Shown here: one piece after another, positions 1-64,000 of the stretch
Layout of the letters: every line of letters starts with the position of its first letter
Position numbering within the stretch: the first letter of the stretch is position 1
NCBI GenBank assembly: GCA_947591215.1
Contig: CANQCZ010000002.1
Coordinates: 6,819-70,818 of the forward strand
Direction of reading: 5' to 3'
Origin: an uncultured Bacilli bacterium
GTDB taxonomy: Bacteria > Bacillota_I > Bacilli_A > RFN20 > CAG-449
Length of the DNA stretch: 64,000 nucleotides
Notes under the pieces: generated by a model
The model's input: only the letters and a program-made list of their open reading frames with translations
Told to the model about the DNA's origin: nothing
The model's database searches: none
Translations under genes and position numbers: made by a program

Positions 1-30
1 CAAGCTTCTAACATCACTTTTAATTCTTGA

Positions 31-975
31 TTATACATTTTGTTTCTCCTCTAACGTTTCGTCAATTACTTTTAAAACATCGTGATATTGTTCTAATTTA
101 GAGAGACGACATCCTGAAGCTTGTAAATGCCCGCCACCACCAAATTGCAACGCGATTTTTTGTACATCATAGCCTTTAGAACGGAATTCGACGCGTACTT
201 CTCCTTCTTCTGATTCTGCAAAAAACACCCAAATCTGAGCCGTACCTGAAAGTGAATTTACTAAAGAAGCCGCAGTATTATAATCGATCTTTAAATCAGC
301 AATTGTTTTTTTGTCGAACACCATATATGTCGCACCACCCATGCTTCTACAATAATTCAAGTAAATAAAACCTTTAACCTTTAGAATCTTTTCATCGACT
401 GCATACAAAATATCGTAAAGTGGCTCAGGATTAAAACCACTTTCGAATAAATATGATGCCATCTTAAAAGTATTAGACGAGGTTGGAGCATATAAGAATC
501 GATTGGAATCAGTAACCATACCTAAATAAAGTGCTCTTGCAGTTTGTTCTTTCAGTTTAATTCCATTTTGATATAAAATCGAGGCCACGAGTTCACTGCA
601 TGACACACACGAGGTATCAACACAATCTATACAACCAAAATGTTCTTGCGGAACATGATGATCGATTTTAATTAATTCTTTCGCCATTGAAAAGCGTTGA
701 TCTTCTATTCGATTTTTAGTGCTGACATCTAACACTATCGCTAATGATGAAGCGATAGTTTCATCGCTCACTTCATCCATTTCACCTATTAATGGTATAA
801 ATTTTTTTAAACCACTTCCTAAAGCAAATACTTTTTTGTGAGGAAATTCTTGTAAAATCGCATTTTTTAAACCGATTTGTGATCCATAGCAATCCCCGTC
901 TGGAACGATATGACCAAAAATCGTAATCACATCATATTTACTAATCAAACTCCAAATTTCTTTTTTCATATTCAT
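31..975 (-). CDS. nrnA: DHH/DHHA1 family phosphoesterase; bifunctional oligoribonuclease / pAp phosphatase NrnA
   Basis: Translation shows a DHH motif (GHIVPDGDCYGS) and a C-terminal DHHA1 glycine motif (GGGGH); ATG start at 975. Confidence 0.8.
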   Translation of the reverse strand: MNMKKEIWSLISKYDVITIFGHIVPDGDCYGSQIGLKNAILQEFPHKKVFALGSGLKKFIPLIGEMDEVSDETIASSLAIVLDVSTKNRIEDQRFSMAKELIKIDHHVPQEHFGCIDCVDTSCVSCSELVASILYQNGIKLKEQTARALYLGMVTDSNRFLYAPTSSNTFKMASYLFESGFNPEPLYDILYAVDEKILKVKGFIYLNYCRSMGGATYMVFDKKTIADLKIDYNTAASLVNSLSGTAQIWVFFAESEEGEVRVEFRSKGYDVQKIALQFGGGGHLQASGCRLSKLEQYHDVLKVIDETLEEKQNV

Positions 976-993
976 TATCTTTCTTTATAAATT

Positions 994-1018
994 AAAAGCC
1001 TCTTTTAAAGGGGCTTTT
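994..1018 (-). terminator. Rho-independent terminator downstream of fba
   Basis: Hairpin AAAAGCC-loop-GGCTTTT with a flanking T-tract on the minus strand, immediately 3' of the fba stop. Confidence 0.4.
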
Positions 1019-1023
1019 ATAAC

Positions 1024-1878
1024 TTAAGCTTTATTTATTGAACCAAAGATCGCACATTTGGTTTTAACCACTTCGGCAATACCTTTTTTACCCGGACCGA
1101 TAACTTTACGTGGATCGTAAACTTTTTCGTCATTTTTTAAAACTTCTCTTACGATTTTAGTCCAAGCTTGCTGACATTCGGTATTGACATTAATCTTACA
1201 TGTTCCAAGAGAAATAGATCGTTTAATTTGATCTTCGGGAATTCCAGAACCGCCATGTAAGACAAGAGGAATACCAACTAATTTTCCGATTTCTTCCATC
1301 TCTTTAAAACCGAGTTTCGGTTCTCCATGATATGGTCCATGAACCGATCCAAGAGCCGGAGCCAAGCAATCAATTGATGTTTCTTTAACGAGTCTAACAC
1401 ATTCGCTCGGTATCGCATACATCGATTCGGCAACCACATTATCCTCTTGACCACCGACGCGACCAAGTTCCGCTTCAACCGAAACACCGCGAGCGTGAGC
1501 GTAAGCTACCACTTCTTTACATTGACGAATATTTTCTTCAAGTTCATAATGCGAGGCATCGATCATCACGGAAGTAAATCCGGCATCAATTGCCGCTTTA
1601 CAAACTTCGACCGAATCACCATGATCAACATGCAAAGCAACCGGAACGGTAATGTTATGGTCTTTAATCAATCCTTTAACTAATCCGACTACGGTATTCC
1701 ATCCTCCCATATATTTTGAAGCACCGGAAGTAACTCCTAAAATAACTGGACTATTAAGTTCTTGGCAAGTATCTAAAATTGCCGCGGTCCATTCTACATT
1801 ATTGATATTAAATTGCCCAACAGCATATTTTCCATCACGGGCCTTGTTCAACATTTCTTTCATGCTAACTAATGGCAT
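1024..1878 (-). CDS. fba: Class II fructose-1,6-bisphosphate aldolase
   Basis: N-terminus [13 protein letters not shown]...GQFNINN and HVDHG, LHGGSG motifs typical of class II FBA; GGAGG RBS upstream of ATG at 1878. Confidence 0.9.
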
Positions 1879-1946
1879 ATATTATCCTCCTCATTTCTTA
1901 GCGATATTATTATAGCATATAGTCTAAAAAATAACCACAACGAAGT

Positions 1947-1972
1947 ATAAAAAAGTCCCTAAATTAGGGACT
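1947..1972 (-). terminator. Rho-independent terminator downstream of rpoE
   Basis: Perfect hairpin AGTCCCTAA-TTAGGGACT followed by a T-run on the minus strand. Confidence 0.45.
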
Positions 1973-1994
1973 TGAAATTAAGAGTTAAATTCTT

Positions 1995-2402
1995 CTAATA
2001 TTCTTCATCATAATCTTCTTCTGAATCATGATTACGATCTTCTTCGTCTTCTGCTTCTTCATCAGAATCTAAATCTTCATCGTAATCTTTTTCTCTATCT
2101 TCATCTTCAGATTCTAGATCTTCGTCAGCTTCTTCCTCTACATCGCGATAAACATCATTCATATCGATGTGAACTTTTTCGAAAACATAACGTTCACGAA
2201 GATCCCAAGTGTTTTCGCCAAGAGTAATAAACCGACCATCAAGGCTCAAGTTAGTGTAAAATTTTCCAATTTTTGCATTGGCTTCTTCTTCGCTAAAACC
2301 TTGAATTTGGCTTACTTCCTGCCATAACTTATTGAATTCGACAGGTGCTTTTTTCTTTAAAACAAGTTCATAGGCAATATCTAGATTTGATTTTTGTACC
2401 AT
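1995..2402 (-). CDS. rpoE: DNA-directed RNA polymerase delta subunit
   Basis: N-terminal HARE-HTH-like domain followed by an extremely acidic Asp/Glu-rich C-terminal tail. Start corrected to the ATG at 2402 (MVQKSNLD...), preceded by a GGGGGA RBS; the track's longer start overlaps argS. Confidence 0.75.
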   Translation of the reverse strand: MVQKSNLDIAYELVLKKKAPVEFNKLWQEVSQIQGFSEEEANAKIGKFYTNLSLDGRFITLGENTWDLRERYVFEKVHIDMNDVYRDVEEEADEDLESEDEDREKDYDEDLDSDEEAEDEEDRNHDSEEDYDEEY

Positions 2403-2415
2403 TGCTGTTGTCCCC

Positions 2416-4050
2416 CTACATTCTTTCAGGTGCCGTAACACCGATTAAATCTAGCGCGTTTTTCATAACAATCTCACTAGCTTTTGTGAGTGCTAAACGC
2501 GATGAAGTTAATTTAATATTACTGCGATTCAAAACACGACACTCCGTATAGAATTCATGAATTGCGGTCGCTAACTTCTGAATATAAATACTAATCTTGT
2601 AAGGCGCTCTTGTCAAGGCAGCTTGCAAAACTTCGCGTGGAAAATCGTTAAGGACTTTTAAAAGATTAAGTTCTTTCTCTTCTTTTAATTCTTTTCCATC
2701 TTCGTCTAATGGCAAATCTTTACCTTGATCAAGCAACGCGCATAAACGCGCATGCCCGTATTGAGCATAATAAACCGGATTAGAGGCTTCTGTCTTTTTG
2801 GCGAGATCCAAATCAAAATCTAAATGACTGGAAGCCGCACGTGCAACAAAGAAGTAACGTACTGAATCAACACCGACTTCTTCACATAATTCTTTCATCG
2901 AAACCGCATTGCCGGTTCTTTTTGACATTTTGTATTCTTTTCCATCTTTGAAAAGTCGCACCATTTGAATAAGTTCGATATCAAGAATATCCGGATCATA
3001 TCCAATCATCGCTAGCGACGATTTCATTCTTTCGATATAACCATGATGATCGGCCCCTAAGCAATCGATGAGTTTCGTAAAACCTCTTTCTAATTTATCT
3101 TGGTGATAGGCAATATCAGGTAAAAGATATGTATAAGATCCGTCAGATTTGACAATAACTCGATCCTTATCATCGCTAAAATCAGTCGTCTTTAAAAATT
3201 TAGCGTTATCTTGTTCATAAATATAAGGTTGGAGTTGCGATAAAACTTTTTCAATTCTCCCTTCGTTACGTATGCGAAGTTCAGAACTGAAAACATCGAA
3301 TTCAACTCGAAACATTCTTAAATCTTCACGCAATTTTTCTAATTCAAGCTCTGTACCACGTTTTTTAAGAAAATGTTTAAAATCTTCATACGGAGCCTTT
3401 AACATCGAATCGCCGATTTCTTGTTTGATTGTTTTTGCAATCATTTTAATGTCATCTGCATGATACCCATCGTCTGGAAAAGGTATGGAAAAATCATTGA
3501 AAGCCTCATGATAACGCACAAATAAACTTTTGGCCAAATTTTCAATTTGATTACCAGCATCATTCACGTAAAATTCTCGTGTTACATCGTAGCCGATTTT
3601 TTTATAAAGTCGGCAAATACTATCACCAATCGCCGCGCCTCTTGCATGACCCAAATGTAAGTCTCCGGTGGGATTAGCTGAAACATATTCAACATTTATT
3701 CTTTGATTTTGGCCATAGTTTGAAGATCCGTAATTTTCTTTTTCGTCAAAAATCCTTTTCAAAACTTTAGTAAGGCTTTCATTACGCATGAAAAAATTAA
3801 TAAATCCCGGCCCTGCAATCTCCACTTTTTCAATAGATTCTTCTTGAAGATTATCCTTTAAAGACAAAGCGATATCTCGGGGCGCTTTATGCAATTCTTT
3901 TGCCATTTGCATCGCGACGTTAGTAGCGTAATCACCGTGTTCTTTTTCTTTAGAACGTTCAATAACAATCCGTTCCAAAGCAAGTTCAACACCCATGTTT
4001 TTCAACGCTTTTTGGATCAACATTTTTAGTTTAATTTCGATATTTTCCAT
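2416..4050 (-). CDS. argS: Arginine--tRNA ligase
   Basis: Class I HIGH motif (HLGHARGAAIGD) and KMSK motif (KMSKRTG). The track start at 4071 is a TTG; the ATG at 4050 has a GGGTGGAG RBS and overlaps the stop of the upstream DUF1934 gene (ATGA). Confidence 0.9.
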   Translation of the reverse strand: MENIEIKLKMLIQKALKNMGVELALERIVIERSKEKEHGDYATNVAMQMAKELHKAPRDIALSLKDNLQEESIEKVEIAGPGFINFFMRNESLTKVLKRIFDEKENYGSSNYGQNQRINVEYVSANPTGDLHLGHARGAAIGDSICRLYKKIGYDVTREFYVNDAGNQIENLAKSLFVRYHEAFNDFSIPFPDDGYHADDIKMIAKTIKQEIGDSMLKAPYEDFKHFLKKRGTELELEKLREDLRMFRVEFDVFSSELRIRNEGRIEKVLSQLQPYIYEQDNAKFLKTTDFSDDKDRVIVKSDGSYTYLLPDIAYHQDKLERGFTKLIDCLGADHHGYIERMKSSLAMIGYDPDILDIELIQMVRLFKDGKEYKMSKRTGNAVSMKELCEEVGVDSVRYFFVARAASSHLDFDLDLAKKTEASNPVYYAQYGHARLCALLDQGKDLPLDEDGKELKEEKELNLLKVLNDFPREVLQAALTRAPYKISIYIQKLATAIHEFYTECRVLNRSNIKLTSSRLALTKASEIVMKNALDLIGVTAPERM

Positions 4051-4517
4051 CACTCCACCCTCTCTAGACAAACCTTATTTTCTTGCCATGTTTCACTATC
4101 AAGTTTTAATCGATAATGAAATTTATATTTGTCTTGTGCAATTTTTAACTCCATTAATTCAATGTAAATCGACTGAAGCTTATATCCTTGTAGACGATAT
4201 AGCATTCGTGATTCATTTTTACTTAACGATAGAAACAAAGACAATTCGTTTGATTTTTCAAACATTTCAAGATGATTATCAAATACACGAAGCGAAACTT
4301 CCAAGAGTCTATCATCAATTTCAAATTCAAATTCACGCTTGTTTAACTTAATGTCATGTGACTTTAAAAATCCTATATAGGTCATATTGTTTTCCGGTAA
4401 ATCTTTCACCGATAAAGTTAAACGCCATTTTTCCATATGATAATATCCCATTAGGATATTAAACAATTGTTTTTCTAATTTCAAGTCAATTTCGCATTGA
4501 TAATTTTTTTTAATCAA
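4050..4517 (-). CDS. DUF1934-family protein (conserved argS-upstream gene in Firmicutes)
   Basis: 155 aa; its position immediately upstream of and translationally coupled to argS matches the conserved DUF1934-argS arrangement in Bacilli. Confidence 0.5.
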   Translation of the reverse strand: MIKKNYQCEIDLKLEKQLFNILMGYYHMEKWRLTLSVKDLPENNMTYIGFLKSHDIKLNKREFEFEIDDRLLEVSLRVFDNHLEMFEKSNELSLFLSLSKNESRMLYRLQGYKLQSIYIELMELKIAQDKYKFHYRLKLDSETWQENKVCLERVE

Positions 4518-4577
4518 TCACAATTCTAAATGAATGTTTTTTATAATTTTTCTCAAAATATATTTGAGGCGATTAAA

Positions 4578-6428
4578 ATGAAAAAATTTCTATTATATTT
4601 AAGTTTAATAGTACTTATTCTTTTAAGTGGCTTCAATCTTGCACTCATCGTTTCTCCAGAAATACGAATCTCCCATCCGTTAGAAGAGAAAATTTATAAC
4701 GCTCAAGAAGAATTAATATACTCCAAAGTTCACGGAGAGTTCGGAACTTACGTTCCACTTGAAAAAATTGCCGATAGTCTTAAAGAAACAATCATTGCCA
4801 TCGAAGATCGAGAATTTTATTCTCATAAAGGCATCAATCTCAAAAGAATCGTTTCAAGCATGTTTTCAAATATTCAAAGTGGCGAAATCGTTGCCGGTGG
4901 TTCCACTATTACGCAACAATTAGCACGCACACTTTTTCTCGACAATTCAAAAACTTATGACCGTAAGTTAAAAGAGATCTTTTTAGCTAAAAAGATCGAA
5001 CGATCCTATTCAAAAGATAAAATCTTAGAGCTTTATTTAAACAGTGTTTATTTTGGTCACAACTTATATGGTATCGATAGCGCAGCACACTTTTATTTTA
5101 ATAAGAATCCCTTGGAATTAAGTTATGGTGAAAGTGCGGGTTTGGTTGGAATTATTAACGCACCCGGGATATATTCCCCTTTCATCGACCTTGAAGCATT
5201 TAAAGAAAAGCAAAAAAGTATTCTTTATACTTTATATGAATTAAATATTATCAATGTTGAACAATATTATGAAGAATTATCCAAACCTTTAAACTTTTTA
5301 TTTCAAAAAAGGGAAGTAGAAAATGAGCAACTTCTTTATTATCAAGATGGAATTGACATCGAGCTTCAACAACTCGGTTATGATTCAGATTATTACAAAT
5401 ATCTCGGTCTTAACATTTCAACATATCTAGATTTAGATATTGAAAGAAAGATTTCTCAAATAATCGACGAAGAAAATATCGATACTTCAAAGCAAGAGAT
5501 AGCGATTGTGGTGATGGAACCAAATAGCGGCAAAGTATTGACTTTAATCGGAGGTGAAAATTATATCGAGTCACCTTTCAATCGCGCTTTAAGCAGTCGA
5601 CGGCAAATAGGTTCAACGGTCAAACCTCTTTTATATTATCTCGGTTTAGAAAACGGAATGACTCCTCTTTCATTAATGAGAAGCGAACCTGTTGAATTTT
5701 TTATTAAAGGTATCGGCAAATATGCTCCAACCAACGCAAATGATGTTTATGCTAATGCCGATATAACGATGATTGAAGCATTGGGAATGTCAGATAATAT
5801 TTACGCGACTAAAACAACTTTGTTAGTCGGTTCTAGTACACTGGCTTCTTTAATTAAAAGTTTTGGAATCGAAGTTTCAGACGTCAATCCGACAATCGGT
5901 CTTGGAAGCAACGTAATGTCCCCCTTGGAATTAACTGCAATTTATAATTGCTTTGCCTCAGAAGGTGTTTTTTATAAACCAACATTTATCGAAAAAATCA
6001 GTTTATCCAATGGGCGTGATCTTTATACAAGTAGTAATAAAGGTAAAAGATTACTTGCCAAAAGCGAAACAATAATTATGAATTATATGATGCGTGCTCC
6101 TTTTGATCGAGGCCTTATTTCTTACGCTTCGCCATCTTTGGTAAATTTTCAAACGACACATCGCTTTAGCGCTAAAACAGGATCGACCGAAAGTACTAAT
6201 TGGACCATCGGCTTTAATCCTTTATATACTATCGGTGTCTATGTAGGAACTGATACTAATGAATCGCTTCAAGATACTAAATTAGCGCGTAGACTATTTC
6301 AAAAAATCGCAAATAAATTGATGGAAGATAAAGAAGATATTTTCTTCGATACACCTTCATCGTTAAAAGCTTTTCATTTAAGAAATAAATATAATTCACG
6401 CTTATCTTTTACTTATTATAGTAAATAA
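4578..6428 (+). CDS. Class A penicillin-binding protein (glycosyltransferase + transpeptidase)
   Basis: GT51 motifs (EDREFYSHKGIN, GGSTITQQLAR); transpeptidase SxxK (STVKP), SDN and KTGS motifs; N-terminal signal-anchor. Start moved to the ATG at 4578 (MKKFLLYL), which has a GAGG RBS. Confidence 0.8.
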   Translation: MKKFLLYLSLIVLILLSGFNLALIVSPEIRISHPLEEKIYNAQEELIYSKVHGEFGTYVPLEKIADSLKETIIAIEDREFYSHKGINLKRIVSSMFSNIQSGEIVAGGSTITQQLARTLFLDNSKTYDRKLKEIFLAKKIERSYSKDKILELYLNSVYFGHNLYGIDSAAHFYFNKNPLELSYGESAGLVGIINAPGIYSPFIDLEAFKEKQKSILYTLYELNIINVEQYYEELSKPLNFLFQKREVENEQLLYYQDGIDIELQQLGYDSDYYKYLGLNISTYLDLDIERKISQIIDEENIDTSKQEIAIVVMEPNSGKVLTLIGGENYIESPFNRALSSRRQIGSTVKPLLYYLGLENGMTPLSLMRSEPVEFFIKGIGKYAPTNANDVYANADITMIEALGMSDNIYATKTTLLVGSSTLASLIKSFGIEVSDVNPTIGLGSNVMSPLELTAIYNCFASEGVFYKPTFIEKISLSNGRDLYTSSNKGKRLLAKSETIIMNYMMRAPFDRGLISYASPSLVNFQTTHRFSAKTGSTESTNWTIGFNPLYTIGVYVGTDTNESLQDTKLARRLFQKIANKLMEDKEDIFFDTPSSLKAFHLRNKYNSRLSFTYYSK

Positions 6429-6441
6429 ATCGCAATTAAAT

Positions 6442-6924
6442 TTATAAAACTTTCTTCAACAATACGATAGCACCAGCTTCTATCGCTTCATTCCTTCCTA
6501 GCATATCCATTTTTTCATTTGTCTGCGCTTTTATAGAAACATTATTTACATTTGTCTCTAACAATTTAGCGACTTGTTTGCGCATTTCAAGTATATATGG
6601 TGACAACTTTGGTTTTTCTAGTACGATTGTAATATCGATATTATTGATAATATATCCGTTTTCTTTAACAAGTCTCATCGCTTGTGAAACAAAAAGCGAA
6701 GAATCATAATCTTTATATTTATCGTCACTATCAGGAAAAAATGTTCCTAAGTCACCTAATGCCAATGCTCCGAAAAGCGCTTCGGTAACCGCATGTAAAA
6801 CAACATCCCCATCGCTATGAGCTTCAAGTCCTTTTTCAAAGGGAACCTTAATGCCGGCAATAATAAGTGGTTTACCACCACCTATTAATCTATGAATATC
6901 TCTTGATTGTCCTATGCGAAACAT
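6442..6924 (-). CDS. ispF: 2-C-methyl-D-erythritol 2,4-cyclodiphosphate synthase
   Basis: MFRIGQSRDIHRL...HSDGDVVLHA signature. The track start is TTG; the ATG at 6924 has an AGGAG RBS. Confidence 0.9.
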   Translation of the reverse strand: MFRIGQSRDIHRLIGGGKPLIIAGIKVPFEKGLEAHSDGDVVLHAVTEALFGALALGDLGTFFPDSDDKYKDYDSSLFVSQAMRLVKENGYIINNIDITIVLEKPKLSPYILEMRKQVAKLLETNVNNVSIKAQTNEKMDMLGRNEAIEAGAIVLLKKVL

Positions 6925-6936
6925 CGTCAATTCTCC

Positions 6937-8040
6937 TTAAACATTAAATCTGATCAGCATGCAATCCCCATCTTTAACCTCATAGGCTTTGCCTTCTGAT
7001 CTAATTTTGCCGGCTTCTTTAAGCGCTTTTTCACTTTTGTACTCAAAGATATCTTCGCAACTATATACTTCAGCTCGAATGAAACCTTTTTCAAAATCAG
7101 TGTGAATAAGTCCTGCGCATTGGGGAGCTTTCATTCCGTTTTTAAAAGTCCACGCTCGAACTTCATCTTCACCGACAGTGAAAAATGTTTTTAAATTCAA
7201 AAGATTATAAGCAACTTTCACTAATCGATCAAGGCCAGTGGTCTCAACACCGAGTTCTTTTAAATATTCCATTTTATCTTCTTCAGATAACTCTGTTAAC
7301 TGACTTTCAATCGCTGCTGAAATTGCTACTATTTCGGCTCCTTCACTTTCTGCTATCTGCTTTACCGCCTGATAATATTTATTATTTTCATAATTGCTAT
7401 AATCGTTTTCGGCAACATTAGCGACATATATCACCGGTTTTTTACTCAATAAATTATAATTTTTCACAATAAGTTCTTCTTCATCGTTGAAATTTATACT
7501 TCGAGCCGGTTTTCCTTGATTCAAAGTTTCTTTTAACAATGTCAAAACTTTACATTCTGCAACGGCCTCTTTTTCTTTAGTAGTATGCGCTTTAGTAAAG
7601 ACCTTCGCTAATCTTTTTTCGACGGTTTCAAGATCAGCCATAATTAATTCATAAGAAATAATTTCAATGTCCCTTTTCGGGTCTATCGTATTCTCAACAT
7701 GAATAATTTCATTGTCATCGAAGCAGCGAACGACATGGCATACTGCATCACACATTCTGATATGTGAGAGAAATTGATTACCTAAGCCTTCTCCTTTAGA
7801 AGCCCCTTTTACTAAACCCGCAATATCCGTAAATTCAAAAGTCGCCCGAATTGTTTTTTTCGGATGAAATAATTCTACCAATCGATCAACACGAGAATCT
7901 TTGACTTCAACAATACCCGAATTAGGATTGATGGTTGCAAATGGATAATTGGCCGCTTCTACGTGAGAATTGGTAATCGCATTAAATAATGTAGACTTGC
8001 CCACATTCGGTAAACCGATAATTCCTGCTTTCAATGCCAT
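6937..8040 (-). CDS. ychF: Ribosome-binding ATPase YchF (Obg-family)
   Basis: N-terminus MALKAGIIGLPNVGKSTLFNAIT (G1 motif) and a C-terminal TGS domain. Confidence 0.9.
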   Translation of the reverse strand: MALKAGIIGLPNVGKSTLFNAITNSHVEAANYPFATINPNSGIVEVKDSRVDRLVELFHPKKTIRATFEFTDIAGLVKGASKGEGLGNQFLSHIRMCDAVCHVVRCFDDNEIIHVENTIDPKRDIEIISYELIMADLETVEKRLAKVFTKAHTTKEKEAVAECKVLTLLKETLNQGKPARSINFNDEEELIVKNYNLLSKKPVIYVANVAENDYSNYENNKYYQAVKQIAESEGAEIVAISAAIESQLTELSEEDKMEYLKELGVETTGLDRLVKVAYNLLNLKTFFTVGEDEVRAWTFKNGMKAPQCAGLIHTDFEKGFIRAEVYSCEDIFEYKSEKALKEAGKIRSEGKAYEVKDGDCMLIRFNV

Positions 8041-8061
8041 AAAATTAACCTTCTTTCATTT

Positions 8062-8086
8062 AAAAAGAGCCGCTTAATGCGACTCT
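8062..8086 (-). terminator. Rho-independent terminator downstream of the cold-shock gene
   Basis: Hairpin AGAGCCGC-TTAA-TGCGACTCT (one mismatch) with a T-run on the minus strand. Confidence 0.35.
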
Positions 8087-8102
8087 TTAGAATTGCCTGC
8101 TG

Positions 8103-8300
8103 TTAAATTTTCTTAACGTTTGATGCTCTTAAGCCGCGTTCGGAATTTTCTAGATCAAACTCTACTTCCTCGCCAGCTTCAGCCGTTTTAAAGGAATCCA
8201 TCAACAATGATGAGTAGTGGAAAAAGACATCACGACCATCTTCAGCAGTAATAAAGCCGAAACCTTTTTCCTTATTGAACATTTTAACTTTGCCTTTCAT
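8103..8300 (-). CDS. csp: Cold-shock protein (CspA family)
   Basis: 65 aa; RNP1-like KGFGFI and the VFFHYSS cold-shock domain signature. Confidence 0.9.
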   Translation of the reverse strand: MKGKVKMFNKEKGFGFITAEDGRDVFFHYSSLLMDSFKTAEAGEEVEFDLENSERGLRASNVKKI

Positions 8301-8415
8301 TTACTGACCTAAATTAAACCTTTCTTTGCAAGTCAATTACTCGCTTTAATAAATATTAACATTCTTTTATTTGTATTTCTATAATAAAAAGAATTTTATA
8401 AAATCTTTTTTATCC

Positions 8416-9408
8416 TTAAAACTCTATATTGTTGACCTCAGGTTTAATTAAATCAACGTTTACTTTTTTATCAGCATATGCATTTTGATCCACAAAGGAA
8501 AACTCCCAATTTTTATTTATTTTAAATTCTATCGTTGTATCTTCAACACAATAATAAGTTGCTTTAACTATGACAACATAAAATCCGATTCCGTCTAAAT
8601 CAATTTTTTTTAATGATGAATGATATTCATTATCGTTTGAAAAATTCCACATTTCATCAGCAGTAAAATAAGAATCACTCATATTTGTAATTTTAGTTTT
8701 TAGGGCTTTTTCAAAGTTTTGCTTTACTTCATCTTCAAAAGTATCACGATCTTCAAAACTAAATTGCACTCCTTCGATGGATACATCTTTTACTTTAAAA
8801 GTGTAACTTTTATCTTTAGTAAATTTGGAATAATTGGCTTGCACTATCTCCTCAAAAGTAAATGAATTCTTATATTGTGCTTTACTTGTCACTGAAGAAT
8901 CAAATCCATAACCACTAGTCCATGATTTATTTATTTCTTGATCATCGGATCTATAGCTGATCGATTTAAGTTTTTTCACATAGTCAATAACGATTTGAGC
9001 GCTTTTAGATTCATCATCTAAAGAAGTTATAGTTACATATATTTTTTTACTGAAATCAGCTTTACATTTCAATGTAATGGTTTTCGATTCAATAGCAATT
9101 GAAGCCGTCAAAACATCAGAGCAATCGCTATTATCAAAATATTTTGCGGATACTTTGACTTGTTGATTCGTCGCGTTAGATGGTTGAATCGAATATTTAA
9201 ACGTTTTATCGACTGATCCATCCGGATTATTGACGGTATTTAAAAGTTTTAAAGTAATCCCTTTTTCGATATTTTGAATTTCAGAATCGATTAAAGAATC
9301 CGTCTCTTTAAATTTTTGATGATATTTTAAAACTTCATATGTACCTACACACAATAATAATGAGACAAATGAAACTGCAATTAATGCTTTATAAGTTTTT
9401 TTACGCAT
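8416..9408 (-). CDS. Secreted/lipoprotein of unknown function, probably in an operon with the two ABC genes
   Basis: N-terminal signal peptide with a possible lipobox (LLLCVGT); no recognisable catalytic motif; lies 88 nt downstream of the ABC pair. Confidence 0.4.
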   Translation of the reverse strand: MRKKTYKALIAVSFVSLLLCVGTYEVLKYHQKFKETDSLIDSEIQNIEKGITLKLLNTVNNPDGSVDKTFKYSIQPSNATNQQVKVSAKYFDNSDCSDVLTASIAIESKTITLKCKADFSKKIYVTITSLDDESKSAQIVIDYVKKLKSISYRSDDQEINKSWTSGYGFDSSVTSKAQYKNSFTFEEIVQANYSKFTKDKSYTFKVKDVSIEGVQFSFEDRDTFEDEVKQNFEKALKTKITNMSDSYFTADEMWNFSNDNEYHSSLKKIDLDGIGFYVVIVKATYYCVEDTTIEFKINKNWEFSFVDQNAYADKKVNVDLIKPEVNNIEF

Positions 9409-9496
9409 AACTTTTCTCCTTTCTTTTTATTAATGCGCCATAGTTTGAAAAATCGTATAAATTACAAAAGTATCACCTCCTTTTCTGAAAGTCCGT

Positions 9497-12169
9497 TTAT
9501 GAAATTGCATCTAAAATTACAAGCTTTTTTACTTTATTTCGAGACAATATTTCAAAAATAGTCATCAAAAAAGCAGCAAATAAAAAGATTTGATAATTAA
9601 CGCTAAGTATTTTAAACAAATTGGTGCTTTTAGTAATAAAAGCTGAAATCACATTAACAATTAGATAAGCTAGTACGATGCAAATGCAAAGAGGAAAAGT
9701 AATTAATCCACTTATTGAGTTTTTTGAAAAACCTAAAGAACGGAGAATGGCAATATTACGCTTTTGCTTTTCAAAGGCATCCTTACTCTCATAAATAACT
9801 AAAACGATTGTACTGACAATAAAAAGCACCTTAAAAATAGCAACAAGATATTTAATAAATAGAGATAAGTCATCTATACTTTTCTTGACTCCAACCATTC
9901 CGTTGGAAATAGTATAATTTGGAAACTCTTCTTTTAATCTATCTAAAATACCTACAGCATTTGAAGAATCATCAATTTGTACAAATAAACCGCTTATTAC
10001 TAATCGATATGGATCATATAAATATTTAATTAATGGATAAGCTAGTAGCCAAAGCGGTTCATGTGCGATAAATAGCTCTTCCTCATCGCTTATTCCTACA
10101 ATCGTCAATTCACTTTCGACAAAATGATTTTTTATTTTATCTTCTACTACCAATGAATTATCTTGATAAGCGACATATAATTTATGACCGATCAATTCAT
10201 TTACATTTACATTTTTAAACAGTTTTGTTGCGCATCCCTTTGAAATAACTATTTCATTAAGTTTTTTAGCTTTATTACCGATAAGTGTTTTGATATTTTG
10301 GTTATGAAAATTAAAAAAGTCGCTTTCGTAAATATTTCCGATATGTCCATTTAACACATTTTCATAATGTTGTAATCCGACATTTAAATTTTCAACACTT
10401 CTTTGATCTATTAGATCTATAAGGCTTTTGTAATTGCTTGAAATATAAAATGATCGATTAAATCCGGATAATGAAAACGGCGTTAAATAAGAATAAAAAT
10501 CCATAATCGAAAACTGATAAGAATTAGCATAATCAAAAGACTCAAGTTTTTTTATCGCTTTTAAAACATCTTCTTTAGTGAAATTTTCTATTGTCACAAA
10601 AAATCTTACTCTCTCTTTAACAAAATATGGATTCAGTAAATAATTTTGATATTTATCATTTTTAAAAAAATCTTCAAAAAATGCAAAGGAAGAATTTGGT
10701 GTCGGTTCGATATAATAAGTTTTTTTTAAAGTCCATGGATATATTTCTTTTCTTGCTAAATCTAACGAAGTAGGCAATTGCATCATATTTTCAAAAACCA
10801 GTTCATTAAAAAAAGGATTGCTATGAAAAATTTGTAGTCTATCGCAAGGCACTAATTCTTTAATTAAAAATAAATTTTGATCGTCGTAGTGCCACGAATT
10901 ATTTTTTACTTTTAAACACGCATACAGATTATTCTTTTTGATAATATCATTTAATGTTTCAAAACTTTGAACATTTAGATTAAGCGTCGATTCGATTAAA
11001 CTTTTTTCTTGCTCAGTGATTCCTAAAATGATTTCATCATCTTTTAAATCTAAAGAGTCTAGCTCTGTTATTAATTCAAACTCATTGATAGCATCTACAC
11101 CATCTGTCAATAAAACTTCTTTTTGACCATCAATTAGAAACAAGTCATTTTGATCGACGAAAAAGCTTGAAATTTCGTTTAAATAATAAGTACCAATTTT
11201 AGAGATATTTGTAAAATCATTTCTTATTTCATCGATTAAATAGCGATTCGCGGATATTTTAGGAGGATCTTGATCTACACTGACATTGCGATTGATTATC
11301 GCGTAATTTGCTTCGCTCAATCCGTTAAATTGTTGATTTATAGTCTCTTGCATCGAATAATTGATCATATCTGAAAAGCCCATTACTACAAAACATAAAA
11401 GTAAGCAAAAAAATGAGAAATAATATTTTATTTGTTGGTTTTTAATCGATGTAATAAAAAGTTTTTTTCGAATTTTAAACGGAAGAGAATTTTTATTTTT
11501 ACTTTTAATAATCATATTTGTTAAATCTAAAGGTTTTCGATAGTTTAGCTTCAGCCGATGATTTTCAATTGAAATTAAAAGAGTCGCATCAGTTACAAAT
11601 AATTCTTCTTCATGCGTTACTATTAGAATCAAAAGTTTTTTACTCAATTCTTTTAACAATTTTAAGAGCATAATTTTATTTTGTTGATCCAAAGAAGAGG
11701 TAGGTTCATCACATAATAAAATTTTCGCTTCCGAAGCTAATGCTCTTGCAATCGCCACTCGTTGTTTTTCACCTCCTGATAGCAACGCACATTTTTGATC
11801 GATAATTGTTGTTAAATTCAAGGCTTTAATAATGGAGTTTAGATCTTTAGTATTTTTACGATTTTTTATTAGAATGTTTTCTCTCACCGATATTTCTTCA
11901 ATTAGAGAAAAATTTTGGAAAACAAATCCAATGTTATTAAAAACAAAAAGATCTAAGTCAATATCCTTTAATTTTTTCATTGAAATATCGTCGATAATTA
12001 TATCGCCTTGATAATCACGATTTAGTTGACCGATGATAGAAAGCAAAGTCGTTTTCCCAGTGCCTGATTCACCTTTTAAAACTACTAATCCCGATGATGG
12101 CAAAACTAAATTAGCATCTTTTATGATCGTCTCTTTGTATCGTTTGTTAATTCCTTGTAACTTTATCAT
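9497..12169 (-). CDS. MacB-like ABC transporter: N-terminal ATPase fused to an FtsX-family permease with a large extracytoplasmic domain
   Basis: Walker A (GESGTGKTT), ABC signature (LSGGEKQRVAIARAL) and Walker B. One TM helix is followed by a ~480 aa exo-domain and three C-terminal TM helices with an FtsX-like ILRSLGFS motif. Confidence 0.7.
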   Translation of the reverse strand: MIKLQGINKRYKETIIKDANLVLPSSGLVVLKGESGTGKTTLLSIIGQLNRDYQGDIIIDDISMKKLKDIDLDLFVFNNIGFVFQNFSLIEEISVRENILIKNRKNTKDLNSIIKALNLTTIIDQKCALLSGGEKQRVAIARALASEAKILLCDEPTSSLDQQNKIMLLKLLKELSKKLLILIVTHEEELFVTDATLLISIENHRLKLNYRKPLDLTNMIIKSKNKNSLPFKIRKKLFITSIKNQQIKYYFSFFCLLLCFVVMGFSDMINYSMQETINQQFNGLSEANYAIINRNVSVDQDPPKISANRYLIDEIRNDFTNISKIGTYYLNEISSFFVDQNDLFLIDGQKEVLLTDGVDAINEFELITELDSLDLKDDEIILGITEQEKSLIESTLNLNVQSFETLNDIIKKNNLYACLKVKNNSWHYDDQNLFLIKELVPCDRLQIFHSNPFFNELVFENMMQLPTSLDLARKEIYPWTLKKTYYIEPTPNSSFAFFEDFFKNDKYQNYLLNPYFVKERVRFFVTIENFTKEDVLKAIKKLESFDYANSYQFSIMDFYSYLTPFSLSGFNRSFYISSNYKSLIDLIDQRSVENLNVGLQHYENVLNGHIGNIYESDFFNFHNQNIKTLIGNKAKKLNEIVISKGCATKLFKNVNVNELIGHKLYVAYQDNSLVVEDKIKNHFVESELTIVGISDEEELFIAHEPLWLLAYPLIKYLYDPYRLVISGLFVQIDDSSNAVGILDRLKEEFPNYTISNGMVGVKKSIDDLSLFIKYLVAIFKVLFIVSTIVLVIYESKDAFEKQKRNIAILRSLGFSKNSISGLITFPLCICIVLAYLIVNVISAFITKSTNLFKILSVNYQIFLFAAFLMTIFEILSRNKVKKLVILDAIS

Positions 12170-14103
12170 ATTGAATTCCTCAAATAATAAATAGTTTTTT
12201 TTGATAAGAATTTTTTTAATGCCAATTTACACATCACGAGTAAGATTAAAATAAAAACACATAATTCCATACTTTGAAATGAAATTATTTGATAATCTAA
12301 CACTAAATTTAAATTCAAAGTCTTTATAGAAATCTGTTCGACAACATTGAAAAGAGAGTTTTTAAATACTAATGATATGATTAGGGCTATAATTTCAAAA
12401 AGCATAAATTCATATAAAAATGAATTTTCGATTACTTTGTGCTTTCTTAACGTCGTTTTCATAATTCCGATTTCTTTTGTAAAAGCATGTAAATTATTGA
12501 TAAATAATAAAAAAGTAATAAAACTCGTGCAAATAATTGCCATAATTTTGAAGACTATTAACATTTGTTCAAATGAATGCATTAATTCGGTAAGTGAAGT
12601 CGCACTGGCAATGGCTCTGCTTTGAACAGAAATTTTTCGTGTTTTTGATAGTTTTTTGTCATTTAAGTTTTGATATATTTTCTTTGTTTCAAATTTTTCG
12701 GTAAAAATTAAAAGACTTTCGGTATAGGTCGAGCAGTTAACAAGATCCAACGTATCATAAAACGAAATATTTTTTCCAAAATAACTTTTAAATTTTGTGA
12801 GTTGTACAGAATTTAAAAATTTCTTAGCAGCTTGGTAAGAATAATAAATAATCGGGTCATTTAAAAACAATGGTTCTTTGATGACTTTATTAATTTTAAG
12901 GACTGTATCGATCTTTATTTCTTCTTGTAAATTTTGCTTTTCTCCATGATATATTATCTTTTTTTGACATTTTAAAGTAATTTTTTTGTTAGCGATTAAA
13001 GCATGCGCTAAATCATTTAAAGCAACATATGAAAAATCTTCTATATTATCATCGTCCATCGGCAATAGACGAATATTATCATTTTTCTTATTGTCTACAT
13101 AAATCGAGGCTTCTGCAAAAGTTTTTTCAAAGCTAAAATCTAAATTATACTTATAAGTACCGATGTTAATTTTTATTTCGCTATCGCTGAGTCGCGATGG
13201 CTTAACAATCGTTAAATTATTATCACTTTCATCTATCGCATCAATTTTTAAAATATTATAGTCACCATATTGTTGATGTTGCAAATCAAAATCACTATTA
13301 CAAAAAGTTGAAATTGAACTTACAAAAAATAAACTTAAATATGAAAACGCCAATATAAGCATCATTAACAATTTACAAGCAAAATTTTTTAACCCAAAAT
13401 ACTTTAAACAAGATATTACTTTTTTTGTTTTTAAACTTTTTTGACTTTTAGAAGAATAGATTAGCTTTTTTTGATATTTTAAAGTGATTTGTTGATTGTT
13501 AAGTTCATAGATAGAATCACCATATTTATTAGCTAAACGTTGGTTATGAGTAATCACAATAACAAGTCGTTTAGTTGCTTCATTTTTTAAAAATTTAAAA
13601 ACTTCTTCACTATTGTTTTCATCCAACGATCCGGTTGGTTCATCGCATAATAAAACTTGTGGATTTGAAATGATGGCTTTAATTAAAGCTACTCTTTGCT
13701 TTTCGCCACCCGATAAATTACTGACTTTATGATTTTTCAGTTTTTCGATATGAAAAAGTTCTAAGCTTTCATCAATTAATTTGTTCTTGTCTTCTGCTTT
13801 GACGTTTTTATTTATTAACCCAAACCCAATATTTTCAAAAACTGTTAGATAATCAAATAGTTCAAAATTTTGAAACATCATCGAAATATTATTTGCTTCT
13901 TGATTTTCATTATTTTTGAATATTATTTTACCTTCAAATGTATCAAATCCACACAGGCAATTAAAAAAAGTCGACTTTCCACTTCCAGATGAACCTAAGA
14001 TTATTATTAGTCCTTCATTAGAAGCAAAAGTAATATTAATGTCATTTAAAATTAATTTCTTTCCATAAGACTTGGTTAAATGCTCAACAACGATTTCTTC
14101 CAT
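12166..14103 (-). CDS. MacB-like ABC transporter: ATPase fused to an FtsX-family permease (paralogous partner)
   Basis: Walker A (GSSGSGKST) and signature (LSGGEKQRVALIKAI) with a C-terminal 4-TM FtsX-like region; overlaps the downstream paralog by 4 nt (coupled). Confidence 0.7.
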   Translation of the reverse strand: MEEIVVEHLTKSYGKKLILNDINITFASNEGLIIILGSSGSGKSTFFNCLCGFDTFEGKIIFKNNENQEANNISMMFQNFELFDYLTVFENIGFGLINKNVKAEDKNKLIDESLELFHIEKLKNHKVSNLSGGEKQRVALIKAIISNPQVLLCDEPTGSLDENNSEEVFKFLKNEATKRLVIVITHNQRLANKYGDSIYELNNQQITLKYQKKLIYSSKSQKSLKTKKVISCLKYFGLKNFACKLLMMLILAFSYLSLFFVSSISTFCNSDFDLQHQQYGDYNILKIDAIDESDNNLTIVKPSRLSDSEIKINIGTYKYNLDFSFEKTFAEASIYVDNKKNDNIRLLPMDDDNIEDFSYVALNDLAHALIANKKITLKCQKKIIYHGEKQNLQEEIKIDTVLKINKVIKEPLFLNDPIIYYSYQAAKKFLNSVQLTKFKSYFGKNISFYDTLDLVNCSTYTESLLIFTEKFETKKIYQNLNDKKLSKTRKISVQSRAIASATSLTELMHSFEQMLIVFKIMAIICTSFITFLLFINNLHAFTKEIGIMKTTLRKHKVIENSFLYEFMLFEIIALIISLVFKNSLFNVVEQISIKTLNLNLVLDYQIISFQSMELCVFILILLVMCKLALKKFLSKKTIYYLRNSI

Positions 14104-14141
14104 AAAAAATCCTCTATTATATCAATAGAGGACTTTCTAAA

Positions 14142-14345
14142 TTAATCAGATTTTTTGATGATTTTTTTTGCTTTATTGTTAAATTCATTGCGTGGCATCA
14201 TAATGACATTGCCACATCCACAACATTTAATCTTAATATCTGCTCCAAGACGAACGATTTCAAATTGCTTAGAACGAGAACTGCAAGGATGTGGTTTTCT
14301 CATTTCAACAATATCTCCAAGACCATATTCATTATTTTCGATCAT
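14142..14345 (-). CDS. DUF951-family small protein
   Basis: 67 aa with conserved IVEMRKPHPCSS...ADIKIKCCGCG Cys pattern typical of DUF951 (YyzM-like). Confidence 0.55.
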   Translation of the reverse strand: MIENNEYGLGDIVEMRKPHPCSSRSKQFEIVRLGADIKIKCCGCGNVIMMPRNEFNNKAKKIIKKSD

Positions 14346-15159
14346 GATTATACCTATAACATTTCAAAACATTATCCATCGCCAAAGCGGAAGTAATCGT
14401 TCCAACACCGCCAGGTACTTTGCTGAGCATTTTTACTTTATCGCTCGGGATCACATCGCCTTTGATTTGATCATCTAAATAATGGATTCCGGCATCGACA
14501 ACTACCGCATCTTCATTCATTAAAGAGCTATCAATAAAATGAGGTTTTCCAATAGCGACAACTACAATATCAAAATCCTTCAACATTTGATTAAGATTCT
14601 TGGTTTTAGAATGAGCGACAGTAACTGTGGCATTACGATTCATTAACATTAAAGCAGCCGGTTTTCCGACCGAGATCGATCTACCGATAACCAATGCCCT
14701 TTTACCCTCTATATCAACATGATAGTCATCAAGCAATTCCATAATTGCTTTTGCAGTTGCCGGTACTAACCCTTCATTTTCATTGCGCACTAATCGTCCA
14801 AGCATCAAAGAATTCATTGCATCAATATCTTTTTTAGGATCCAAAGCATCGATAATTTTTTGTTCGTCAGCTCCTTTAAATAAAGGTCTGGTAATCAAAA
14901 CAGCATCGACATCTTGATCAGAATTTAATTTTTTGATCGTATTTAAATAATCTTCTTCACAAGCCTTCATCTTTATTAAGGTAAAGCGAATACCTAACTC
15001 ATTTGCTAACTTTTGTTGAGAAGCGCAATAGCCTTTGCTTGATTCATCACTTTCATTTAATAAAATCACCAAATGAGGAGTTTCATTTAAAGCCGCAATT
15101 TCTTGTTTAACTCGCTCCTTTATTTTTAAAGCAGCATTTTTTCCAACCATCAATTCCAT
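14332..15159 (-). CDS. folD: Bifunctional methylenetetrahydrofolate dehydrogenase / methenyl-THF cyclohydrolase
   Basis: FolD motifs (GYCASQQK; VIGRSISVGKPAALML) and length. Confidence 0.9.
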   Translation of the reverse strand: MELMVGKNAALKIKERVKQEIAALNETPHLVILLNESDESSKGYCASQQKLANELGIRFTLIKMKACEEDYLNTIKKLNSDQDVDAVLITRPLFKGADEQKIIDALDPKKDIDAMNSLMLGRLVRNENEGLVPATAKAIMELLDDYHVDIEGKRALVIGRSISVGKPAALMLMNRNATVTVAHSKTKNLNQMLKDFDIVVVAIGKPHFIDSSLMNEDAVVVDAGIHYLDDQIKGDVIPSDKVKMLSKVPGGVGTITSALAMDNVLKCYRYNHDRK

Positions 15160-15160
15160 T

Positions 15161-16771
15161 TTATAAATTCTCCATTTTTACCGCCGCCGGAACTTTGGGA
15201 AGCCCTGGCATTGTCAAAATGTTACCTGTAAGTGGAATGATAAATCTTGCACCACTTGAAAGATTGACATCACGGATCATCAAATCAAAGTCACGTGGAG
15301 TATTTAAAAGTTGCGGATTATCACTGAATGATTGCGGAGTTTTAGCCATGCAAATATAAGCATCGCCATATCCCATTTTTATGTATTTATCGATTTTATT
15401 TTTCGCTAACTCAGTGTAATTTACATTTCTCGCACGATATATTTCTTTAGCGATTTTTTCGATCTTATCATAGACATTTTCTTCTTTTTTATAAAGTGGC
15501 ATATAACCTTTACCTTTAGAATCATGAAGTGCGGCAACAACTTTGTTTGCTAAATCCACCGCGCCTTCTCCACCATTAATGAAACCATCTTGGAATGAGA
15601 CCACATATCCATGTTCTTGGCACCAATTTGTTAAAAAGGCAACTTCACTTGGATAATCACTTGCAAAGTGATTAATTGCAACCAAAGGTTTGATACCGAA
15701 TTTTTCAATGTTTTCCAAATGTTGCTTTAAGTTGTTAATACCTAATTTTAAAACTTCAACATTTTCGACTCCTAAATCTTCAAGTTTTTGACCACCATGC
15801 ATTTTCAAGGCTCTTATGGTGGCAACCATCACCACTAAAGATGGTTTTAATCCGGCTTCTTGACATTTTATATCCAAGAATTTTTCAGCGCCTAAATCTG
15901 CGCCAAATCCAGCTTCAGTTACGACAATATCTTTAAGTTTAAGAGCCAATTTGGTGGCAATAATAGAATTGCAACCATGTGCAATATTAGCAAAAGGGCC
16001 GCCGTGGACAAGACACGGATTATTTTCCCCAGTTTGAATTAAATTAGGTTTTAAAGCCTCTTTCATCAATTTCATAATCGCATTGGATATCTTCAAATCC
16101 TTAACCTTAATAGGTTTATCTTCATAAGAATAAGCGACAATGATTTCATTTACCCGACGTTTGAAATCTTCTTTAGACGTTGCTAAACACAATACTGCCA
16201 TCATTTCACTGGCAACAGTGATAATAAAACCATCATCACGTTCAACACCATTTTTTTCTCCAATACCGACTCTAATTTCTCGAAGGGCCCGATCATTCAT
16301 ATCCAAAGCACGTTTCCATACAACTTTTGTCGGGTCAATCCCTAATTCGTTGCCTTGAAAAATATGATTATCGATAATAGCCGAAATAAGGTTAATCGAA
16401 CTTGTCAAGGCATGCATATCACCGGTGAAATGAAGGTTAATATCTTCACTAGGTTCAATTGTTACTTTGCCACCACCTGTAGCGCCTCCTTTTATACCAA
16501 AAACCGGTCCTAAAGAAGGTTCTCTTAAAGCAAGCATCACCGAAGCTCCGATTCGATTCAATCCTTCTGTCAAAGCGATCGATGTAGTGGTTTTTCCTTC
16601 TCCGGCTTTTGTCGGAGTAATGGCTGTTACTAATACCAATTGACCATCTTTTTTATCTTTTAATTCATCGAGTAGCGATAGATCTATTTTTCCCTTGTAT
16701 TTTCCATATGGTTCTAAATATTTTTGATCAATGCCGGCTTTAGCGGCAATATTATAAATCTCTTCTAACAT
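15161..16771 (-). CDS. fhs: Formate--tetrahydrofolate ligase
   Basis: PTKAGEGKTTTSIAL P-loop and overall FTHFS length (536 aa); adjacent to folD. Confidence 0.9.
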   Translation of the reverse strand: MLEEIYNIAAKAGIDQKYLEPYGKYKGKIDLSLLDELKDKKDGQLVLVTAITPTKAGEGKTTTSIALTEGLNRIGASVMLALREPSLGPVFGIKGGATGGGKVTIEPSEDINLHFTGDMHALTSSINLISAIIDNHIFQGNELGIDPTKVVWKRALDMNDRALREIRVGIGEKNGVERDDGFIITVASEMMAVLCLATSKEDFKRRVNEIIVAYSYEDKPIKVKDLKISNAIMKLMKEALKPNLIQTGENNPCLVHGGPFANIAHGCNSIIATKLALKLKDIVVTEAGFGADLGAEKFLDIKCQEAGLKPSLVVMVATIRALKMHGGQKLEDLGVENVEVLKLGINNLKQHLENIEKFGIKPLVAINHFASDYPSEVAFLTNWCQEHGYVVSFQDGFINGGEGAVDLANKVVAALHDSKGKGYMPLYKKEENVYDKIEKIAKEIYRARNVNYTELAKNKIDKYIKMGYGDAYICMAKTPQSFSDNPQLLNTPRDFDLMIRDVNLSSGARFIIPLTGNILTMPGLPKVPAAVKMENL

Positions 16772-16818
16772 ATTTACTTTCCTCTTTTCATTTTATTTTT
16801 ATGTATCATATCATAGAG

Positions 16819-17706
16819 TTAATCATGGTTTAACTTATTTATGCAAAAATCGTAAGCTTCTTTCTTTGAACTAAACCAATTAACTGTAAACTGATTTTTA
16901 AAATATGTGTATTGTCTTCTAGCATACGCGTGAGATTTATGCTTGATATGCTCAACAATTAAAGCGTTAGATTCATTATTTTCTTTTCCGACTATAAAAT
17001 CTTTGTATCCTATCGCTTGAAAAGCCTTATGATTACTTCCATATTTTGCAACCAACATCTGTACTTCTTTTTCTAAACCTTTTTCAATCATATTGTCGAC
17101 TCGTCGATCGATATCTTGATACAATTTTTGTCGCTCGACTTCAAGTCCCACAAAACATACATCGTAAATAGGCTGATGATGTTGCCTTTCGATCAATGTT
17201 GATTTTTTTTCTCCACGCATCAAATAAATTTCAATTGCTCTAAGTACCCTTTTGCGGTTGTTCATATGAATTTTAGAGGCTTCTATAGGATCGATCTTCA
17301 ATAACTTTTCATAAAGTCCCTCGTTATTCAAGCACTCGTATTCACTCATATCAACTTTCTGTTCTTGCAATTCTAAATCAAAATCAAAAAGCGCCGCTTT
17401 TAAATACATTCCGGTTCCTCCAACGATGATGATAGGAACATTTCTTTTCGACAATTCAGTGATTTTATTTCTAGCGTCAATTTGATAATTAAACGCTGAA
17501 TAATCTTGATCGGGATTAACAAATGAAAAGAGATGATGCGGTACACTTTTCATTTCAATTTCACTTGGTTTTGCCGTACCGATATTCATATCTTTATAGA
17601 TCTGAAAAGCATCACCATTGATAATTTCGCCATGAATCGTTTTAGCCACTTCAATCGCTAAAGCACTTTTACCGACACCGGTTGGACCAACGATACAAAT
17701 TATCAT
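16819..17706 (-). CDS. miaA: tRNA dimethylallyltransferase
   Basis: N-terminus MIICIVGPTGVGKSALAIEVAK P-loop; 295 aa. Confidence 0.9.
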   Translation of the reverse strand: MIICIVGPTGVGKSALAIEVAKTIHGEIINGDAFQIYKDMNIGTAKPSEIEMKSVPHHLFSFVNPDQDYSAFNYQIDARNKITELSKRNVPIIIVGGTGMYLKAALFDFDLELQEQKVDMSEYECLNNEGLYEKLLKIDPIEASKIHMNNRKRVLRAIEIYLMRGEKKSTLIERQHHQPIYDVCFVGLEVERQKLYQDIDRRVDNMIEKGLEKEVQMLVAKYGSNHKAFQAIGYKDFIVGKENNESNALIVEHIKHKSHAYARRQYTYFKNQFTVNWFSSKKEAYDFCINKLNHD

Positions 17707-19532
17707 ATCGCAGTCCTTTTAAACATCTTTTCAATGTCATACTTTTTAAAACGCACAATCGTCGGTCGTCCATGAGGACAACATGTCGGATTTTTACACT
17801 TAAACAATTGATCAATCAACTGTTTCATTTCAAATAAATTAAGTCGATCATTGGCTTTTATTGAGGCCTTACAAGCCATCGTAGCTATCACATGTTTTCT
17901 TAAAGAAATTAAATCTATTTTTTCTTTTCCAAGCACTTGATCGATTAATTCTAAAATATAAGAATCATCTTTTTCTTCTCGCAAGAAAAGCGGAATTTTA
18001 GATACCTTCAAAGCGTTAGTGCCAAATAATTCAATCGTTAGCCCGATGTCCTCTAAAAGTTTAAAATGCTTTTCATTTAATCGCATGGCATCACTTGGAT
18101 TAAGATTTACAATAATCGGGAACAATGGCGTGCATGTCTCAATATTTGAATTTAAAATCTCTTGGTATTTTTCATAATTGATTCTCTCGTTTGCGGCATG
18201 TTGATCAATCAAATAAAATCCGTCCGGTGCACTGCAAACAATGTACGTATTTAAGATTTGACCAAGTGGAGTAATCTCGTTTTTTTCTTCAATATCTACT
18301 TTTCTTTCTTCTTTAACTTCTATTTCTTTAAAGAGTTCTTTAGCTTCCGGTAATTGTTCATCGAAGTCTTCAAAATTAATCTTAATCGGTGCATTCTCTT
18401 CTATTTTTTCTTTTTTCGGTTCAGTAGCTTGATGTTGATTAGAAACCGTAGGACGAACGATATTTTCTTTAAACGGGACTTCAATTTGTTCAAACATCGG
18501 CATCGTCGATACTTTTTCCGTCGATTTGATATTGACTTCTTGAATGTGATTTAATTTTTTAAGTTCATCAGAAATCGCTTTTTCAAGAGCGGTGTAAAGA
18601 TTATTTTCATTGGATAGACGAACTTCTTTTTTTGTGGGATGAACATTAACGTCTACCAAAGCGTAATCGACTTTAATATCCAGCACCACAAACGGAAATT
18701 TAGAGTTAAAAATATAATCGCTGTACCCATCGATAATCGCCTTTTGAATTTTAGGCATATACACACTTCTTTGATTTAATAGTGTAATCATGTAATAACG
18801 ATTAGATTTTGCTATTTCAGGTAATCCTAGATATCCTGTAACTTCAAACTCATATGTTGAAAAAGAAATCGGTATCATCTTTTTAGCGGCATCATAGCCA
18901 TAAATATTTGCTATGACTTCCAATAATTTACCATTTCCGTTGGTGGCAAAAGATAGACGATCATCAAAATATAGCGAAAAGGCCACGTCGCTCCTAGCCA
19001 TTGCTAGACGTTGCATCACTTCAAGAATTGAGGAGTTTTCGGTGGTATCTGATTTTAGATATTTTAAACGTGCCGGAGTATTAAAAAACAGCTCTTCAAT
19101 CGTAAAAGTGGTTCCTTTTATTAAACTTGCGTCTTCCACAGTGACATTTTCATCTTCGATAGTTACTTTTGTTCCTACGCCTTTTCCGTCAGACGTAGTC
19201 ATCGTCACTTTAGAAACCGAAGCGATTGATGCTAACGCCTCGCCCCTAAAACCCATCGTTTTGATGTTAAAAAGATCTCTTTCACTATATAGTTTGCTAG
19301 ATGCATGGCGCTTAAAAGCTAAAACAGCATCTTCTCGATCCATTCCGCTTCCATTATCGCTAACAACAATCTTATCGCGTCCTGCACCATATATCATTAC
19401 TTTTATCTTAGTGCTAGAGGCATCCAAAGAATTTTCAACCAATTCTTTTACGACACTTGATGGTCGTTCGATTACTTCTCCAGCAGCGATCATATTGGCA
19501 AGTTTATGATCCATCACTTTAATTACGCTCAT
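17703..19532 (-). CDS. mutL: DNA mismatch repair protein MutL
   Basis: GHKL ATPase N-terminus (IAAGEVIERPSSVVKELVENSLDA) and a C-terminal dimerisation domain; overlaps miaA by 4 nt. Confidence 0.9.
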   Translation of the reverse strand: MSVIKVMDHKLANMIAAGEVIERPSSVVKELVENSLDASSTKIKVMIYGAGRDKIVVSDNGSGMDREDAVLAFKRHASSKLYSERDLFNIKTMGFRGEALASIASVSKVTMTTSDGKGVGTKVTIEDENVTVEDASLIKGTTFTIEELFFNTPARLKYLKSDTTENSSILEVMQRLAMARSDVAFSLYFDDRLSFATNGNGKLLEVIANIYGYDAAKKMIPISFSTYEFEVTGYLGLPEIAKSNRYYMITLLNQRSVYMPKIQKAIIDGYSDYIFNSKFPFVVLDIKVDYALVDVNVHPTKKEVRLSNENNLYTALEKAISDELKKLNHIQEVNIKSTEKVSTMPMFEQIEVPFKENIVRPTVSNQHQATEPKKEKIEENAPIKINFEDFDEQLPEAKELFKEIEVKEERKVDIEEKNEITPLGQILNTYIVCSAPDGFYLIDQHAANERINYEKYQEILNSNIETCTPLFPIIVNLNPSDAMRLNEKHFKLLEDIGLTIELFGTNALKVSKIPLFLREEKDDSYILELIDQVLGKEKIDLISLRKHVIATMACKASIKANDRLNLFEMKQLIDQLFKCKNPTCCPHGRPTIVRFKKYDIEKMFKRTAI

Positions 19533-19535
19533 AAC

Positions 19536-22055
19536 TTACTCCTTTATTTTTTTCTTCAAATCGTAAAGATAATTCAGCGCCTCAAGCGGTGAAAGAGTCA
19601 ACGGATCTAATTGCTTTAAATCTTTGATCCATGGTTCTTCCTTTTTATCTTCGCGTTTGATAACATTTTTTGAAACTTTCACCGATTCATTCTCCAAAGA
19701 ATCAAGAATTTCACGCGCTCTTTTAATTAGTGTTGGTGGCAAATGCGCTAATCGAGCGACATTTAATCCATATGATTTATTCATCGCTCCGTCTTCCACC
19801 TTATAAAGGAAGGTAATTTGATCGTCGACTTCGCTGACTGATACATGTATGTTTTTTAAAACTTTAAGTTCCTTTTCGATAGTGGTAATTTCATGATAAT
19901 GGGTAGAAAAAATCGTCTTGGCCTTAATGATTGAAGCGATGTATTCAAGAATCGCCTGCGCTAATGCCATACCATCAAAAGTCGCGGTTCCTCTTCCTAT
20001 TTCATCAAAAAGCAACAATGAATTTTCATTGGCGTGCTGTAAGGCATAATTTGTTTCACTCATTTCGACCATGAAAGTAGATTGTCCAGAAACCAAATCG
20101 TCGGACGCGCCGATACGTGTGAATATTTGATCGAAAATCATCAATTCAGCTTCATCGCAAGGGACGTAGCAACCTATTTGCGCCATAATCACGATCAAGG
20201 CAAATTGACGCATATAAGTCGATTTACCGCCCATATTGGGACCGGTTATCACAAGAATATCAGTATCTTTATCCATGATAATATCGTTTGGAACATAATT
20301 AGTGTTTTGCATCACTTTTTCAATCACCGGATGACGTCCGTTTTTAATTTTTATAATGCGATTTTCATTAAATGTCGGCTTAACATAATGATTTTCATTT
20401 GACACTTTAGCAAATGCCAGCAAACAATCAATATATGAAATCAATTGAGCGAGAGTTTGAATTTGTTCCGTATAAGAAGAAACATGTTTACGAAGAGCAA
20501 CGAAAAGTTCATACTCCAAAGCGGCCCTTCTTTCGTCAGCTTGAAGAATAAGCGCTTCTTTTTCTTTAAGTTCTCGGGTTATAAAACGTTCGGAATTTAT
20601 CGTCGTCTGTTTTCTTTCATAACCCCACTCTTCTTTAATTTGATTGACGGCTCCTTTAGATACTTCGATATAATATCCAAAAACTCGATTATATCCAACT
20701 TTCAATGTTTTAATTCCGGTCTTTTCTCGCTCTTGAGCCTCTAAAGAAGCCACCCATGATTTACCATCAGTCGATAAAAAGATCAATTCATCAAGTTCTT
20801 TGGAATATCCGCGTTTAAAGATTCCTCCTTCTTTAACCATAAGTGGCACATCTTCGTCGATGGCTTTTTCCAACATATTAGTCAAATCAGAAAAATCATA
20901 ATCAAGACCTTTTAACAAATTGACATTTTCATTATTTAACATTTTTAAATCGCTTAGTAAAGATGGCACTAGCTCAAGGGATTTTTTAAGTTGCAACAAA
21001 TCTCGACCAGAAGCACTTCCAAAGTTGATTTTGGCAATCAAGCGCTCTAAATCATAAATATCTCTCAAATCCTTTGAAACATCATTGGCGATCAAAAAGT
21101 TATTAATAAAAGAAGCTACGATACTTTGGCGCTTTAAAATTTCATTTAAATCCGCCGTCGGTTTAACGATCCATTTTTTAAGAAGGCGCGAACCCATATT
21201 GGTCAAAGTCTTATCTAACAACCAAAATAAAGTGCCGTATGTTTCATCGCTTCTTATGGTTCTGACTAATTCTAAATTAACTCGCGAAAAATGATCGATT
21301 TGCAAATCCGAAGTAGAGCGTAACACTTTGGCTTTTTGCAAATAATTAAGCTCTCGTTTTTGCGTTTCTTTAAGATAATTCAAAAGTCGCACCAAAGCAT
21401 GTTGTTGAAAAACATCGCGCACATCTTGAAGAACATAGTCATGTTCCATCGTGATGTTATCGTCATTTTCATAAGAGATTAATATATTATCGCGACTTTT
21501 GATTTTTAAAATGTCTTGATGGCTAAAAGAAGTTGAAACCACCACTTCGCGAATCGCCAAGTTTAAAATTTCATTGATTACAAGCTCGATGTCCTTTTCG
21601 ATATTTTCTACATATATTTCACCGGTAGAAATATCAGCGTAAGCAAAAACATAATAATTTTCGCTACTTCCGATACAACCGATATAATTATTGCCTTTTT
21701 GTTTTACATCCACCACTGCACCGGGAGTAATGATTTGAACAACATCACGTTCCACTAATCCTTTGGCGGTGCTTGGATCTTCCATTTGTTCGACAATTCC
21801 GACTTTATAACCTTTTTTGATCAACTTATCGATGTAGGCATCGATTGCATGATGTGGAACTCCACACATTGGGACCCGTTCTTCGACACCGGCACTTTTT
21901 CCGGTTAATGCTAATTGCAATTCGCGCGAAGCGACCTTTGCATCATCAAAAAACAATTCGTAAAAATCACCTAGTCGAAAAAGAATCAAGGTGTCTGGAT
22001 GCTTATTTTTGATACTCAAATATTGCATCATCATCGGCGTATACTTCTTTTCCAT
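19536..22055 (-). CDS. mutS: DNA mismatch repair protein MutS
   Basis: N-terminal TPMMMQYL...LFRLGDFYELF mismatch-binding motif and Walker A (GPNMGGKST). Confidence 0.95.
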   Translation of the reverse strand: MEKKYTPMMMQYLSIKNKHPDTLILFRLGDFYELFFDDAKVASRELQLALTGKSAGVEERVPMCGVPHHAIDAYIDKLIKKGYKVGIVEQMEDPSTAKGLVERDVVQIITPGAVVDVKQKGNNYIGCIGSSENYYVFAYADISTGEIYVENIEKDIELVINEILNLAIREVVVSTSFSHQDILKIKSRDNILISYENDDNITMEHDYVLQDVRDVFQQHALVRLLNYLKETQKRELNYLQKAKVLRSTSDLQIDHFSRVNLELVRTIRSDETYGTLFWLLDKTLTNMGSRLLKKWIVKPTADLNEILKRQSIVASFINNFLIANDVSKDLRDIYDLERLIAKINFGSASGRDLLQLKKSLELVPSLLSDLKMLNNENVNLLKGLDYDFSDLTNMLEKAIDEDVPLMVKEGGIFKRGYSKELDELIFLSTDGKSWVASLEAQEREKTGIKTLKVGYNRVFGYYIEVSKGAVNQIKEEWGYERKQTTINSERFITRELKEKEALILQADERRAALEYELFVALRKHVSSYTEQIQTLAQLISYIDCLLAFAKVSNENHYVKPTFNENRIIKIKNGRHPVIEKVMQNTNYVPNDIIMDKDTDILVITGPNMGGKSTYMRQFALIVIMAQIGCYVPCDEAELMIFDQIFTRIGASDDLVSGQSTFMVEMSETNYALQHANENSLLLFDEIGRGTATFDGMALAQAILEYIASIIKAKTIFSTHYHEITTIEKELKVLKNIHVSVSEVDDQITFLYKVEDGAMNKSYGLNVARLAHLPPTLIKRAREILDSLENESVKVSKNVIKREDKKEEPWIKDLKQLDPLTLSPLEALNYLYDLKKKIKE

Positions 22056-22131
22056 ACTACTACCTCATACTGCAATTTTAATTATAACAATTTTAAGGAT
22101 GTTTTTCGAGATAAAAAACATACTTAGAAAA

Positions 22132-22644
22132 TTACTTGTCTTCGAGATAATTAGGATTTACATTCATTAAAATTTCTTCGTCAATTGAAATATCTTCTTT
22201 ATAATCATCAGCACAATTTACTACTAGAATTGCTTCCGCGAAACAATCAACTAAATAAAGGCTTTCGATTTTTAAATTGACAACCCCATTGCTTTCTAAT
22301 TCCATCTTACTGCAAGTCGGATAATGAGAAACATAAACTTTTATAAACCGCTCTTCCGCAATAGTTTTTAAATCCCGATACACCATGGTAAATGGTTCTT
22401 CAAATTCAATCGTCTCATTGTACACCGATGACTTTTGATCATGATTGGAAGCGTACCATAATTGAATATCAAAAGAACCTTTTAAAGTAATCTTCCCTTG
22501 CGATTCAATGGTTTCATATTTAAGGTTGATAATCCAGCAACCTAACGTTTTAGAAATATCCTCATCAATATAAATGCGTTTATTAATGATACTGGAAAGT
22601 TTTCCTTTACCAATTAAAGTTTTCGCGGCGATTTCACGATACAT
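22132..22644 (-). CDS. cotE: Spore coat protein E-like morphogenetic protein
   Basis: MYREIAAKTLIGKGK...GCWIINLKY resembles the B. subtilis CotE N-terminus; same miaB-ymcA-cotE-mutS position as in Bacillus. Confidence 0.65.
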   Translation of the reverse strand: MYREIAAKTLIGKGKLSSIINKRIYIDEDISKTLGCWIINLKYETIESQGKITLKGSFDIQLWYASNHDQKSSVYNETIEFEEPFTMVYRDLKTIAEERFIKVYVSHYPTCSKMELESNGVVNLKIESLYLVDCFAEAILVVNCADDYKEDISIDEEILMNVNPNYLEDK

Positions 22645-22685
22645 AAAAAAATCCTCCTCTACTAATATATGAGAAGGATACCTTT

Positions 22686-23000
22686 TTATTTCAAAGCCTG
22701 TTGCAACTTTTCTAAAAGGAGCATTACTTCCTCACGTTCTAAATTAAAGTTTACAATCAAGGGGTTTTCATCGTAACTTTTTTTTAATTCAAGATATTTT
22801 TGACGATTAATTTGATAAGTTTTCTCGTCGTTGATCGCTAAAGCCGTCTTTTTTTGCCACTTTTTTATTTCTGTTTCTAACATGTTCAATTCAGAGCTTT
22901 CAAGAATCATTTTTTTCAATTCTAAAAAACGGATAACTGTTGGATTATCAAAAAAGGCTTTGATAAATTCGTCTAAATCTTTTTTTAATTTTTCATTCAT
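22686..23000 (-). CDS. ymcA: YmcA/RicA (YlbF/YmcA family) regulatory protein
   Basis: 104 aa helical protein between miaB and cotE, matching B. subtilis ymcA synteny; the sequence similarity is modest. Confidence 0.5.
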   Translation of the reverse strand: MNEKLKKDLDEFIKAFFDNPTVIRFLELKKMILESSELNMLETEIKKWQKKTALAINDEKTYQINRQKYLELKKSYDENPLIVNFNLEREEVMLLLEKLQQALK

Positions 23001-24441
23001 CGCTTACCAGTTCTCCGATTAAAGAAAATGTATGAGACTCCAAAATCTTTACTTTTACAATTTTACCAATTAAATCTTTGGATCCTTTAAAGTTGACGAG
23101 TTTCATAGTTTCAGTATAACCACTTAAAATATCGTGTCTCTTTTTAGAAGTTCCCTCAACTAAGACATCATAGACGTTATTTATATAACGTTTTGCTCTT
23201 TCTTCCGCTTCTTGTTCAACCACTTTGACCAAGCGATCAAATCTTCTTTTTTTCTCTTCCATCGAGACGTTATCTACCATTTTAGCGGCAGGGGTTCCAA
23301 CGCGCGGAGAATAGATAAAAGTAAAGGCACTATCAAAGTGACAATATTGAACCATCTTTAAAGTTTCTTCAAAATCGGCTTCACTTTCATTGGGAAAACC
23401 GACGATAATATCCGTCGTTAAAGCGACATCTTTAATAAGGCTTTTCAGTTCATCGACTAATTGGCGATATTGAAAAGCAGTGTATCTTCTTCCCATTCTG
23501 CGCAACACATCGTCACTACCCGATTGAAGCGGAAGATGAATACATGGCATGATATTTTTATATTTAGCGATCACTTCAAACATCTCTTTGGAAAAATCCC
23601 ACGGATGTGAAGTCGTAAACCGAAGTCGTGCAATACCAGTCTTAGCTACTAATTCTAAAAGTTTAGCAAAGTTTAAATTTGAATCGAGATCCTTACCATA
23701 AGCATTGACATTTTGACCTAAAAGAGTAATTTCTTGATAGCCATTATCAACAAGATTCTGGCATTCATTTAAAATATCGGCCACGCGACGACTTCTTTGT
23801 TTGCCCCGAGTATAAGGAACAATGCAATAAGTGCAAAACTTATCGCATCCGTACATAATATTTACAAAGGCCTTAAAGCGATCGCTTCGCGCTAAAGGAA
23901 TCCCTTCAATCACTTCGCCTTCTTTTGACAAAACTTCAATTACACGTTTCTCATCAAATACCACTTCCTCTAAAAGCTGTGGTAAACGAAAGATATTGTG
24001 GGTTCCAAAAACCAAATCAACTTGGGGATATGATTTCTTTACTTGTTCGACAATATGAGTTTGTTGTACCATGCATCCGCATAAAGCGATAATTGCCCCC
24101 GGATTAATGTCTTTCAAACGTTTTAAAGAACCGATTTCTCCAAAAACTTTATCTTCGGCGTTCTCTCTTACCGCACAAGTATTTAAAATCAATAAATCCG
24201 ACTTTAAAGGATCGTCTACAGGCACAAACCCCAGTTCTTGAAGAATCCCTTCAATCGCTTCAGAGTCTAAAACATTAGCTTGACAACCATATGTTCTAAT
24301 AAAATATTTACGATTTTTGGCAAACTCTAACAATCGTGAAGAATAAGTGATCTCTTCATGAATAATTTTAGTTGCTTCCTTGCTACGTTTAGCCGCTTCT
24401 TTTAAAGAAGGCAAGCTGTGCTCCTTTATTTGCTTCTTCAT
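22993..24441 (-). CDS. miaB: tRNA-i6A37 methylthiotransferase (radical SAM MTTase)
   Basis: MTTase N-domain (FIRTYGCQAN), radical-SAM cysteine triad (CDKFCTYC) and TRAM domain. Confidence 0.85.
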   Translation of the reverse strand: MKKQIKEHSLPSLKEAAKRSKEATKIIHEEITYSSRLLEFAKNRKYFIRTYGCQANVLDSEAIEGILQELGFVPVDDPLKSDLLILNTCAVRENAEDKVFGEIGSLKRLKDINPGAIIALCGCMVQQTHIVEQVKKSYPQVDLVFGTHNIFRLPQLLEEVVFDEKRVIEVLSKEGEVIEGIPLARSDRFKAFVNIMYGCDKFCTYCIVPYTRGKQRSRRVADILNECQNLVDNGYQEITLLGQNVNAYGKDLDSNLNFAKLLELVAKTGIARLRFTTSHPWDFSKEMFEVIAKYKNIMPCIHLPLQSGSDDVLRRMGRRYTAFQYRQLVDELKSLIKDVALTTDIIVGFPNESEADFEETLKMVQYCHFDSAFTFIYSPRVGTPAAKMVDNVSMEEKKRRFDRLVKVVEQEAEERAKRYINNVYDVLVEGTSKKRHDILSGYTETMKLVNFKGSKDLIGKIVKVKILESHTFSLIGELVSDE

Positions 24442-24452
24442 TTTTACTCCCG

Positions 24453-24719
24453 CTATTTCTTTTTTTCTATTCTTAATTTGATTGCCGTTTTTTCTTTTCC
24501 TTCAATTTCTATTTCCTTAAAAGAAGGAATCATATATATTTCAATACCCGAAGGTACGAGATATCCTCGAGCAATTGCAACAGCTTTGATCGCTTGGTTT
24601 AAAGAACCGGCACCTACGGTGTTTACTTCAAGGTAATCTTGGTCACGAATAATATTGCTGATTGCCCCCGCCACGGCAGTGACAGATGAATGTGACGCCA
24701 CTTTTATTTGCTGTATCAT
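24453..24719 (-). CDS. spoVS: Stage V sporulation protein S
   Basis: 88 aa; IKVASHSSVTAVAGAISN...NQAIKAVAIARGY is near-identical in pattern to B. subtilis SpoVS. The track start is TTG; the ATG at 24719 has an AGAGGAG RBS. Confidence 0.85.
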   Translation of the reverse strand: MIQQIKVASHSSVTAVAGAISNIIRDQDYLEVNTVGAGSLNQAIKAVAIARGYLVPSGIEIYMIPSFKEIEIEGKEKTAIKLRIEKKK

Positions 24720-24763
24720 TTTTGTTTTCTCCTCTTTCAAAAAATATGAAAGAGTTAAAAAAA

Positions 24764-25552
24764 CTAGACCTCTATTGTCAATATTTTATAAATTGGTTTA
24801 ATGGCTATACAACGATTATTGTTATCAAAGGATAAAATCACGGCGTTAAACAAACTTTGATCATCATCCTCAATTGTAAATGTGGTCGACAATCCGGTCC
24901 AAGTTCTAGTGATCACTTCTTCTTTTCCGGCTCCTAAAATGCCATTATAAGGCCCACACATTCCAACATCGGAAATATAAGCAGTACCATTTGGCAAAAG
25001 GCGATGATCACGTGTTTGAACATGTGTGTGTGTGCCAAGTAAAGCACCGATTTTCCCATCAAAAGCATAAGCTAAAGCTAGTTTTTCGCCGGTCGCCTCT
25101 GCATGAAAATCGACGATGTGAATATCGGCTTGATCTTCTTGAATAATTTCTTTTAACGCTTCAAAAGGATTATTGGCATTTAAATTAATAAATGCCCTAC
25201 CCAACAAATTGGTAACGCGAATTTTTTTGCCGGAAAAAGTTTCTAAAACCGTAGTGCCCAAACCCGGAATAGAATAATGGAGATTATAAGGTCTAAGAAG
25301 GTTATCGCAATCATCGATGAAATTGAAGATTTCTTTTCTAGCTCCATAATGATTTCCAAGAGTGATGCAATCAATACCGCATTCGATTAATTCATCGTAA
25401 TTTGCTCTTGAGATTCCTTTGCCATGTGTTGCATTTTCACCATTAGCAATAATGAATTCAATTTCATATTCTTCTTGGAGTTCTTGAATCATCCGAGCGA
25501 CAACTTGACGTCCGGATTTTGCGACAATATCACCGATAAAAAGAATATTCAT
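24764..25552 (-). CDS. ymdB: YmdB-family metallophosphoesterase (2',3'-cyclic nucleotide phosphodiesterase)
   Basis: MNILFIGDIVAKSGR...ANGENATHGKG matches the YmdB/TIGR00282 N-terminus; lies in the rny-ymdB-spoVS order. Confidence 0.85.
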   Translation of the reverse strand: MNILFIGDIVAKSGRQVVARMIQELQEEYEIEFIIANGENATHGKGISRANYDELIECGIDCITLGNHYGARKEIFNFIDDCDNLLRPYNLHYSIPGLGTTVLETFSGKKIRVTNLLGRAFINLNANNPFEALKEIIQEDQADIHIVDFHAEATGEKLALAYAFDGKIGALLGTHTHVQTRDHRLLPNGTAYISDVGMCGPYNGILGAGKEEVITRTWTGLSTTFTIEDDDQSLFNAVILSFDNNNRCIAIKPIYKILTIEV

Positions 25553-25600
25553 GAGTTCTCCTTTCTAAAAGAAAGGCCTCAAAGGCCTTATTTATTTTTA

Positions 25601-27163
25601 TTATTTTGCAATTTCTGTAGCCCGCAATTCGCGAATAACCGAAACTTTAATTTGACCTGGATAAGTCATCTCATTTTCAATTTTATCTCTGATATCACGC
25701 GCCAATTTGAACGATGCTAAATCGTCGACCTTATCGGGAACTACCATGACTCTCACTTCACGTCCGGATTGCATCGCAAATGACGAAGACACTCCTTCGA
25801 ATTGTTTACAAATATTTTCTATTTGCTCGATTCTTTGAATGTAATTTTCTAATGTTTCACTTCGTGCTCCAGGTCTTGCCGCGGAAAGCGTGTCCGCTGC
25901 CGCAACCAAATGAGAAATTACAAACTTAGCCGGCACGTCACCATGGTGTGATTCGATTGCATTGACCACAACTTCTGGTTCTCCGTATTTTTTAGCAAGT
26001 CGTACTCCAATTTCAACATGGCTTCCATCCATTTCAAAATCAGCGGCTTTACCGACATCGTGAAGTAACCCGGCACGTTTTGCAAGATTTTGATCCAAAC
26101 CTAATTCGGCCGCCATTACACCAGCTAAATAAGCAACTTGAACCGAGTGATCGAAGACATTTTGACCATATGAAGTACGATATTTTAACCGTCCCACGTA
26201 AGTTAATAAATCTTTATTAATTCGTGGTAATCCAAGTTTTAATGCCGCTTGCATACCTGCTTCTTTAACCGAACGATCAACTTCAGCTTTTGCTTTTTCG
26301 CAGATTTCTTCAATTCGTCCCGGTTGAATTCTTCCGTCTTTAATCAATAATTCCAAAGCTAAACGAGCTGTCTCTCTTCTAATCGGGTCAAAGCAAGAAA
26401 CGGTGATTACTTCAGGGGTATCGTCGATTAAAATATCGACACCTAAAAGTTGCTCCAAAGTTCTGATATTGCGACCTTCTCTTCCAATAATTCGACCTTT
26501 CATTTCATCACTTGGAAGCGGGACTACAGATACCGTCCGCTCGGTCGTCACTTCTTGTGCGTATTTATCGATAGCTAATGCTAATAAATCGCGAGCCTTA
26601 TTGTCGGCTTGTTCTTTTGCTTCATCCTCGCGATTCTTGATGAAAGCAGCGATTTCTTGAGAAAGCTTTTCTTCAACTCTTTTAAATATCTCAGTTTTAG
26701 CTTCGTTAATCGACATTTGCGAAACTTTCTCTAATTCCGTAATAATCGCATCAATTTTTTCTTGTAAAACATTTTCTTTTCGAGACAACTCTTTGTTGCG
26801 TCGATCAAGTAAGTCGTTCTTTTCCTCTAAGTTTTTTTCCTTTTCAAGCAAAGCGAGATCACGTCGATCAATGCTTTGTTCCCTTGCCGTCAATTTATTT
26901 TCTGCATTGACTGCTTCTTGCTTTCTTTCCTTGATTTCCCGCTCGGCCTCAAGTTTCATCTCATAAACTGTAGACTTAGCGTCTAATTGAGCATTTTTAA
27001 TAATATGCTCTCCTTTAATCTCTGCATCCTTAATAATCTTTTCAGCTTTTTTTGTAGCTTGCTTTGATTTTAAAGCCGGAATTAATCGGCAAATTAAAAA
27101 GCCGGCTATAAGTCCGATGACGAGAAAAAGGATGATTAAAAGTACGGCTGTTCCTGTATCCAT
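25601..27163 (-). CDS. rny: Ribonuclease Y
   Basis: N-terminal TM helix, coiled-coil, KH domain and HD domain (HHGDVPAKF.. / LLHDVGK). Start corrected to the ATG at 27163 (MDTGTAVLL), which has a GGAGGAAG RBS. Confidence 0.9.
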
Positions 27164-27398
27164 TTTCTTCCTCCTTTTCGTGGTAATTATTATGATCTTA
27201 CCAATCGATACATAAAATAAGCGTAATAGTTCCATTAATGTATTATAAATAAATAAATTAACATTAAATATTTGAGAATGGAATGGAAAATAATTCCAAA
27301 TCATAACTAATCAGCTCAGCACTCTTTAAGTGCAATAATATTATAACAATAAAAGCATAATTAATAAAAGACAAATCTTAGAATATTTCCATTACAAT

Positions 27399-27422
27399 AA
27401 AAAAAGGAGGATAATCCTCCTC
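27399..27422 (-). terminator. Rho-independent terminator downstream of recA
   Basis: Perfect palindrome AGGAGGAT-A-ATCCTCCT with a T-run on the minus strand. Confidence 0.5.
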
Positions 27423-27428
27423 TTCAAA

Positions 27429-28430
27429 TTATTGTTCTTGCCGCTTTTCCACGATTTTAGACACTAAATCATCGTAAATTTCAGGATGTTGTTTTAAAAA
27501 TTCTTTGGCTGCTTCTCGTCCTTGCCCTACTCGTTCGCCTAAAATTTCAAACCAAGAACCGGCTTTTTTAGCAAGATCGTATTCCAAAGCCATATCGAGG
27601 GCTTCACCGTACTTTGAAAAGCCTTCACCATAAATCAATTCAACTTTACAACTCTTAAATGGTGGCGCCACTTTATTTTTTACAACTTTTATGTTAACGA
27701 CATTTCCGATAATTTGATCGCCCTCTTTAAGTGCTTCTCCTTTTCGAATGTCGATGCGAATTGAAGCATAAAACTTTAAAGCGCGTCCGCCGGTTGTTAC
27801 TTCAGGATTACCATAAATAACACCAACTTTTTCTCTTAGTTGATTTATAAAAATGACAGTACAAGAGGATTTATTTAAAACTCCGGCGAGTTTTCTCATT
27901 GCCTTTGACATTAATCTGGCATGTGCTCCGACGTTTGAATCGGACATCACACCTTCTAATTCGCTTTGAGGAACTAAAGCAGCAACTGAATCGACAACGA
28001 TAATATCAATGGCCCCTGATTTAGCGAGCATTTCCACTATTTCAAGCGCTTGTTCTCCGTGATCGGGTTGAGCTAAGATTAATTCATCGGTGTTGACTCC
28101 AAGTTTAGTAGCATATACTGGATCAATTGCATGTTCAGCATCGACAAAAGCCGCCCTCCCACCTTTTTTCTGTGCTTCAGCAATCGCAGTTAACGCTAAA
28201 GTTGTTTTACCAGAAGATTCGGGTCCGAAAATTTCAATAATACGACCTTTGGGATAACCACCAATACCTAACGCATTATCAATCAGAAGTGAGCCGCTAG
28301 GAATAGTATCGACATCGATATTAGGACGATCGCCAAGTTTCATTACGGCACCTTTACCGAATAATTTTTCAATGTCGCGAATAGTCTCTTCTAATTTTTC
28401 ATCTTTTGTTTTCACTTTTTCTTGTGCCAT
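27429..28430 (-). CDS. recA: Recombinase A
   Basis: [12 protein letters not shown] Walker A and a canonical RecA N-terminus and length. Confidence 0.95.
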
Positions 28431-28448
28431 TTTTTTATCCTCACTTTA

Positions 28449-28922
28449 TCAATATTTGATTTTTTTGTTTTTTATAAGTTCTTCGATTTTTTTCAATGCA
28501 ATCACTACACATTTGGCTCTGATTTCTTCGCGAGTACCTTTAAGGTGAAGCTCTAAGACTGTCGTTTCTCCATAAGCAAACCCAATGTAAACTAATCCTA
28601 CAGGTTTATCTTCTAAAGCATCAGGCCCGGCATTCCCGGTAAAAGATACGGCGATTGACGAATCGAACAATTTTGCCGCTCCTTCTGCCATATACCTGGC
28701 AGTTTCTTTAGAAACAGCTCCGTATTGTTTTAAAATCAACTCAGGAACATTAAGAACTTTTTGTTTTGACTCATTACTGTACGTGACAGCAGAACCTTTA
28801 AAGTAATGAGAAGCACCGGGATGTGAGGTAATGGTAGTAGCAAATAAACCACCCGTGAGACTTTCGGCACTGCTTAAAGTAATGTCACCATTTTTGAGTG
28901 TTTCAAATAAGTCTTTAATCAT
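28449..28922 (-). CDS. pncC: CinA C-terminal domain protein (PncC-type nicotinamide-nucleotide amidohydrolase), standalone
   Basis: 157 aa matching only the C-terminal CinA domain (LSSAESLTGGLFATTIT...); no MocF-like N-domain. Confidence 0.75.
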   Translation of the reverse strand: MIKDLFETLKNGDITLSSAESLTGGLFATTITSHPGASHYFKGSAVTYSNESKQKVLNVPELILKQYGAVSKETARYMAEGAAKLFDSSIAVSFTGNAGPDALEDKPVGLVYIGFAYGETTVLELHLKGTREEIRAKCVVIALKKIEELIKNKKIKY

Positions 28923-29529
28923 TTTTCTTTTCCTCCTTAAATAATTCTCTTGCTGAAATCACATATATTATGCCCGAAACAACCGAAGCAATCATTGCCA
29001 AATAACATAGGACAATGCTAATATGGAATGGTAAATTCAATAAAGAAAAAGGATAATCATTTAAAAAGATACAAATGATTGCAATCATTTGAAGAACTGT
29101 TTTTGCTTTTCCCCAAATTGAAGCAGCGATTACTTTTCCTTTTTCAACAGCAAGCAAACGGACAGCATCGACAACAATATCTCTAGCAATCATCAAAACA
29201 ACCACAATCGTAGGAATTCTTAAAGGTCCCTGAGTGGCCAAAATAATAAGGGTTGAATTAACCAACAATTTATCGGCAATCGGATCCATGAACTTACCAT
29301 AAGTCGTTACAAGATTATATTTTCTAGCGAGATGCCCATCTAAGTAATCTGAAAATGAAGCGATGGCGAAAATTATTAGTGCAATTAAATAAATGACAGA
29401 AACATTGAATCCGCCGCCGGAAAGTTGCGGAATTTTAATATTAAAAACATCGTAAGGAAATAAGAGTAAAATTACTAATATTACCATTAAAATCATTCTG
29501 ACAGTCGTAATTTTGTTGGGTAAATTCAT
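28915..29529 (-). CDS. pgsA: CDP-diacylglycerol--glycerol-3-phosphate 3-phosphatidyltransferase
   Basis: CDP-alcohol phosphotransferase motif (DYLDGHLAR...G...DPIADK); AAAGGAG RBS. Confidence 0.85.
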   Translation of the reverse strand: MNLPNKITTVRMILMVILVILLLFPYDVFNIKIPQLSGGGFNVSVIYLIALIIFAIASFSDYLDGHLARKYNLVTTYGKFMDPIADKLLVNSTLIILATQGPLRIPTIVVVLMIARDIVVDAVRLLAVEKGKVIAASIWGKAKTVLQMIAIICIFLNDYPFSLLNLPFHISIVLCYLAMIASVVSGIIYVISARELFKEEKKND

Positions 29530-29549
29530 GATTTAACTCCTTTATTGAG

Positions 29550-29890
29550 TGCTTGACCCGATAAGCCATGTTCTGTCGCGGACAATTATTTATCTATGCA
29601 ATCTATGCATGCCTGAAGCAATTCATTTCTCGCTTCTTGCTTCCCTTACCAAATTTAGGTTTCTCGCTTGTGGGGTTTACCGCGTTCCACTTCATGATTT
29701 CTCATGAACTACGTCACTGTGGCACTTTCAAAGGTTTAACCATGTCATTAAAATTTAGGTTTCGCCTTGCCGTTAGATGCTCCCATCTACCCAAAGTTAT
29801 TTTTTCCTTTGGCACAAACACTACCATCATCGCAGATGGTGCGAGCATGGACTTTCCTCTAGCTTTCGCCAGCAATTGTCTGGGTCAAAA
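29550..29890 (-). ncRNA. rnpB: RNase P RNA (type B, Bacillus-like)
   Basis: The minus strand reads GAGGAAAGTCCATGCTCGCAC, GAAAGTGCCACAGTGACG, GTGGAACGCGGTAAACCCC, GCGAGAAACCTAAATTT and ACAGAACATGGCTTA, matching conserved type B P RNA blocks. P1 pairs TTGACCC (5') with GGGTCAA (3'). The region is locally GC-rich and sits next to gpsB as in B. subtilis. Confidence 0.85.
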
Positions 29891-29891
29891 A

Positions 29892-30257
29892 CTATTTTAT
29901 CTCATTTGGATCGATACCTTGTTTAAATAAAGCTTGTTCTAAAGCCGAAATTCTTTTTAGCAAATCGATGTTTCCTAAAGAAGAACTATGATCGTTACCT
30001 TCGAGGTTTTTCAATTTATCACTTAAAACAGCATTGGTAACTTCGATTTGATCCAATCGTTCTTTTAAAAGTTTATTAGTGCGGGTTAATTCGCTTATAG
30101 TATTTTCAGCATCTTGATGATATTGATTAAAAGATAAATAATCTTTTAGTATTTCATCGAGAAAACTATCTACTTGAAGAGGATCATATCCTGGTTTTTT
30201 ACCGGCAAATTCACGATCAAGAATCGCTTTTGCATCATATTTAAGATTGAAATCCAT
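29892..30257 (-). CDS. gpsB: Cell-cycle protein GpsB (DivIVA-domain)
   Basis: N-terminal DivIVA-like domain (ILDREFAGKKPGYDPLQVDSFLDEILKDY) and a coiled coil; the ATG at 30257 has an AAAGGAAA RBS (the track start is GTG). Confidence 0.7.
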   Translation of the reverse strand: MDFNLKYDAKAILDREFAGKKPGYDPLQVDSFLDEILKDYLSFNQYHQDAENTISELTRTNKLLKERLDQIEVTNAVLSDKLKNLEGNDHSSSLGNIDLLKRISALEQALFKQGIDPNEIK

Positions 30258-30502
30258 CACTAATTTTCCTTTCTAGGAACTTTAATTATTATACAATAAT
30301 TATCGATTATATGCAAAGCAAATAAAAAACCTTAGATAATCTACTTATGACTCATCATCAGCAAAAAATCTTTTTTATATTACAATAAAGCCAACTTATT
30401 TTATAATATACAAGTTGATTATATGATAATGCACTTAATTTATATATAATTTTTAAAAATAATTAGTGCATAATACTTTTACTTTATTGCTTTTCAGAAA
30501 TT

Positions 30503-30527
30503 AAAAAAATCCTCAAATGAGGATTTT
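30503..30527 (-). terminator. Rho-independent terminator downstream of the Cys-rich gene
   Basis: Hairpin AATCCTCA-AA-TGAGGATT with flanking A/T runs. Confidence 0.45.
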
Positions 30528-30557
30528 TCATAAAGCATTTTACTTTTTAAAAACTTT

Positions 30558-31013
30558 TTAATTACAACATCCGCAGACTTGAATCGTTTCCATATTGCTT
30601 GAAACCGCCATCGGTTGCTTCATACAAAAAGCGCAAACGCAGAAATTGCAAGTAGCTCTCATTCTGATATACCGGCACAAATTCATCACAGTACAAGTAA
30701 AAGTAATTGTCACCGTTTCATTTTGATTAATCGTTCCAAGGCAGATGTTATTAGTACCGCCACATTGACTATTGACAACATTTCCATTGACCATCAAACT
30801 ACCTCGCATCAAACATAGGGAATTGTCAATTGGTAGTGAAACGACACAGTCCGTTATCGAACTCGAACAATTATTTTGAATAGTCAAAGTGTAATTAACT
30901 TGTTCACAAACTCTGCAGCAACAACGATCGCTTTGAAGCGTCATTAACAAGCCACAATCTGAACAATTAGAAACCCAAATAGGTTGATTTCCAGAGTTAC
31001 AATTAGTATTCAT
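30558..31013 (-). CDS. Cysteine-rich (about 17% Cys) DUF11-like protein; candidate spore coat/exosporium component
   Basis: 151 aa from the ATG at 31013 (AGAGGTG RBS; the track start is TTG). No signal peptide. About 26 Cys, including CC, CxC and CGCC clusters; beta-rich T/V/N repeats (TLTIQNN...TVTITFTCTV) reminiscent of the DUF11 conserved repeat. Confidence 0.4.
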   Translation of the reverse strand: MNTNCNSGNQPIWVSNCSDCGLLMTLQSDRCCCRVCEQVNYTLTIQNNCSSSITDCVVSLPIDNSLCLMRGSLMVNGNVVNSQCGGTNNICLGTINQNETVTITFTCTVMNLCRYIRMRATCNFCVCAFCMKQPMAVSSNMETIQVCGCCN

Positions 31014-31144
31014 CAAAACACCTCTTTCAAACGTTATAACGTTCAATTATGTATATGTGCCTATTTTGTTTTTGCAACAAGCCGAATTATTCATTTTATA
31101 AATGTGACAAATGGAGTATACTTATTTTAGAAACGGAGTAGTCA

Positions 31145-31870
31145 ATGAAAGCTTTAAATAAATTACTCAAGAACAAACGAACTTTAATATTTATCGATTT
31201 TGAAGGTACTCAATTTACTCATGAAATTATCGCTTGGGGAGCTATAAAAGTTAATATCGACGAAAATGGAAATATCATTGACACTTATCCTGGTTTTCAT
31301 GTTTATATCAACACTGATTCAAAAATAGGATCCGTGGTCACTAAAATGACGGGCATCGATAAAGTTGTACTTGAAGAGCACGGAATTGATTTTATTGAAG
31401 CGATTAAAAAATTTGTAGAATATGTAGGTGAAGAACTGCAGAATGTTTTGCTTTTGACATTTGGGAGTAACGATTTACGCATGTTTCATGACACCATGTT
31501 AAAATTTAATCTTCAAGAAAATGGTACTGCTCGTCAAATATGCAAAGCGATGGTTGATTTTATGGCTTTTATCGGTCAATATATCCGTGATTCTCAAGGA
31601 AATAATTATTCTTTGACAAATTATTTGAAGATTTTTAAAATAGAGCCCTGTGGCAAAAGCCATGATCCGTTAAATGATTCTATCGATTTATTAAATCTTT
31701 ATAAAGCTTTTATCAATTCTCCGGAAATCGTTGCCAATGAATATTTAAAACTAATCAGTAATTTAAAGATTTTACCTGATCCGATTAAAAAAACCATCAC
31801 GAAATTATGTAACGGCGAAAATGTAACCAGTGAAGAATTTAAAAATTACGTTAAAACTTTCTTATCATAA
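31145..31870 (+). CDS. DEDDh-family 3'-5' exonuclease (DnaQ-like; KapD/MrfB-like)
   Basis: Exo I motif FIDFEGT, a central acidic motif and a C-terminal H-x4-D (HDPLND); GGAG RBS. Occupies the position of the yprB/mrfB-like exonuclease near recU in Bacillus. Confidence 0.6.
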   Translation: MKALNKLLKNKRTLIFIDFEGTQFTHEIIAWGAIKVNIDENGNIIDTYPGFHVYINTDSKIGSVVTKMTGIDKVVLEEHGIDFIEAIKKFVEYVGEELQNVLLLTFGSNDLRMFHDTMLKFNLQENGTARQICKAMVDFMAFIGQYIRDSQGNNYSLTNYLKIFKIEPCGKSHDPLNDSIDLLNLYKAFINSPEIVANEYLKLISNLKILPDPIKKTITKLCNGENVTSEEFKNYVKTFLS

Positions 31871-31911
31871 ATCACTGTTAATATGGCAAAATATAATTAA
31901 TGGAGGTATCT

Positions 31912-32499
31912 ATGGTCAATTATCCTAACAAAAAAGATGTCTCAAAACTTGAAAAATCTTTTCACAATTTTGCTAATCGTGGCATGAATTTTGAACATGC
32001 CGTTAATACTTCAAACGATTATTATGATGAAATCAAGCGAGCGATTATTACTAAAAGACCTACTCCAATTCACGTAGTTAAGGTTGATTATGCTGATAAT
32101 GCAAGAATTAAAGACGCTTATTTTGAAAAGCAGTCTACCGCTGATTATAATGGTGTTTACCGTTCACGCTATATTGATTTTGAATGTAAAGAAACCAAAT
32201 CCAAAACTTCTTTAAGTTTTGGCAATATCTCTTCTCATCAAATCAAGCACTTAGAGAAAGTCATTTTTCACGGAGGTATTGCTTTTTTTCTCATTCATTT
32301 TGCAACACTTGGAGAAGTTTATTTACTAGATGCCAAAATCGTATGTGAATTTTATAATCAACAAGAACGAAAATCGATTCCTTATAATTTTATTCAAGAA
32401 AAAGGAGTATTGGTGGAACAAAGCTTTATGCCGAGACTGAAGTACCTAGATGCAGTTGATAAGGTCTTCTTCAATGAAGCGCAAAAAGTCAATCTTTAA
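31912..32499 (+). CDS. recU: Holliday junction resolvase RecU
   Basis: RGMNFEHAVNTSNDYY and the catalytic-region pattern are like B. subtilis RecU; followed directly by ponA as in Bacillus; GGAGG RBS before the ATG at 31912. Confidence 0.8.
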   Translation: MVNYPNKKDVSKLEKSFHNFANRGMNFEHAVNTSNDYYDEIKRAIITKRPTPIHVVKVDYADNARIKDAYFEKQSTADYNGVYRSRYIDFECKETKSKTSLSFGNISSHQIKHLEKVIFHGGIAFFLIHFATLGEVYLLDAKIVCEFYNQQERKSIPYNFIQEKGVLVEQSFMPRLKYLDAVDKVFFNEAQKVNL

Positions 32500-34804
32500 T
32501 ATCATATTAAGCGGGGTTTTTATTACAACTTTTATAGTATCGCTGGGAATTGGTACTTATGTTTTTTATACTGTTAAAGATTTATCAACGCCACAAATTG
32601 AAAAATTAATTGAACAAAAACATACTCGAATTTACGATTCTTCTTCTCGTCTCATTGAAACTTTGGGAGAAGATAAAGCCAAACTTGTAAAGTACGAAGA
32701 GTTACCTCAAACGTTGATTAACGCTTTAATCAGTATCGAAGACGAACACTTTTTTGAACATCATGGCATCAATTATTCACGAATACTTTATTCGGCTTTC
32801 AATAATTTATTTTCTTCTAACGCACGACAAGGCGGTTCCACAATTACGCAGCAATTAGTAAAAAATTTACTTTTAACTTCAGAAATCTCGTTATCTCGAA
32901 AAATTCAAGAAGCTTATCTAGCTTATCAATTAGAACAAATGATGAGCAAAGAAGAAATATTGGAGCAATACTTTAATCGCATTTATTTTGATGCGACAAT
33001 TCAAGGTGTTGGTTACGCTTCATACCGCTTTTTTAATAAAAGCGTTGATTTATTAACTCTACCGGAATGTGCGATTTTGGCAGGTGTTGTAAAATCACCT
33101 TCTTTATATTCTCCTTTTAAACATATTGAAGAATGTAACGACCGAAAAAATCTTGTGTTAAAAGCAATGCTTAACAATCATTATATAACCGATGAGCAAT
33201 ATCAATTGAGCGTTAAAAAACACGCAAAAGATCTCGTGATTGAAAAAGGATCTAATTATCAAGAAGAAACATACGATTTTCAAAGTTATCTAGATGTAGT
33301 ATATCGTGAAACTAAAGAATTAACTGGCCTTAACCCTTTTTCTGCAGCTTTGGATATCGAAACATATCTCGATACTTCTGTCCAATCCTATATAGATGGC
33401 ATTCAATCAGGAACGAATTTTACTTTTGATGATGAAAATCAACAAGCAGCTTTAGCGGTAATCGACAATCAAAATCAAGCTTTGATTGGTCTTATGGGTG
33501 GACGAAACTATGAAGGACAAATGTTATACAACCGCAGTTATGAAATGCAAAGGCAACCAGCTTCAACAATGAAACCGATTTTTACATACGCTTTAGCCAT
33601 GGAATATCTCCATTATAATGAATTAAGTGCCGTTATCGATGAACCATATACCTATCCAAATACATCGATCACCGTACAAAATGCCGATAAACAATATTTA
33701 GGTAGAATCACTCTTCTTGATGCTTTAGGTTATTCAAGAAATACTTCAACTCTTTACACTCTTGAAAAAGTTATTGCAAAAATCGGCGTCGATAAAGCGA
33801 TACAATACCTTAAAGATATAGAAATTATGGACGAAGGAGAATTTACTTATCCTTATGCAATCGGTGGCATGAAATATGGCGTTTCTCCGATACAACTTGC
33901 CGGAGCTTACGCAATGCTTGCAAATAATGGATCATACGTAAAACCATCTACCATAAAAAAAATCACCGATCAAGAAACCGGGAAAATCATCTACTCTCGC
34001 GATCTTAACGGAAAACAAGTAATTTCAAAAGAAGCCGCCTTAACGATGACAAGCGCTTTAACAAGAATGATTGATCAAAATTACTACAACATCGCTTTAG
34101 CAAAACCATCTAATCTTGCAATCGCCGGCAAAACCGGAACCAACGCTTATGACTCAAATGTGAGAGCTCGCTATAACTATCCTTCTAATGCCGATCGTGA
34201 TGTTTGGTTTGCCGGTTACTCACCTTCACATACAATCGCCGTATGGACTGGATTCGATGAACCAAAATTGGGTGAAAAAAACTATTTTGGTTACAGCGAC
34301 TCACGTCGATTAGTGGCTAAAAAATTATTTAAGAATGTGATGGAAAAAATATCTAGCAAAAGCAAAAGTTTCAGTTACGAAGCTAATCTCCAAAAAGTTG
34401 AAGTGGTCAAAGGTCTTGACAAATTTTACTTACCTAATTCCCTTGTTCCTATACAATTTATTTCCTATGCCTATTTTCGCAAAGAAGAAGTTCCTTATGA
34501 AACACTTCCCACTCCGGAATTTGACATTTTAGATAATCTCAATGTCAATTTCTTAAATAATTCAATATCGATTTCAATTTTAAATGAATTAAAAGAAGAT
34601 GAGATTTACACTACTTTTTTTGGCAATCGTGGTTATCTTTTTAAAATAAAAACCCTCGACGAAGAATACGAAATTTTTGTTGAGGGATATAACTTAGAAT
34701 TACAGGAACTACCAGAAGAAATCGAATCCATTGAAATTTACGAAACTTTTAAAAACAATCATAATCTTCATGGCGAGCCTTACATTTTAACTTTCTTTTT
34801 ATAA
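32474..34804 (+). CDS. ponA: Penicillin-binding protein 1A (class A PBP)
   Basis: GT51 motifs (EDEHFFEHHGIN; GGSTITQQLVKN); transpeptidase STMKP (SxxK), SRN and KTGT; signal-anchor MKRKKSIFNIIL. The start is ambiguous (32450 or 32474). Confidence 0.85.
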   Translation: MKRKKSIFNIILSGVFITTFIVSLGIGTYVFYTVKDLSTPQIEKLIEQKHTRIYDSSSRLIETLGEDKAKLVKYEELPQTLINALISIEDEHFFEHHGINYSRILYSAFNNLFSSNARQGGSTITQQLVKNLLLTSEISLSRKIQEAYLAYQLEQMMSKEEILEQYFNRIYFDATIQGVGYASYRFFNKSVDLLTLPECAILAGVVKSPSLYSPFKHIEECNDRKNLVLKAMLNNHYITDEQYQLSVKKHAKDLVIEKGSNYQEETYDFQSYLDVVYRETKELTGLNPFSAALDIETYLDTSVQSYIDGIQSGTNFTFDDENQQAALAVIDNQNQALIGLMGGRNYEGQMLYNRSYEMQRQPASTMKPIFTYALAMEYLHYNELSAVIDEPYTYPNTSITVQNADKQYLGRITLLDALGYSRNTSTLYTLEKVIAKIGVDKAIQYLKDIEIMDEGEFTYPYAIGGMKYGVSPIQLAGAYAMLANNGSYVKPSTIKKITDQETGKIIYSRDLNGKQVISKEAALTMTSALTRMIDQNYYNIALAKPSNLAIAGKTGTNAYDSNVRARYNYPSNADRDVWFAGYSPSHTIAVWTGFDEPKLGEKNYFGYSDSRRLVAKKLFKNVMEKISSKSKSFSYEANLQKVEVVKGLDKFYLPNSLVPIQFISYAYFRKEEVPYETLPTPEFDILDNLNVNFLNNSISISILNELKEDEIYTTFFGNRGYLFKIKTLDEEYEIFVEGYNLELQELPEEIESIEIYETFKNNHNLHGEPYILTFFL

Positions 34805-35424
34805 TATTTACAATATCTTGTAAGTTTACAAACGTCACACATCGGTTTTTGGGCCTTACAATAATATCGACCAAAATGAATAAATTGATGATGTGTTAAA
34901 ATATATCTTTCAGTTGGAAAAAGTTTTTCTAATTTTTGCTCAACTTGCAATGGCGAAGCAATTTCATCGACAAGTTCCAATCTTTTGCTGATTCTTTCCA
35001 CATGAGTGTCAACGGCAATATGAGGTTCTTTAAATAACTCAGCTAGAACTACGTTAGCGGTTTTTCTTCCCACACCATTCATTTCAACTAATAAATCTCG
35101 GGAATTAGGAACTTTGCCGTCATAGTTTAAAAGTAACGAATTAGCGATTGCCTTAATGTTACAAGCTTTATTTTTAAACAATCCCAAAGGCTTTATAATC
35201 TCTTCGAGTTCCGCTAAGGGAGCATTTTTTAATGCTTCTAAAGTCGGAAAGCGCGAAAAAAGTAAAGCGGTGACCGCATTAACTTTTTTATCTGTCGTCT
35301 GTGCCGAAAGCATCACTGCAATCAAAAGTTCATAATCTGAATGATAAATTAATTCGCAACTGGCATTCGGCAAAATTTCATCGAAATATTCGATAATTTG
35401 AGCAATCTTATTATTTTTCATCAT
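34780..35424 (-). CDS. nth: Endonuclease III
   Basis: HhH-GPD motif (LVEMNGVGRKTANVVL) and a 4Fe-4S cysteine cluster (C-x6-C-x2-C-x5-C) at the C-terminus. Start set at the internal ATG at 35424 to avoid the dnaD overlap; convergent with ponA. Confidence 0.85.
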   Translation of the reverse strand: MMKNNKIAQIIEYFDEILPNASCELIYHSDYELLIAVMLSAQTTDKKVNAVTALLFSRFPTLEALKNAPLAELEEIIKPLGLFKNKACNIKAIANSLLLNYDGKVPNSRDLLVEMNGVGRKTANVVLAELFKEPHIAVDTHVERISKRLELVDEIASPLQVEQKLEKLFPTERYILTHHQFIHFGRYYCKAQKPMCDVCKLTRYCKYYKKKVKM

Positions 35425-36064
35425 CAGTCCAATGGTATGAGGCAATATCAATCGCTTTTTCAATATCGTTTTTATGGCGTTCGTCGATAGTGGAATATCC
35501 TTCTTTTTCGCGATCATTATGTATTAAACGTTTTAATAAAATTTTATCAACTAAACGAACCGTAACTTTTTTATTTCTCATAGCGCATTCTTCAAGCGCG
35601 GAAAGAATGGATTTATCGTCGATCCCGGATTGAATCCATTCCATAATTTTGTCGATATCGAGACGCGTTAAACTAGATCCGATTGCAGTTTCAAAAGCTG
35701 TGAAGATATTTTCTTTTTGCTCTTCGTTCAAAGATTGTTCGCTTTTTCGCCGATCTTCAATAGAAGCCGTATAAAAAGCTTCGATTTTTTTAAAGGTAGG
35801 TTCTAAAGAAGTTACCATTTGATCGTTTTTAGTCGCATATTCAATAAAACCTTTATCGATTAATTCGACAATTAACTGATCGATTTCTTTTTCTCCAAGC
35901 GACATTTTTAAAGCCAATGTATCCGCGGTTACCAATATCGCATCATGTTTAAGAATATTATCAATCGATAATATGATCATCACTTCGTTTTCATTCAAAC
36001 CCAAATATTTGTATCGATCAATTAAGATATAACGATAATCTAACTCCTGTATAGTTGCCATCAT
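35411..36064 (-). CDS. dnaD: DnaD-domain replication initiation / membrane attachment protein
   Basis: N-terminal winged-helix region plus a C-terminal DnaD-like domain; lies in the nth-dnaD order as in B. subtilis. The ATG at 36064 has an AAGGTGAAA RBS (the track start is GTG). Confidence 0.6.
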   Translation of the reverse strand: MMATIQELDYRYILIDRYKYLGLNENEVMIILSIDNILKHDAILVTADTLALKMSLGEKEIDQLIVELIDKGFIEYATKNDQMVTSLEPTFKKIEAFYTASIEDRRKSEQSLNEEQKENIFTAFETAIGSSLTRLDIDKIMEWIQSGIDDKSILSALEECAMRNKKVTVRLVDKILLKRLIHNDREKEGYSTIDERHKNDIEKAIDIASYHWTDDEK

Positions 36065-36113
36065 AATTTTCACCTTATCAAAATTATAAAAAAAAAGTGA
36101 GCAAACTTAAATC

Positions 36114-37757
36114 TTATTTACACACTTTTTTAAATACTCGTAAAAAGTTTTTATGGAAAATTTTTTCAATTTCATCTTCTTTGAAATTTTCCGTTTTCAA
36201 TCGTTCATATAAAAGGTTCATTTTTGAAGCATCGCTTAATGTTTCCGGAGTGTCAATTCCATCAAAATCACTTCCTAAAGCAATCGCATTGATGCCGGCA
36301 ATAGCCTTAATATGATTTATATGATCTACAATTAATGATAAATAATCATCAGATGGTTTATTTTTTATAAACTTCTCACAAAAGTTAATTCCAATTACTC
36401 CACCTTTTAAAGCGATCTTTTTTATTAAATCATCGCTTAAATTACGCGGGTTAGGTGATACGGAAAAAGCGTTAGAATGAGAAGCGACAATCGGATCTTT
36501 TGAAATATTAAGCACATCTTCGACAACCTTATGTGAACAATGAGAAATATCGATGATCATCCCTAATTCATTCATTTTTTTCACTACTTCTTTTCCAAAT
36601 GAGGTTAACCCTTGATAATGATCAGAAATGTTGTTTTTTTGGCTAATATCGTGTGCCGGATATCCGATTTCATTAGGATAATTCCATGTTAAAGTCATAC
36701 TCCGACATCCGCGTGTATATAACTTTTCTAGTTTTGATAAATCACCTTCGATGATTTCTCCACCTTCAAGAGTTATTAAAGCCGCTATCTTTTTCCTTGT
36801 CACGATTTTTAAATAATCGTCATAACAAGTGACCTTTTCAATAACACTATGGTTTTCAAGTAATTGCTCATCAAAGTTATCAAGATAAACTTGAGCTTTA
36901 TCGAAAAGATTTCCTTCGGTTTTCTTAATAAATAAGGCGAAACATTGTAAGGTGTAATGACCCTGCATCATTTTATTTAAATCAAGGTGAAGGTTATTTT
37001 TTATCAAATTTTGTTTTTTATCTAAAAGCGATGTCAATGTATCGCAATGCATATCAATAAGTGGAATAGGATTAAGAATTTGGCATAAAGGAATTATTTC
37101 ATCGAGTTTTAACCTCTGCCATTCTTTAATAAAAAGTTGTAAATATTTCTTATCTACTTTTTTAGTTTCTTCAATAATCTTTGTAAAAGATATTTGCTTT
37201 AAGAAAATCATTTGTTTTGAAATCGCCTGTTCAAGAGACAAATCATAGGTTAAATCTTGAGTTGTTTTAAATCTAATCGCCCTTACGATTCGCAATGGAT
37301 CTTCTTGCAAACGAATATCCGGGTTACCTATCATCTTCAAGTTTTTGTTTTTTAAATCAGTTTTTCCGTCATAAAAATCATGCACATTCATCTCATAATC
37401 TAGATAAAGTGCATTAATAGTGAAATCTCTTCTTTTTGCATCTTCTTTTAAATCTTTAACAAAACGAACATATTCCGGATGGCGAAAATCTTTATAATCT
37501 CCTTCAACTCTTAAAGTAGTAATATCGACTTTTCGATCATGCCAAATTAATGAAGTGCTTCCGAATTTTTGATATTTAACAGTGCAGTTTGAAAACATCT
37601 CTTCAATTTTTTCCGGTAAAGCATCGGTCACTAAGTCAAGATCTTCAATTGGACGATCACTTAAAAAATCTCGCACGGCACCGCCAACAAGGTAAAGGTT
37701 TGCTCCGTGAAGTTTAAAAATTCCACTTAATTCCTTAAAAATATCCAGTTCATTCAT
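36114..37757 (-). CDS. Fusion protein: class II nucleotidyltransferase (CCA/poly(A) polymerase head+neck) N-domain + M19-family membrane dipeptidase C-domain
   Basis: N-terminal ~230 aa carry GGAVRD, DLDLV, RRDFTINA and DPLRIVRAIRF (class II NTase head/neck). C-terminal ~310 aa carry IDMHCDT and the renal-dipeptidase signature LEGG..I...L..LY..G.RSMTLTWN plus ASHSN. Start at the ATG at 37757 (the track start is TTG). Confidence 0.7.
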   Translation of the reverse strand: MNELDIFKELSGIFKLHGANLYLVGGAVRDFLSDRPIEDLDLVTDALPEKIEEMFSNCTVKYQKFGSTSLIWHDRKVDITTLRVEGDYKDFRHPEYVRFVKDLKEDAKRRDFTINALYLDYEMNVHDFYDGKTDLKNKNLKMIGNPDIRLQEDPLRIVRAIRFKTTQDLTYDLSLEQAISKQMIFLKQISFTKIIEETKKVDKKYLQLFIKEWQRLKLDEIIPLCQILNPIPLIDMHCDTLTSLLDKKQNLIKNNLHLDLNKMMQGHYTLQCFALFIKKTEGNLFDKAQVYLDNFDEQLLENHSVIEKVTCYDDYLKIVTRKKIAALITLEGGEIIEGDLSKLEKLYTRGCRSMTLTWNYPNEIGYPAHDISQKNNISDHYQGLTSFGKEVVKKMNELGMIIDISHCSHKVVEDVLNISKDPIVASHSNAFSVSPNPRNLSDDLIKKIALKGGVIGINFCEKFIKNKPSDDYLSLIVDHINHIKAIAGINAIALGSDFDGIDTPETLSDASKMNLLYERLKTENFKEDEIEKIFHKNFLRVFKKVCK

Positions 37758-38394
37758 CAAGCGTCGTCCTCAATCCTTCAAATAATCCGATATTTTGCAA
37801 AGCTTTTTTAACTCCTGCAACATATGCATGTTTGTCTTTAATTTCATGAATCATCGTCAATGAATCATTCTCATTATCAAATATTATATCATGGCGATAG
37901 ACAAAATCGTCACCTCTGGAGGAAATTATCTTTATCTTTTCATTTCCCAAGAGGTTTTTCAATAAAATGGCTGTCCCTGAAGGAATGTCTTTTTTTGATT
38001 TATGATGACGTTCCTTAATGGTAATAGTAGCACCGGGTTTTAAGATTTCCAGACATTTAACCAATCGCCAAAAGGAAAGCGAAAAATTGTAAACTAAGTA
38101 GGCAGAAAGATGATTGTCTTTGGCAGTACTATTTATTAAAGATATTTCAAAAGGAAGCAGACCTGTTGTGCCGGAAATAAAATGAATCCCGTTTGTTAAA
38201 CATAATAAGGCACTTCTTAAACATTCATGTCTTTCAGTAAAGTCAATTACAACATCGTGTTGCCTTTCAATTAATCTTTCAATTGTCAAAGGATTTTCTT
38301 TATCATAACCATAAACCATAAAAGATTCTTTTAAATCCTCATAGATTAGGCTTCCCATTTTTCCTTTACAGCCATTGATACCAATAATCATCAT
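37750..38394 (-). CDS. dapB: 4-hydroxy-tetrahydrodipicolinate reductase (short form)
   Basis: N-terminal GxxGxxGKMG Rossmann motif and the conserved HHKSKKDIPSGTA (E-HH-K-D-PSGTA) motif. The track start is GTG; ATG codons at 38394 and 38391 have an AGGTGA RBS. Confidence 0.8.
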   Translation of the reverse strand: MMIIGINGCKGKMGSLIYEDLKESFMVYGYDKENPLTIERLIERQHDVVIDFTERHECLRSALLCLTNGIHFISGTTGLLPFEISLINSTAKDNHLSAYLVYNFSLSFWRLVKCLEILKPGATITIKERHHKSKKDIPSGTAILLKNLLGNEKIKIISSRGDDFVYRHDIIFDNENDSLTMIHEIKDKHAYVAGVKKALQNIGLFEGLRTTLDE

Positions 38395-38447
38395 TATCAC
38401 CTAATCAACTATATGATTAAAGAAAATTGATATTACCAAAAATTATA

Positions 38448-38476
38448 TTGACACCAATCACCTTTTGCATTATTAT
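38448..38476 (+). promoter_or_regulatory. Sigma-A type promoter for tRNA-Val
   Basis: TTGACA, 17 nt spacer, TATTAT; the tRNA 5' end lies 11 nt downstream. Confidence 0.55.
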
Positions 38477-38487
38477 ATTTTCGTTCT

Positions 38488-38563
38488 GGGTGTTTAGCTC
38501 AGCTGGGAGAGCATCTGTTTGACGTACAGAAGGTCGGCGGTTCGATCCCGTCAGCACCCACCA
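38488..38563 (+). tRNA. tRNA-Val (anticodon GAC)
   Basis: Cloverleaf: acceptor GGGTGTT/AGCACCC, D-arm GCTCAGCTGGGAGAGC, anticodon stem TCTGT/ACAGA with loop TTGACGT, T-arm GGCGGTTCGATCCCGTC, encoded CCA. Confidence 0.85.
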
Positions 38564-38570
38564 TTAAAAA

Positions 38571-38595
38571 GTGCCTTGTTTAAAGGCTTTTTTTA
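38571..38595 (+). terminator. Rho-independent terminator after tRNA-Val
   Basis: GCCTT-GTTTAA-AGGC followed by TTTTTTT. Confidence 0.45.
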
Positions 38596-38608
38596 TTTAA
38601 AAGGCAAA

Positions 38609-38642
38609 TAAAAAGAACTTCTTTCAAAGAAGTTCTTTTTTA
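38609..38642. terminator. Bidirectional hairpin terminator between the tRNA and hup
   Basis: Ten bp stem AGAACTTCTT / AAGAAGTTCT flanked by A-run and T-run; sits 2 nt downstream of the hup stop. Confidence 0.5.
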
Positions 38643-38643
38643 A

Positions 38644-38919
38644 TTAGCCATTAACTTTATCTTTAGCTGGTTTGGCTGCCTTAAAGACAACAGCTTTCAT
38701 CGCCGGAATCTCAATTTTTTCTTTGGTAGTTGGATTAATTCCGACCCTTGCCGCACGTTCTTTGACAACAAAGGAACCGAATCCGGCAATTTTCACTTCT
38801 TCACCAGCAACGAGAGCTTCAAGAATTTTTTCGAAAACAACTTCGGTTGCATATTGGGCATCTTTTTTTGTTAAACGAGCTTCAGCTGCAACCTTTTCTA
38901 CTAAATCAGCTTTATTCAT
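38644..38919 (-). CDS. hup: DNA-binding protein HU
   Basis: MNKADLVEKVA...GFGSFVVKERAAR...NP.T HU signature; the ATG at 38919 has a GGAGG RBS. Confidence 0.9.
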   Translation of the reverse strand: MNKADLVEKVAAEARLTKKDAQYATEVVFEKILEALVAGEEVKIAGFGSFVVKERAARVGINPTTKEKIEIPAMKAVVFKAAKPAKDKVNG

Positions 38920-39029
38920 TTCTAACCTCCTAATGAATTGTTCAAATAATACCATAAATTAGGACTTTTTGCAACCTTTTCTTGAAATATATAGAAATTA
39001 AGATAGCGCTTACATTTTATAACTTCTCA

Positions 39030-40508
39030 TTAAAATACAAAAGCGATTAAATTTCCTCTGCCTTTATTCGAAATAGTTTTGATCAGTTGTTGCAATTTTA
39101 CTTTTACCGGTTCTGGTAAGCTATTGAGTTTTGAAGAAATGCTTTCGTTTAAAATGTCTTTGAATTGACGACCGAATATTTCGCAATCCAAAATAGCCGT
39201 TTCATTTTTTTCATACGCTTCCAACAGATAATTCAAGAAGTATTCAGCTTGATCCTTAGACCCTAAAACCGGTTCAAATGAAGTTGATACATCAACTTTA
39301 ATAATGTGATATGATGGCGATGTCGCTTTGACCTTGATTCCATATCTTCCATTAACTTTAATCATTTCCGGTTTTTCAATCACCATTTTATCTAAAGGCG
39401 AGGAAGCAAACCCATATCCTGTACCTTCCGCCATCTTCAATGCCGAACCTATAAGATCATAATCCTTTTTAGCTTTAACATACTCGCTTAAAACCGCGAT
39501 TAATTGAGCTTTGTCAGTTATTTCACATCCGACAAGTTCTTTTAAGACTTGATCATACAAGCCTTCATCAACATCTAATTGAACAGTGACAATACCGGTT
39601 CCGGTATCGACATTTTGTAAATTGACTTCAGTTAAGTATTCGTTTTCTTTTAAAACACCATTGATTTTTTCAACGTCTTTGACAATTTTAGCTTCTCGCA
39701 TCGCTAAATCAATCGATTGTTTGATCGACACTTTGATATAATGTTCGTCATCTAAAGAACTAACCCAAGTCGGTAATGCCATTTCAATGCCACTGATAGG
39801 ATATTGATATAACGCTGCTTTTAAAATTTCAGTCGCATCTTTTTGACCCATTGACATTACATCCAAAGCGATAACCGGTGCTCCGTAATTAGTTTCCAAT
39901 TCTTTTGCTAATGCTAAAGTTTCTTCTTTTCCCGGAGTTTTGGTATTCATGACAATCACGAAAGGCTTATCGATTTCTTTCATTTCTTCAATAACCTTGC
40001 GTTCTGCTCCAAGATAATCCGTTCTTGAAAAATCATTGATGCTTCCATCGCTGATTACGACAATACCGATTGTCGAATGGTCTTTAATTACTTTTTGAGT
40101 TCCGATACGCGCCGCATCATCAAAAGGAATGGTCTCTGTAAACCATGGAGTTTTAACCATTCTCATTTTTCCGTCTTCTAGATATCCGTTGGCACTATCG
40201 ATAATAAAACCAACACAATCGATAAGTCTAATCTTTACCGAAAGACTTTCATCAATTGCAATAGAAACCGCATTAGACGGAACAAATTTTGGTTCCATTG
40301 TCATAATTGTGCGTCCTTCTCCTGACTGCGGAAGTTCATCAAGAGCACGCTTTTTTTCGCTTTCATCAGTGATATTTTCAATGACCACTGTCTCCATAAA
40401 GCGTTTAATAAAAGTTGATTTACCTACTCTAACCGGACCGACAACTCCTAAATACACATCTCCATTATTTCGTAATCCGATATCTCTTAACACCTGTAAT
40501 GTGTCCAT
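39030..40508 (-). CDS. spoIVA: Stage IV sporulation protein A
   Basis: N-terminus LGVVGPVRVGKSTFIKRFMETVV...DELPQSGEGRTIMTMEPKFVP closely parallels B. subtilis SpoIVA; GGAGG RBS; adjacent to hup as in Bacillus. Confidence 0.9.
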   Translation of the reverse strand: MDTLQVLRDIGLRNNGDVYLGVVGPVRVGKSTFIKRFMETVVIENITDESEKKRALDELPQSGEGRTIMTMEPKFVPSNAVSIAIDESLSVKIRLIDCVGFIIDSANGYLEDGKMRMVKTPWFTETIPFDDAARIGTQKVIKDHSTIGIVVISDGSINDFSRTDYLGAERKVIEEMKEIDKPFVIVMNTKTPGKEETLALAKELETNYGAPVIALDVMSMGQKDATEILKAALYQYPISGIEMALPTWVSSLDDEHYIKVSIKQSIDLAMREAKIVKDVEKINGVLKENEYLTEVNLQNVDTGTGIVTVQLDVDEGLYDQVLKELVGCEITDKAQLIAVLSEYVKAKKDYDLIGSALKMAEGTGYGFASSPLDKMVIEKPEMIKVNGRYGIKVKATSPSYHIIKVDVSTSFEPVLGSKDQAEYFLNYLLEAYEKNETAILDCEIFGRQFKDILNESISSKLNSLPEPVKVKLQQLIKTISNKGRGNLIAFVF

Positions 40509-40592
40509 AATATTACCTCCTTGAGGTTCCTCAAGATGAATTTATGATAGAGCTTTATAGATTAGAACATACAAGAAATAAAAAAAGATGCA

Positions 40593-40600
40593 ATTGTATG
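40593..40600 (-). promoter_or_regulatory. Candidate sigma-E type -10 element (CATACAAT) upstream of spoIVA
   Basis: The minus strand reads CATACAAT about 85 nt upstream of the spoIVA ATG; no convincing -35 was found. Confidence 0.2.
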
Positions 40601-40679
40601 ATATTTACTCACACCACGGTTATTTTAAAGGAAAGTAAATCTCATACATATGCATCTTTATTTTATATTAAGATAAATT

Positions 40680-41504
40680 TTAATATTTCTTATTTTTTTT
40701 GAATGACAAGATAAGATCGGCGATTGATAAACTTAATCCTAATGCTAAAATGATGAAAAGGCCAATCCATTCATACCATTCTTTGGGCCATTTTGAAGAA
40801 ACTGCAACACCGATAATTAAAAGAGCGTTTAAAGCCACTAGCGATAGACCAACAATCAGCATATTATGGGATTTAGAGGTCACCAGCGTTCTTTCTTCCA
40901 TTTCGTTAAACATAAAATGAGTACGTTTATATACTAAGAAAGTAATAATATTGCAAACGATTGATAATAGAGCATTAAATGGTAGTACTCCAACCAATAA
41001 GTAAAGTATCAAGTAATTAGATTCATTGATTCCAGGAATCATCGCACACATCGAAATTAATCCTTGAACATTACCTTTAAAGAAAAATTCTAAATAAAAA
41101 GGAATTAAAATCAGCCAATTAGTAATGATGGCCACTAATACCCACGCGAGTGAGGAAAGCGCCAATCCGACAATTGCACCTTTTTTGGAATGAAATTTTT
41201 TGTAAATCAAAGAAGAAGTTAATACGACCGCAATGCCTATTAAAAGATCCGCTAATTCTCCTACGTAACTTGTAGAAGTTCCAATCGTAAGAATTTTAAG
41301 CAAAGCTCTTACAACAACCACAGTAACACCACCGGTTGGTCCTAGAAGGAATCCTGCAATAATGGCAGGTAAATTAGAAATTTGGATATCTAAAAACGAA
41401 GGGAAAAGCATTGGAAGCGGGAACTTTACAAACATGTAAAGAATAGCGCTTATTGCAGATAAAACCGCCGTTTTTACTATCCAGGCTACTTTTTTGTTTC
41501 TCAT
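40680..41504 (-). CDS. ribU: ECF-transporter S component, riboflavin-transporter RibU-like (extended C-terminus)
   Basis: Multi-TM protein with PAIIAGFLLGPTGG, typical of ECF S components; lies directly downstream of an FMN riboswitch; AAAGGAG RBS. Confidence 0.6.
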   Translation of the reverse strand: MRNKKVAWIVKTAVLSAISAILYMFVKFPLPMLFPSFLDIQISNLPAIIAGFLLGPTGGVTVVVVRALLKILTIGTSTSYVGELADLLIGIAVVLTSSLIYKKFHSKKGAIVGLALSSLAWVLVAIITNWLILIPFYLEFFFKGNVQGLISMCAMIPGINESNYLILYLLVGVLPFNALLSIVCNIITFLVYKRTHFMFNEMEERTLVTSKSHNMLIVGLSLVALNALLIIGVAVSSKWPKEWYEWIGLFIILALGLSLSIADLILSFKKNKKY

Positions 41505-41532
41505 ACGAAACTCCTTTCTATGTGGGCTTAAA

Positions 41533-41689
41533 AATAAAAAAGCCCTCTATATACTTAGAGGGTAAAGATAGTTAATTAAACTATGACTTCTTTCATCCAG
41601 ACTTTACTGTCGCCACTAGAATTTCACTAGTTCATGCATTACTGCTCGCGGGGTTTACCGCCGGTAAGGAATTTCACCTAACCCTGAAG
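41533..41689 (-). promoter_or_regulatory. FMN riboswitch (RFN element) with intrinsic terminator expression platform
   Basis: The minus strand reads CTTCAGGGTTAGGTGAAATTCCTTACCGGCGGTAAACCCCGCGAGC...AGTGAAATTCTAGTGGCGACAGTAAAGTCTGGATGAAAGAAG (conserved RFN blocks; P1 CTTC/GAAG). This is followed by the hairpin CCCTCTAAGTATATAGAGGG and T6, then the RBS of the transporter gene. Confidence 0.8.
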
Positions 41690-41698
41690 TACAGCCAT

Positions 41699-41727
41699 AT
41701 TATATGACTGCCTATTTTTAAATGCAA
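41699..41727 (-). promoter_or_regulatory. Sigma-A type promoter driving the FMN riboswitch leader
   Basis: The minus strand shows TTGCAT, 17 nt, TATAAT about 10 nt upstream of the aptamer 5' end. Confidence 0.5.
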
Positions 41728-41776
41728 CTATTATGATTGACAATTTTTTCTTTGTTTGTTGCACTTGCTTTTATAA

Positions 41777-42544
41777 TTAACCAAAATTTTTTTCTTTATA
41801 TTTTGGAATTACATTTTTCTTCTTATTGATTAAACACAAATTTTTTAACATTTCAATTTCAGAATTTGTCAATTTACGATATGCTCCTCTTTTAAGATCG
41901 TTAAGCTTGATGAATCCGATCGAAATGCGAGTCAAAGACTTTACAGTTAACCCAAAATAATCAAACATTCTCCGCACCTGACGATTTCTTCCTTCATGAA
42001 TGCTAATTTCTACTTTAGATTCTAAACCATTTCTTATAATTTTCACTTTGCAAGGAGCGGTCATTCCATCGCTTAGAAGAATTCCCTTTTCCATTTTTAA
42101 TGCCATCTCTTGATCAAAATGTCCATTTACTATCGCCAAATAAGTTTTCTCTAAATGTGAAGAGGGATGCATAATCAAGTTTGCCAGTTCACCATCATTC
42201 GTTATTAAAATAGCACCAGAAGTATTGTAATCAAGACGTCCAACCGGAAATAATCGATAAGGATATTCTTTAAAAAAATCCGTAACTACTTTGCGACCAC
42301 GGTCATCTTTTACAGTTGATAAAACACCAAGCGGTTTGTTGAACAAGAACACAACTTGCTCCTCATTAGTTAAGATTGTTCCATCAACTTCAACACAATC
42401 TAAAGGCGAAACTAAAGTACCAAGTTTATTGCAAATGACATTATTTACTTTCACTTTATTAGCGGTAATCAATAGTTCCGCTTTTCTTCTTGAGCAAATA
42501 CCACTTGCTGCAATTCTTTTTTGCAATCTGATTTTTTCTTCCAT
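41777..42544 (-). CDS. rluB: Pseudouridine synthase, RsuA/RluB family
   Basis: S4 domain (RLQKRIAASGICSRRKAEL) and the catalytic PVGRLDYNTSG motif. The track start is TTG; the first ATG is at 42544. Confidence 0.8.
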   Translation of the reverse strand: MEEKIRLQKRIAASGICSRRKAELLITANKVKVNNVICNKLGTLVSPLDCVEVDGTILTNEEQVVFLFNKPLGVLSTVKDDRGRKVVTDFFKEYPYRLFPVGRLDYNTSGAILITNDGELANLIMHPSSHLEKTYLAIVNGHFDQEMALKMEKGILLSDGMTAPCKVKIIRNGLESKVEISIHEGRNRQVRRMFDYFGLTVKSLTRISIGFIKLNDLKRGAYRKLTNSEIEMLKNLCLINKKKNVIPKYKEKNFG

Positions 42545-42651
42545 GCAAATCAGTTTATCAAAAAAAGAAATTAAAATAAATAGATTATTTGAAATGATTA
42601 ACATAGAGATAAAAGCATGCAAAACTATTTTTTAAATTTTATAAAAAATAA

Positions 42652-43170
42652 TTATTTTAAAAATAGTAAAGACAAAATAACACCCACGGTGATTCCAACC
42701 ACATCTGCCATAAGTCCAACTTTCAGAGCATGTTTCCATTTGGTGATTCCGACGCTTGTAAAATACAACGATAGAACATAAATCGTCGTGTCTGTGCTCC
42801 CTTGAATCGTCGAAGCCATTTTGCAAGTAAAAGAATCGGCACCGGCAGCACATATATTATCTAAAACTGCAATTGAAGCCGAACCGGATATTGGTCTAAA
42901 CAAAACCATCGGTGTAATATCTGCAAACATATTTATCGCGGGGAATAAAGTTTTTAAACTAGCTTTTATATCTGTAATCAATCCCGAAGCTTCTAACATC
43001 GTTACCGCAAGTAACATTGCCATTACCGACGGAAAAACTTCCACAAATAATCCCAATCCTTCTTTGGTACCATTCAAAAATGAAGCATAAGCATTTTTCT
43101 TTTTAATTGCTGCATATATGATAGTTAATATCACCAGCAACGGAATAAATACTAAAGATACTTTATTCAT
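42652..43170 (-). CDS. spmB: Spore maturation protein B
   Basis: 172 aa membrane protein with a SpmB-like pattern (nucleoside-transporter/Gate-like half); partner spmA is found 4.9 kb away. Confidence 0.7.
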   Translation of the reverse strand: MNKVSLVFIPLLVILTIIYAAIKKKNAYASFLNGTKEGLGLFVEVFPSVMAMLLAVTMLEASGLITDIKASLKTLFPAINMFADITPMVLFRPISGSASIAVLDNICAAGADSFTCKMASTIQGSTDTTIYVLSLYFTSVGITKWKHALKVGLMADVVGITVGVILSLLFLK

Positions 43171-43535
43171 TTACGATCATTTCTTTCATCTTTAAATAAT
43201 ATGAACGAATTGATTAACATATTATAAATTTAGATTCTTAATTTTCTATCAGTTCTACTTCAATTTAAAAAGAAAAAAATATGAGGTCAAAACTACAATT
43301 CACTCATGATTAAATGTCTTTATTTAATTAAATGAATATCTATATTTGAAGGCGTTTTTTATGGTATAAAACTACTTCAATTACCCTATTTAAAAGCTTT
43401 TAGCAAACAGATAAATTTCATCACATTTTTAGTAGAAAAATTTCTAATCATTTCGCTTGTGTTATTTTTATCCATATGATATATATTTCATGCAAAATGA
43501 ATTTATTTGTTTTGAAATTAGAAAGGAAAACTTGT

Positions 43536-46500
43536 ATGACAAAAGGCAAAAAAACTTCATTCTTAGTAGGATTTATTTCACTATGTTTACTGATAGTCAG
43601 TTTTAGCGTTTTCAAAAACAATAATTTTTCTAACCTTTTATCTAATAAAATACTCAATAATCAGATTCAAGATACTACAAAAAATCGTGATAACAACAAT
43701 CACTTCTTTTCTAATTATGATAGCGAAATAATAATCGATGAAGTAGAAAGAAGTCATACACCGCAAGTATTCGGAGAATTAAGCGAGGATCAATATCCTT
43801 CTATTTATCATCCGCAAACTTTCAGCGATTTAACAGGTGACACACCTGATACCGTTGAAGCATTAAATGCGACCAGTTTAGGTAAGATTCGTATCGAAAA
43901 CGAAAAAATCTTAGAAGAAACAGATGCACAAATCGCAAGTGGCACCTTAGGAAAGCATCGTTCTGCCGATGGTCAATTTTATGGCAAAATCGATGACGAT
44001 GCTCCACGTATTATTAAAAAAGTTACTATAAATCACATGGTTTCTTCACGCCACTCCTTGAGCGTTTTTGCTCCGGCGGGAGAAATTCTTACCGTAACCA
44101 TCGATCAAAGCATTATCGACAAAACCGACAAGGATCATCGATTAATTATCGTGGTCGGTTTTCCTTATCGCGAAAATACAGTTCACGCAGTGCAAAAGAA
44201 ATTTTTCCAAAAATTGCAATCTGCCCAAAATCGGATGCCTATCCTTTTCAAAGAATTCACAATTACTGAACCTGTTACGAAAATCGGATCACCATTAGGC
44301 GGCATGGTTTTCTTAAAAGATATCCCTGCGACCATCGATCAAAACTTTGACATCACTATCTCAGGTGGGGTCGATAATCCTAGTTATCAATATGGTATTT
44401 CTACAACTGAAGATTGGAAGTTAATTTTGGAAGCACCTTCACCTTACGCTTGGATTGAAACTCCTTACGTTTATTTTTTGATGCCGAAACTTTACATTAA
44501 AAACATTGAAGAATTAGATAGCAGTTTGACATTTTGGTATAAAGCTTCCATGCTTTCTAATTATGCGATGGGTCTTGATACATTAAAAGGAAAAATAAGA
44601 CCGGTAATCATGATGTATGATAGTTACATCCCTAGTGGCAGTGCTTTAGCATATCCCGGTATTTTTGCCGTAATTTGTCCTTCAAGTTGGGCAATAACAA
44701 CTCTCGATTATGAAACCACGTTTACAACCGCTAATTGTTGGGGTGTCATTCACGAAATGAATCACAATTTCCAATATCCCCGTGTAGCCGGTCTTGGAAA
44801 TCCATGGACTGTCGGCAGTAATTATATGGAAATTACCAACAATGTGATGAACATTCTAGCATATGTAACTTATACCGACATCGCTTCTAGCCGTAGTGAT
44901 AGCGCCGCGTCAGCTAGCGGTGGCGGAAGTGCCGTCGATCCTTATTACAATCTTTCCAATCTTAAATCTATTTCACAACAAAAGAGTACTTTTGAAGAAT
45001 TCGGTGAAAGCAAACTTTACGCTTACGTAGATTTAATCCACAGTTTTGGAATTGACAAATTTATTCACTTTCTTCGTCAAATCGGCGGAGCTGAAGAATC
45101 CGAATATTTAACCCCTGATCAAGTGGTTTCAGCTAGCGGAGCTAGTCATAACTACACGACAACCGAAGATGGTTTTGCAACTTTTGCAAGTCAATTCTTT
45201 CAATATGATATGACTGATTATTTTCAAGATTTATGGCATTTCAATTTAAGCCAAGCCACGATTGAAAAAATTAAAGATCTCAATTATCCAAAATATTTCT
45301 CTTTGCAAAACGTTTACGCTCTTGGAGAAAAGAATATTGAAACCGGAAGACCTTATATCTTTAATCGTAATCAAAGTGAAGTAACTTTAAATCTTGAAGA
45401 AAAAACTTTGACTTCCGCTGATCGTTTTGAAGTGGCCTCAATCACAAATATCAAAAACGGAACATTGATAAAAAATTCAGAAGAACTTTACACATTTGCC
45501 CCTAATGATAATTACGATGATATAACTTTCGATGTGACATATAATGCCTGGTTTGATGGTGATGAAACCACATATCAAAAAACATTAAAAGTTCAGTTAA
45601 AATTTGCTGTCAATAAAACAGTTCAAGCGATTGAATATAGTGCTTCTAATGGTTATACCGTTCAACAAGCGATTGAACAATTTGCTAATGAAGAACATAA
45701 AGTTAAAACCTACACCACTACCTCTCTTTCAACTAGTGTGACTGATGGAATTAATCTCACTTATCTTTCCACTAAAGTAATATTTGATTATAAAAAGAAA
45801 TTGACATTTATGGTTTATGGCGATGATGCCACTTATATCAAAATCAATGGTCAAGAAGCATATTGCAATCAATATATTGACGCTTATTGGGATTATAATA
45901 AGGCTAAATCTTTAACGGAAAATAAAATTGAAATTGATGTAAATCCAAACGAACCGATTCTTATCGAAGCCTATTGTTTAAATACCGGAGGGCCTGGATA
46001 TATTCACGTTCAATATAGTGAAGATAAAGTTAATTACTCCTCGATTCTTTCATCTGACTGTTTAAATCCTAACGTCAACCAACAAGTAATCGATGACTAC
46101 TTAAAAGATAATTCAAAACCTTTCTTTTATGACACACAATATGACTTAGAAAGCAATTTGTTGAAGCGGATGTATCCAAATAATTTGGATTTAACCAAAA
46201 AAATTCAAGAAGTAAAATGCATTGATAGTCAAGGAAGAAACATTCCCGGTCAAAATAGTGATCATTTCATTAAGAATTTAACCGACAATAACACCGGCAC
46301 TTGGTTTACTCCAAATCCATCATATAATTATTCGCATTATTATATTTTCGATTTTGGTGAAAGAGTTACTATTTCTAACGTAAATATCGAATTTTACGAT
46401 TCTAGTTATGCTCCAAGCGGATATAAATATCATATAGCCGATAATATCGATACTACAAATATCAGTCAAAGTATCGCGAACGCCTCAAATGTTTTTAATC

Positions 46501-48053
46501 GAGACAACTCCGCTTATGGTACTAAATTTTCCGATCAATTTGAATTGACTAATGGAAGATATTTGATTATCGAAATAACCGGTTCTAGTGCCTACAATCG
46601 ATCAAGTATTCGCGAGATATCGGTTTCTCAATCATTAAATACCGAAGATGTCAACATCTATGGTTCGTCTAGTGAAGAATTCGAATATTACAATGAGTGG
46701 AATCCCGTCAAAGGAAACTTTATAAACGGACTTGCTCAAAAAACTCAAAACGGAGAAATAACCTTTATTCTTGAAGGTAAAGATTTATTGTTATATTTTT
46801 CTCAAGAATCAGCGAGTAACGATGAATCATATGTTTTAATCGATGGTCAAAAATATTCAATAACTATAGATAATACTTCATCTCCTTCCGTATTTATCGC
46901 TGGGCTAGAAGATAAGCAACATACAGTTACTATCGTCGCTAAAAACTTAGTCTTTGATGCGGCATTAACTACCGGACAAATTTTAGAGCAAGACGAACTT
47001 CAAGAACTAAACTTATCGATTAGTGATTTCGTTTATAACGGACAACAATGGAAACCGGTTATTAGTTATAATGGAGTTATATTACAAGAAGGAGTCGACT
47101 ATATTTTAAAATCGTGCGAAAACAATGTTTCTGTCGGTAGTGCTTCTTTCTCGATTGAAGGTAAAGGATTTTATAAAGGAGTATTAGATTCAACCTTTGA
47201 AATATCGCCACTTGAATTAAATAGTGAAACTGTTTCTCTAACAATCGATGATAACAACGTTTTCTCCGGAACTGCTTTAACACCAACTATTGAAATTACA
47301 ACTAAAATCGATAATCAAGAAGTAATTTTAAAAAATGGTATCGATTATGATGTAACCTTTAACAATAATGTCTCCGCGGGCAAAGCTTCTTACACTATTC
47401 AATTTAAAGGTAACTTCCAAGGCACCATAACTTCCTACTTCAATATTTCTCAAAAAGAATTAAGTTCTAATGATGTAACCATTTCTGTTTTGGATGAAAC
47501 CAGTTATACTGGTCAAGAAATCACTCCAAACATCGAGATCAAAATTAACGATCAATCTGTTACCCTTATAAACGGAGTTGATTATGATATCGTATTTTCA
47601 AATAATATCGCTGCCGGCGAAGCTTCATTCACAATCAATTTTAAGGGCAATTATCGTGGTATAATCAATTCCACTTTCACGATTGCTCCAAAAGAAGTGC
47701 AATTAGATAGCAACCTTTTGTCCATCGAAGATCAAACTTATACCGGTGAAGCAATAAATCCCGAGTTGGAAATTTATATAACTGAAAATGATAGAAGAAC
47801 TGATTTAGTCAATGGTGTAGATTACGATGTCACATATTCTAATAACATCGAAACCGGTAAAGCTACAATAACGATCCAATTCAAAGGAAACTATACTGGT
47901 ACAAAAACTCTCGAATTTAATATTGTAAATTCAAATAATAATGTTGAAACAATATTTTTAATTAGCGGAGTTATTGCAATCATCGGCATAATCTCTATCT
48001 TATCAGCGATATTTTTTGTAACCAAAAAGAAAAAATCAATGTCTAAAAATTAA
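43536..48053 (+). CDS. Large membrane-anchored M60-like (enhancin-like) zinc metallopeptidase with a discoidin (F5/8 type C, CBM32-like) domain and four tandem ~75 aa Ig-like repeats; putative glycoprotein/mucin-targeting protease
   Basis: N-terminal signal-anchor; HEMNHNFQ (HExxH followed by downstream Glu, as in M60/enhancin HE[IL]GH.FQ). Discoidin-like block (NPSYNYSHYYIFDFGERVTISNVNIEFYD). Four repeats share the motif NGVDYD[VI]x[FY]xNN[IV]xxGxAxxTIxFKGN[YF]xG. C-terminal TM helix plus KKKK stop-transfer. Confidence 0.6.
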   Translation: MTKGKKTSFLVGFISLCLLIVSFSVFKNNNFSNLLSNKILNNQIQDTTKNRDNNNHFFSNYDSEIIIDEVERSHTPQVFGELSEDQYPSIYHPQTFSDLTGDTPDTVEALNATSLGKIRIENEKILEETDAQIASGTLGKHRSADGQFYGKIDDDAPRIIKKVTINHMVSSRHSLSVFAPAGEILTVTIDQSIIDKTDKDHRLIIVVGFPYRENTVHAVQKKFFQKLQSAQNRMPILFKEFTITEPVTKIGSPLGGMVFLKDIPATIDQNFDITISGGVDNPSYQYGISTTEDWKLILEAPSPYAWIETPYVYFLMPKLYIKNIEELDSSLTFWYKASMLSNYAMGLDTLKGKIRPVIMMYDSYIPSGSALAYPGIFAVICPSSWAITTLDYETTFTTANCWGVIHEMNHNFQYPRVAGLGNPWTVGSNYMEITNNVMNILAYVTYTDIASSRSDSAASASGGGSAVDPYYNLSNLKSISQQKSTFEEFGESKLYAYVDLIHSFGIDKFIHFLRQIGGAEESEYLTPDQVVSASGASHNYTTTEDGFATFASQFFQYDMTDYFQDLWHFNLSQATIEKIKDLNYPKYFSLQNVYALGEKNIETGRPYIFNRNQSEVTLNLEEKTLTSADRFEVASITNIKNGTLIKNSEELYTFAPNDNYDDITFDVTYNAWFDGDETTYQKTLKVQLKFAVNKTVQAIEYSASNGYTVQQAIEQFANEEHKVKTYTTTSLSTSVTDGINLTYLSTKVIFDYKKKLTFMVYGDDATYIKINGQEAYCNQYIDAYWDYNKAKSLTENKIEIDVNPNEPILIEAYCLNTGGPGYIHVQYSEDKVNYSSILSSDCLNPNVNQQVIDDYLKDNSKPFFYDTQYDLESNLLKRMYPNNLDLTKKIQEVKCIDSQGRNIPGQNSDHFIKNLTDNNTGTWFTPNPSYNYSHYYIFDFGERVTISNVNIEFYDSSYAPSGYKYHIADNIDTTNISQSIANASNVFNRDNSAYGTKFSDQFELTNGRYLIIEITGSSAYNRSSIREISVSQSLNTEDVNIYGSSSEEFEYYNEWNPVKGNFINGLAQKTQNGEITFILEGKDLLLYFSQESASNDESYVLIDGQKYSITIDNTSSPSVFIAGLEDKQHTVTIVAKNLVFDAALTTGQILEQDELQELNLSISDFVYNGQQWKPVISYNGVILQEGVDYILKSCENNVSVGSASFSIEGKGFYKGVLDSTFEISPLELNSETVSLTIDDNNVFSGTALTPTIEITTKIDNQEVILKNGIDYDVTFNNNVSAGKASYTIQFKGNFQGTITSYFNISQKELSSNDVTISVLDETSYTGQEITPNIEIKINDQSVTLINGVDYDIVFSNNIAAGEASFTINFKGNYRGIINSTFTIAPKEVQLDSNLLSIEDQTYTGEAINPELEIYITENDRRTDLVNGVDYDVTYSNNIETGKATITIQFKGNYTGTKTLEFNIVNSNNNVETIFLISGVIAIIGIISILSAIFFVTKKKKSMSKN

Positions 48054-48068
48054 AATTTATATGTAGTT

Positions 48069-48656
48069 TTATCTTTTGTTTTTCAGCGCCTTCTTACGAT
48101 AATAACGATCTAATAAAAGTCCTGAAACACAAGATAAAAGCGTGCCGATAATACCATATATGATGAAATCCGTGGGATTTGAAGCACCATAACTATGTCT
48201 TATCGCCATCACTGTAGTAGGTATCAATGTAACTCCGGCAGTGTTTAAAATCAAGAATGTGACCATTTCATCGGAAGCTGTCTTTTCATCTTCCGGTGAA
48301 ATCATCTTTAATCTTTTCATTGCTTTTAAACCGCTTGGAGTAGCTGCGAAACCAAGGCCAAACATATTTGCGGCAATATTGGAAGAAATATATTTTCTTG
48401 CTTCCTCATCTTTTAAATTCGGCATGATAAGATTTAATAGCGGATTTAAAGCTTTAGCAACTTTATCGATAAGACCACTATCATACATGATCATCATAAT
48501 TCCATTCCAAAAACAAGCAGAAAAAACCAATGTACAAACAAGATTCAAGCCCTTTTCCGGCAATGCTAAAATCGAGTTTGCCAAAGCATCAAATCTACCT
48601 GTAACTAATCCATAAATAATTGAAATAACAATAATTCCAATCCAAATTTTATTCAT
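48069..48656 (-). CDS. spmA: Spore maturation protein A
   Basis: 195 aa membrane protein with a SpmA-like pattern; AGGTGAT RBS, which lies inside the left island direct repeat. Confidence 0.7.
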   Translation of the reverse strand: MNKIWIGIIVISIIYGLVTGRFDALANSILALPEKGLNLVCTLVFSACFWNGIMMIMYDSGLIDKVAKALNPLLNLIMPNLKDEEARKYISSNIAANMFGLGFAATPSGLKAMKRLKMISPEDEKTASDEMVTFLILNTAGVTLIPTTVMAIRHSYGASNPTDFIIYGIIGTLLSCVSGLLLDRYYRKKALKNKR

Positions 48657-48660
48657 TTGA

Positions 48661-48729
48661 TATCACCTATATAAATAAATGAATAAAACGATAATGTAAG
48701 AACTATCTAGTTATTAACTTTTTCTTTTT
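48661..48729. repeat. Left copy of a ~69 bp imperfect direct repeat bracketing the accessory island
   Basis: TATCACCTATATAAATAAATGAATAAAACGATAATGTAAGAACTATCTAGTTATTAACTTTTTCTTTTT differs at 3 positions from the copy at 61447-61515. Confidence 0.8.
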
Positions 48730-48808
48730 AAATGGTCAAAACAAAAAATGCTTAAAAAAGTGCAACTATCTATATAGAGATAGCTACACTCTTGCAAGTT
48801 TGTGTTAA

Positions 48809-49117
48809 TTATAAATTATATTTAATATAAATATTAACTACTTCTATAAGTATATTTAAATAATCTCTATCATACTCGTTAAAGTCAAAATTTAAAGCAT
48901 CATATTCAGCCAAATTTGATAGAAAAATTGAGAATTCTTTTATTTCATTTTGAACATCTTCTCTTTTTGCTTTTTTACCTTCTAGAAGCATCGTACACAA
49001 ATCAAAATCAACATGTTCTACATATAATATATTAACAGTAGGATCTTCTTTATACATCGATGGTATTCGCATTTTTTTAAATTTTTTTACAAGTAATTTT
49101 TCATCTTCTGTAAGCAT
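48809..49117 (-). CDS. Hypothetical protein; candidate (orphan) immunity protein
   Basis: 102 aa acidic cytoplasmic protein downstream of the RHS toxin tip; no recognisable motif. Confidence 0.3.
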   Translation of the reverse strand: MLTEDEKLLVKKFKKMRIPSMYKEDPTVNILYVEHVDFDLCTMLLEGKKAKREDVQNEIKEFSIFLSNLAEYDALNFDFNEYDRDYLNILIEVVNIYIKYNL

Positions 49118-49170
49118 TTGTATTACCTCCTATTTTTAATAGTCAAAAAATAGTATAAATTAGACTCCTA

Positions 49171-49365
49171 CTAGTTTCTATTAATTTTTTTCCTTTTCTT
49201 TTTTTCCTTTTCTTCTTTATAACATAATTTTACGATTGGATATATTATTATAATCATTAATGCTGATTCTAACCAGCTATACTTATTAGGTGGTGAAGGA
49301 TCATTATAATATCCGTATATAGTTGAAATTATATATATGATAATTATTTGTATTATTTCAATCAC
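49171..49365 (-). CDS. Small hydrophobic membrane protein; candidate immunity to a membrane-acting toxin
   Basis: 64 aa with two Ile-rich TM segments and a Lys-rich tail; lies in the RHS tip/immunity cluster. Confidence 0.25.
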   Translation of the reverse strand: MIEIIQIIIIYIISTIYGYYNDPSPPNKYSWLESALMIIIIYPIVKLCYKEEKEKKKRKKINRN

Positions 49366-49430
49366 AATTTTTTCCCCATTTTTAAAACCATCTTTTGTAT
49401 AATTGTTATAATTGCTAGTTGAATTATTTC

Positions 49431-49733
49431 TTATAATAAAAAGTCAATTATACTTATAAAATAGACTAAATCATCATATTTTTTAAACAATTCCTCATCA
49501 AATGTTTTGTTTTTTGTGGCTGAGAAATATAAACTGTCTGCTAGATTCTTTAATTCTTTTAGTTTTTCATCACTTAACTCAAAATCAAAGATATATGCAG
49601 GTTCTTTATCAAATCCCATTTTATATCCTGCATAATCAATAGTTGCAGTATCAACTATCCTATCATAATAAGATGGCAACCATTCTTTAACACCTTTTAA
49701 AAAATTTTCAAACAATCTTTTTTCTAATCTCAT
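49431..49733 (-). CDS. Hypothetical protein; candidate immunity protein
   Basis: 100 aa; context only. Confidence 0.3.
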   Translation of the reverse strand: MRLEKRLFENFLKGVKEWLPSYYDRIVDTATIDYAGYKMGFDKEPAYIFDFELSDEKLKELKNLADSLYFSATKNKTFDEELFKKYDDLVYFISIIDFLL

Positions 49734-49903
49734 TTATTAGACCCCCTTAAATAAAAAATGCCATATCCATCTATAATCGCTTGTTAATACTAATTTGTAA
49801 ATACCATTATTAAATTTGCCTTTAATTACAGATGACCCTTTAGCAGTAAACGAATAAAATAATCTACCATTTTCGCCAATGTCTTTGCTCATCTTTCCAT
49901 ATT

Positions 49904-50563
49904 TTATGATATTTTTTGAGTTAAAACAGAGTCAAAATATGGCCTACTATCATTTTTGTTAGAATAATAACTTTCTGGAAATTCTGCACTTCCTATATTC
50001 TTATAGGCTTGTATTCTAGGTGTGTTGTATTTGTACCATGCCCCACAAACAATACTACCAACAGTTGCAATAGTACCAGTAATTGATGCATAAGTATTAT
50101 ATGCGGACGAGTTGCCTCCAAATAATCCATCTTCCATGAAATTATAATCAAAAGCTAAATCTCCAACTTCTGCAACACCATTAATTGTAGTTAGCGCCCC
50201 TGCTCCTATTGTAATACCAGCAACTAATAACATAGGCCATGTAGCAACTCCACTAGCAACGACTAAAGCACCAGCAATAATAGCACCAATACCAGTAACT
50301 AAATATCCTACTCCTTGCCAGAAATAACTCCATTCCCAATCGTGTCCACTAGGATCTGCGTACATTATAGGATTATTATAACAATAACAATATAAATTTA
50401 AGCCATTAATAGATTTAGGGTCTAAATAATCAATTGAATCAGGTGTTAGCCATCTACATAGTTCTGGTGAATAATACCTAGAGTTGCAATAGAAGAGTCC
50501 TGTCTCAAATGATTTATATCGAGTATCCTCAACAAAGATTAACCTATAACAATTTAATTTCAT
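49904..50563 (-). CDS. Orphan RHS C-terminal fragment: end of the RHS core plus a glycine-zipper membrane toxin-like tip
   Basis: The RHS core terminal consensus is readable (RYYSPELCRWLTPDSIDYLDPKSINGLNLYCYCYNNPIMYADPSGH). It is followed by a Gly/Ala/Ile-rich hydrophobic segment (GIGAIIAGALVVASGVATWPMLLVAGITIGAGALTT). The ORF begins inside the core, so there is no N-terminal YD-repeat shell. Confidence 0.65.
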   Translation of the reverse strand: MKLNCYRLIFVEDTRYKSFETGLFYCNSRYYSPELCRWLTPDSIDYLDPKSINGLNLYCYCYNNPIMYADPSGHDWEWSYFWQGVGYLVTGIGAIIAGALVVASGVATWPMLLVAGITIGAGALTTINGVAEVGDLAFDYNFMEDGLFGGNSSAYNTYASITGTIATVGSIVCGAWYKYNTPRIQAYKNIGSAEFPESYYSNKNDSRPYFDSVLTQKIS

Positions 50564-50624
50564 TGTAAAATTAATTATTTAAAATTTTTTTCAAACTTAC
50601 ATTATTTTCTTGTGAAAATATTTA

Positions 50625-50876
50625 TTATTTTTTATTTAATATTTTTTCACATTGTGGACATAATCCATCTTCATTTAATGGTAAAGGCTTAAAATATTTT
50701 TTTATAAAATACACTTCCAATGATCCATCTACAGTTGTGATTTTTTCAGGCATGTTTGGCTTATATCCTTTTTCATGACAACATATACATTCGTTAATCC
50801 ATTTTTTAAATTTTGGAAAAGCATTGATATATTCTTCGCCTTCATTTCCGTTTCTTTTCATTACAATTTTCCCCAT
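50625..50876 (-). CDS. Small zinc-ribbon-like protein (CxxC...CxxC)
   Basis: 83 aa; CICCHEKG and CPQCEK Cys pairs. Confidence 0.3.
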   Translation of the reverse strand: MGKIVMKRNGNEGEEYINAFPKFKKWINECICCHEKGYKPNMPEKITTVDGSLEVYFIKKYFKPLPLNEDGLCPQCEKILNKK

Positions 50877-51129
50877 TTCTCTAAAATTTTTTTTAATAAA
50901 TTAATTAACTTTTTTAAATTATCATGAGTACTATAAGGATATTTATCAATTTCTTTATGCAATCTTTGCCATAAATTTCAATTTTTTATTGTCTAATGGT
51001 CTTATTTTTTTCTTCATTATAAAAATAATTGATTTTATTAGTAACAGCATTATTTGAATTAATCCAATCTTCCTCAAGAATAATATCACCATTAAAATAA
51101 TAATTTACATAAATTATTAGAATTTTCAA

Positions 51130-51400
51130 CAATCTTATATATTGCTATATGATCATCAAATTCATAAATATCATTAATAAAACATGGTTCTACTTTAATT
51201 AATCCTTCATTAGCTAATTCTTTAATTATCTTTTGTATTGTTCTATCACTAACTGCTAGTTTAGATGATAAATAATTAATTTTAATAGAAGTACTACTAT
51301 TATCAATGATATAATTTAGAACTATTTCTTTACGTTCACTAGGCGTAGATTTACGATAATGATAAACTGTTGTTCTTAAGGCTTATGATATACTTCAGGA
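51130..51400 (-). pseudogene. Frameshifted/disrupted remnant of a winged-HTH (DeoR/HTH_11-like) regulator
   Basis: The minus-strand frame reads ...YRKSTPSERKEIVLNYIIDNSSTSIKINYLSSKLAVSDRTIQKIIKELANEGLIKVEP... (classic wHTH) but has no start codon and stops upstream; no ORF of 60 aa or more was called here. Confidence 0.35.
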
Positions 51401-51456
51401 ATTACTATTCCATACTTACGATAGTTTTCGTTTTCTGATGTGTAGTACACACAACT

Positions 51457-53226
51457 CTAATCTTTGTCCACAACATTAAATAAACCATTTTTGCCAATCA
51501 AAACAACATTTTCAGAATTAGGTCTTCTTTTTCTTGAAACTTGTTGAACATATAAAAAGGTCGGCATTTGAAATGCTGTTCCTGATACAATACATTCACC
51601 TGGAGCCAATATAGTAATAAAATCCAATGACGCATCATCCATATATGCAACCGCCTTTCTGATTTTCGAAATGTCAGATGGATTAACTAGTTTATGTATA
51701 AAATAATTGTGTAGTTGAGAAATAATAGTTTGAGATATATCACTTGGTCTTTGACTAGCAATCATTAAAAATAACCCAAATTTTCTTCCTTCTTTTATTA
51801 CCTTTTCAAAAACATCTAAAACAGATTCGTGACTCAAAATATTTTTATTATCTTCATATAGAATATTATGAGCTTCATCTACCACAATGTTTATAATCTG
51901 TTTTATTTCTCCTTCTTCTTTTTTCTCAACCAATCTATTAAATATATTATTTGTTATTATAGATGGTACAATTTCTTTCATGTCTCTATTAACATTTCCA
52001 AGTTGCACTATACAAACGTTTTTGTCATCAAAAATATCCTTAAATTCTTCTGTGAAATCAAAAATTTTGCGGAAGTCATTAATTAATTTTCTAGCTCTAG
52101 CTATTAACGGCATCATAAAATCAAGATTTACGCCATTCTCATTTTCGTGTGCAACCGCAAAATATAACTCAAATAAAAATCTGTCCAAACTATCTTCAGG
52201 AAGAGTTATATCAATATTGTCTAACGCTTTTTCAAATTCACAACTTCCACAATAAAAAATTGTTCCGTTGCTATTTTTATAATGAATTTTAACTTGCTGT
52301 GAATGATAAAAAAATCCATCTAATCCAGTAAAATATTCATTTAGATATACCCTCATAGATTGAAATAAAGATTTTTTTGCATTTGTGATTATCAATTTTA
52401 AATAATTTAAATAATATTTTTTCCCGCGTCTTTCTTCTTCATCTTTTTTCATTTCTTTATAGGCATTTTTAACTACTGGGGCTTGAGTTTTTTGTGAAGC
52501 ATTCATTAGAACTATAAAATCATCTTCGCTTAAAGAATTCAAATTTAAAGGTATTTTCCTCAATGATGACTTTTTGCTTGTAGATAAAGGATAAATCGTT
52601 TTTTCAGTTTCTTCACAAATTGCTGATTTACCATACTCATTGTTTAAATCTAAAATCAAATATTTACCATTTTTGGTTTTATATTTATTCAACAAATTAG
52701 TATACTCCTGCAAAATTTTGGTTAAAGTATTTGATTTACCACTACCTGTATTTCCAAAAACACCAATATGAGACGGTATTAACTTATTAATTTCGATATT
52801 TATACCTTTATTTTCATCAAACAAATCATTTCCAATAAATATTGTGTTAGACGAACCTGAATTATAAATGTTTTCATAGTCATCTTTATCTAACAATTCT
52901 ATATTTGCAGACACAATTGGCAATATTCTAAGACCTTGTATGAATTTATTTTTATCCAAATAACCCTTCACTTGCAAATCCAAGAAATGAGATTGAACAT
53001 TACTACCAATCTCTTCGCTATATTCACCAACCACTTGGCAAATAATTGTATCTATTCCAATCTTGGTTTTGACAAATCCATTTATTTTAGGAGCAGATTC
53101 CCTCTTTCCATTTTCAACCAAATATGGAGGTAATAAATTAAAAAGCTTTGCTCTAACCTGAAGTCCTTTAACTTCAACTATTCTTCCAACGATTTTTCCC
53201 ATAACTCTTTCACCATATTTGAACAT
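51457..53226 (-). CDS. herA: HerA-family (DUF87, FtsK/HerA-type) ATPase, partner of SIR2 in a SIR2-HerA defense pair
   Basis: N-terminal HAS-barrel-like start (GKIVGRIVEVKGLQV), Walker A (GNTGSGKSNT), Walker B (IVVDEAHN), ASQRPSDI motif; overlaps the upstream SIR2 gene. Confidence 0.75.
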   Translation of the reverse strand: MFKYGERVMGKIVGRIVEVKGLQVRAKLFNLLPPYLVENGKRESAPKINGFVKTKIGIDTIICQVVGEYSEEIGSNVQSHFLDLQVKGYLDKNKFIQGLRILPIVSANIELLDKDDYENIYNSGSSNTIFIGNDLFDENKGINIEINKLIPSHIGVFGNTGSGKSNTLTKILQEYTNLLNKYKTKNGKYLILDLNNEYGKSAICEETEKTIYPLSTSKKSSLRKIPLNLNSLSEDDFIVLMNASQKTQAPVVKNAYKEMKKDEEERRGKKYYLNYLKLIITNAKKSLFQSMRVYLNEYFTGLDGFFYHSQQVKIHYKNSNGTIFYCGSCEFEKALDNIDITLPEDSLDRFLFELYFAVAHENENGVNLDFMMPLIARARKLINDFRKIFDFTEEFKDIFDDKNVCIVQLGNVNRDMKEIVPSIITNNIFNRLVEKKEEGEIKQIINIVVDEAHNILYEDNKNILSHESVLDVFEKVIKEGRKFGLFLMIASQRPSDISQTIISQLHNYFIHKLVNPSDISKIRKAVAYMDDASLDFITILAPGECIVSGTAFQMPTFLYVQQVSRKRRPNSENVVLIGKNGLFNVVDKD

Positions 53227-54053
53227 TCCAATGTAGTATCAATGCCTTCTTCGTTTTCTATAATTGTAATATTATCTACCATATTTTCGGGAATATAATC
53301 TTCTTTTTTAAATTTATACCAATAAATTGTTAATCCTGATGAAATACAATCTTTTAAAATTTTGTTAATATGTTCATCATTCCCTGAATATCCAATAACA
53401 ATAAGTACAGAATTTTCTCTAGACAATTTTTCTTTCATTTTAAATAATATCTCAAATCTATTTGCCATTATCATTGAGTCATACTTATTTATTCCTGGTA
53501 AAATAGGATTATTAATATCTCCATGCAATTTAGAAACTAAATACGTTGGCACAAATTTATTAAATAAGAAGTTATATCCAACCATATAAAAGAACTTATC
53601 GTGGTTTTTTATATTAGAAGATGAAATTGAATTACTTAAATATCCAAGATTTTCTAATACCTTTTCAACAATCATATCATAATTAAGTGTGTATATATTC
53701 ACTTGCTTAGTAGTTTTTGTTCTATTTTCAGATTCCTCTACTAACTTATTTATAATAAAAAAAAGTGATTCAATATTCTTAATTGATTTGTGATTGAAAT
53801 CTATTGTTTTAGAAAAATCATTAAACTCTTCCACAAACAAATCAAAAACTTGTTTTTTATCCTTGTCTGTTTTTAATTTATCTAGACCTTCTTCGAAATT
53901 TTGGAAAGGTTCTTTTAATAAATTCTTTAATAATTCTAATGATTTACTAAATTTATTAATTTGTGGAAAAGCAGCCCCATTAACCCCCGCACCAAATAAA
54001 AAATTAATGTGTGATGATGATAAGATTTTAGAATCAAATTTTACTGTATTCAT
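53178..54053 (-). CDS. SIR2-like (SIR2_2/DUF4020-type) NADase domain protein
   Basis: FLFGAGVNGAAFP (GAGxS-like Rossmann), YTLNYDMIVEKVLE (TxNYD-like), KLHGDINNP and VIGYSGNDEHI motifs are characteristic of defense-associated SIR2 domains; GAGGTG RBS. Confidence 0.65.
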   Translation of the reverse strand: MNTVKFDSKILSSSHINFLFGAGVNGAAFPQINKFSKSLELLKNLLKEPFQNFEEGLDKLKTDKDKKQVFDLFVEEFNDFSKTIDFNHKSIKNIESLFFIINKLVEESENRTKTTKQVNIYTLNYDMIVEKVLENLGYLSNSISSSNIKNHDKFFYMVGYNFLFNKFVPTYLVSKLHGDINNPILPGINKYDSMIMANRFEILFKMKEKLSRENSVLIVIGYSGNDEHINKILKDCISSGLTIYWYKFKKEDYIPENMVDNITIIENEEGIDTTLECSNMVKELWEKSLEE

Positions 54054-54074
54054 ACTATTACACCTCGAACTTCT

Positions 54075-56036
54075 TTAATAATTTGTAATCAACACTTCTC
54101 TAGTTACAGTTTCTTTATCCTTTATTTGGTAATTAGAATTGCTATAACTTGCTTTTATATAAATCAAATTAAAATGATTTTTATCAATCCATTGCTTTAA
54201 TTTTTCATGAACTTTACCTTTATGTTCGATGACATTAGACAACGCAAAAGGTATCCCTTCTTCATTTAATTTTTCTAAGAATTTTAATAACTTTCTTTCT
54301 TCTTTAATTGTCCATCCATTATTTTCGTTATATGAAGCTATTCCTAAATAATATGGTGGATCACAATAGAAAAACGGATTGTCTAAATTAGAATAATCTA
54401 TTTTATTAAAATCTTTATTTTGAAATAAAATAGTTTTATTTTTAATTTTTAGTACGAAATCTTTAATATTTTTTCTAGATGATGAATTGAAATCCCTCTT
54501 TCCTACAGGCATATTAAATTCACCGTTAGAGTTAAATCTAATTTGATTGTTAAATGAGAAAATTATTAATGTTAACAAAAGAAAATCTTTTTCTTCGCTT
54601 TCTCTTTTTAAAGAATTATATTCTTCTCTTAATTGAGTATACTTTTCCTTATTGTAACTGCCTACACCAGAATCACTTTCACAATTGTAATATTCATATC
54701 CATTTTCATAAGTGTTAGACAATTCATACTTTGCAATGTTTTTTTCGATTTTTTTAATAATTACCGAATAATCGTACTTGTAAAATAATTTTATTAATCT
54801 AGTAATCTCTTTTTGTTTATCGTTATAAACAATTATATCACATTCTACATTAGCACCAACATTAAATCCACCACCAAATAGGTCAATAAATGAATTGAAA
54901 TGTGTTGGAAATTTTTCTAATAATTGAGGCAATAATTTATATTTTCCACCAGTATAGTTTAAAGGTGATTTAGCATAACCATTTATTTTTTCTTCACTTT
55001 CATATTCTGTAGTTTGTTTACCTACAAAACATAGAAATAATCTTTCCTTATGATCTTCTATATCTGTTTTACCAGTATTAAATTGATTGAATTCTTTTTC
55101 AAACACTTTAACTTTGCCTTTTGCTAATAATATTCTCATGATGTCATCATCACTAATTTTAGCTTGTGATCTGCCAGCACCTTTAGTACCCATATTATTA
55201 TATGAAACTAAAATATATCTAGCATTGATATTATTAATTAAATCTTCAAATTGTTTAGGTGCTGTATGTGTACAATATTTACTTTTCAAATTACTTCTAT
55301 CCATTTTCTTAGCAACACCAAATACTTCTGGTTTTTCCCAAGAAGCAACATTTTCAAGCAAATGATAAGCATCACAATATTGTCGCGAATTATATGGTGG
55401 ATCAATATACACTAAGTCTGCAACAACTCTTCTAACTAATGAATTTGCATCTTCTCTGTAAATAATATTGTTTAAATTAACTTCTCTTGCTGGTAAGTCT
55501 AGTTCTTCTAAAACAAGGTCTTTATTTAAATCACCATTCATTCTATAAGCATCATAATGCCCTACAGTGTTTGCAATTCTATCCATTGCATATAAGAGAG
55601 ATGTTATTAAAATTGCTTTTTCTCTTTCATTTAATTCTCCATTATTAAATTGGTTTTCAATATTTTCTCTAATATATCCTATTTTTTTACAATTAAATTC
55701 ACTAAAAAAAGTATTAGAGAAATTATTTGAAAAATAATTGTCTTCTAATATTTCCAACTCATTATATCTTGTAATTAAACCACTAATTTTGCCTTCATCA
55801 ATCTCTTGACTACCAAACCACGCAATATAAGAAAGGTAATTAGACATTAAAATATCGTTAACCATTATTGTTGTATATTGATTATTAAAATTCCAAGCAA
55901 CATTACCTGTTCCACCAAACAAATCTAAAATGATATTTATATTTTCACATTCCTTATTTACTACCTCTGTAATAAATGATAATAACTTAGCTTTACTTCC
56001 TAAATATCTTCTGTTTTTTATATTGAATTTACTCAT
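54075..56036 (-). CDS. Tandem two-domain Dam-family (D12 class) N6-adenine DNA methyltransferase, Type IIS-style
   Basis: Two complete MTase modules in one polypeptide: module 1 RYLGSKAKLL / DLFGGTGNV / DPPY; module 2 NYTGGKYKLLPQL / DLFGGGFNVG / DPPY. Confidence 0.8.
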   Translation of the reverse strand: MSKFNIKNRRYLGSKAKLLSFITEVVNKECENINIILDLFGGTGNVAWNFNNQYTTIMVNDILMSNYLSYIAWFGSQEIDEGKISGLITRYNELEILEDNYFSNNFSNTFFSEFNCKKIGYIRENIENQFNNGELNEREKAILITSLLYAMDRIANTVGHYDAYRMNGDLNKDLVLEELDLPAREVNLNNIIYREDANSLVRRVVADLVYIDPPYNSRQYCDAYHLLENVASWEKPEVFGVAKKMDRSNLKSKYCTHTAPKQFEDLINNINARYILVSYNNMGTKGAGRSQAKISDDDIMRILLAKGKVKVFEKEFNQFNTGKTDIEDHKERLFLCFVGKQTTEYESEEKINGYAKSPLNYTGGKYKLLPQLLEKFPTHFNSFIDLFGGGFNVGANVECDIIVYNDKQKEITRLIKLFYKYDYSVIIKKIEKNIAKYELSNTYENGYEYYNCESDSGVGSYNKEKYTQLREEYNSLKRESEEKDFLLLTLIIFSFNNQIRFNSNGEFNMPVGKRDFNSSSRKNIKDFVLKIKNKTILFQNKDFNKIDYSNLDNPFFYCDPPYYLGIASYNENNGWTIKEERKLLKFLEKLNEEGIPFALSNVIEHKGKVHEKLKQWIDKNHFNLIYIKASYSNSNYQIKDKETVTREVLITNY

Positions 56037-56083
56037 TTAATTTTTCATTTCCTTTTTAGGCATCTCATGCATCTAATTATAAC

Positions 56084-56114
56084 AAAAAAAGCCTTATATT
56101 ACAACAATAAGGCT
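56084..56114 (-). terminator. Rho-independent terminator downstream of the putative restriction endonuclease gene
   Basis: GCCTTAT-loop-ATAAGGC hairpin with a T7 run on the minus strand. Confidence 0.45.
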
Positions 56115-56216
56115 AATTTAATTTTGGCCTCACTTTTGTTTTGAAACCCCATGATTTTGAAGAGTTTTTTTAAAACCCCACGCAACCCCACGCGTTTTCG
56201 AGGAGGACCTTAATTT

Positions 56217-58187
56217 TTATATTTTTTGTACTAGTGTATTGTTATACCAATCTAATCCAGTCTGAAGAGAATTATAGGCTTCATCAAAAATTGTATATAA
56301 TTCATCATAATTCTTTTTCTTTTCCACTATATCTTTAATTAAATCTACATCTACAGGAATTATTTTCAATCCTATATCTTCACCTCTGACATTAATTTGA
56401 TAATTTTTCATAACCCTAAACGTTTTTAGTGTTCGTTCTTCTAATTGTGAAGCTACAAATAATACGTAATCATATTTGTTGTTAGTTTTATTAACATGAT
56501 TTTCTAAATGTCTAGAAACTGGTTCCCATTCCATGTGTCGTTGCCCAGTAGATTCACTTAAAGTTGCTTCTAATAACATATCATGCTTAGGATATGAAAT
56601 TAATTTAGGATAGTTAAATACTAGATCAGCGTCTCCACCTGGAGCATGTGTTTTAGGCATGAAGTTAGCATCTAAAGTTAGATTCATATACTCTTCCAAT
56701 CTACCTATTCTTCCACTAACTTGATACCATATAATACCTAGAATGTATTCAAATATGGTAGATGGAGTAGCGTCATCAGTTACTAATTCTTTAATTCTAT
56801 TATCATTTCTAGTTTTAAAACAATCTAGTAATTCAAGAAGCACATCTTTTCCTAATTTTTCATCTATCATTTTAATAAAAGTATTATTTTTAATATCTTT
56901 TAAATATTCCTCTAATTTTCCAGGAACAATCGTTCCTCCATATTTAGTATTAATCGTATTAGTAATATCTGCTTCAGTTTTATTACATTCAGGATATATT
57001 TTATCTATTTCCAGATAATTAGTAAAATATTGTTCATAATTATCATTAGAAATCATAGGCTTAAACAACATTTTTTCTACAATATCATTGAAATAATACT
57101 CTGCAATTTCAACTAATTTAAATCTACCATTTTCATATTTAATAATATCTGTTAAATTGAAATAACGTTTATTTAAGTCATAATAGTCTTCTAATGTAGA
57201 TTTCCACTTCATTAAATGCCATGTTTTAAAGAAATAATCCTTAAACTCTTCTTCAGTGCTACATGAACAAATATTTAATTCATAAAAATATAATAAATAT
57301 TCTTGATTAAACTTTGTGTTTTTATAAAGTTTAAACATAGACTTCCAAGTAGAAGCTTGATTTGCGTTTATTTTCGAAAATGCATCTTTTAATTGTTTTA
57401 ACAACAATATTCTTTCATCATCATTTAAACTCACTCTATCTATAACTAAAGTTTTTAAAACATTATATACTTTAGCAAACGGTCTGTCGTACTTTCCACT
57501 TTTTCTATTCATACCTATCTGTTCCATTACAGATTCATCTATTACATCACTTGTCATCAATAAGTTATATGCTTCTTGATAATTATCCATAGACATCATT
57601 TTTTTAATAAGTAAATTATCAACAGAAATTTTTCCTCTTGCACTTAAAATATCCGCTGTTGTTTTTAATACATCGTTATTATTCATACAAGTAGGATATA
57701 AATAAGTAAATTCTTCTCTTGTCAAATATTCAAGTTTTGATAGCATATACAACAACACTACAAAAGGCCTTATTTGAATTGTATTATCATTAATTTGATA
57801 TTTTAAAAATTGCAAAAGATATACATAACTGTCCTTTGGAATTTCTAGTATGTTATCAGAACTAAAATCACCAGATAGCGATATTTTATTGATCAAATCA
57901 CCTATTGGTGTAATGTGCCTAGATTTTCTATAAACCAATCCGATATCAGCCAATCCAGATGTTTTTTCTCTTGCATCTTTATCTTTAATCGCATCATAAT
58001 CTTCAATAAAATCTTTAGAAACCAATAAATCAAAATATTTTGCTTGTAGTGTTTTATTCCATTCAATATCAGGATTTGAAGTAAATAATTCACTTAAATA
58101 TCTTAATTGACACTCGTTTTTATAGTTTAATTGATCAACTCTAAAACTTGTTGTTCCAATACTCCAACAATAGCTTTTAAATCCCAT
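56217..58187 (-). CDS. Putative Type IIS-like restriction endonuclease (partner of the tandem Dam MTase)
   Basis: 656 aa protein immediately upstream of the fused double MTase, a typical Type IIS organisation. The C-terminal region has acidic residues (GGDADLVFNYPK...EATLSES) that could form a nuclease site; the family assignment is uncertain. Confidence 0.4.
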   Translation of the reverse strand: MGFKSYCWSIGTTSFRVDQLNYKNECQLRYLSELFTSNPDIEWNKTLQAKYFDLLVSKDFIEDYDAIKDKDAREKTSGLADIGLVYRKSRHITPIGDLINKISLSGDFSSDNILEIPKDSYVYLLQFLKYQINDNTIQIRPFVVLLYMLSKLEYLTREEFTYLYPTCMNNNDVLKTTADILSARGKISVDNLLIKKMMSMDNYQEAYNLLMTSDVIDESVMEQIGMNRKSGKYDRPFAKVYNVLKTLVIDRVSLNDDERILLLKQLKDAFSKINANQASTWKSMFKLYKNTKFNQEYLLYFYELNICSCSTEEEFKDYFFKTWHLMKWKSTLEDYYDLNKRYFNLTDIIKYENGRFKLVEIAEYYFNDIVEKMLFKPMISNDNYEQYFTNYLEIDKIYPECNKTEADITNTINTKYGGTIVPGKLEEYLKDIKNNTFIKMIDEKLGKDVLLELLDCFKTRNDNRIKELVTDDATPSTIFEYILGIIWYQVSGRIGRLEEYMNLTLDANFMPKTHAPGGDADLVFNYPKLISYPKHDMLLEATLSESTGQRHMEWEPVSRHLENHVNKTNNKYDYVLFVASQLEERTLKTFRVMKNYQINVRGEDIGLKIIPVDVDLIKDIVEKKKNYDELYTIFDEAYNSLQTGLDWYNNTLVQKI

Positions 58188-58689
58188 ATTATCTTCACCA
58201 CTACTTTCTACTTTTTTTGATAAATGATACTAAAATTATATTAAAGTTTTCTTAAAAAATATATAAATTAACATAAATATATTTCTAATTAAATCTTATT
58301 TTATAAAAAAGAAAAGGCAAGCATAATCTATCGAATAAACTTACATTATTTTGTTTGTAAAAGTAATTTGCTATTATTTTGTGTTCTAAATTTTATAAGA
58401 TATATTTTTTCTATTCTTTTGTTATCTAAATTTCTTAACAATTACTTCTATTAACCATTAAACACCAAATACTAGTCCTAATAATACAAACATTGTAACA
58501 ATTCCAATGATTGCATGTTTAAATGTCATTCCTTTAGGATTGTTTCTAAACGCAGCAGAAATCGACATTAACAAACAATGAAAACAATATTTAATGAACT
58601 TCCATATCGTTTATACCTTCTAAAAATATTGATAACGAAAACAGCAATGCCCCCCTAGAAAGCAAATAACTCCAGTTTTTACGGAAGGA

Positions 58690-59182
58690 ATCGCCTATAA
58701 GGCAGAGCCAATATTTCCCATTGTTAACCAATGATTTGGGGTTCTTGGTGCAATTTTAGATAGTAATTGTGGTCCAAATTTCCTGCCACTGCCCAACCAC
58801 CTGCTCCACCTGTTAAACCTGCAACTAATCCATATAATGTTCCAAACAATGTTGAAATCGTTAATTAGATCAATTAAATTCACCAGCATCAATCAATTGC
58901 TCTACAACGTTTATTCCTTCAGATATAAGACCTTCAGTTAACATAGCAGTCCCTACAGCGGTGGCTCCCGCTCCGGCAACGCCACAAGTTAATACAATAG
59001 CAAACCCAGCAACCACTCATTCATTGTGCCCATTTAGGCATATGAACATCAGAATCGATATACAAAATAGGATTATTATAACAATATAGATTTAAGCCAT
59101 TAATAGATTTAAAATCTAAATATTCAATTGAATCAGGTGGTAACCATCTACAAAGTTCTAGTGAATAGTAACATGAGGATAC
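58690..59182 (-). pseudogene. Degraded RHS core terminus plus Gly-rich toxin tip (stop/frameshift-interrupted continuation of the upstream RHS fragment)
   Basis: After the stop at 59183, other frames read ...YSLELCRWLPPDSIEYLDFKSINGLNLYCYNNPILYIDSD... and ...GVAGAGATAVGTAMLTEGLISEGINVVEQLIDAGEF. This is paralogous to the 49904-50563 tip but broken by stops. Confidence 0.5.
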
Positions 59183-61086
59183 TCAATATAGTACTGTCTC
59201 CACATCAAAATAGTATCCACGATATCTAAATGGATTAAGAGTTGCAATTCCATCTACATCATTAGTAATTATGTGATTACCATAAGCATCATATGCATAT
59301 CCCCCTACTTCATTTCCTTCATCATCGTATATAGCAATAATATCACCTTGTATATTTCTTAAGTAGATATATTCTTTGCTATTACTACCATCATTATAGT
59401 TGAAACCAATCAATTTGTTAAAAGCATATTTGTATGTCAATATCCCATTTTTGGTAATTGTCCTTAGTATTCTTGTTCCATCGACGATGAATGAAGTTTC
59501 AACATCATTAACAATCTTATTTCTTCTTATACCATTTGCATCATAGGAATAATAAGCCTCCACTTCTTCACTCATGAAACTTAATAAATTTCCATTACTT
59601 TCCCATTCTAACAAATTATCCATATAAGTAATTGGACGTCCCATTTTATCATATTCAAACTGTTTGCCATTAAAGAATAGTAATTGGTCATTCCATCCAT
59701 CACATTCATAAGTATATTCATCTACTTTTGGTGAATACAATTTATCTTCTAGAGTATATTCATAAGTTTTCTTTAAAAGAATATTTCCTGCACTATCGTA
59801 CTTATAGGTAATGGTCTTATTTAATTTTGGATTATCCTCTCTTACAAGACGATTTAATTTATCGTATTGATATCTTGTTAAACTATCATCAGCATCGATT
59901 TCAATGATATTACCACTTTCATCATAATTATATTTGCTTGTCTCAGTCATATAAATTTTAATAGGTATTAGTTTGTTCTCTTCAGATATAGACTCTTTTC
60001 TTACAATGACTTTGGTTCGATCCTCAGCAACTAAATCCAAACTATTTTCATCTTGTTGCAAATAACTATATTCGTGGCACAACTCTATTTTCTGTAAAGA
60101 ATAGCTACTACTTTTATCTATTTCAATATTTTGATGCTTTACTCTATTTAGAACATCATAATCATAATTAATTGTAAATAGTCCATTAATATCTAATGTC
60201 GTTATTCTATTTTCTTCATCATATTGATACTCAGTTTGTAAAACATCACCATCTTGGATGCTGATTTCTTCTTTACTTAAAAGATTCTTACTATCATACG
60301 TAAATGCGCGGTAGAAATGTGCATCATCATTTACAGTCTTGGTAAAATCTGTAACATTATTATAATCATCATATGATGTTTCTAAAACTTCTGTAAAAAC
60401 TTCCTGAGTATCTAGATTTGTCTTATTAGAAATGACTTTTGTTAAGTTTTCATCTTCATAGTCATATATGCTTTCACCCTGATGTATATCACTATTAAAA
60501 CTTAATAATTTTAATCTATTCTCATCATCAGTTATATAACTAGTTTTATAGTCAGCTTCAAATTCGGTTTCGACAAAACTACCATGCTTGATTTTTAGAT
60601 CATTATTTTTATAATTATCATCGTAAATATTACGTAAATAATTACTACCATTTAAATTATTTTGAACTTTTCTTCCCTTTCCATCATAAATGTAATCAAC
60701 TTTCATTCCATGATGTGCTAATGAGGTTAGTAAACCATAGTTATAAGTAAACGATTTGGAATTATTGATTCCTTCAGCACTTGAAGTAATACTAAGTAGA
60801 TCCCCTGTGTTAAAATCATAGGTATAACATGTAGTTTCTCCATTTACTCCTTTAATTTTACTTTGAATATTTGTGTTTGGTAAATAAGTTACTTCTTCGG
60901 TAGGATAATTACCTTTTCTATCTTTGATTTGTCCTTTAATAGATAACACTCTTCCTTGTTCATCGTATTCAGCTTTTCCCACTTTCATCAAAGATGCATC
61001 TTTTTTATTATAGGTTCTCCTTTCAAAACATTGTCCTTTATCATTATAGTAGTATTCTTCAACGTTTCCTTTACTATCTTCTACTT
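59183..61086 (-). pseudogene. 5'-truncated RHS/YD-repeat protein fragment
   Basis: Multiple YD repeats (YDEQGRVL, YDGKGRKV, YDKLNRLV, YDKMGRPI) ending in NPFRYRGYYFDVETVLY (start of the RHS core). The open frame continues upstream to a stop at about 61086 with no start or N-terminal domain; the first in-frame ATG is at 60988. Confidence 0.6.
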
Positions 61087-61446
61087 AAAATATTAAAGAG
61101 TTTCACATAGTAGTCCTTTAATAAATCTTGCCATATTTCCCAACCCCTATATTTGCTATATAAAAAATGTAATAATAAGAACCCACCCTTAAAAAAATGT
61201 AAAATTTATTAAATTGTAATAATTATTGTCAAAATTTGCAACTTCATATTATTTTTAGACTAATAGTACGATATTATAAATTAATTTGAATTCAATCCTT
61301 ATAACTAAAATGACTTTTTGTTCTTGAAATTGCTTCTTTCAATTTTGACTTTAATCTGATTAATTTTATTATTAATTATAATTCTTAGTAGTTCTTTATA
61401 AAAATCAATTCATCAATATGATTTCATTAAAAATCTTATTCATCAA

Positions 61447-61515
61447 TATCACTTATATAAATAGATGAATAAAACGATAATGTAAGAACTATCTAGTTAC
61501 TAACTTTTTCTTTTT
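61447..61515. repeat. Right copy of the ~69 bp direct repeat; overlaps the 3' end of the adjacent membrane-protein gene
   Basis: TATCACTTATATAAATAGATGAATAAAACGATAATGTAAGAACTATCTAGTTACTAACTTTTTCTTTTT; contains the last 7 codons and stop (61493-61495) of the 61493-62335 gene. Confidence 0.8.
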
Positions 61516-62335
61516 GCTTATTTTCTTTATTGTTCTTTTTATTATTTTTTTGTTGTAACTTAATTTGTCGTTTTTCTTCTTTCTGCTCGCGTTTGATTTC
61601 TTCTTCTATTTCTTCAAACATTTTTCGATAAGTTTCATTCTCATCGATTAATACTTTTCGTGAGAAAACCTTATATGCTTCTTCACCGCTGATTTGGATG
61701 ATAAGTAAACATATTTTTTTTATAATTATCGAAATAGAATTATCTACAATTGCTTTTTTTAACCAATGAAAAGGATTTAATAAATTAAGTGCCGACATCA
61801 TAGTTTTGACTTTTTCAGGAATCTTATGTTCGTTTATGGTTTTAACCGGTTTAGAATTTTTAACTTCTATTAACGAAATTACTGTCGATAATTTCATCTT
61901 TCTAAGAATTGAAAGCATGCGATTGGAAAATATATTTTCAACTCGATCTGTTATATATTTACTTAATAGCACAAGTTCATCAAAAGTCAATTCTGCCATT
62001 GGGTGTTTGGACTTTGGATGATACCATTTGGCGATTTGAAGAACTTCTTCTTTGACACATGAAGTAAAAGCTGTATCTTTCAAATTCGGATCTTGAATCC
62101 GATATTTATATTCATGCTTGTAATGTTCAATAAGTTTAATGACATCTTCATCTTTGATATCCACAAAAGTATTATCGATGATATATCGGGATTTTCTTAA
62201 CGACAGCAAAGCGCTATAAAGGTATAATAAAAAAGTGATTACAATCCCTAAAGCAATGCCAGTTAAAAGGGTAATTACTAATGAAATATTTAATTCAAAT
62301 TCAATTCCGAAAATTTCAAATAAAAAATAGTTCAT
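61493..62335 (-). CDS. Membrane protein of unknown function with a Lys/Glu-rich C-terminal tail
   Basis: Two N-terminal TM helices, a C-terminal low-complexity KEQKEEKRQIKLQQKNNKK tail, AGGAG RBS. Confidence 0.4.
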   Translation of the reverse strand: MNYFLFEIFGIEFELNISLVITLLTGIALGIVITFLLYLYSALLSLRKSRYIIDNTFVDIKDEDVIKLIEHYKHEYKYRIQDPNLKDTAFTSCVKEEVLQIAKWYHPKSKHPMAELTFDELVLLSKYITDRVENIFSNRMLSILRKMKLSTVISLIEVKNSKPVKTINEHKIPEKVKTMMSALNLLNPFHWLKKAIVDNSISIIIKKICLLIIQISGEEAYKVFSRKVLIDENETYRKMFEEIEEEIKREQKEEKRQIKLQQKNNKKNNKENKQKEKVSN

Positions 62336-62405
62336 CGAGGATACTCCTTTATTAATTATAAAAGATTTTTCTAATCGATAAAACTATTTTTATTTTACCT
62401 AATTT

Positions 62406-64000
62406 TTAAAAAATCGCTTCGTATCCAGCTTCTTGAATTTTTTGTTTGATCACTTCGTTATCTAAAGGGTTTTTGCTTTTCAATTTGACTTCTTTAGTTT
62501 TCAAATTGACTTCTACTTCCGTAACATTAGGCAATGACAATAAAGCATCTTTAACGTGTTTAACACAATGCTCACACATCATCCCTTCAACAATAAAGTT
62601 TTTTTCCATAAATTCTTCCTCCTTTCTTATCGATGGTTTGAAACTTTTTATCCTTAAAGCGTTTAAGCAAACACAAACACTTGATAAACTCATCGCCGCC
62701 GCGGCAATCATCGGATTTAGTTTTAAGCCTAATGGCTGATATAACACTCCTGCTGCAAGCGGAATACCAATCGCGTTGTAGAAGAAAGCCCAAAAAAGAT
62801 TTATCTTAATATTATTAATCGTTTTTTTGCTTAATCTAATTGCGTCAATGACATCCATTAAGTCACTTCTCATTAGAATAACATCAGCTGAATCAATAGC
62901 AATATCTGATCCAGCACCGATTGCAATGCCGATATCCGCTTTAGTCAATGCGATTGAATCATTTATTCCATCGCCAACCATCGCAACCTTAAATCCTTTT
63001 TTTTGTAAATCTGCGATAACTTTTTCTTTTTCTTCCGGCAGCACTTCATATTTAACTTCATCTAATTCAAGCTGCTTAGCAATATAATTTGCGCTTGCAG
63101 CATTGTCGCCTGTAAGCATCAATGTTTTGATTCCCAAATCTTTTAGCTTTCGTATCGCTTCAGCACTTGATGGTTTGATCGTATCACTGACACCAAGTAA
63201 AGCATAAATTTTAGTTTCAGAAAAGAAAACCAATAAAGTCATGCCCTCCTTTTGTATAGCGGTAAGATCTTTTTCATCAAAAGATAGGCCTTTTTCTATT
63301 GCATAAGAATAACTGGCACAATAATATTCTTCGCCTTGATATACTCCTTTTATTCCTTTACCGACTATCGTTTCAAAATCTGAAATCGTGGCAGTTTCAA
63401 TTTTATTTTCTTTGCAATATGATACTACTGCATTTGCCAAAGGATGTGAAGACAATTGTTCCAACCCTATAATAATTGAAAGAATTTCTTGTTTGTTATC
63501 TTCTTTAAATAGAACAGTTTGAACTTTCGGTTTTCCTTCAGTTATCGTTCCGGTTTTATCAAATACAACATACGATACATTATGAAGATTTTCTAAGGCC
63601 GTTGCTGATTTTATTAATATATGATTGGTAGCACCTACTCCGGTTCCTACCATAATTGCTAAAGGCGTTGCTAAGCCTAGGGCACATGGGCATGAGATGA
63701 CCAAAACAGAAATTCCAATTGAAAGACTAAATTCTATAGTTGCGCCACATATCAACCAAATAATCGTAGCTATTAAACTTATTCCAATCACACATGGAAC
63801 AAAAATTCCGCTGATTTTATCTGCAAATCGAGAAATCGGAGCTTTTGATGCCGAGGCTTCCTCGACAAGTTTTACAATTGTCGCTACAGTTGAATCCTCA
63901 TTTCTTTTCGTAACTTCATATTTGATAGTACCTACAGTATTTATTGATCCTGAAAAGACATTATTACCTTTAGTTTTATATACCGGCATACTCTCACCGC
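62406..64000 (-). CDS. copA: P1B-type heavy-metal (Cu+/Cd2+-type) translocating ATPase, 5'-partial at the window edge, with a C-terminal in-frame CopZ-like HMA domain
   Basis: CPC transmembrane metal site, DKTGT phosphorylation motif, GDGINDS hinge; a C-terminal MEKNFIVEGMMCEHCVKHV... MxCxxC ferredoxin-like domain after the last TM helix; the start lies beyond 64000. Confidence 0.8.
   Translation of the reverse strand, partial: GESMPVYKTKGNNVFSGSINTVGTIKYEVTKRNEDSTVATIVKLVEEASASKAPISRFADKISGIFVPCVIGISLIATIIWLICGATIEFSLSIGISVLVISCPCALGLATPLAIMVGTGVGATNHILIKSATALENLHNVSYVVFDKTGTITEGKPKVQTVLFKEDNKQEILSIIIGLEQLSSHPLANAVVSYCKENKIETATISDFETIVGKGIKGVYQGEEYYCASYSYAIEKGLSFDEKDLTAIQKEGMTLLVFFSETKIYALLGVSDTIKPSSAEAIRKLKDLGIKTLMLTGDNAASANYIAKQLELDEVKYEVLPEEKEKVIADLQKKGFKVAMVGDGINDSIALTKADIGIAIGAGSDIAIDSADVILMRSDLMDVIDAIRLSKKTINNIKINLFWAFFYNAIGIPLAAGVLYQPLGLKLNPMIAAAAMSLSSVCVCLNALRIKSFKPSIRKEEEFMEKNFIVEGMMCEHCVKHVKDALLSLPNVTEVEVNLKTKEVKLKSKNPLDNEVIKQKIQEAGYEAIF

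What the first reader, a model, noticed from the sequence alone, without database searches (positions are those of the whole stretch)
42652..48656. spmA and spmB separated by an inserted 4.5 kb opposite-strand gene for a giant M60-like surface metalloprotease
spmA and spmB are normally adjacent and co-transcribed with dacB in Bacillus. Here a plus-strand 1506 aa gene lies between them, convergent with spmA, and only 15 nt separate their 3' ends. The protein has a signal-anchor, an HEMNH zinc motif in an M60/enhancin-like context, a discoidin/CBM32-like carbohydrate-binding module, four tandem ~75 aa Ig-like repeats, and a C-terminal TM anchor with a KKKK tail. That architecture is typical of mucin/glycoprotein-degrading proteases in gut-associated bacteria. 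Its placement inside a sporulation operon means spmB must have acquired its own promoter (43171-43475), with possible antisense interference. This gene and the neighbouring island make the spm locus a two-event insertion hotspot.
Basis: partly seen in the sequence, partly recalled or inferred. Interest (0 to 1): 0.6.

Follow-up and report, generated by a model that had tools for sequence, protein, structure and literature searches.

The report
Mucinase-like gene inserted between spmA and spmB
In a rabbit-gut spore-forming bacterium, a 4.8 kb piece of DNA carrying one large cell-surface M60 glycoprotein-cutting protease gene sits, in the opposite direction, between two spore-maturation genes that normally overlap; this is a real strain-level gene insertion, but both the enzyme and the event are of known kinds.

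Summary
spmB (42652-43170, -) and spmA (48069-48656, -) are separated by a + strand gene (43536-48053, 1505 aa). Its stop lies 15 nt from the spmA stop.

**The protein.** It is a clear Peptidase_M60 member:
- Pfam match of 109.6 bits.
- A WGVIHEMNH motif plus Glu432.
- An AlphaFold model that matches ZmpB, ZmpC, IMPa, BT4244 and AM0627.
- M60-N, cadherin-like, PA14-like and CBM32 modules, then four Ig-like repeats of 70-81 aa.
- N- and C-terminal membrane segments, with no LPXTG.

**The insertion.**
- All 10 contigs shown that encode the identical SpmA carry the gene.
- All 3 contigs of a 99.5%-identical SpmA variant have spmA and spmB adjacent without it.
- In 12 more distant relatives spmA and spmB overlap by 4-14 nt, mostly right after dacB.
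- The indel (43247-48066) has no mobility gene and no terminal repeats.

**spmB promoter.** spmB probably had its own promoter before the insertion. A sigmaE-like motif lies 52 nt upstream of spmB in strains with M60, in strains without it, and in a sister species where spmA and spmB are unlinked.

**Other points.** No terminator separates the convergent genes, so antisense read-through is possible but untested. The "hotspot" idea is supported.

**Verdict.** A new member of a known kind, of moderate-to-low interest.

The parts
42652..43170 (-). spmB (172 aa), spore maturation protein B homologue, intact
   Evidence: One search lists the ORF. One search finds homologues named spore maturation protein B (70-72% identity). 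dN/dS is 0.014-0.022 against L002 and L039. It is followed by rluB, as in relatives.
43171..43246 (-). Region just upstream of spmB, shared with strains that lack M60. It contains the sigmaE-like motif ATA-N16-CATATTAT (43196-43222), which is part of the 8-nt-arm palindrome ATAATATG-N14-CATATTAT (43196-43225).
   Evidence: blastn homology with L002 ends at 43246. The motif is aligned and conserved in the window, L001, L002, L037 and L039. It is the only site of this pattern in the 64 kb window. The pattern was designed after seeing the sequence.
43247..48066 (.). Indel segment of 4820 nt, present in the window lineage. In L002 a 50-nt stretch takes its place. It carries only the M60 gene and that gene's upstream region.
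   Evidence: No terminal inverted repeats, target duplication or mobility gene. No plasmid or phage match.
43247..43535 (+). Non-coding leader and promoter region of the M60 gene. Extended -10-like TGgTATAAA lies near 43362-43370 and TGaTATATA near 43482-43490. The RBS AGAAAGGAAA is at 43520-43529.
   Evidence: Read directly from the sequence. No Rfam family. No significant fold. The promoter assignment is inference only.
43536..48053 (+). M60-family metallopeptidase gene, 1505 aa
43548..43619 (+). N-terminal hydrophobic segment (aa 5-28), either a signal peptide or a signal anchor. No canonical lipobox.
   Evidence: Hydropathy scan.
44016..44363 (+). M60-like N-terminal beta-sandwich domain (aa 161-276)
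   Evidence: Pfam PF17291 scores 21.3 bits, just under the cut-off of 23. The domain is pre-annotated in homologues. The family profile hits an SslE/AcfD homologue.
44364..45230 (+). Peptidase_M60 catalytic domain (aa 277-565). Includes WGVIHEMNH (44739-44765) and the third zinc-ligand Glu432 (44829-44831).
   Evidence: Pfam 109.6 bits. Motif located. W, H, E, H and E are invariant in 31 homologues. Foldseek hits to ZmpB, ZmpC, IMPa, BT4244 and AM0627.
45411..45596 (+). Cadherin_5-like beta-sandwich (aa 626-687)
   Evidence: Pfam E = 5.6e-5, below the cut-off. An all-beta domain in the model.
45699..46043 (+). PA14-like beta domain (approximately aa 722-836)
   Evidence: The family profile hits the PA14 structure 6qdi, E = 2.7e-7. 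PF07691 is annotated in homologues P0027 and P0028. The model shows a beta domain. Boundaries are approximate.
46275..46565 (+). F5/8 type C / CBM32-like carbohydrate-binding module (aa 914-1010)
   Evidence: Pfam PF00754 E = 9e-6 and PF22633 E = 3e-5. The family profile against solved CBM32 structures gives E down to 1.8e-16. Foldseek hits ZmpB CBM32, fucolectin and AlyQ CBM32.
47004..47930 (+). Four tandem repeats of 70-81 aa (aa 1157-1226, 1227-1307, 1308-1386, 1387-1465). They are predicted Ig-like beta-sandwiches and probably form a stalk.
   Evidence: One search gives coordinates and 37-51% pairwise identity. One search gives an all-beta model with pLDDT about 90. One search gives hits to S-layer, invasin, cadherin and Ig folds. 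Big_3 match is weak.
47937..48050 (+). C-terminal transmembrane helix plus the basic tail KKKKSMSKN. There is no LPXTG.
   Evidence: A TM segment plus basic tail is conserved in the closest homologues (consensus).
48054..48068 (.). 15-nt spacer between the convergent stop codons. No terminator on either strand.
48069..48656 (-). spmA (195 aa), spore maturation protein A homologue, intact
   Evidence: dN/dS is 0.011-0.028.
48657..48748 (-). Conserved region upstream of spmA, shared with L001 and L002 and partly with L003 and L004. It presumably holds spmA's own promoter and its RBS AGGTGAT.
48749..61492 (.). Strain-variable island between o280 and spmA. It holds an RHS remnant, orphan toxin/immunity-like cassettes, SIR2-HerA, and a D12 methyltransferase with an AlwI endonuclease. 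This is the second insertion flanking spmA.
   Evidence: It is absent from the sister species, where o280 lies 205 nt from spmA.

Best explanation
**What it is.** The + strand gene encodes a cell-surface zinc metallopeptidase of the M60 (M60-like/enhancin) family. By homology it is most likely an O-glycan-dependent peptidase (O-glycopeptidase or mucinase).

**How the protein probably works.**
- It is exported through an N-terminal signal or anchor.
- It is held on the membrane by a C-terminal TM helix with a basic tail.
- It is raised above the cell wall on four Ig-like repeats.
- Its CBM32-like and PA14-like modules bind glycans.
- It cuts the peptide backbone next to O-glycosylated Ser/Thr, using the WxxxHExxH...E site.

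**How it got there.** The gene and about 290 nt of its own upstream DNA (43247-48066) are a lineage-specific accessory segment. This segment landed, inverted, in the spmA-spmB spacer of one rabbit-gut Erysipelotrichales-like species lineage. It has since diverged in place into two allele groups about 3.5% apart.

**State of the operon.** In this clade the ancestral overlapping spmA/spmB pair had already been uncoupled. spmB runs from its own promoter, which looks like a mother-cell sigma factor promoter, just upstream (43171-43246). spmA runs from sequence within about 90 nt upstream of it. Both spm genes therefore stay intact and under strong purifying selection despite the insertion.

**Shown:** family membership, motifs, predicted fold, presence/absence polymorphism, ancestral overlap, purifying selection.

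**Inferred:** substrate, surface topology, promoters, direction of the event (gain in this lineage rather than loss in L002), and the absence of harmful antisense effects.
For: **Family**
- Pfam PF13402 scores 109.6 bits against a cut-off of 25.8.
- WGVIHEMNH lies at aa 402-410, with Glu432 21 residues after the second His. These fit the WXXXHEXXH motif (PMC13580078) and HEXXHX(8,28)E (PMC3267712).
- Those residues are invariant in 31 homologues.
- The AF2 model (pLDDT 85.8, pTM 0.73) matches the solved M60 enzymes ZmpB, ZmpC, IMPa, BT4244 and AM0627 with probability 1.00 and E from 1e-9 to 8e-15.
- The family profile matches CBM32 structures with E = 1.8e-16.
- The C-terminal repeats model as Ig-like beta-sandwiches followed by a TM helix.

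**Insertion**
- L002, L035, L036 and L037 (SpmA 99.5%, flanks 94-95% DNA identity) lack the 4820-nt segment.
- All 10 contigs shown that encode the identical SpmA carry it.
- Twelve relatives have spmA/spmB overlapping by 4-14 nt, and 11 of the 12 have dacB directly upstream.
- The closest outside homologue (54% identity) sits at an unrelated locus in a genome whose spmA/spmB overlap.

**Function retained**
- dN/dS is 0.01-0.03 for spmA and spmB, and 0.15 for M60.

**Promoter older than the insert**
- ATA-N16-CATAnnnT lies at -52/-53 of spmB in M60-bearing strains, M60-less strains and the sister species with unlinked spmB. It is absent from the overlapping loci.
- sigmaE control of spmA-spmB, and the ATA / CATATAAT-type boxes, are documented in C. 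difficile (PMC3789822).
Against: - No biochemical data exist. Identity to any characterised M60 enzyme is only 10-14%, and single-sequence phmmer against PDB found nothing. The family is also found in environmental bacteria (PMC13580078), so the substrate need not be host mucin.
- The direction of the event is not proven. L002's 125-nt spacer could be the scar of a deletion.
- No mechanism for the insertion is visible: no repeats, no recombinase.
- Sigma-70-type promoter-like sites in the whole region (42400-49000) are no more frequent than in shuffled sequence (26 found against 32 expected).
- The sigmaE-like pattern was defined after looking at the sequence. Two matches in the window are not unusual by count alone (31 of 100 shuffles reach that).
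- Whether the N-terminal segment is cleaved could not be predicted here.
Confidence: 0.75

Rival explanations
1. The convergent layout without a terminator is itself regulatory. Read-through from sigmaE-driven spmA would silence the M60 gene in sporulating cells, or vegetative M60 transcription would run antisense into spmA and damp it. Expression of the surface protease and sporulation would then be mutually exclusive.
For: - Only 15 nt separate the two stop codons.
- No intrinsic terminator is found on either strand.
- No stable hairpin forms; fold z-scores are -0.84 and +0.78.
- Transcripts of each gene should therefore extend into the other.
- The arrangement is stably kept in two allele groups that differ by about 3.5%.
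Against: - There are no expression data.
- In L002 the same spmA 3' end runs straight on to spmB. The lack of a terminator is therefore inherited from an operon layout, not evolved for regulation.
- Rho-dependent termination cannot be excluded.
- Temporal separation of the two promoters would make interference negligible.
Confidence: 0.12
2. The gene is not an insertion in the window lineage. It was present in the common ancestor of the window and L002 lineages and was cleanly deleted in L002-type strains.
For: - L002-type strains have a 75-125 nt spacer instead of the overlap of 4-14 nt seen in distant relatives. Something had therefore already happened at this junction.
- The 50 nt unique to L002 (10591-10640) match neither end of the window segment.
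Against: - The sister species (L003/L039) has neither the gene nor linkage at this site.
- No other relative carries M60 at this site.
- A deletion that removes exactly one gene plus its promoter, and leaves a functional-looking spmB upstream region, is less parsimonious.
- Even if true, it would not change the fact that M60 entered a formerly contiguous spmA-spmB pair.
Confidence: 0.12
3. The protein acts mainly as an adhesin or a glycan-binding surface protein, or as a protease for non-mucin substrates such as dietary or microbial glycoproteins. It is not a mucinase.
For: - Two thirds of the protein consists of non-catalytic beta-sandwich modules: cadherin-like, PA14-like, CBM32 and Ig-like repeats.
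- Identity to characterised O-glycopeptidases is low, at 10-14%.
- The M60 family also occurs in environmental niches (PMC13580078).
Against: - The complete catalytic motif WxxxHExxH...E is invariant across 31 homologues.
- Divergent M60 enzymes tested so far have all turned out to be O-glycopeptidases (PMC13580078).
- The host bacterium and its relatives come from animal-gut metagenomes.
Confidence: 0.15

Closest known systems
Characterised Peptidase_M60 O-glycopeptidases: C. perfringens ZmpB and ZmpC, B. thetaiotaomicron BT4244, P. aeruginosa IMPa, A. muciniphila AM0627
   Same: - Same catalytic fold in the model.
- Same WxxxHExxH plus downstream Glu.
- An N-terminal Ig-like M60-N domain.
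- Appended CBM32 modules, as in ZmpB and BT4244 (PMC3267712).
- A host from an animal gut.
   Different: - Only 10-14% identical to these enzymes.
- Different accessory set: cadherin-like, PA14-like and one CBM32, plus four C-terminal Ig-like repeats.
- Anchored by a C-terminal TM helix with a basic tail, not by a lipobox, sortase signal or secretion.
- Activity is untested.
Uncharacterised 'M60 family metallopeptidase' proteins of gut Clostridiales and Bacilli MAGs (P0002-P0028)
   Same: - 32-58% identity in the alignment over the catalytic and middle regions (aa 60-1140).
- Same PF17291-PF13402-PF00754 order.
- P0002-P0007 share the C-terminal repeats and the TM anchor.
   Different: They sit at unrelated genomic loci. 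None lies between spmA and spmB.
dacB-spmA-spmB operon of Bacillus subtilis and the sigmaE-controlled spmA-spmB operon of C. difficile
   Same: - Orthologous spmA and spmB, with rluB downstream.
- Relatives keep dacB-spmA-spmB with overlapping spmA/spmB (PMC8745062, PMC3789822).
   Different: Here spmA is isolated on both sides: a 12.8 kb island lies upstream and the M60 gene downstream. spmB is a separate transcription unit. dacB lies outside the window.
skin-type intervening elements in sporulation genes (sigK skin, SPbeta in spsM, gin in gerE)
   Same: Foreign DNA lodged within a mother-cell sporulation locus. A true example exists in relative L020, where spmA is split by a 6.2 kb element carrying a serine recombinase.
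   Different: The window's insert is intergenic. It interrupts no reading frame, carries no recombinase and has no att-like repeats. Excision is therefore neither needed nor expected.

Membership tests
Peptidase M60 / M60-like (PF13402) | Significant match to the PF13402 profile above its gathering score | tested here: met
   109.6 bits against a cut-off of 25.8, E = 2.7e-31, covering profile positions 1-273 of 275.
Peptidase M60 / M60-like (PF13402) | WXXXHEXXH catalytic and GalNAc-binding helix motif | tested here: met
   WGVIHEMNH at aa 402-410. W, H, E and H are invariant in 31 homologues. The motif is defined in PMC13580078.
Peptidase M60 / M60-like (PF13402) | Third zinc-ligand glutamate: HEXXHX(8,28)E | tested here: met
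   Glu432 lies 21 residues after His410 in the sequence NYMEITNN. It is invariant in the alignment. The pattern comes from PMC3267712.
Peptidase M60 / M60-like (PF13402) | Fold of the catalytic domain resembles solved M60 enzymes | tested here: met
   The AF2 model has pLDDT 85.8. Foldseek against PDB returns 7js4, 6xsz, 5kdv, 5kd5, 5kdn and 7sci with probability 1.00, E from 8e-15 to 1e-9, and target TM-scores up to 0.62.
Peptidase M60 / M60-like (PF13402) | N-terminal Ig-like M60-like_N domain (PF17291) before the catalytic domain | tested here: inconclusive
   21.3 bits, just under the cut-off of 23. The domain is annotated in nearly all homologues. The profile hits an SslE/AcfD homologue at E = 6e-4.
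Peptidase M60 / M60-like (PF13402) | O-glycan-dependent cleavage N-terminal to a glycosylated Ser/Thr | not testable with these tools
   Requires recombinant enzyme and glycopeptide or mucin assays.
CBM32 / F5/8 type C carbohydrate-binding module | Sequence and fold match to CBM32 modules | tested here: met
   A single-sequence Pfam search is just below the cut-off (26.3 against 28.2 bits). The family profile matches solved CBM32 structures at E = 1.8e-16 to 1e-13. Foldseek hits ZmpB CBM32 and AlyQ CBM32. Sugar specificity was not tested.
SpmA/SpmB spore maturation proteins | Orthology to annotated SpmA and SpmB, and the conserved dacB-spmA-spmB(-rluB) neighbourhood in relatives | tested here: met
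   Named homologues at 70-72% identity. Weak Gate domain hits. Synteny in 12 loci. A role in spore core dehydration cannot be tested here.
Insertion sequence, transposon or integrative element | Transposase or recombinase gene, terminal inverted repeats or att-type direct repeats at the boundaries | tested here: not met
   M60 is the only credible gene in 43247-48066; one search also lists three 61-69-aa minus-strand ORFs that overlap it, which I take to be chance. There are no boundary repeats beyond AT-rich chance matches. No plasmid or phage similarity.
skin-type sporulation-gene intervening element | Interrupts a sporulation ORF and carries a large serine recombinase for excision | tested here: not met
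   The insert is intergenic and both spm ORFs are intact. It carries no recombinase. This contrasts with L020, where both features are present.

The most novel reading that the evidence does not exclude
The terminator-less, 15-nt tail-to-tail junction and the palindromic sigmaE/K-like box (43196-43225) might wire the surface glycoprotease into the sporulation programme. Two versions are possible.

- Mother-cell read-through from spmA silences M60 by antisense transcription.
- The palindromic box fires in both directions, so the protease is made in the mother cell and released or displayed when spores form. That would couple mucus-layer remodelling to spore release in the gut.
Probability: 0.07. 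Interest if true: 0.6.

Novelty: new member of a known kind. Interest (0 to 1): 0.3.

Why it matters
The finding gives a clean natural case of gene gain. An accessory, probably host-glycoprotein-targeting surface protease is present or absent between strains at about 94-95% DNA identity across the flanking genes of an uncultured rabbit-gut spore-former. That makes it a candidate strain-level colonisation factor.

It also bears on the spore-maturation genes themselves. spmA and spmB overlap and look translationally coupled in 12 of the more distant relatives. Yet they tolerate complete uncoupling, and even unlinking, while staying under strong purifying selection.

The enzyme class and this kind of genome rearrangement are both well known. 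The value is therefore descriptive and comparative rather than conceptual.

Tried and rejected
- **Single-sequence phmmer of the protein against PDB:** no hit. The link to solved M60 enzymes needed Pfam, a family profile and a predicted fold.
- **NCBIfam:** no model hit for M60, SpmA or SpmB.
- **A Pfam call with out-of-frame coordinates** failed and was repeated in frame.
- **Pfam on the repeats:** only a sub-threshold Big_3 match, and no MBG or other named repeat family. The Ig-like assignment rests on the model.
- **Sigma-70 promoter and intrinsic terminator scan of 42400-49000:** counts are no higher than in shuffled sequence, so no promoter claim is based on it.
- **RNA folds of both 3' ends and both 5' regions:** not different from shuffles.
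- **Rfam at relaxed threshold:** only a meaningless miRNA hit at E = 0.19.
- **Search for terminal inverted or direct repeats at the indel boundaries:** only AT-rich chance matches. I therefore rejected an IS, transposon or integrase mechanism.
- **Plasmid and phage collections:** no DNA similarity.
- **Assembly chimera:** rejected because of independent assemblies from many samples.
- **Literature search for an intervening element in spmA:** nothing found.
- **L036:** its apparent 75-nt spacer is ambiguous. The contig is short and low-coverage, and the start-codon call is doubtful, so it was not used beyond presence/absence.
- **SpmA neighbour-joining tree:** too short a protein to resolve whether uncoupling happened once or several times.

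Full report

Yes. The ORF table and the raw sequence show three genes.
- A 172-aa ORF lies at 42652-43170 on the minus strand.
- A 195-aa ORF lies at 48069-48656 on the minus strand.
- Between them, a plus-strand ORF opens at 43476.

The best start for the middle gene is the ATG at 43536. Its TAA ends at 48053, and the spmA stop codon occupies 48069-48071 on the other strand. Exactly 15 nt (48054-48068) therefore separate the two 3' ends.

The gene diverges from spmB across a 365-nt intergenic region (43171-43535).

It is one of only about five credible plus-strand genes among roughly 46 large ORFs in the window.

**2. Identity of the flanking genes.**

The 195-aa and 172-aa proteins have hundreds of homologues. 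A few are named 'spore maturation protein A' or 'B' by JGI or NCBI at 70-72% identity. Both give weak Pfam Gate (PF07670) hits, and Gate is the domain reported for SpmA/SpmB.

The genes downstream on the minus strand are rluB, an ECF S-component, spoIVA and hbs. spmA and spmB belong to the core sporulation gene set (PMC3533761). They form an operon with dacB in B. subtilis (PMC8745062) and a sigmaE-dependent spmA-spmB operon in C. difficile (PMC3789822).

**3. The large protein.**

*Catalytic domain.*
- Pfam gives Peptidase_M60 at 109.6 bits (cut-off 25.8), covering almost the whole profile.
- M60-like_N is just under its cut-off.
- The catalytic helix reads WGVIHEMNH (aa 402-410), and Glu432 follows 21 residues after the second His.
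- This satisfies the HEXXHX(8,28)E pattern that defined the family (PMC3267712).
- It also satisfies the WXXXHEXXH motif, which provides both the zinc ligands and the GalNAc contact in characterised O-glycopeptidases (PMC13580078).
- These residues are invariant in an alignment of 31 homologues.

*Predicted fold.*
- An AlphaFold2 model of aa 60-1140 built on that alignment has mean pLDDT 85.8 and pTM 0.73.
- Foldseek against PDB returns the solved M60 enzymes as top hits: ZmpB, ZmpC, IMPa, BT4244 and AM0627, plus an uncharacterised B. anthracis M60-like protein. All have probability 1.00 and E from 8e-15 to 1e-9. CBM32 and fucolectin modules follow in the list.

*Accessory modules.*
- A profile of the family matches solved CBM32 modules at E down to 1.8e-16.
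- It matches a PA14 domain at 2.7e-7, the B. anthracis M60-like protein at 3e-9, and an SslE/AcfD homologue at 6e-4.

*C-terminal region.*
- The last 350 residues contain four repeats of 70-81 aa, 37-51% identical to each other.
- They model confidently as tandem all-beta sandwiches followed by one long helix.
- They resemble S-layer, invasin, cadherin and Ig domains.
- Pfam sees only a sub-threshold Big_3 match.

*Membrane segments.*
- Hydropathy shows exactly two hydrophobic segments: aa 5-28 after KGKK, and aa 1468-1498 before KKKKSMSKN. There is no LPXTG.

The closest relatives are uncharacterised proteins of 1100-1500 aa from gut metagenomes with the same domain order. Two are named 'M60 family metallopeptidase' by NCBI. 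Identity to any characterised enzyme is only 10-14%, and a single-sequence search of PDB found nothing. Activity and substrate are therefore inferred, not shown.

**4. Is it an insertion?**

A scan of one genome per species with SpmA returned 20 loci. All are from MAGs, labelled uncultured Bacilli (rabbit 'Lapin' samples), Erysipelotrichales/Erysipelotrichaceae or Coprobacillus sp. CAG:826. tblastn mapping of the window's genes onto them gives a clear picture.

- **Distant relatives (55-71% SpmA identity, 12 loci).** The spmA stop overlaps the spmB start by 4-14 nt. In 11 of them dacB lies immediately upstream; in L015 the spacer is about 140 nt. This is the ancestral dacB-spmA-spmB layout.
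- **L001 (100% SpmA).** It has the M60 gene in the same place, at 96.3% identity.
- **L002 (99.5% SpmA, 98.8% SpmB, flanks 94-95% DNA identity).** spmA and spmB are adjacent with a 125-nt spacer and no M60 gene.
- **Indel boundaries.** blastn places the indel at window 43247-48066 (4820 nt), against 50 nt in L002.
- **Survey by exact protein look-up.** All 10 contigs shown that encode the identical SpmA carry the M60 gene between spmA and spmB. They fall into two allele groups about 3.5% apart. All 3 contigs encoding the L002-type SpmA lack it.
- **Nearest outside homologue (P0002, 54%).** It lies at an unrelated locus, in the same MAG as L006, where spmA and spmB overlap. Two further homologues also lie in unrelated contexts.

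The interrupted state is therefore derived and confined to one species-level lineage.

The segment contains one credible gene; one search also lists three 61-69-aa minus-strand ORFs overlapping it, which I take to be chance. It has no transposase or recombinase and no terminal inverted or direct repeats beyond chance. It has no similarity to any plasmid or phage record. The mechanism of arrival is unknown. Loss in L002 rather than gain in the window lineage cannot be strictly excluded.

**5. Consequences for the spm genes.**

Both genes are intact and strongly constrained.
- dN/dS is 0.011-0.028 for spmA and 0.014-0.022 for spmB, measured against L002 and the sister species.
- The M60 gene has dN/dS 0.15 against L001.

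The evidence gives a different timing.
- Only 43171-43246 is shared with M60-less strains.
- This stretch contains ATA-N16-CATATTAT ending 25 nt before the ATG.
- That resembles the mother-cell sigmaE/sigmaK promoter form: an ATA -35 box for sigmaE and a CATATAAT-type -10 box (PMC3789822).
- The same motif sits at -52/-53 of spmB in M60-bearing strains, in M60-less L002 and L037, and in the sister species. It is absent from all 12 overlapping loci.
- In the sister species (93% SpmA and SpmB), spmA and spmB are on different contigs. spmA is followed by a LysR gene, and spmB is preceded by unrelated genes.

So spmB was very probably already an independent transcription unit before M60 arrived.

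Two caveats apply. I wrote the pattern after seeing the sequence. Its count in the window (2, both at this palindromic site) is not unusual by itself. The argument rests on position and conservation.

Upstream of spmA, about 90 nt are conserved among strains, and a shorter core is conserved in L003 and L004. This is consistent with a promoter of spmA's own.

dacB is not in the window. In the sister species the order is dacB-csoR-copA-o280-spmA, and the window's right end shows copA-o280. dacB was therefore already separated from spmA.

**6. Antisense question.**

No intrinsic terminator is predicted between or near the convergent stop codons. Neither 3' region folds better than shuffled sequence. 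No Rfam family matches.

Overlapping convergent transcripts are therefore likely whenever both genes are on. The missing terminator after spmA is simply what an operon-internal junction looks like, as in L002. If M60 is vegetative and spmA is mother-cell-specific, the two would rarely be expressed together. This remains untested. I give a regulatory antisense role about 0.1.

**7. Hotspot claim.**

The claim is supported and can be broadened.

Upstream of spmA, the window carries a 12.8 kb island (48749-61492) that is absent from the sister species. Its content differs between the window, L001, L002, L026 and L027. It holds:
- an RHS remnant;
- an orphan RHS C-terminal cassette with small ORFs;
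- a SIR2-HerA pair;
- a double D12 methyltransferase with an AlwI-type endonuclease.

Downstream of spmA, every lineage with at least 74% SpmA identity has something different:
- M60 in the window lineage;
- a bare spacer in L002;
- an acyl-ACP-thioesterase-like gene on the same strand in L004;
- unrelated genes with no spmB in L003, L005, L008 and L012.

In L020, spmA itself is split at codon ~109 by a 6.2 kb element. This element carries AbiH, an HNH nuclease, an FRG protein and a large serine recombinase. It is flanked by an imperfect 15-nt direct repeat whose recombination would restore the reading frame. That is a skin-type intervening element. I found no paper mentioning one in spmA.

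**8. Comparison with what is known, and verdict.**

The enzyme is a divergent new member of the Peptidase_M60 O-glycopeptidase superfamily. Its modular make-up (M60-N, M60, CBM32) was described when the family was defined (PMC3267712). The cadherin-like and PA14-like modules, the Ig-like stalk and the C-terminal TM anchor are variations on a common theme for Firmicute surface enzymes.

The genomic event is an ordinary accessory-gene indel, unusual only in where it sits. It is not a mobile element and not a skin-type element.

I rate it a new member of a known kind, with interest 0.3. It is a well-documented natural presence/absence polymorphism of a likely host-glycoprotein protease. It also shows that the overlapping spmA/spmB pair can be uncoupled without loss of either gene.

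Noticed in passing
L020 10001-16778 (JAFLVA010000001.1, Erysipelotrichales HAN093): spmA is split at about codon 109 by a 6.2 kb element. The element encodes AbiH (10443-11588), an HNH nuclease (11616-12479), a large serine recombinase (13628-15325) and an FRG protein (15334-16410, -). It is flanked by an imperfect direct repeat, GCAACTCCTGCAGGA / GCGACACCAGCAGGA. Recombination between the repeats would restore spmA. It looks like a skin-type intervening element that carries defence genes. No paper was found that mentions such an element in spmA.
   Followed up: partly
L003/L038 and L039-L041 (GCA_947595215.1 and matching metagenome contigs): In the sister species (93% SpmA and SpmB identity), spmA and spmB lie on different contigs, and the breakpoint falls exactly between them. 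The order is dacB-csoR-copA-o280-spmA-LysR on one contig and MarR-Cthe_2159-spmB-rluB-ECF-spoIVA on the other. Both genes remain under strong purifying selection.
   Followed up: partly
L004 867-1589: A 240-aa acyl-ACP-thioesterase-like gene is inserted on the same strand between spmA and spmB in another relative (78% SpmA identity). L005, L008 and L012 each have different DNA downstream of spmA and no spmB nearby.
   Followed up: partly
window 48749-61492: A strain-variable island lies upstream of spmA. It holds:
- an RHS-repeat remnant (59183-60991);
- an orphan RHS C-terminal cassette (49904-50563), with small immunity-like ORFs (48809-49733, 50625-50876);
- a SIR2 (53178-54053) and HerA (51457-53226) defence pair;
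- a double D12 adenine methyltransferase (54075-56036);
- an AlwI-type endonuclease (56217-58187).

GC content is 0.23-0.28 across most of the island, against about 0.33 in the flanks. Content differs in every strain compared.
   Followed up: partly
window 43196-43225: A perfect 8-nt-arm palindrome, ATAATATG-N14-CATATTAT, lies just upstream of spmB. It reads as a sigmaE/K-like ATA-N16-CATATTAT box on both strands. It is also present in M60-less L002. It could be a bidirectional promoter or an operator.
   Followed up: partly
window 36114-37760 (-): A 548-aa ORF appears to fuse a PolyA_pol / CCA-adding-enzyme-type nucleotidyltransferase domain with a Peptidase_M19 (membrane dipeptidase) domain. 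The pre-computed Pfam annotation of the orthologues in L035 and L039 shows the same pair. This is an unusual combination.
   Followed up: no
window 43536-48053 against the rest of the window: The M60 gene is one of only about five credible plus-strand genes among about 46 large ORFs. GC skew is negative throughout, and weakest over the M60 gene. If the minus strand is the leading strand, this 4.5 kb gene is transcribed head-on to replication.
   Followed up: no
L021 9541-10212: The 54%-identical M60 homologue P0002 carries at least three nearly identical 240-nt (80-aa) C-terminal repeats. In the window's gene the four repeats have diverged to 37-51% identity. This suggests recent repeat expansion or homogenisation in that relative.
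   Followed up: no

Follow-up and report, generated by a model that had tools for sequence, protein, structure and literature searches.

The stretch of DNA analysed here (64,000 nucleotides, hereafter the window) contains a block of 12.8 kb, rich in toxin and defence genes, that lies between two core genes and is bounded by direct repeats. The question raised by this arrangement is whether the block is an integrative element, as proposed in an earlier note on this DNA, or a locus with another history. The core flanks, like the repeats and the genes of the block described below, are on the minus strand. On one side is a gene for a 280-aa membrane protein without a family match (61493–62335), which in a sister species is directly upstream of spmA; on the other is an spmA-like gene of 195 aa (48069–48656). 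The identity of the latter would follow mainly from the conserved dacB-spmA-spmB synteny of distant relatives, together with a weak Gate-domain match, and neither SpmA nor the membrane protein gave a naming match in NCBIfam. The G+C content is 23–29% in most of the block versus 32–35% in the flanks. The explanation that we consider probable is an islet that began as an RHS toxin locus inserted once, long ago, with a target duplication of ~99 bp, followed by decay of the toxin gene and gain of a defence cassette.

The two repeat copies (48660–48729 and 61446–61515) are identical at 67 of 70 nt and start 12,786 nt apart, in line with the 69 bp repeats with three mismatches described earlier. Their similarity continues more weakly for ~30 nt (48631–48729 versus 61418–61515, 99 nt, ~88%), the 70-nt core being kept at 96–99% and the distal part at ~70%, and the homology has a sharp boundary on the membrane-gene side. 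The right repeat (61418–61515) is composed of the true 3′ end of the membrane-protein gene (61515–61493, with the stop codon TAG at 61495–61493), the spacer found upstream of spmA, here with its ribosome-binding site weakened (AAGTGAT), and a decayed spmA start (ATG 61443–61441), from which a 12-codon relic ORF runs to a TGA at 61407–61405. The left repeat (48631–48729) contains a displaced 23-nt copy of the same gene end (48729–48707), the functional spmA spacer with the site AGGTGAT (48668–48662), and spmA codons 1–9, from the ATG at 48656. The earlier note was therefore right that one repeat spans the stop codon of the membrane-protein gene and that the other supplies the ribosome-binding site of spmA. 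Segment by segment, the right copy matches the left at 22/23 positions in the gene end, 45/50 in the spacer and 21/30 in the spmA codons. A 33-nt core of the repeat was found at just two sites in the window, even when up to three mismatches were allowed (shuffle expectation 0.00). In scans of both repeat regions, sigma-70 promoter matches were at chance level and there were no terminators; a scan of JGI metagenomes for the repeat gave 0 matches, and the spmA upstream element had no similarity to the canonical dacB-spmA spacer of distant relatives. A 30-nt inverted repeat (I7, 48879–48908/61325–61354) was also considered as a pair of terminal inverted repeats and rejected, since pairs of this kind arise by chance (there are nine in the window) and its left arm is in strain-specific sequence missing from other variants.

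The decayed spmA start is still recognisable in the right copy (in L014 it reads ATGAATAAGATTTTAGTTGGAATCAT...), and the right copy has two states in common with the sister species that were lost from the left copy; both copies are for these reasons probably of host origin. Two sites in the right copy of CANQAG are of the left type, a pattern suggestive of gene conversion between the repeat copies.

The locus was compared with three species-level MAGs, all incomplete, and with metagenome contigs. In the sister species (L016/CANQEO), whose membrane protein is 64% identical, the membrane-protein gene adjoins spmA, as had been anticipated for relatives lacking the island, and the repeated sequence is single-copy: spmA begins 205 nt after the membrane gene, and the ~60 nt upstream of it, present once, are homologous to the repeat. 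With a spacer of 205 nt versus ~50 nt here, the sister is not the exact pre-insertion state. A search for further copies, also suggested earlier, showed that the repeat is not dispersed: by an exact IUPAC pattern, with which diverged copies would be missed, it was found twice in each of the two MAGs with an island and once in that of the sister species. Because the sister species has the two genes adjacent and a single repeat copy, the block is an insertion that parted the membrane-protein gene from spmA and duplicated its target.

The same right and left junctions are present in the window, CANQWG, CANQAG and L014/L015, and the islands that they enclose differ in length (12.8, 13.5 and 15.3 kb) and in interior content. 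Between the window and L001, L002, L014 and L024, homology ends at 48748 and 61111 and the interiors differ. That the junctions are identical in all of the island-bearing genomes points to one old event and not to repeated integration at an att site. None of the ~28 contigs with an exact SpmA or an exact or 99%-identical membrane protein had an empty junction, and the whole island appears to be fixed in this species.

In relatives, the complete island is an RHS locus with genes for an ECF-type sigma factor, an S8 peptidase and a 2157-aa RHS protein, plus immunity and orphan modules; the RHS gene is intact in L001, at 2157 aa. In the window, the right end of the block (61086–61417) is a non-coding leader that the other island variants also have (96% identical to L014), followed by the relic of the ECF-type sigma-factor gene, which starts at the ATG 61134–61132, lacks 45 nt internally and breaks off after that. 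Next is an N-terminally truncated RHS remnant (59183–61081; 98% identical to nt 4344–6240 of the L001 gene) that stops in frame at 59185–59183. Compared with CANQWG, ~7.5 kb are missing, namely the sigma factor, a 209-aa protein, the S8 peptidase, proteins of 87 and 171 aa and the N-terminal 1277 codons of RHS, and at the deletion junction the start of the sigma-factor gene (window position 61111) is joined to the RHS interior (61081). The RHS shell and the Rhs-associated core, before the variable C-terminal tip, were recognised by PF05593 (E=2e-17), TIGR01643 and TIGR03696 (E=3.6e-16). The tip itself (58241–59182) is broken, with a copy of the core-end repeat (59061–59177) followed by a toxin domain with frameshifts and stops and, possibly, a broken immunity gene. 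With ~1277 N-terminal codons missing, an in-frame stop and frameshifts, the RHS delivery gene is dead here.

At the other end of the block is an orphan RHS C-terminal module of 219 aa (49904–50563), also with the Rhs-associated core (TIGR03696) followed by a variable tip. It opens with a second copy of the core-end repeat (50361–50483, 87% identical to 59078–59177). These core-end repeats (100–120 nt, 87%) bracket the broken tip and the defence cassette and are a plausible substrate for recombination. On the 3′ side of the orphan tip are four small ORFs within 48809–49892 (49737–49892, 49431–49733, 49171–49365 and 48809–49117), which had no family match above cut-off and are putative immunity genes by position. 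Upstream of the orphan module are an 83-aa ORF with CxxC...CxxC motifs and no family match (50625–50876) and a start-less, stop-bounded frame with a winged-helix HTH domain (51095–51382; HTH_11, E=3.7e-6). The RHS toxin fragments of the earlier note correspond to 59183–61081 and 49904–50563, and its broken wHTH regulator is the start-less frame, 51382–51095.

The remainder of the block is a four-gene cassette of 6.8 kb (51468–58240). Its first gene encodes an AlwI-family (type IIS) restriction endonuclease of 656 aa (56217–58187; RE_AlwI, PF09491, E=3.2e-64) and the next a 653-aa fused double Dam/D12 N6-adenine methyltransferase (54075–56036), in which PF02086 matches two stretches and PADLOC MTase_II matches both halves. 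The other two genes, which overlap by 49 nt, encode a SIR2-family effector of 291 aa (53178–54053; SIR2_2, PF13289, E=4.5e-10) and a HerA ATPase of 589 aa (51457–53226; PADLOC HerA, E=3.5e-112, over the full model length). The SIR2-HerA pair and the Type IIS-like restriction-modification system with a fused double Dam methyltransferase, both named beforehand from the translations, are borne out by these matches. The cassette is 87–92% identical to positions 5080–11759 of L029, in which the same four genes are found among unrelated defence-type genes; the SIR2-HerA pair is kept as a unit in L029–L032 and occurs alone in other contexts. We interpret the defence genes as a later, separate acquisition of 6.8 kb inside the RHS locus, which may have arrived on its own or together with the RHS tip. 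The ends of the cassette have no target duplication and no direct repeat of at least 10 nt, only one trivial inverted 10-mer. The island interior (50563–59183) had no megablast match in plasmid and phage collections, and scans of IMG/VR with HerA and the AlwI enzyme found no relatives.

From these observations, a probable course of events can be proposed. The inserted locus would have carried genes for an ECF-type sigma factor, a 209-aa protein, an S8 peptidase, two small proteins and an RHS protein of ~2150 aa, with immunity and orphan modules. The insertion would be younger than the separation from the sister species but older than the divergence of the present lineages, and would have struck the short spacer that divides the membrane-protein gene from spmA. 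It would have duplicated 23 nt at the end of the membrane-protein gene, the ~50-nt spacer upstream of spmA and the opening codons of spmA itself. Through this duplication, both flanking genes would have been kept intact, and the non-functional halves of the duplication would have decayed since. We infer from the geometry a single reciprocal crossover, of the Campbell type, between circular DNA and the junction, for which the agent may have been RecA or a site-specific recombinase since lost or acting in trans. The island interior turns over, and the most plausible route is homologous recombination, both within the core genes on either side and within the conserved RHS core-end sequence. Here, the ~7.5 kb deletion, a nonsense codon and frameshifts have killed the RHS delivery gene, and the cassette lies between the broken RHS tip and the older orphan tip, the order of deletion and cassette gain being one that we infer. 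From its sequence, the cassette is predicted to provide type IIS restriction-modification of the AlwI type and abortive infection by an NAD-depleting SIR2-HerA pair.

Among the alternatives, the one that survives best is that the repeats are attL and attR, left when a tyrosine or serine recombinase integrated an element at the 3′ end of the membrane-protein gene; with the integrase lost or acting in trans, the block would be a remnant like the cis-mobilizable elements (CIMEs) and could still be mobilised. As this explanation would predict, the direct repeats hold a gene 3′ end, reconstituted at the intact gene on one side and present as a displaced 23-nt copy on the other, the site is empty and single-copy in the sister species, and the 70-nt core is far better conserved than the distal part; moreover, elements that retain attL and attR without integration genes are a described class in Firmicutes (PMC5704250). 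A small resolvase (199 aa) adjoins a related sigma-S8-RHS module in an unrelated contig (L034). No convincing flanking repeats were found around the related modules of L033 and L034. Against it, as the earlier note had already observed for the window, no tyrosine or serine recombinase or relic of one is encoded: none was found in the island ORFs or in the other window ORFs of at least 110 aa outside nested frames, which are housekeeping genes, nor in the parts read of the other island variants (four variants in all) or their ~10 kb flanks, a survey that in CANQAG took in the island except for ~8 kb of its interior. Without a recombinase, the att-site reading is missing its defining component. 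There is also no tRNA or ncRNA integration target in the island, and the complete variant is made up of toxin-locus genes, which leave room for no more than a non-coding leader of ~300 nt. The duplicated segment, which is the whole spacer with both gene ends, including the spmA start codon, fits host DNA better than an att core borne by an element. The uniform occupancy of the site within the species and the empty searches of phage, plasmid and viral collections count against it as well. We consider this explanation possible but doubtful: of the att-site duplication proposed for the 3′ end of the gene, the insertion and the target duplication stand, whereas no recombinase was found in the island or its flanks, though one may be encoded elsewhere in the genome, and the shared junctions point to a single old event. 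The block is accordingly better described as an ordinary strain-variable islet, apparently immobile, than as a demonstrable mobile element.

A local origin of the duplication is unlikely, whether the junction was first duplicated in tandem and the insertion then fell between its two copies, or a long staggered break was filled in during end-joining capture of foreign DNA. The resemblance of both copies to host sequence, spmA start included, the lack of a mobility gene and the sharp homology boundary on the membrane-gene side would all agree with such an origin, but it would take two events at the same place or a mode of repair undocumented for bacterial island capture. A larger tandem duplication comprising the whole of spmA was rejected as the source of the repeats, since the sequence immediately inside the left repeat (19 nt) has no match to that downstream of spmA. 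There is a slim chance that the ~100-bp repeats are still functional, the integrase-free island excising and re-entering through RecA (Campbell type) or a recombinase acting in trans, and the conserved RHS core-end sequence acting as another landing pad, inside the island, where defence cassettes come in along with new toxin tips; if true, defence systems in Gram-positive gut bacteria could move by a route that is independent of recombinases. A dispersed repeat, intergenic or regulatory in kind, that lies at the block edges by coincidence is hardly credible, and so is an assembly artefact: metagenome assemblies do often break in the repeat (L008, L009 and L013 end there), but it has just the two copies in the window and the copy numbers per MAG given above, it contains the ends of both flanking genes, and both copies are on one contig in two independent assemblies.

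Every component of the block is of a known kind: an RHS locus with an orphan tip, an AlwI-type restriction-modification system, a SIR2-HerA pair, and a variable region between core genes. Integrase-free chromosomal or core defence hotspots are variable regions between conserved core genes (PMC5635113; PMC10250203), and the block resembles them in its conserved core flanks with strain-variable content, defence systems in some strains, the absence of recognisable mobility genes and a turnover best explained by recombination in the flanks. Unlike them, it has a datable single-insertion origin with a 99-bp target duplication, and its ancestral cargo is an RHS toxin locus and not defence genes; it is known from only a handful of genomes. 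CIMEs are decayed integrative elements that have kept attL and attR and lost the integration and transfer genes (PMC5704250). Like them, the block is an integrase-less island bounded by direct repeats, one with the 3′ end of the target gene; in contrast, its repeats are doubtful as recombinase sites and take in the ends of the genes on both sides, and it has neither an accretion partner nor a related ICE or IME whose integrase would match.

Rhs/YD polymorphic toxin loci with C-terminal tips displaced as orphans, and with immunity genes, have been described (PMC3150448), and here too a YD-repeat shell gene precedes a variable tip, the conserved core-end sequence is repeated (87%), and the second tip keeps the core end (TIGR03696), with small ORFs downstream. 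The differences are that the main gene is truncated, with a stop and frameshifts that make delivery impossible, that the restriction-modification and SIR2-HerA cassette is placed between the tips, and that the host is Gram-positive, with an ECF-type sigma factor and an S8 peptidase upstream in the intact variants. SIR2-HerA systems form a complex of a HerA hexamer and a SIR2 ring that depletes NAD+ and nicks DNA on infection (PMC11472057, PMC11514289, PMC13434337), and types I–III have been defined for the E. coli systems. The pair predicted here has the same adjacent and overlapping genes and strong PADLOC matches to both proteins, but in the NCBIfam anti-phage equivalogs it scored far under the cut-offs (147 versus 850 bits for HerA and 37 versus 500 for SIR2), which points to a divergent SIR2-HerA lineage of Bacilli/Mycoplasmatota type. 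For AlwI-family enzymes, pairing with a single fused Dam-Dam methylase is reported to be constant (PMC12898733), and the RE_AlwI endonuclease predicted here likewise adjoins a protein with two D12/Dam domains.

The significance of the case is modest and lies in a history that can be traced fairly well, in an uncultured Bacilli lineage from the rabbit gut. It adds a datable insertion with an unusually long target duplication (99 bp) and no recombinase, and the decay of a toxin gene beside the gain of a defence cassette that recurs as a unit elsewhere. For genome scanning, it is a caution: a block with flanking direct repeats, low G+C and defence genes need not be an active integrative element.

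The case also adds the piecemeal break-up of a conserved operon by three unrelated inserts. In Bacillus subtilis, the dacB-spmA-spmB sporulation operon consists of adjacent and co-oriented genes for an S11 carboxypeptidase, SpmA and SpmB. The three genes are likewise adjacent in the distant relatives L036 and L038–L040, and the order in close relatives is dacB-csoR-copA-membrane gene-spmA. The earlier note held dacB to be absent, which is wrong, as an S11 carboxypeptidase gene is just beyond the end of the window, three genes upstream. Here, csoR, copA, the membrane-protein gene and the island separate dacB from spmA, and a gene for an M60 peptidase separates spmA from the spmB-like gene (42652–43170). 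Judged from this gene order, the operon is broken at three places by three different inserts; the integration hotspot suggested for the spore-maturation locus holds in this weaker form.

The two direct repeats that an earlier note had described as bracketing the block beside spmA are real. The copies (48660–48729 and 61446–61515) are 70 nt long, identical at 67 of the 70 positions and 12,786 nt apart, and the 33-nt core of the repeat occurs at no third place in the window at up to three mismatches (0.00 expected from shuffles). Similarity of lower identity continues for ~30 nt more (48631–48729 versus 61418–61515; 99 nt, about 88%). Along the minus strand, on which all the genes of this region are encoded, each repeat is composed of the final 23 nt of the membrane-protein gene with its TAG, a spacer of ~50 nt ending in the spmA ribosome-binding site, and the first codons of spmA; identity between the right and left copies is 22/23 in the gene end, 45/50 in the spacer and 21/30 in the spmA codons. 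The right copy holds the true end of the gene at 61493–62335 as its first part, and its spmA part has decayed to a relic, with a weak ribosome-binding site (AAGTGAT) followed by a 12-codon ORF from the ATG at 61443. In the left copy the roles are swapped: spmA genuinely starts there, and the 23 nt of gene end are a displaced relic; the sequence at the left end of the island, next to the repeat, is ...TTTTGACCATTT. Three metagenome contigs (L008, L009, and L013) end exactly within the 70–99 nt repeat, so the repeat breaks short-read assemblies of the species, and this accounts for the fragmentation of the island in most samples.

Relatives were found by looking up exact proteins and by scanning species-representative genomes with a pattern. 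The window groups with uncultured Bacilli MAGs from the rabbit ("Lapin") gut, and the conserved element upstream of spmA was detected in three species-level genomes, with two copies in the island-bearing CANQWG (13.5 kb apart) and CANQAG (15.3 kb apart) and one copy in CANQEO, a sister species without the island. In contigs of the CANQEO type (L016–L020), whose membrane protein is 64% identical to that of the window, the membrane-protein gene is separated by 205 nt from spmA, the next gene, and the ~60 nt closest to spmA show homology to the repeat. This comparison, which the earlier note had proposed, shows the two genes adjacent and the repeat sequence in single copy, and supports reading the block as an insertion with target duplication. 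The sister arrangement is not the exact ancestral state, since the spacer is 205 nt there versus ~50 nt here. None of the ~28 contigs with an exact SpmA or an exact or 99%-identical membrane protein had the two genes adjacent, so the island seems to be fixed in the species.

A complete RHS locus lies between the same two junctions in contigs that are conspecific or nearly so (L014/L015, L001–L003, and L023/L024; flanks 93–98% identical). This locus comprises a non-coding leader of ~300 nt, an ECF-type sigma factor (168–185 aa), a 209-aa protein, an S8 peptidase (534 aa), 87-aa and 171-aa proteins, an RHS protein of 2157 aa, and strain-specific tips with small ORFs. Strains are homologous as far as window position 61111 at one end and 48748 at the other; the latter lies 19 nt inward of the left repeat boundary, and beyond it the toxin and immunity-like genes differ in each strain. 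The island, whose junctions these lineages have in common, is therefore older than their divergence. A similar sigma–S8–RHS module is found at unrelated loci in other Bacilli MAGs (S8 peptidases 44–49% identical), where no convincing flanking repeats were found around it. The conserved, recurring module, at different chromosomal sites of several gut Bacilli MAGs (L014, 11208–19116; L033, 1273–11910; L034, 8502–13329), contains the ECF-type sigma factor, a ~210-aa protein, the S8 peptidase, proteins of ~90 aa and 166–171 aa, and a giant RHS protein; its accessory genes may regulate or process the RHS toxin. In L034, a 199-aa resolvase gene directly adjoins the module.

In the window, this locus is decaying. 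The leader and the first eight sigma-factor codons (ATG at 61134) are retained, followed by a 45-nt internal deletion and ~25 nt more of the sigma-factor gene, from where the sequence jumps into the interior of the RHS gene, resuming at the equivalent of nt 4344 of L001; relative to CANQWG, ~7.5 kb is missing. The remaining RHS frame (61081–59183) has an in-frame stop at its end, and the tip after it is split by frameshifts. A second tip (49904–50563; TIGR03696 core domain) opens with an RHS core-end copy that is 87% identical to the copy at 59078–59177 (repeat pairs D1 and D7 of our scan). This second, older tip fits the familiar picture of a displaced orphan module (PMC3150448).

Domain matches also bore out the gene content that had been ascribed to the block, namely SIR2 (53178–54053) with HerA (51457–53226), an AlwI-family endonuclease (56217–58187) with a 653-aa protein carrying two Dam/D12 domains (54075–56036), RHS fragments, and a winged-helix frame without a start (51382–51095; HTH_11, E=3.7e-6). 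The four defence genes, the winged-helix relic and an 83-aa CxxC ORF all lie between the two RHS tips, and G+C is 23–29% in most of the block versus 32–35% outside. A three-copy 33-nt repeat family (73% identity; 49370–49402, 49695–49727, and 50867–50899) coincides with, or lies shortly before, the starts of three small ORFs of the island, with ...AAATGGGGAAAA... on the coding strand in two of the three copies; immunity-type cassettes may have it in common as a junction or translation-start sequence, or it may have arisen by chance in AT-rich DNA. A 30-nt inverted repeat (83% complementary; 48879–48908 and 61325–61354), ~100–150 nt inside each island end, was judged to be chance, its left arm lying within strain-specific sequence.

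The defence cassette seems to be a unit separate from the RHS locus. Window 51468–58240 is 87–92% identical in DNA to 5080–11759 of L029, a contig from an unrelated metagenome in which the same four genes stand behind unrelated defence-type genes and HerA is 94% identical to that of the window. The homologous stretch runs from ~50 nt ahead of the endonuclease gene to the HerA stop; neither a target duplication nor an inverted repeat was found at the cassette ends, and no similar sequence in plasmid, phage and IMG/VR collections. The SIR2–HerA pair alone (77–85% identity) occurs in further defence islands with other neighbours. Neither pairing is unusual: AlwI-family enzymes reportedly always come with a fused Dam methylase (PMC12898733), and SIR2–HerA is an NAD-depleting, DNA-nicking abortive-infection system (PMC11472057, PMC11514289, PMC13434337). 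The four predicted proteins may be active, as they are full length against homologues and models.

As to the origin of the duplication, one junction consists of an intact gene end, the spacer and a next-gene relic, and the other of a gene-end relic, the spacer and an intact next gene. Exactly this geometry would result if a circular DNA and the membrane-gene/spmA junction underwent a single reciprocal crossover, and the evidence reaches no further than that. The earlier note had read the repeats as att sites left by site-specific integration; the insertion with target duplication stands, but no integrase was found in the parts of the island variants that were read (for CANQAG, those outside 56001–64000 of contig CANQAG010000006.1), in the ~10 kb flanks, or in the rest of the window, which is housekeeping and includes recA. 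Against an encoded integrase are also the lack of a tRNA or ncRNA target, a complete island variant without spare coding room, and a duplicated segment that is a stretch of host DNA spanning both gene ends. That a recombinase has since been lost or acts in trans, making the island CIME-like (PMC5704250), is a somewhat doubtful alternative, and a purely local duplication mechanism is more improbable still. The right copy in CANQAG is of the left type at two sites and keeps right-type states further on, which tentatively suggests gene conversion between the repeat copies and some continuing interaction. That the repeat is dispersed or an artefact of assembly is effectively excluded by the two core sites in the window and the one or two copies per MAG.

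The feature is a strain-variable toxin/defence islet of a kind already known, resembling both Rhs loci that have orphan tips and hotspot regions free of integrases (PMC5635113, PMC10250203). Its significance is modest; two details stand out, the lack of any visible recombinase beside a 99-bp target duplication and the position of a defence cassette within a dying RHS locus.

The claim that dacB is absent here did not hold. An S11 carboxypeptidase gene (PF00768, E=7e-51) lies upstream in L014, L016 and L023, in the order dacB–csoR–copA–membrane gene; the right edge of the window falls inside copA, and by the L023 alignment dacB would begin ~1.2 kb past it. In more distant relatives, from human-gut metagenomes (SpmA 69–71% identical), dacB, spmA and a homologue of the 172-aa ORF of the window are directly adjacent. 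Pfam Gate matches of the spmA- and spmB-like genes are weak, and this synteny supports their putative naming. Relative to the canonical dacB–spmA–spmB arrangement, the rabbit-gut lineage has three inserts: csoR–copA–membrane gene between dacB and spmA, which is common to the sister species; the RHS island between the membrane gene and spmA; and a 4.8-kb M60-peptidase segment (43247–48066; peptidase gene 43476–48053, plus strand) between spmA and the spmB-like 172-aa gene (42652–43170). The last is present in the window and CANQWG and absent from CANQAG, where spmA and the spmB-like gene are 125 nt apart, and this makes it the second indel of the spm locus, independent of the first. The operon spacers have therefore repeatedly accepted foreign DNA, as the proposed integration hotspot implied, but in three events at three junctions and not by reuse of one att site. 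A weak 34-nt repeat (D11, 71%) near both edges of the M60 segment is probably chance. The csoR–copA pair and the 280-aa membrane-protein gene lie between dacB and spmA at 6130–9930 of L014, 6101–9935 of L016 and 287–4087 of L023, and the contiguous dacB–spmA–spmB order is kept in the human-gut relatives L036 and L038–L040; the copper-efflux pair thus appears to have been inserted into the sporulation operon at an earlier time.

Elsewhere in the window, a class B RNase P RNA (29557–29887), an FMN riboswitch (41581–41695) upstream of an ECF-transporter S-component gene (40680–41504), and a lone tRNA-Val(GAC) (38488–38563) are ordinary core features, all distant from the island. A 548-aa ORF (36114–37760, minus strand) carries a PolyA_pol head domain of the CCA-adding or poly(A) polymerase type (residues 22–141) together with a complete Peptidase_M19 membrane-dipeptidase domain (residues 230–545); either the fusion is an unusual one, or two genes have been run together here.

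What the first reader, a model, noticed from the sequence alone, without database searches (positions are those of the whole stretch)
51457..54053. SIR2-HerA anti-phage defense pair
A 291 aa protein with SIR2_2-type motifs (GAGxS-like FLFGAGVNG, TxNYD-like YTLNYDMIVE, KLHGD, GYSGND) sits immediately upstream of a 589 aa HerA/FtsK-type ATPase (HAS-barrel start, Walker A/B, ASQRPSD), and the two genes overlap. This is the gene order and domain content of the SIR2-HerA NAD+-depleting abortive-infection system. The SIR2 protein here is shorter (291 aa) than many described versions. The pair is also bounded by a disrupted wHTH regulator remnant and a small zinc-ribbon gene. So this may be a compact variant with a lost or alternative regulator.
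Basis: partly seen in the sequence, partly recalled or inferred. Interest (0 to 1): 0.6.

Follow-up and report, generated by a model that had tools for sequence, protein, structure and literature searches.

The report
Compact SIR2-HerA phage-defence gene pair
These two overlapping genes are an intact, ordinary member of the known SIR2-HerA anti-phage system, which is thought to kill infected cells by destroying NAD+, and they sit next to a restriction-modification system in a defence island of an uncultured gut Bacilli bacterium.

Summary
On the minus strand, a 291-aa SIR2_2 protein (54053..53178) overlaps a 589-aa HerA ATPase (53226..51457; likely start 53202). Profile, structural and residue-level evidence all place the pair in the SIR2-HerA defence family.

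- **SIR2:** Pfam SIR2_2 and PADLOC SIR2 hits. The only PDB sequence matches and the top 26 Foldseek matches are SIR2 subunits of solved SIR2-HerA complexes.
- **HerA:** full-length PADLOC hit (3.5e-112).
- **Catalytic residues:** SIR2 N124, D126 and H177 and HerA K164 align with experimentally defined residues.
- **Conservation:** the pairing holds in all 28 genome-scan loci with a full-length SIR2. No third gene is conserved. dN/dS is 0.08–0.14.

The 291-aa size is normal for a large clade of 284–300 aa proteins in gut Bacillota and other phyla, so it is not a local truncation. The wHTH pseudogene is real but is local context, not a lost system regulator.

Verdict: a new member of a known kind, from a subclade with no solved structure among its PDB matches. 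Interest is low.

The parts
53178..54053 (-). SIR2 gene (291 aa), the predicted NADase effector
   Evidence: Pfam SIR2_2 4.5e-10, 40.2 bits against a cutoff of 24.5. PADLOC SIR2 PDLC04089 1.7e-15. A family profile hits only the SIR2 chains of the three solved SIR2-HerA complexes. The AF2 model has pLDDT 87, and its top 26 Foldseek PDB hits are SIR2 chains of SIR2-HerA complexes.
53985..53993 (-). G21-A22-G23, the NAD-binding glycine motif of the Rossmann fold
   Evidence: G21 and G23 are invariant in 40 of 40 family members. The motif aligns with GSG in the plasmid SIR2 and in SaSir2.
53676..53690 (-). T122-L-N124-Y-D126, the catalytic Asn/Asp motif
   Evidence: N124, Y125 and D126 are invariant. 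They align with PsSIR2 N163/D165 (residues named in PMC11472057) and with SaSir2 N226 (PMC11514289).
53523..53525 (-). H177, the catalytic His in KLHGD
   Evidence: Invariant in the family. H177 aligns with H181 of a Lactiplantibacillus plasmid SIR2, and that residue aligns with SaSir2 H287 and PsSIR2 H212.
51457..53226 (-). HerA gene (589 aa from the first ATG; probable start at 53202 gives 581 aa), a hexameric FtsK/HerA-type ATPase
   Evidence: PADLOC HerA PDLC04097 3.5e-112 covering residues 11-576. Pfam DUF87 3.8e-21 and HerA_C. PDB hits are the HerA subunits of HerA-DUF4297 and SIR2-HerA complexes.
52732..52755 (-). HerA Walker A, GNTGSGKS (158-165)
   Evidence: K164 aligns without gaps to PsHerA K173. 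The K173A mutant is catalytically inactive (PMC11472057).
51868..51885 (-). HerA Walker B, VVDEAH (448-453)
   Evidence: Motif position. It aligns with the (v)leEAH motif of solved HerA chains.
51742..51759 (-). HerA ASQRPS motif (490-495)
   Evidence: Aligns with the conserved vSQRPSe motif of solved HerA chains.
53178..53226 (-). SIR2/HerA coding overlap, indicating translational coupling
   Evidence: Relatives overlap by 25 nt, and overlap or abutment is seen in all 28 paired genome loci.
54075..58187 (-). Context, not part of the system: an AlwI-family type IIS R-M system. The REase is at 58187..56217 and the fused double D12 MTase at 56036..54075.
   Evidence: RE_AlwI 3.2e-64. MethyltransfD12 5.8e-56 in two stretches. 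PADLOC MTase_II 5.7e-206 and REase_II 7e-35.
51090..51450 (-). Context: a wHTH (HTH_11-type) pseudogene with a GTG start, a 1-nt frameshift near 51376 and a replaced 3' half
   Evidence: The intact 172-aa ortholog in L008 hits HTH_11 at 3.4e-6.

Best explanation
This is a functional two-gene SIR2-HerA abortive-infection defence system from a compact-SIR2 subclade. By analogy with characterised members, the HerA ATPase forms a hexamer through its N-terminal barrel and RecA-like core. That hexamer docks a ring of SIR2 subunits, each built from a Rossmann large domain and a helical small domain. Complex formation and a phage-derived cue relieve SIR2 autoinhibition. SIR2 then hydrolyses NAD+ using N124, D126 and H177, which depletes the cell of NAD+ and stops phage replication at the cost of the infected cell. 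HerA ATP hydrolysis (K164; D450/E451) is required.

Shown here: family membership, intact catalytic residues, obligate pairing of the two genes, purifying selection, and a defence-island context. Inferred from homologs: complex formation, NADase activity, the trigger, and the abortive-infection outcome. The pair probably shares a transcript with the upstream methyltransferase, because the gap is only 21 nt and no terminator was found. It lies in a horizontally mobile, low-GC island.
For: Profiles: SIR2_2 above Pfam's cutoff, 26 PADLOC SIR2 models, and PADLOC HerA 3.5e-112 over the full length.

Structure: the only PDB matches to the SIR2 family profile are the SIR2 chains of the Paenibacillus, S. 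aureus and E. coli complexes. The top 26 Foldseek hits are the same complexes, with E 1e-11 to 7e-9 and query TM 0.57-0.67. The model keeps the helical small domain (helices 36-107) and the C-terminal helix.

Residues: N124/D126 align with PsSIR2 N163/D165 and SaSir2 N226. H177 aligns with PsSIR2 H212 and SaSir2 H287 through a bridging sequence. HerA K164 aligns with PsHerA K173 (residues named). All are invariant in 40 family members.

Pairing: HerA lies directly downstream in all 28 genome-scan loci with a full-length SIR2 and in the other loci fetched. SIR2 and HerA identities fall in parallel, from 92/91% to 36/41%. No other gene is conserved.

Selection: dN/dS is 0.135 for SIR2 and 0.080 for HerA against L008.

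Context: the neighbours are R-M systems, Abi_2, Shedu, PLD, PbeA, PDC-S31, integrases and T4SS.

Literature: SIR2-HerA causes NAD+ depletion and abortive infection, and mutating catalytic residues of SIR2 NADase or HerA ATPase abolishes protection from phage T7.
Against: No member of this compact clade has a solved structure among the PDB matches found here, and I found no experimental test of one in the papers I read. Identity to the solved SIR2 subunits is only 15-19%. Scores against the NCBIfam equivalog models for the characterised systems are far below their cutoffs: 37 against 500 for SIR2, and 147 against 850 for HerA. The compact SIR2 lacks about 19 residues after the catalytic His and has a shorter small domain and C-terminus. 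The HerA also ends where the C-terminal arm of PsHerA begins. Assembly stoichiometry and gating could therefore differ. The His equivalence rests on a transitive alignment, not a direct one. The HerA's best PDB hit by a small margin is the HerA of a HerA-DUF4297 system. Promoter and terminator scans were uninformative.
Confidence: 0.85

Rival explanations
1. The pair is one half of an integrated four-gene unit (AlwI-type REase, double MTase, SIR2, HerA). In this view restriction and NAD+ depletion are functionally coupled, for example if SIR2-HerA senses DNA ends made by restriction, and their adjacency is not mere co-location.
For: All four genes are co-oriented, with only 21 nt between MTase and SIR2. 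The whole block from 58364 to 51475 is shared at 91% identity with L008. A more distant relative, L016 (60/68% identity), also has an AlwI-family REase and two D12 MTases upstream of the pair. Type III E. coli Sir2-HerA ATPase is reported to be activated by DNA ends (abstract).
Against: Other relatives carry the same pair next to unrelated R-M types (Eco57I-like, HindIII) or next to no R-M at all. Only 3 of the 149 neighbour ORFs scanned, from 21 loci, match RE_AlwI. The gene order also differs in L016. This pattern fits general defence-island clustering better than obligate coupling.
Confidence: 0.08
2. The compact SIR2 uses different chemistry or a different target from NAD+ hydrolysis, for example ADP-ribosylation or nuclease activity. 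In that case the system works like SIR2-HerA in its architecture only.
For: Identity to the solved NADases is low. About 19 residues next to the active-site His are missing. The AF2 model has low confidence for residues 181-200. Nuclease activities have been reported in some SIR2-HerA complexes.
Against: The GAG, N-x-D and H catalytic set is invariant and aligns with that of proven NADases. All close structural neighbours are NAD+-degrading defence SIR2 domains: SIR2-HerA, DSR2, ThsA and SPARSA.
Confidence: 0.05
3. The pair has a housekeeping role. It could be a HerA-type DNA repair or translocation system, or a sirtuin protein deacetylase, and not an immune system.
For: HerA was first described as a DNA repair helicase. 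There are weak NCBIfam hits to repair HerA and to CedD.
Against: There is no NurA or Mre11/Rad50 partner. The SIR2 protein matches SIR2_2 and no canonical sirtuin model appeared at E<=0.01. The pair has a patchy, horizontally transferred distribution across phyla and occurs inside conjugative elements and defence islands. It lies in a low-GC island.
Confidence: 0.02
4. The system is an inactive relic in a decaying island.
For: The adjacent wHTH gene is a pseudogene. The neighbouring RHS tip contains stop codons.
Against: Both ORFs are full length, all catalytic residues are intact, and dN/dS is 0.08-0.14 against L008.
Confidence: 0.03

Closest known systems
SIR2-HerA of Paenibacillus sp. 453MF (PDB 8W9L / 8WLD; PMC11472057)
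   Same: Both are two-gene operons with SIR2 upstream of HerA. The SIR2 is bilobed, with a Rossmann large domain and a helical small domain. The catalytic N/D/H and the HerA Walker A lysine align. It is the best sequence-profile match for SIR2 (2e-10).
   Different: PsSIR2 is 381 aa against 291 aa here. The window protein lacks about 19 residues after the catalytic His and has a shorter C-terminal region. PsHerA is 696 aa with a C-terminal arm (aa 576-696), whereas the window HerA aligns up to PsHerA residue 576 and then ends. Structural-alignment identity is about 16-19%.
SaSir2-HerA of Staphylococcus aureus (PDB 8YHX / 8YHO; PMC11514289)
   Same: It is the top Foldseek hit (1.3e-11). Its catalytic N226 and H287 map to N124 and H177. 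Its HerA has a similar size (562 aa) and no long C-terminal arm.
   Different: SaSir2 is 428 aa, with about 180 residues between the GSG motif and the catalytic Asn, against about 100 here. Identity is about 17%.
E. coli Sir2-HerA / Nezha (PDB 8J4U, 8SU9) and E. coli types I-III (PMC13434337)
   Same: The architecture and predicted fold are the same. The divergence from this pair is similar to the 13-22% identity reported among the E. coli subtypes.
   Different: EcSIR2 is 415 aa and has a unique C-terminal extension.
HerA-DUF4297 system (PDB 9C1M, 8XAU)
   Same: The HerA ATPase is equally similar, and 9c1m is the best PDB hit at 5e-30.
   Different: The effector partner here is a SIR2 domain, not the DUF4297 (Cap4-like) nuclease.

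Membership tests
SIR2-HerA defence system | The effector has a SIR2_2-type (defence sirtuin) domain | tested here: met
   Pfam PF13289 at 40.2 bits against a cutoff of 24.5. PADLOC SIR2 models down to 1.7e-15. Foldseek top hits are SIR2 chains of SIR2-HerA complexes.
SIR2-HerA defence system | The catalytic Asn/Asp and His of the NADase pocket are present | tested here: met
   N124/D126 align with PsSIR2 N163/D165 and SaSir2 N226. H177 aligns with PsSIR2 H212 and SaSir2 H287 via a bridging plasmid SIR2. All are invariant in 40 of 40 family members.
SIR2-HerA defence system | The partner is a HerA/FtsK-type ATPase with an N-terminal barrel region and intact Walker A and B motifs | tested here: met
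   PADLOC HerA 3.5e-112 over residues 11-576. Pfam DUF87 and HerA_C. The N-terminal residues 12-221 align with PsHerA 13-224, and K164 aligns with K173.
SIR2-HerA defence system | The two genes are adjacent, co-oriented and co-inherited | tested here: met
   They overlap by 25-49 nt in the window. HerA lies directly downstream in all 28 genome-scan loci with a full-length SIR2, and the identities of the two proteins co-vary.
SIR2-HerA defence system | Located among other defence or mobile genes | tested here: met
   An AlwI-type R-M system is adjacent. Neighbours across 21 loci include R-M, Abi_2, Shedu, PbeA, PDC-S31, integrase and T4SS genes.
SIR2-HerA defence system | Scores above NCBIfam equivalog cutoffs (NF042942 SIR2_antiphage; NF042943/NF042944 HerA_antiphage) | tested here: not met
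   37.3 bits against 500 for SIR2, and 146.7 against 850 and 134.3 against 800 for HerA. The pair is not in the same equivalog subfamily as the characterised systems. These narrow models define subfamilies, not the system as a whole.
SIR2-HerA defence system | Forms a supramolecular complex of a SIR2 12- or 14-mer with a HerA hexamer, in which HerA activates the NADase | not testable with these tools
   Only single-chain structure prediction is available. The property is known for the Ps, Sa and Ec systems.
SIR2-HerA defence system | Depletes NAD+ and causes abortive infection on phage challenge | not testable with these tools
   This needs experiments. It has been shown for homologous systems.
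HerA-DUF4297 defence system | A DUF4297 (Cap4-like nuclease) partner is encoded next to HerA | tested here: not met
   The adjacent gene is SIR2_2, and no DUF4297 hit was found.
Canonical sirtuin deacetylases (Pfam SIR2, PF02146) | Matches the canonical SIR2 family model | tested here: not met
   Only SIR2_2 and a sub-threshold FapA hit were reported at E<=0.01.
DSR / Thoeris ThsA SIR2 effectors | The SIR2 domain is fused to a large C-terminal sensor (DSR) or to a SLOG domain (ThsA) | tested here: not met
   The protein is 291 aa and consists of the SIR2 domain only. DSR2 and ThsA rank below the SIR2-HerA chains in the fold search.

The most novel reading that the evidence does not exclude
The compact clade may be a mechanistically distinct SIR2-HerA subtype. 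Its features are a roughly 290-aa SIR2 without the post-His segment, a shorter small domain and C-terminus, and a HerA without a C-terminal arm. It has no solved structure among its PDB matches. The subtype might have a different SIR2:HerA stoichiometry or gating. It might also work with accessory genes that are swapped in and out, such as the translationally coupled 457-aa R-x4-H protein found immediately after HerA in the 91%-identical relative L008, or with the recurrent AlwI-type R-M neighbour.
Probability: 0.12. Interest if true: 0.45.

Novelty: new member of a known kind. Interest (0 to 1): 0.2.

Why it matters
The main value is correct annotation. NCBI-style pipelines label these genes only 'SIR2 family protein' and 'ATP-binding protein'. 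Here they can be called a SIR2-HerA NAD+-depletion system with its catalytic residues identified.

The compact clade is widespread in gut Bacillota, Mycoplasmatota, Coriobacteriia and other groups. Because it is a minimal natural version of the system, it could be a convenient subject for structural and biochemical work on how HerA gates a SIR2 NADase.

It does not open a new question. Its subtype-level divergence is comparable to what has already been reported among E. coli Sir2-HerA types.

Tried and rejected
- **Direct alignment of the His region.** HMMER alignments of this region to solved SIR2 chains failed: single sequence, family profile and a 91-aa sub-query all skipped it. A 342-aa Lactiplantibacillus plasmid SIR2 used as a bridge solved this.
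- **Promoter and terminator scan.** It found 61 promoter-like sites against 63 expected and 1 terminator against 0.8 expected, so it gives no information on operon structure.
- **Phage and plasmid searches.** There was no phage match, and only 26%-identical plasmid relatives, so there is no evidence that this exact clade is phage- or plasmid-borne. One relative does sit in a conjugative element.
- **Search for a conserved third gene or regulator.** Nothing is shared by more than 3 of 21 loci. I therefore rejected the 'lost regulator' idea.
- **Truncation as the cause of compactness.** I rejected this because the homologs listed are nearly all 281-318 aa.
- **HerA-DUF4297, HerA-NurA repair and canonical sirtuin readings.** I rejected these on partner identity and domain hits.
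- **Pfam, PADLOC and NCBIfam searches of the 83-aa zinc-ribbon ORF, and Pfam and PADLOC searches of the L008 457-aa protein.** Both gave nothing.
- **Placing the pair in the E. coli type I-III scheme.** I could not do this because the paper's main text gives no accessions.
Full report
**Observation.** All quoted motifs are present. In SIR2 they are FLFGAGVNG, YTLNYDMIVE, KLHGD and GYSGND. In HerA they are Walker A GNTGSGKS (158-165), Walker B VVDEAH (448-453) and ASQRPSD (490-496). The ORFs overlap by 49 nt. The second in-frame ATG of HerA (53202) has a GGTGA Shine-Dalgarno 9 nt upstream. It also corresponds to the start called in relatives, where the overlap is 25 nt, so it is the likelier start. 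Either way the genes overlap.

**Family assignment of SIR2.** The 291-aa protein passes Pfam SIR2_2 at 40.2 bits against a cutoff of 24.5. No canonical sirtuin model appeared at E<=0.01. It matches 26 PADLOC SIR2 and Aga_SIR2 models, the best at 1.7e-15. As a single sequence its only SIR2 matches in the PDB are the SIR2 subunits of the three solved SIR2-HerA complexes, and as a 40-sequence family profile those are its only matches of any kind: Paenibacillus 8w9l (2e-10), S. aureus 8yhx and E. coli 8j4u.

An AlphaFold2 model built from the family alignment is confident, with mean pLDDT 87.3 and pTM 0.87. Its top 26 Foldseek hits in the PDB are SIR2 chains from those same complexes, with E 1e-11 to 7e-9 and query TM 0.57-0.67. 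DSR2, KomBC, ThsA and SPARSA rank below them. The model keeps a helical small domain (helices 36-107, between strands 1 and 2) and a long C-terminal helix. These are the elements that autoinhibit PsSIR2.

**Catalytic residues.**
- PsSIR2 uses N163, D165 and H212 (PMC11472057). SaSir2 uses N226 and H287 (PMC11514289).
- The window's T-L-N124-Y-D126 aligns directly with PsSIR2 TTN163YD165 and with SaSir2 TTN226YD (counted back from the printed coordinates).
- The His region did not align directly, so I used a bridging sequence: a 342-aa SIR2 from a Lactiplantibacillus plantarum plasmid, which is itself followed by an overlapping 615-aa ATPase.
- Window H177 (SKLHG) aligns with bridge H181 (IKPHG). 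Bridge H181 aligns with SaSir2 H287 (YKIHGS) and PsSIR2 H212 (WKLHGS).
- G21, G23, N124, Y125, D126, H177 and G178 are invariant in 40 diverse family members.

**Family assignment of HerA.** The 589-aa protein matches PADLOC HerA PDLC04097 over its full length (residues 11-576, 3.5e-112), plus ten more HerA models at E<=1.5e-20. It also matches Pfam DUF87 (3.8e-21) and HerA_C. In the PDB it hits the HerA subunits of HerA-DUF4297 systems (9c1m, 8xau) and of the SIR2-HerA systems (8wiv, 8yho, 8j4u_M), all at 1e-22 to 5e-30. K164 aligns without gaps to PsHerA K173, and the K173A mutant is catalytically inactive. The alignment to PsHerA runs to its residue 576, where the PsHerA-specific C-terminal arm begins. 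The window protein ends 17 residues later and so lacks that arm.

**Is 'compact' special?** No. A search of 5.8 billion proteins returned 363 homologs. The 120 listed are 48-92% identical and almost all are 281-318 aa. Where they carry a source name, it is 'SIR2 family protein' or 'hypothetical protein'. A scan of GTDB species genomes found the family in the following groups:
- uncultured Bacilli, where the closest is fecal_MAG_454 at 92% identity
- Erysipelotrichales, including Solobacterium
- Mycoplasmatota (Liberiplasma, Anaeroplasma)
- Lachnospiraceae, Christensenellaceae and other Clostridia
- Muribaculaceae
- Lentisphaerae
- Collinsella and Atopobium
- Varibaculum

Relative to classical forms, about 19 residues after the catalytic His are missing (gaps). 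The GAG-to-Asn segment is about 100 residues, against about 180 in SaSir2. The C-terminus is also shorter. These are clade features, not a local truncation.

**Pairing and selection.** In all 28 genome-scan loci with a full-length SIR2 match, and in every other fetched locus, a HerA gene follows immediately, either overlapping or abutting. The only two exceptions (L034, L037) contain SIR2 fragments. SIR2 and HerA identities to the window fall together, from 92/91% down to 36/41%, which indicates co-inheritance. Clustering 150 flanking ORFs from 21 non-redundant loci found no gene shared by more than three loci, so the system is a self-contained two-gene module. Against L008, dN/dS is 0.135 for SIR2 and 0.080 for HerA, so the genes are being maintained.

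**Context.** Twenty-one nucleotides upstream of SIR2 lies a 653-aa fusion of two D12-class adenine methyltransferases. Upstream of that is a 656-aa AlwI-family endonuclease.

The block from 58364 to 51475 (REase, MTase, SIR2, HerA) is 91% identical to L008. L008 then carries a clean 1,393-bp insertion. It encodes a 457-aa protein whose start overlaps the HerA stop codon (ATGA). This protein has no Pfam or PADLOC match but has a C-terminal R-x4-H motif. An intact 172-aa HTH_11-type wHTH gene follows it in L008.

In the window that wHTH gene begins 6 nt after the HerA stop, with GTG in place of ATG. It is frameshifted by one base near 51376, and its 3' half is replaced after 51169. The 'disrupted wHTH remnant' is therefore real. 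However, it occurs only in this lineage, so there is no basis for calling it a lost regulator of the system.

Elsewhere the same pair sits beside an Eco57I-like R-M system (L001). In Erysipelothrix rhusiopathiae it sits beside a HindIII R-M inside a conjugative element with MobL, TraG and T4SS genes (L004). Across 149 neighbour ORFs the recurrent families are R-M components, Abi_2, Shedu, PLD, SNF2, PbeA, PDC-S31, integrases and T4SS. This is a typical defence-island and mobile-element neighbourhood.

In the window the island is low in GC, at 0.24-0.29 from about 49 to 62 kb against 0.32-0.39 in the flanks. It is bracketed by RHS pieces that share an 84%-identical core-end repeat.

**Mechanism.** The following steps are inferred from characterised homologs. 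HerA hexamers recruit a SIR2 ring. Binding, together with a phage cue, opens the autoinhibited NAD+ pocket. NAD+ is then hydrolysed to ADPR and nicotinamide. The infected cell arrests, and HerA ATPase activity is required throughout. What is shown here is membership, intact catalytic sets in both proteins, obligate pairing, purifying selection and defence context. What is inferred is the complex itself, NADase activity, the trigger and the abortive-infection outcome.

**Comparison and novelty.** The pair works like SIR2-HerA and passes every sequence-testable defining feature of the system. It falls far below the NCBIfam equivalog cutoffs for the Paenibacillus and E. coli type proteins. It is only 15-19% identical to the solved SIR2 subunits. 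That divergence is similar to the 13-22% reported among E. coli Nezha and types I-III, which were classed as distinct subtypes.

It is therefore best described as a new member of a known kind, belonging to a compact subclade that is populous but has no solved structure among its PDB matches. I found no experimental test of this clade in the papers I read. A specialist would not be surprised by it.

**Score.** Interest is 0.2. The most novel reading that the evidence does not exclude is that this minimal clade assembles or is gated differently, possibly with swappable accessory genes. I give that a probability of about 0.12.

Noticed in passing
L008:8597-9970 (+); the corresponding junction in the window is between 51475 and 51449: The 91%-identical relative has an extra 457-aa gene inserted exactly between HerA and the wHTH gene. 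Its start overlaps the HerA stop codon (ATGA) and it ends 1 nt before the wHTH ATG. It has no Pfam or PADLOC hit but carries a C-terminal R-x4-H (VRNHNAHG) HEPN-like motif. It could be an accessory gene or an independent defence gene, and it is absent from the window as a clean indel.
   Followed up: partly
window 51090-51450 (-): A wHTH (HTH_11-type) pseudogene with a GTG in place of the ATG start, a 1-nt frameshift near 51376, and a 3' half that diverges from the intact 172-aa L008 ortholog after 51169.
   Followed up: yes
window 54075-58187 (-): An AlwI-family type IIS R-M system: a 656-aa REase and a 653-aa fusion of two D12 adenine MTases. An AlwI-family REase with two separate D12 MTases and a PLD/DpnI_C protein also lies upstream of the compact SIR2-HerA pair in the more distant relative L016 (60/68% identity).
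   Followed up: partly
window 59183-60991 (-), 58950-59180 (-), 49904-50563 (-): The defence block is bracketed by RHS pieces. These are a 602-aa RHS-repeat ORF, a degenerate C-terminal tip with in-frame stops just after it, and a second intact 'orphan' tip ORF of 219 aa downstream. The two core-end regions (59170..59061 and 50476..50361) are 84% identical. A second short repeat (58394..58337 and 50645..50593, 76% identical) lies near the block edges. This suggests the block was inserted or recombined within an RHS orphan-toxin array.
   Followed up: partly
window ~49000-62000: A low-GC island (0.24-0.29 against 0.32-0.39 in the flanks). It covers the RHS fragments, the R-M system, SIR2-HerA and several small unannotated ORFs (100, 102, 64 and 51 aa) that may be RHS immunity genes. 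No integrase gene showed up among the ORFs I examined in this region.
   Followed up: no
window 50625-50876 (-): An 83-aa CxxC...CxxC zinc-ribbon-like ORF with no Pfam, PADLOC or NCBIfam match. Among the loci fetched it occurs only in near-identical contigs (L005, L006). It sits just upstream of the orphan RHS tip, so it is probably unrelated to SIR2-HerA.
   Followed up: partly
window 51457-53226 compared with L008:6828-8600: HerA has about twice the synonymous divergence (dS 0.62) of its three neighbours in the same block (0.27-0.35). The most variable stretch by eye is the middle helical region, roughly residues 290-345. This hints at recombination or diversifying exchange within HerA.
   Followed up: no
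L004 (Erysipelothrix rhusiopathiae JAQTCE010000002.1): The compact SIR2-HerA pair and a HindIII R-M system are carried as cargo inside a conjugative element with MobL relaxase, Toprim primase, TraG/T4SS coupling protein and a VirB4-like ATPase. This shows one route of horizontal spread.
   Followed up: no
L034:3187-3420 (Anaeroplasma MAG) and L037:2884-2964 (Oscillospiraceae MAG): These loci contain SIR2 N-terminal fragments (76 and 27 residues matched) with no HerA detected nearby. They are likely remnants of decayed systems.
   Followed up: no
L038 (Lactiplantibacillus plantarum plasmid NZ_CP113427.1, 46766-47794 and 44932-46779): A mobilizable plasmid carries another SIR2-HerA subtype: a 342-aa 'SIR2 family protein' overlapping a 615-aa 'ATP-binding protein', next to an FRG-domain gene and an IS5 element. 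It is intermediate in sequence between the compact clade and the solved systems. The same SIR2 protein match occurs on two other L. plantarum plasmids and two Pediococcus pentosaceus plasmids.
   Followed up: partly
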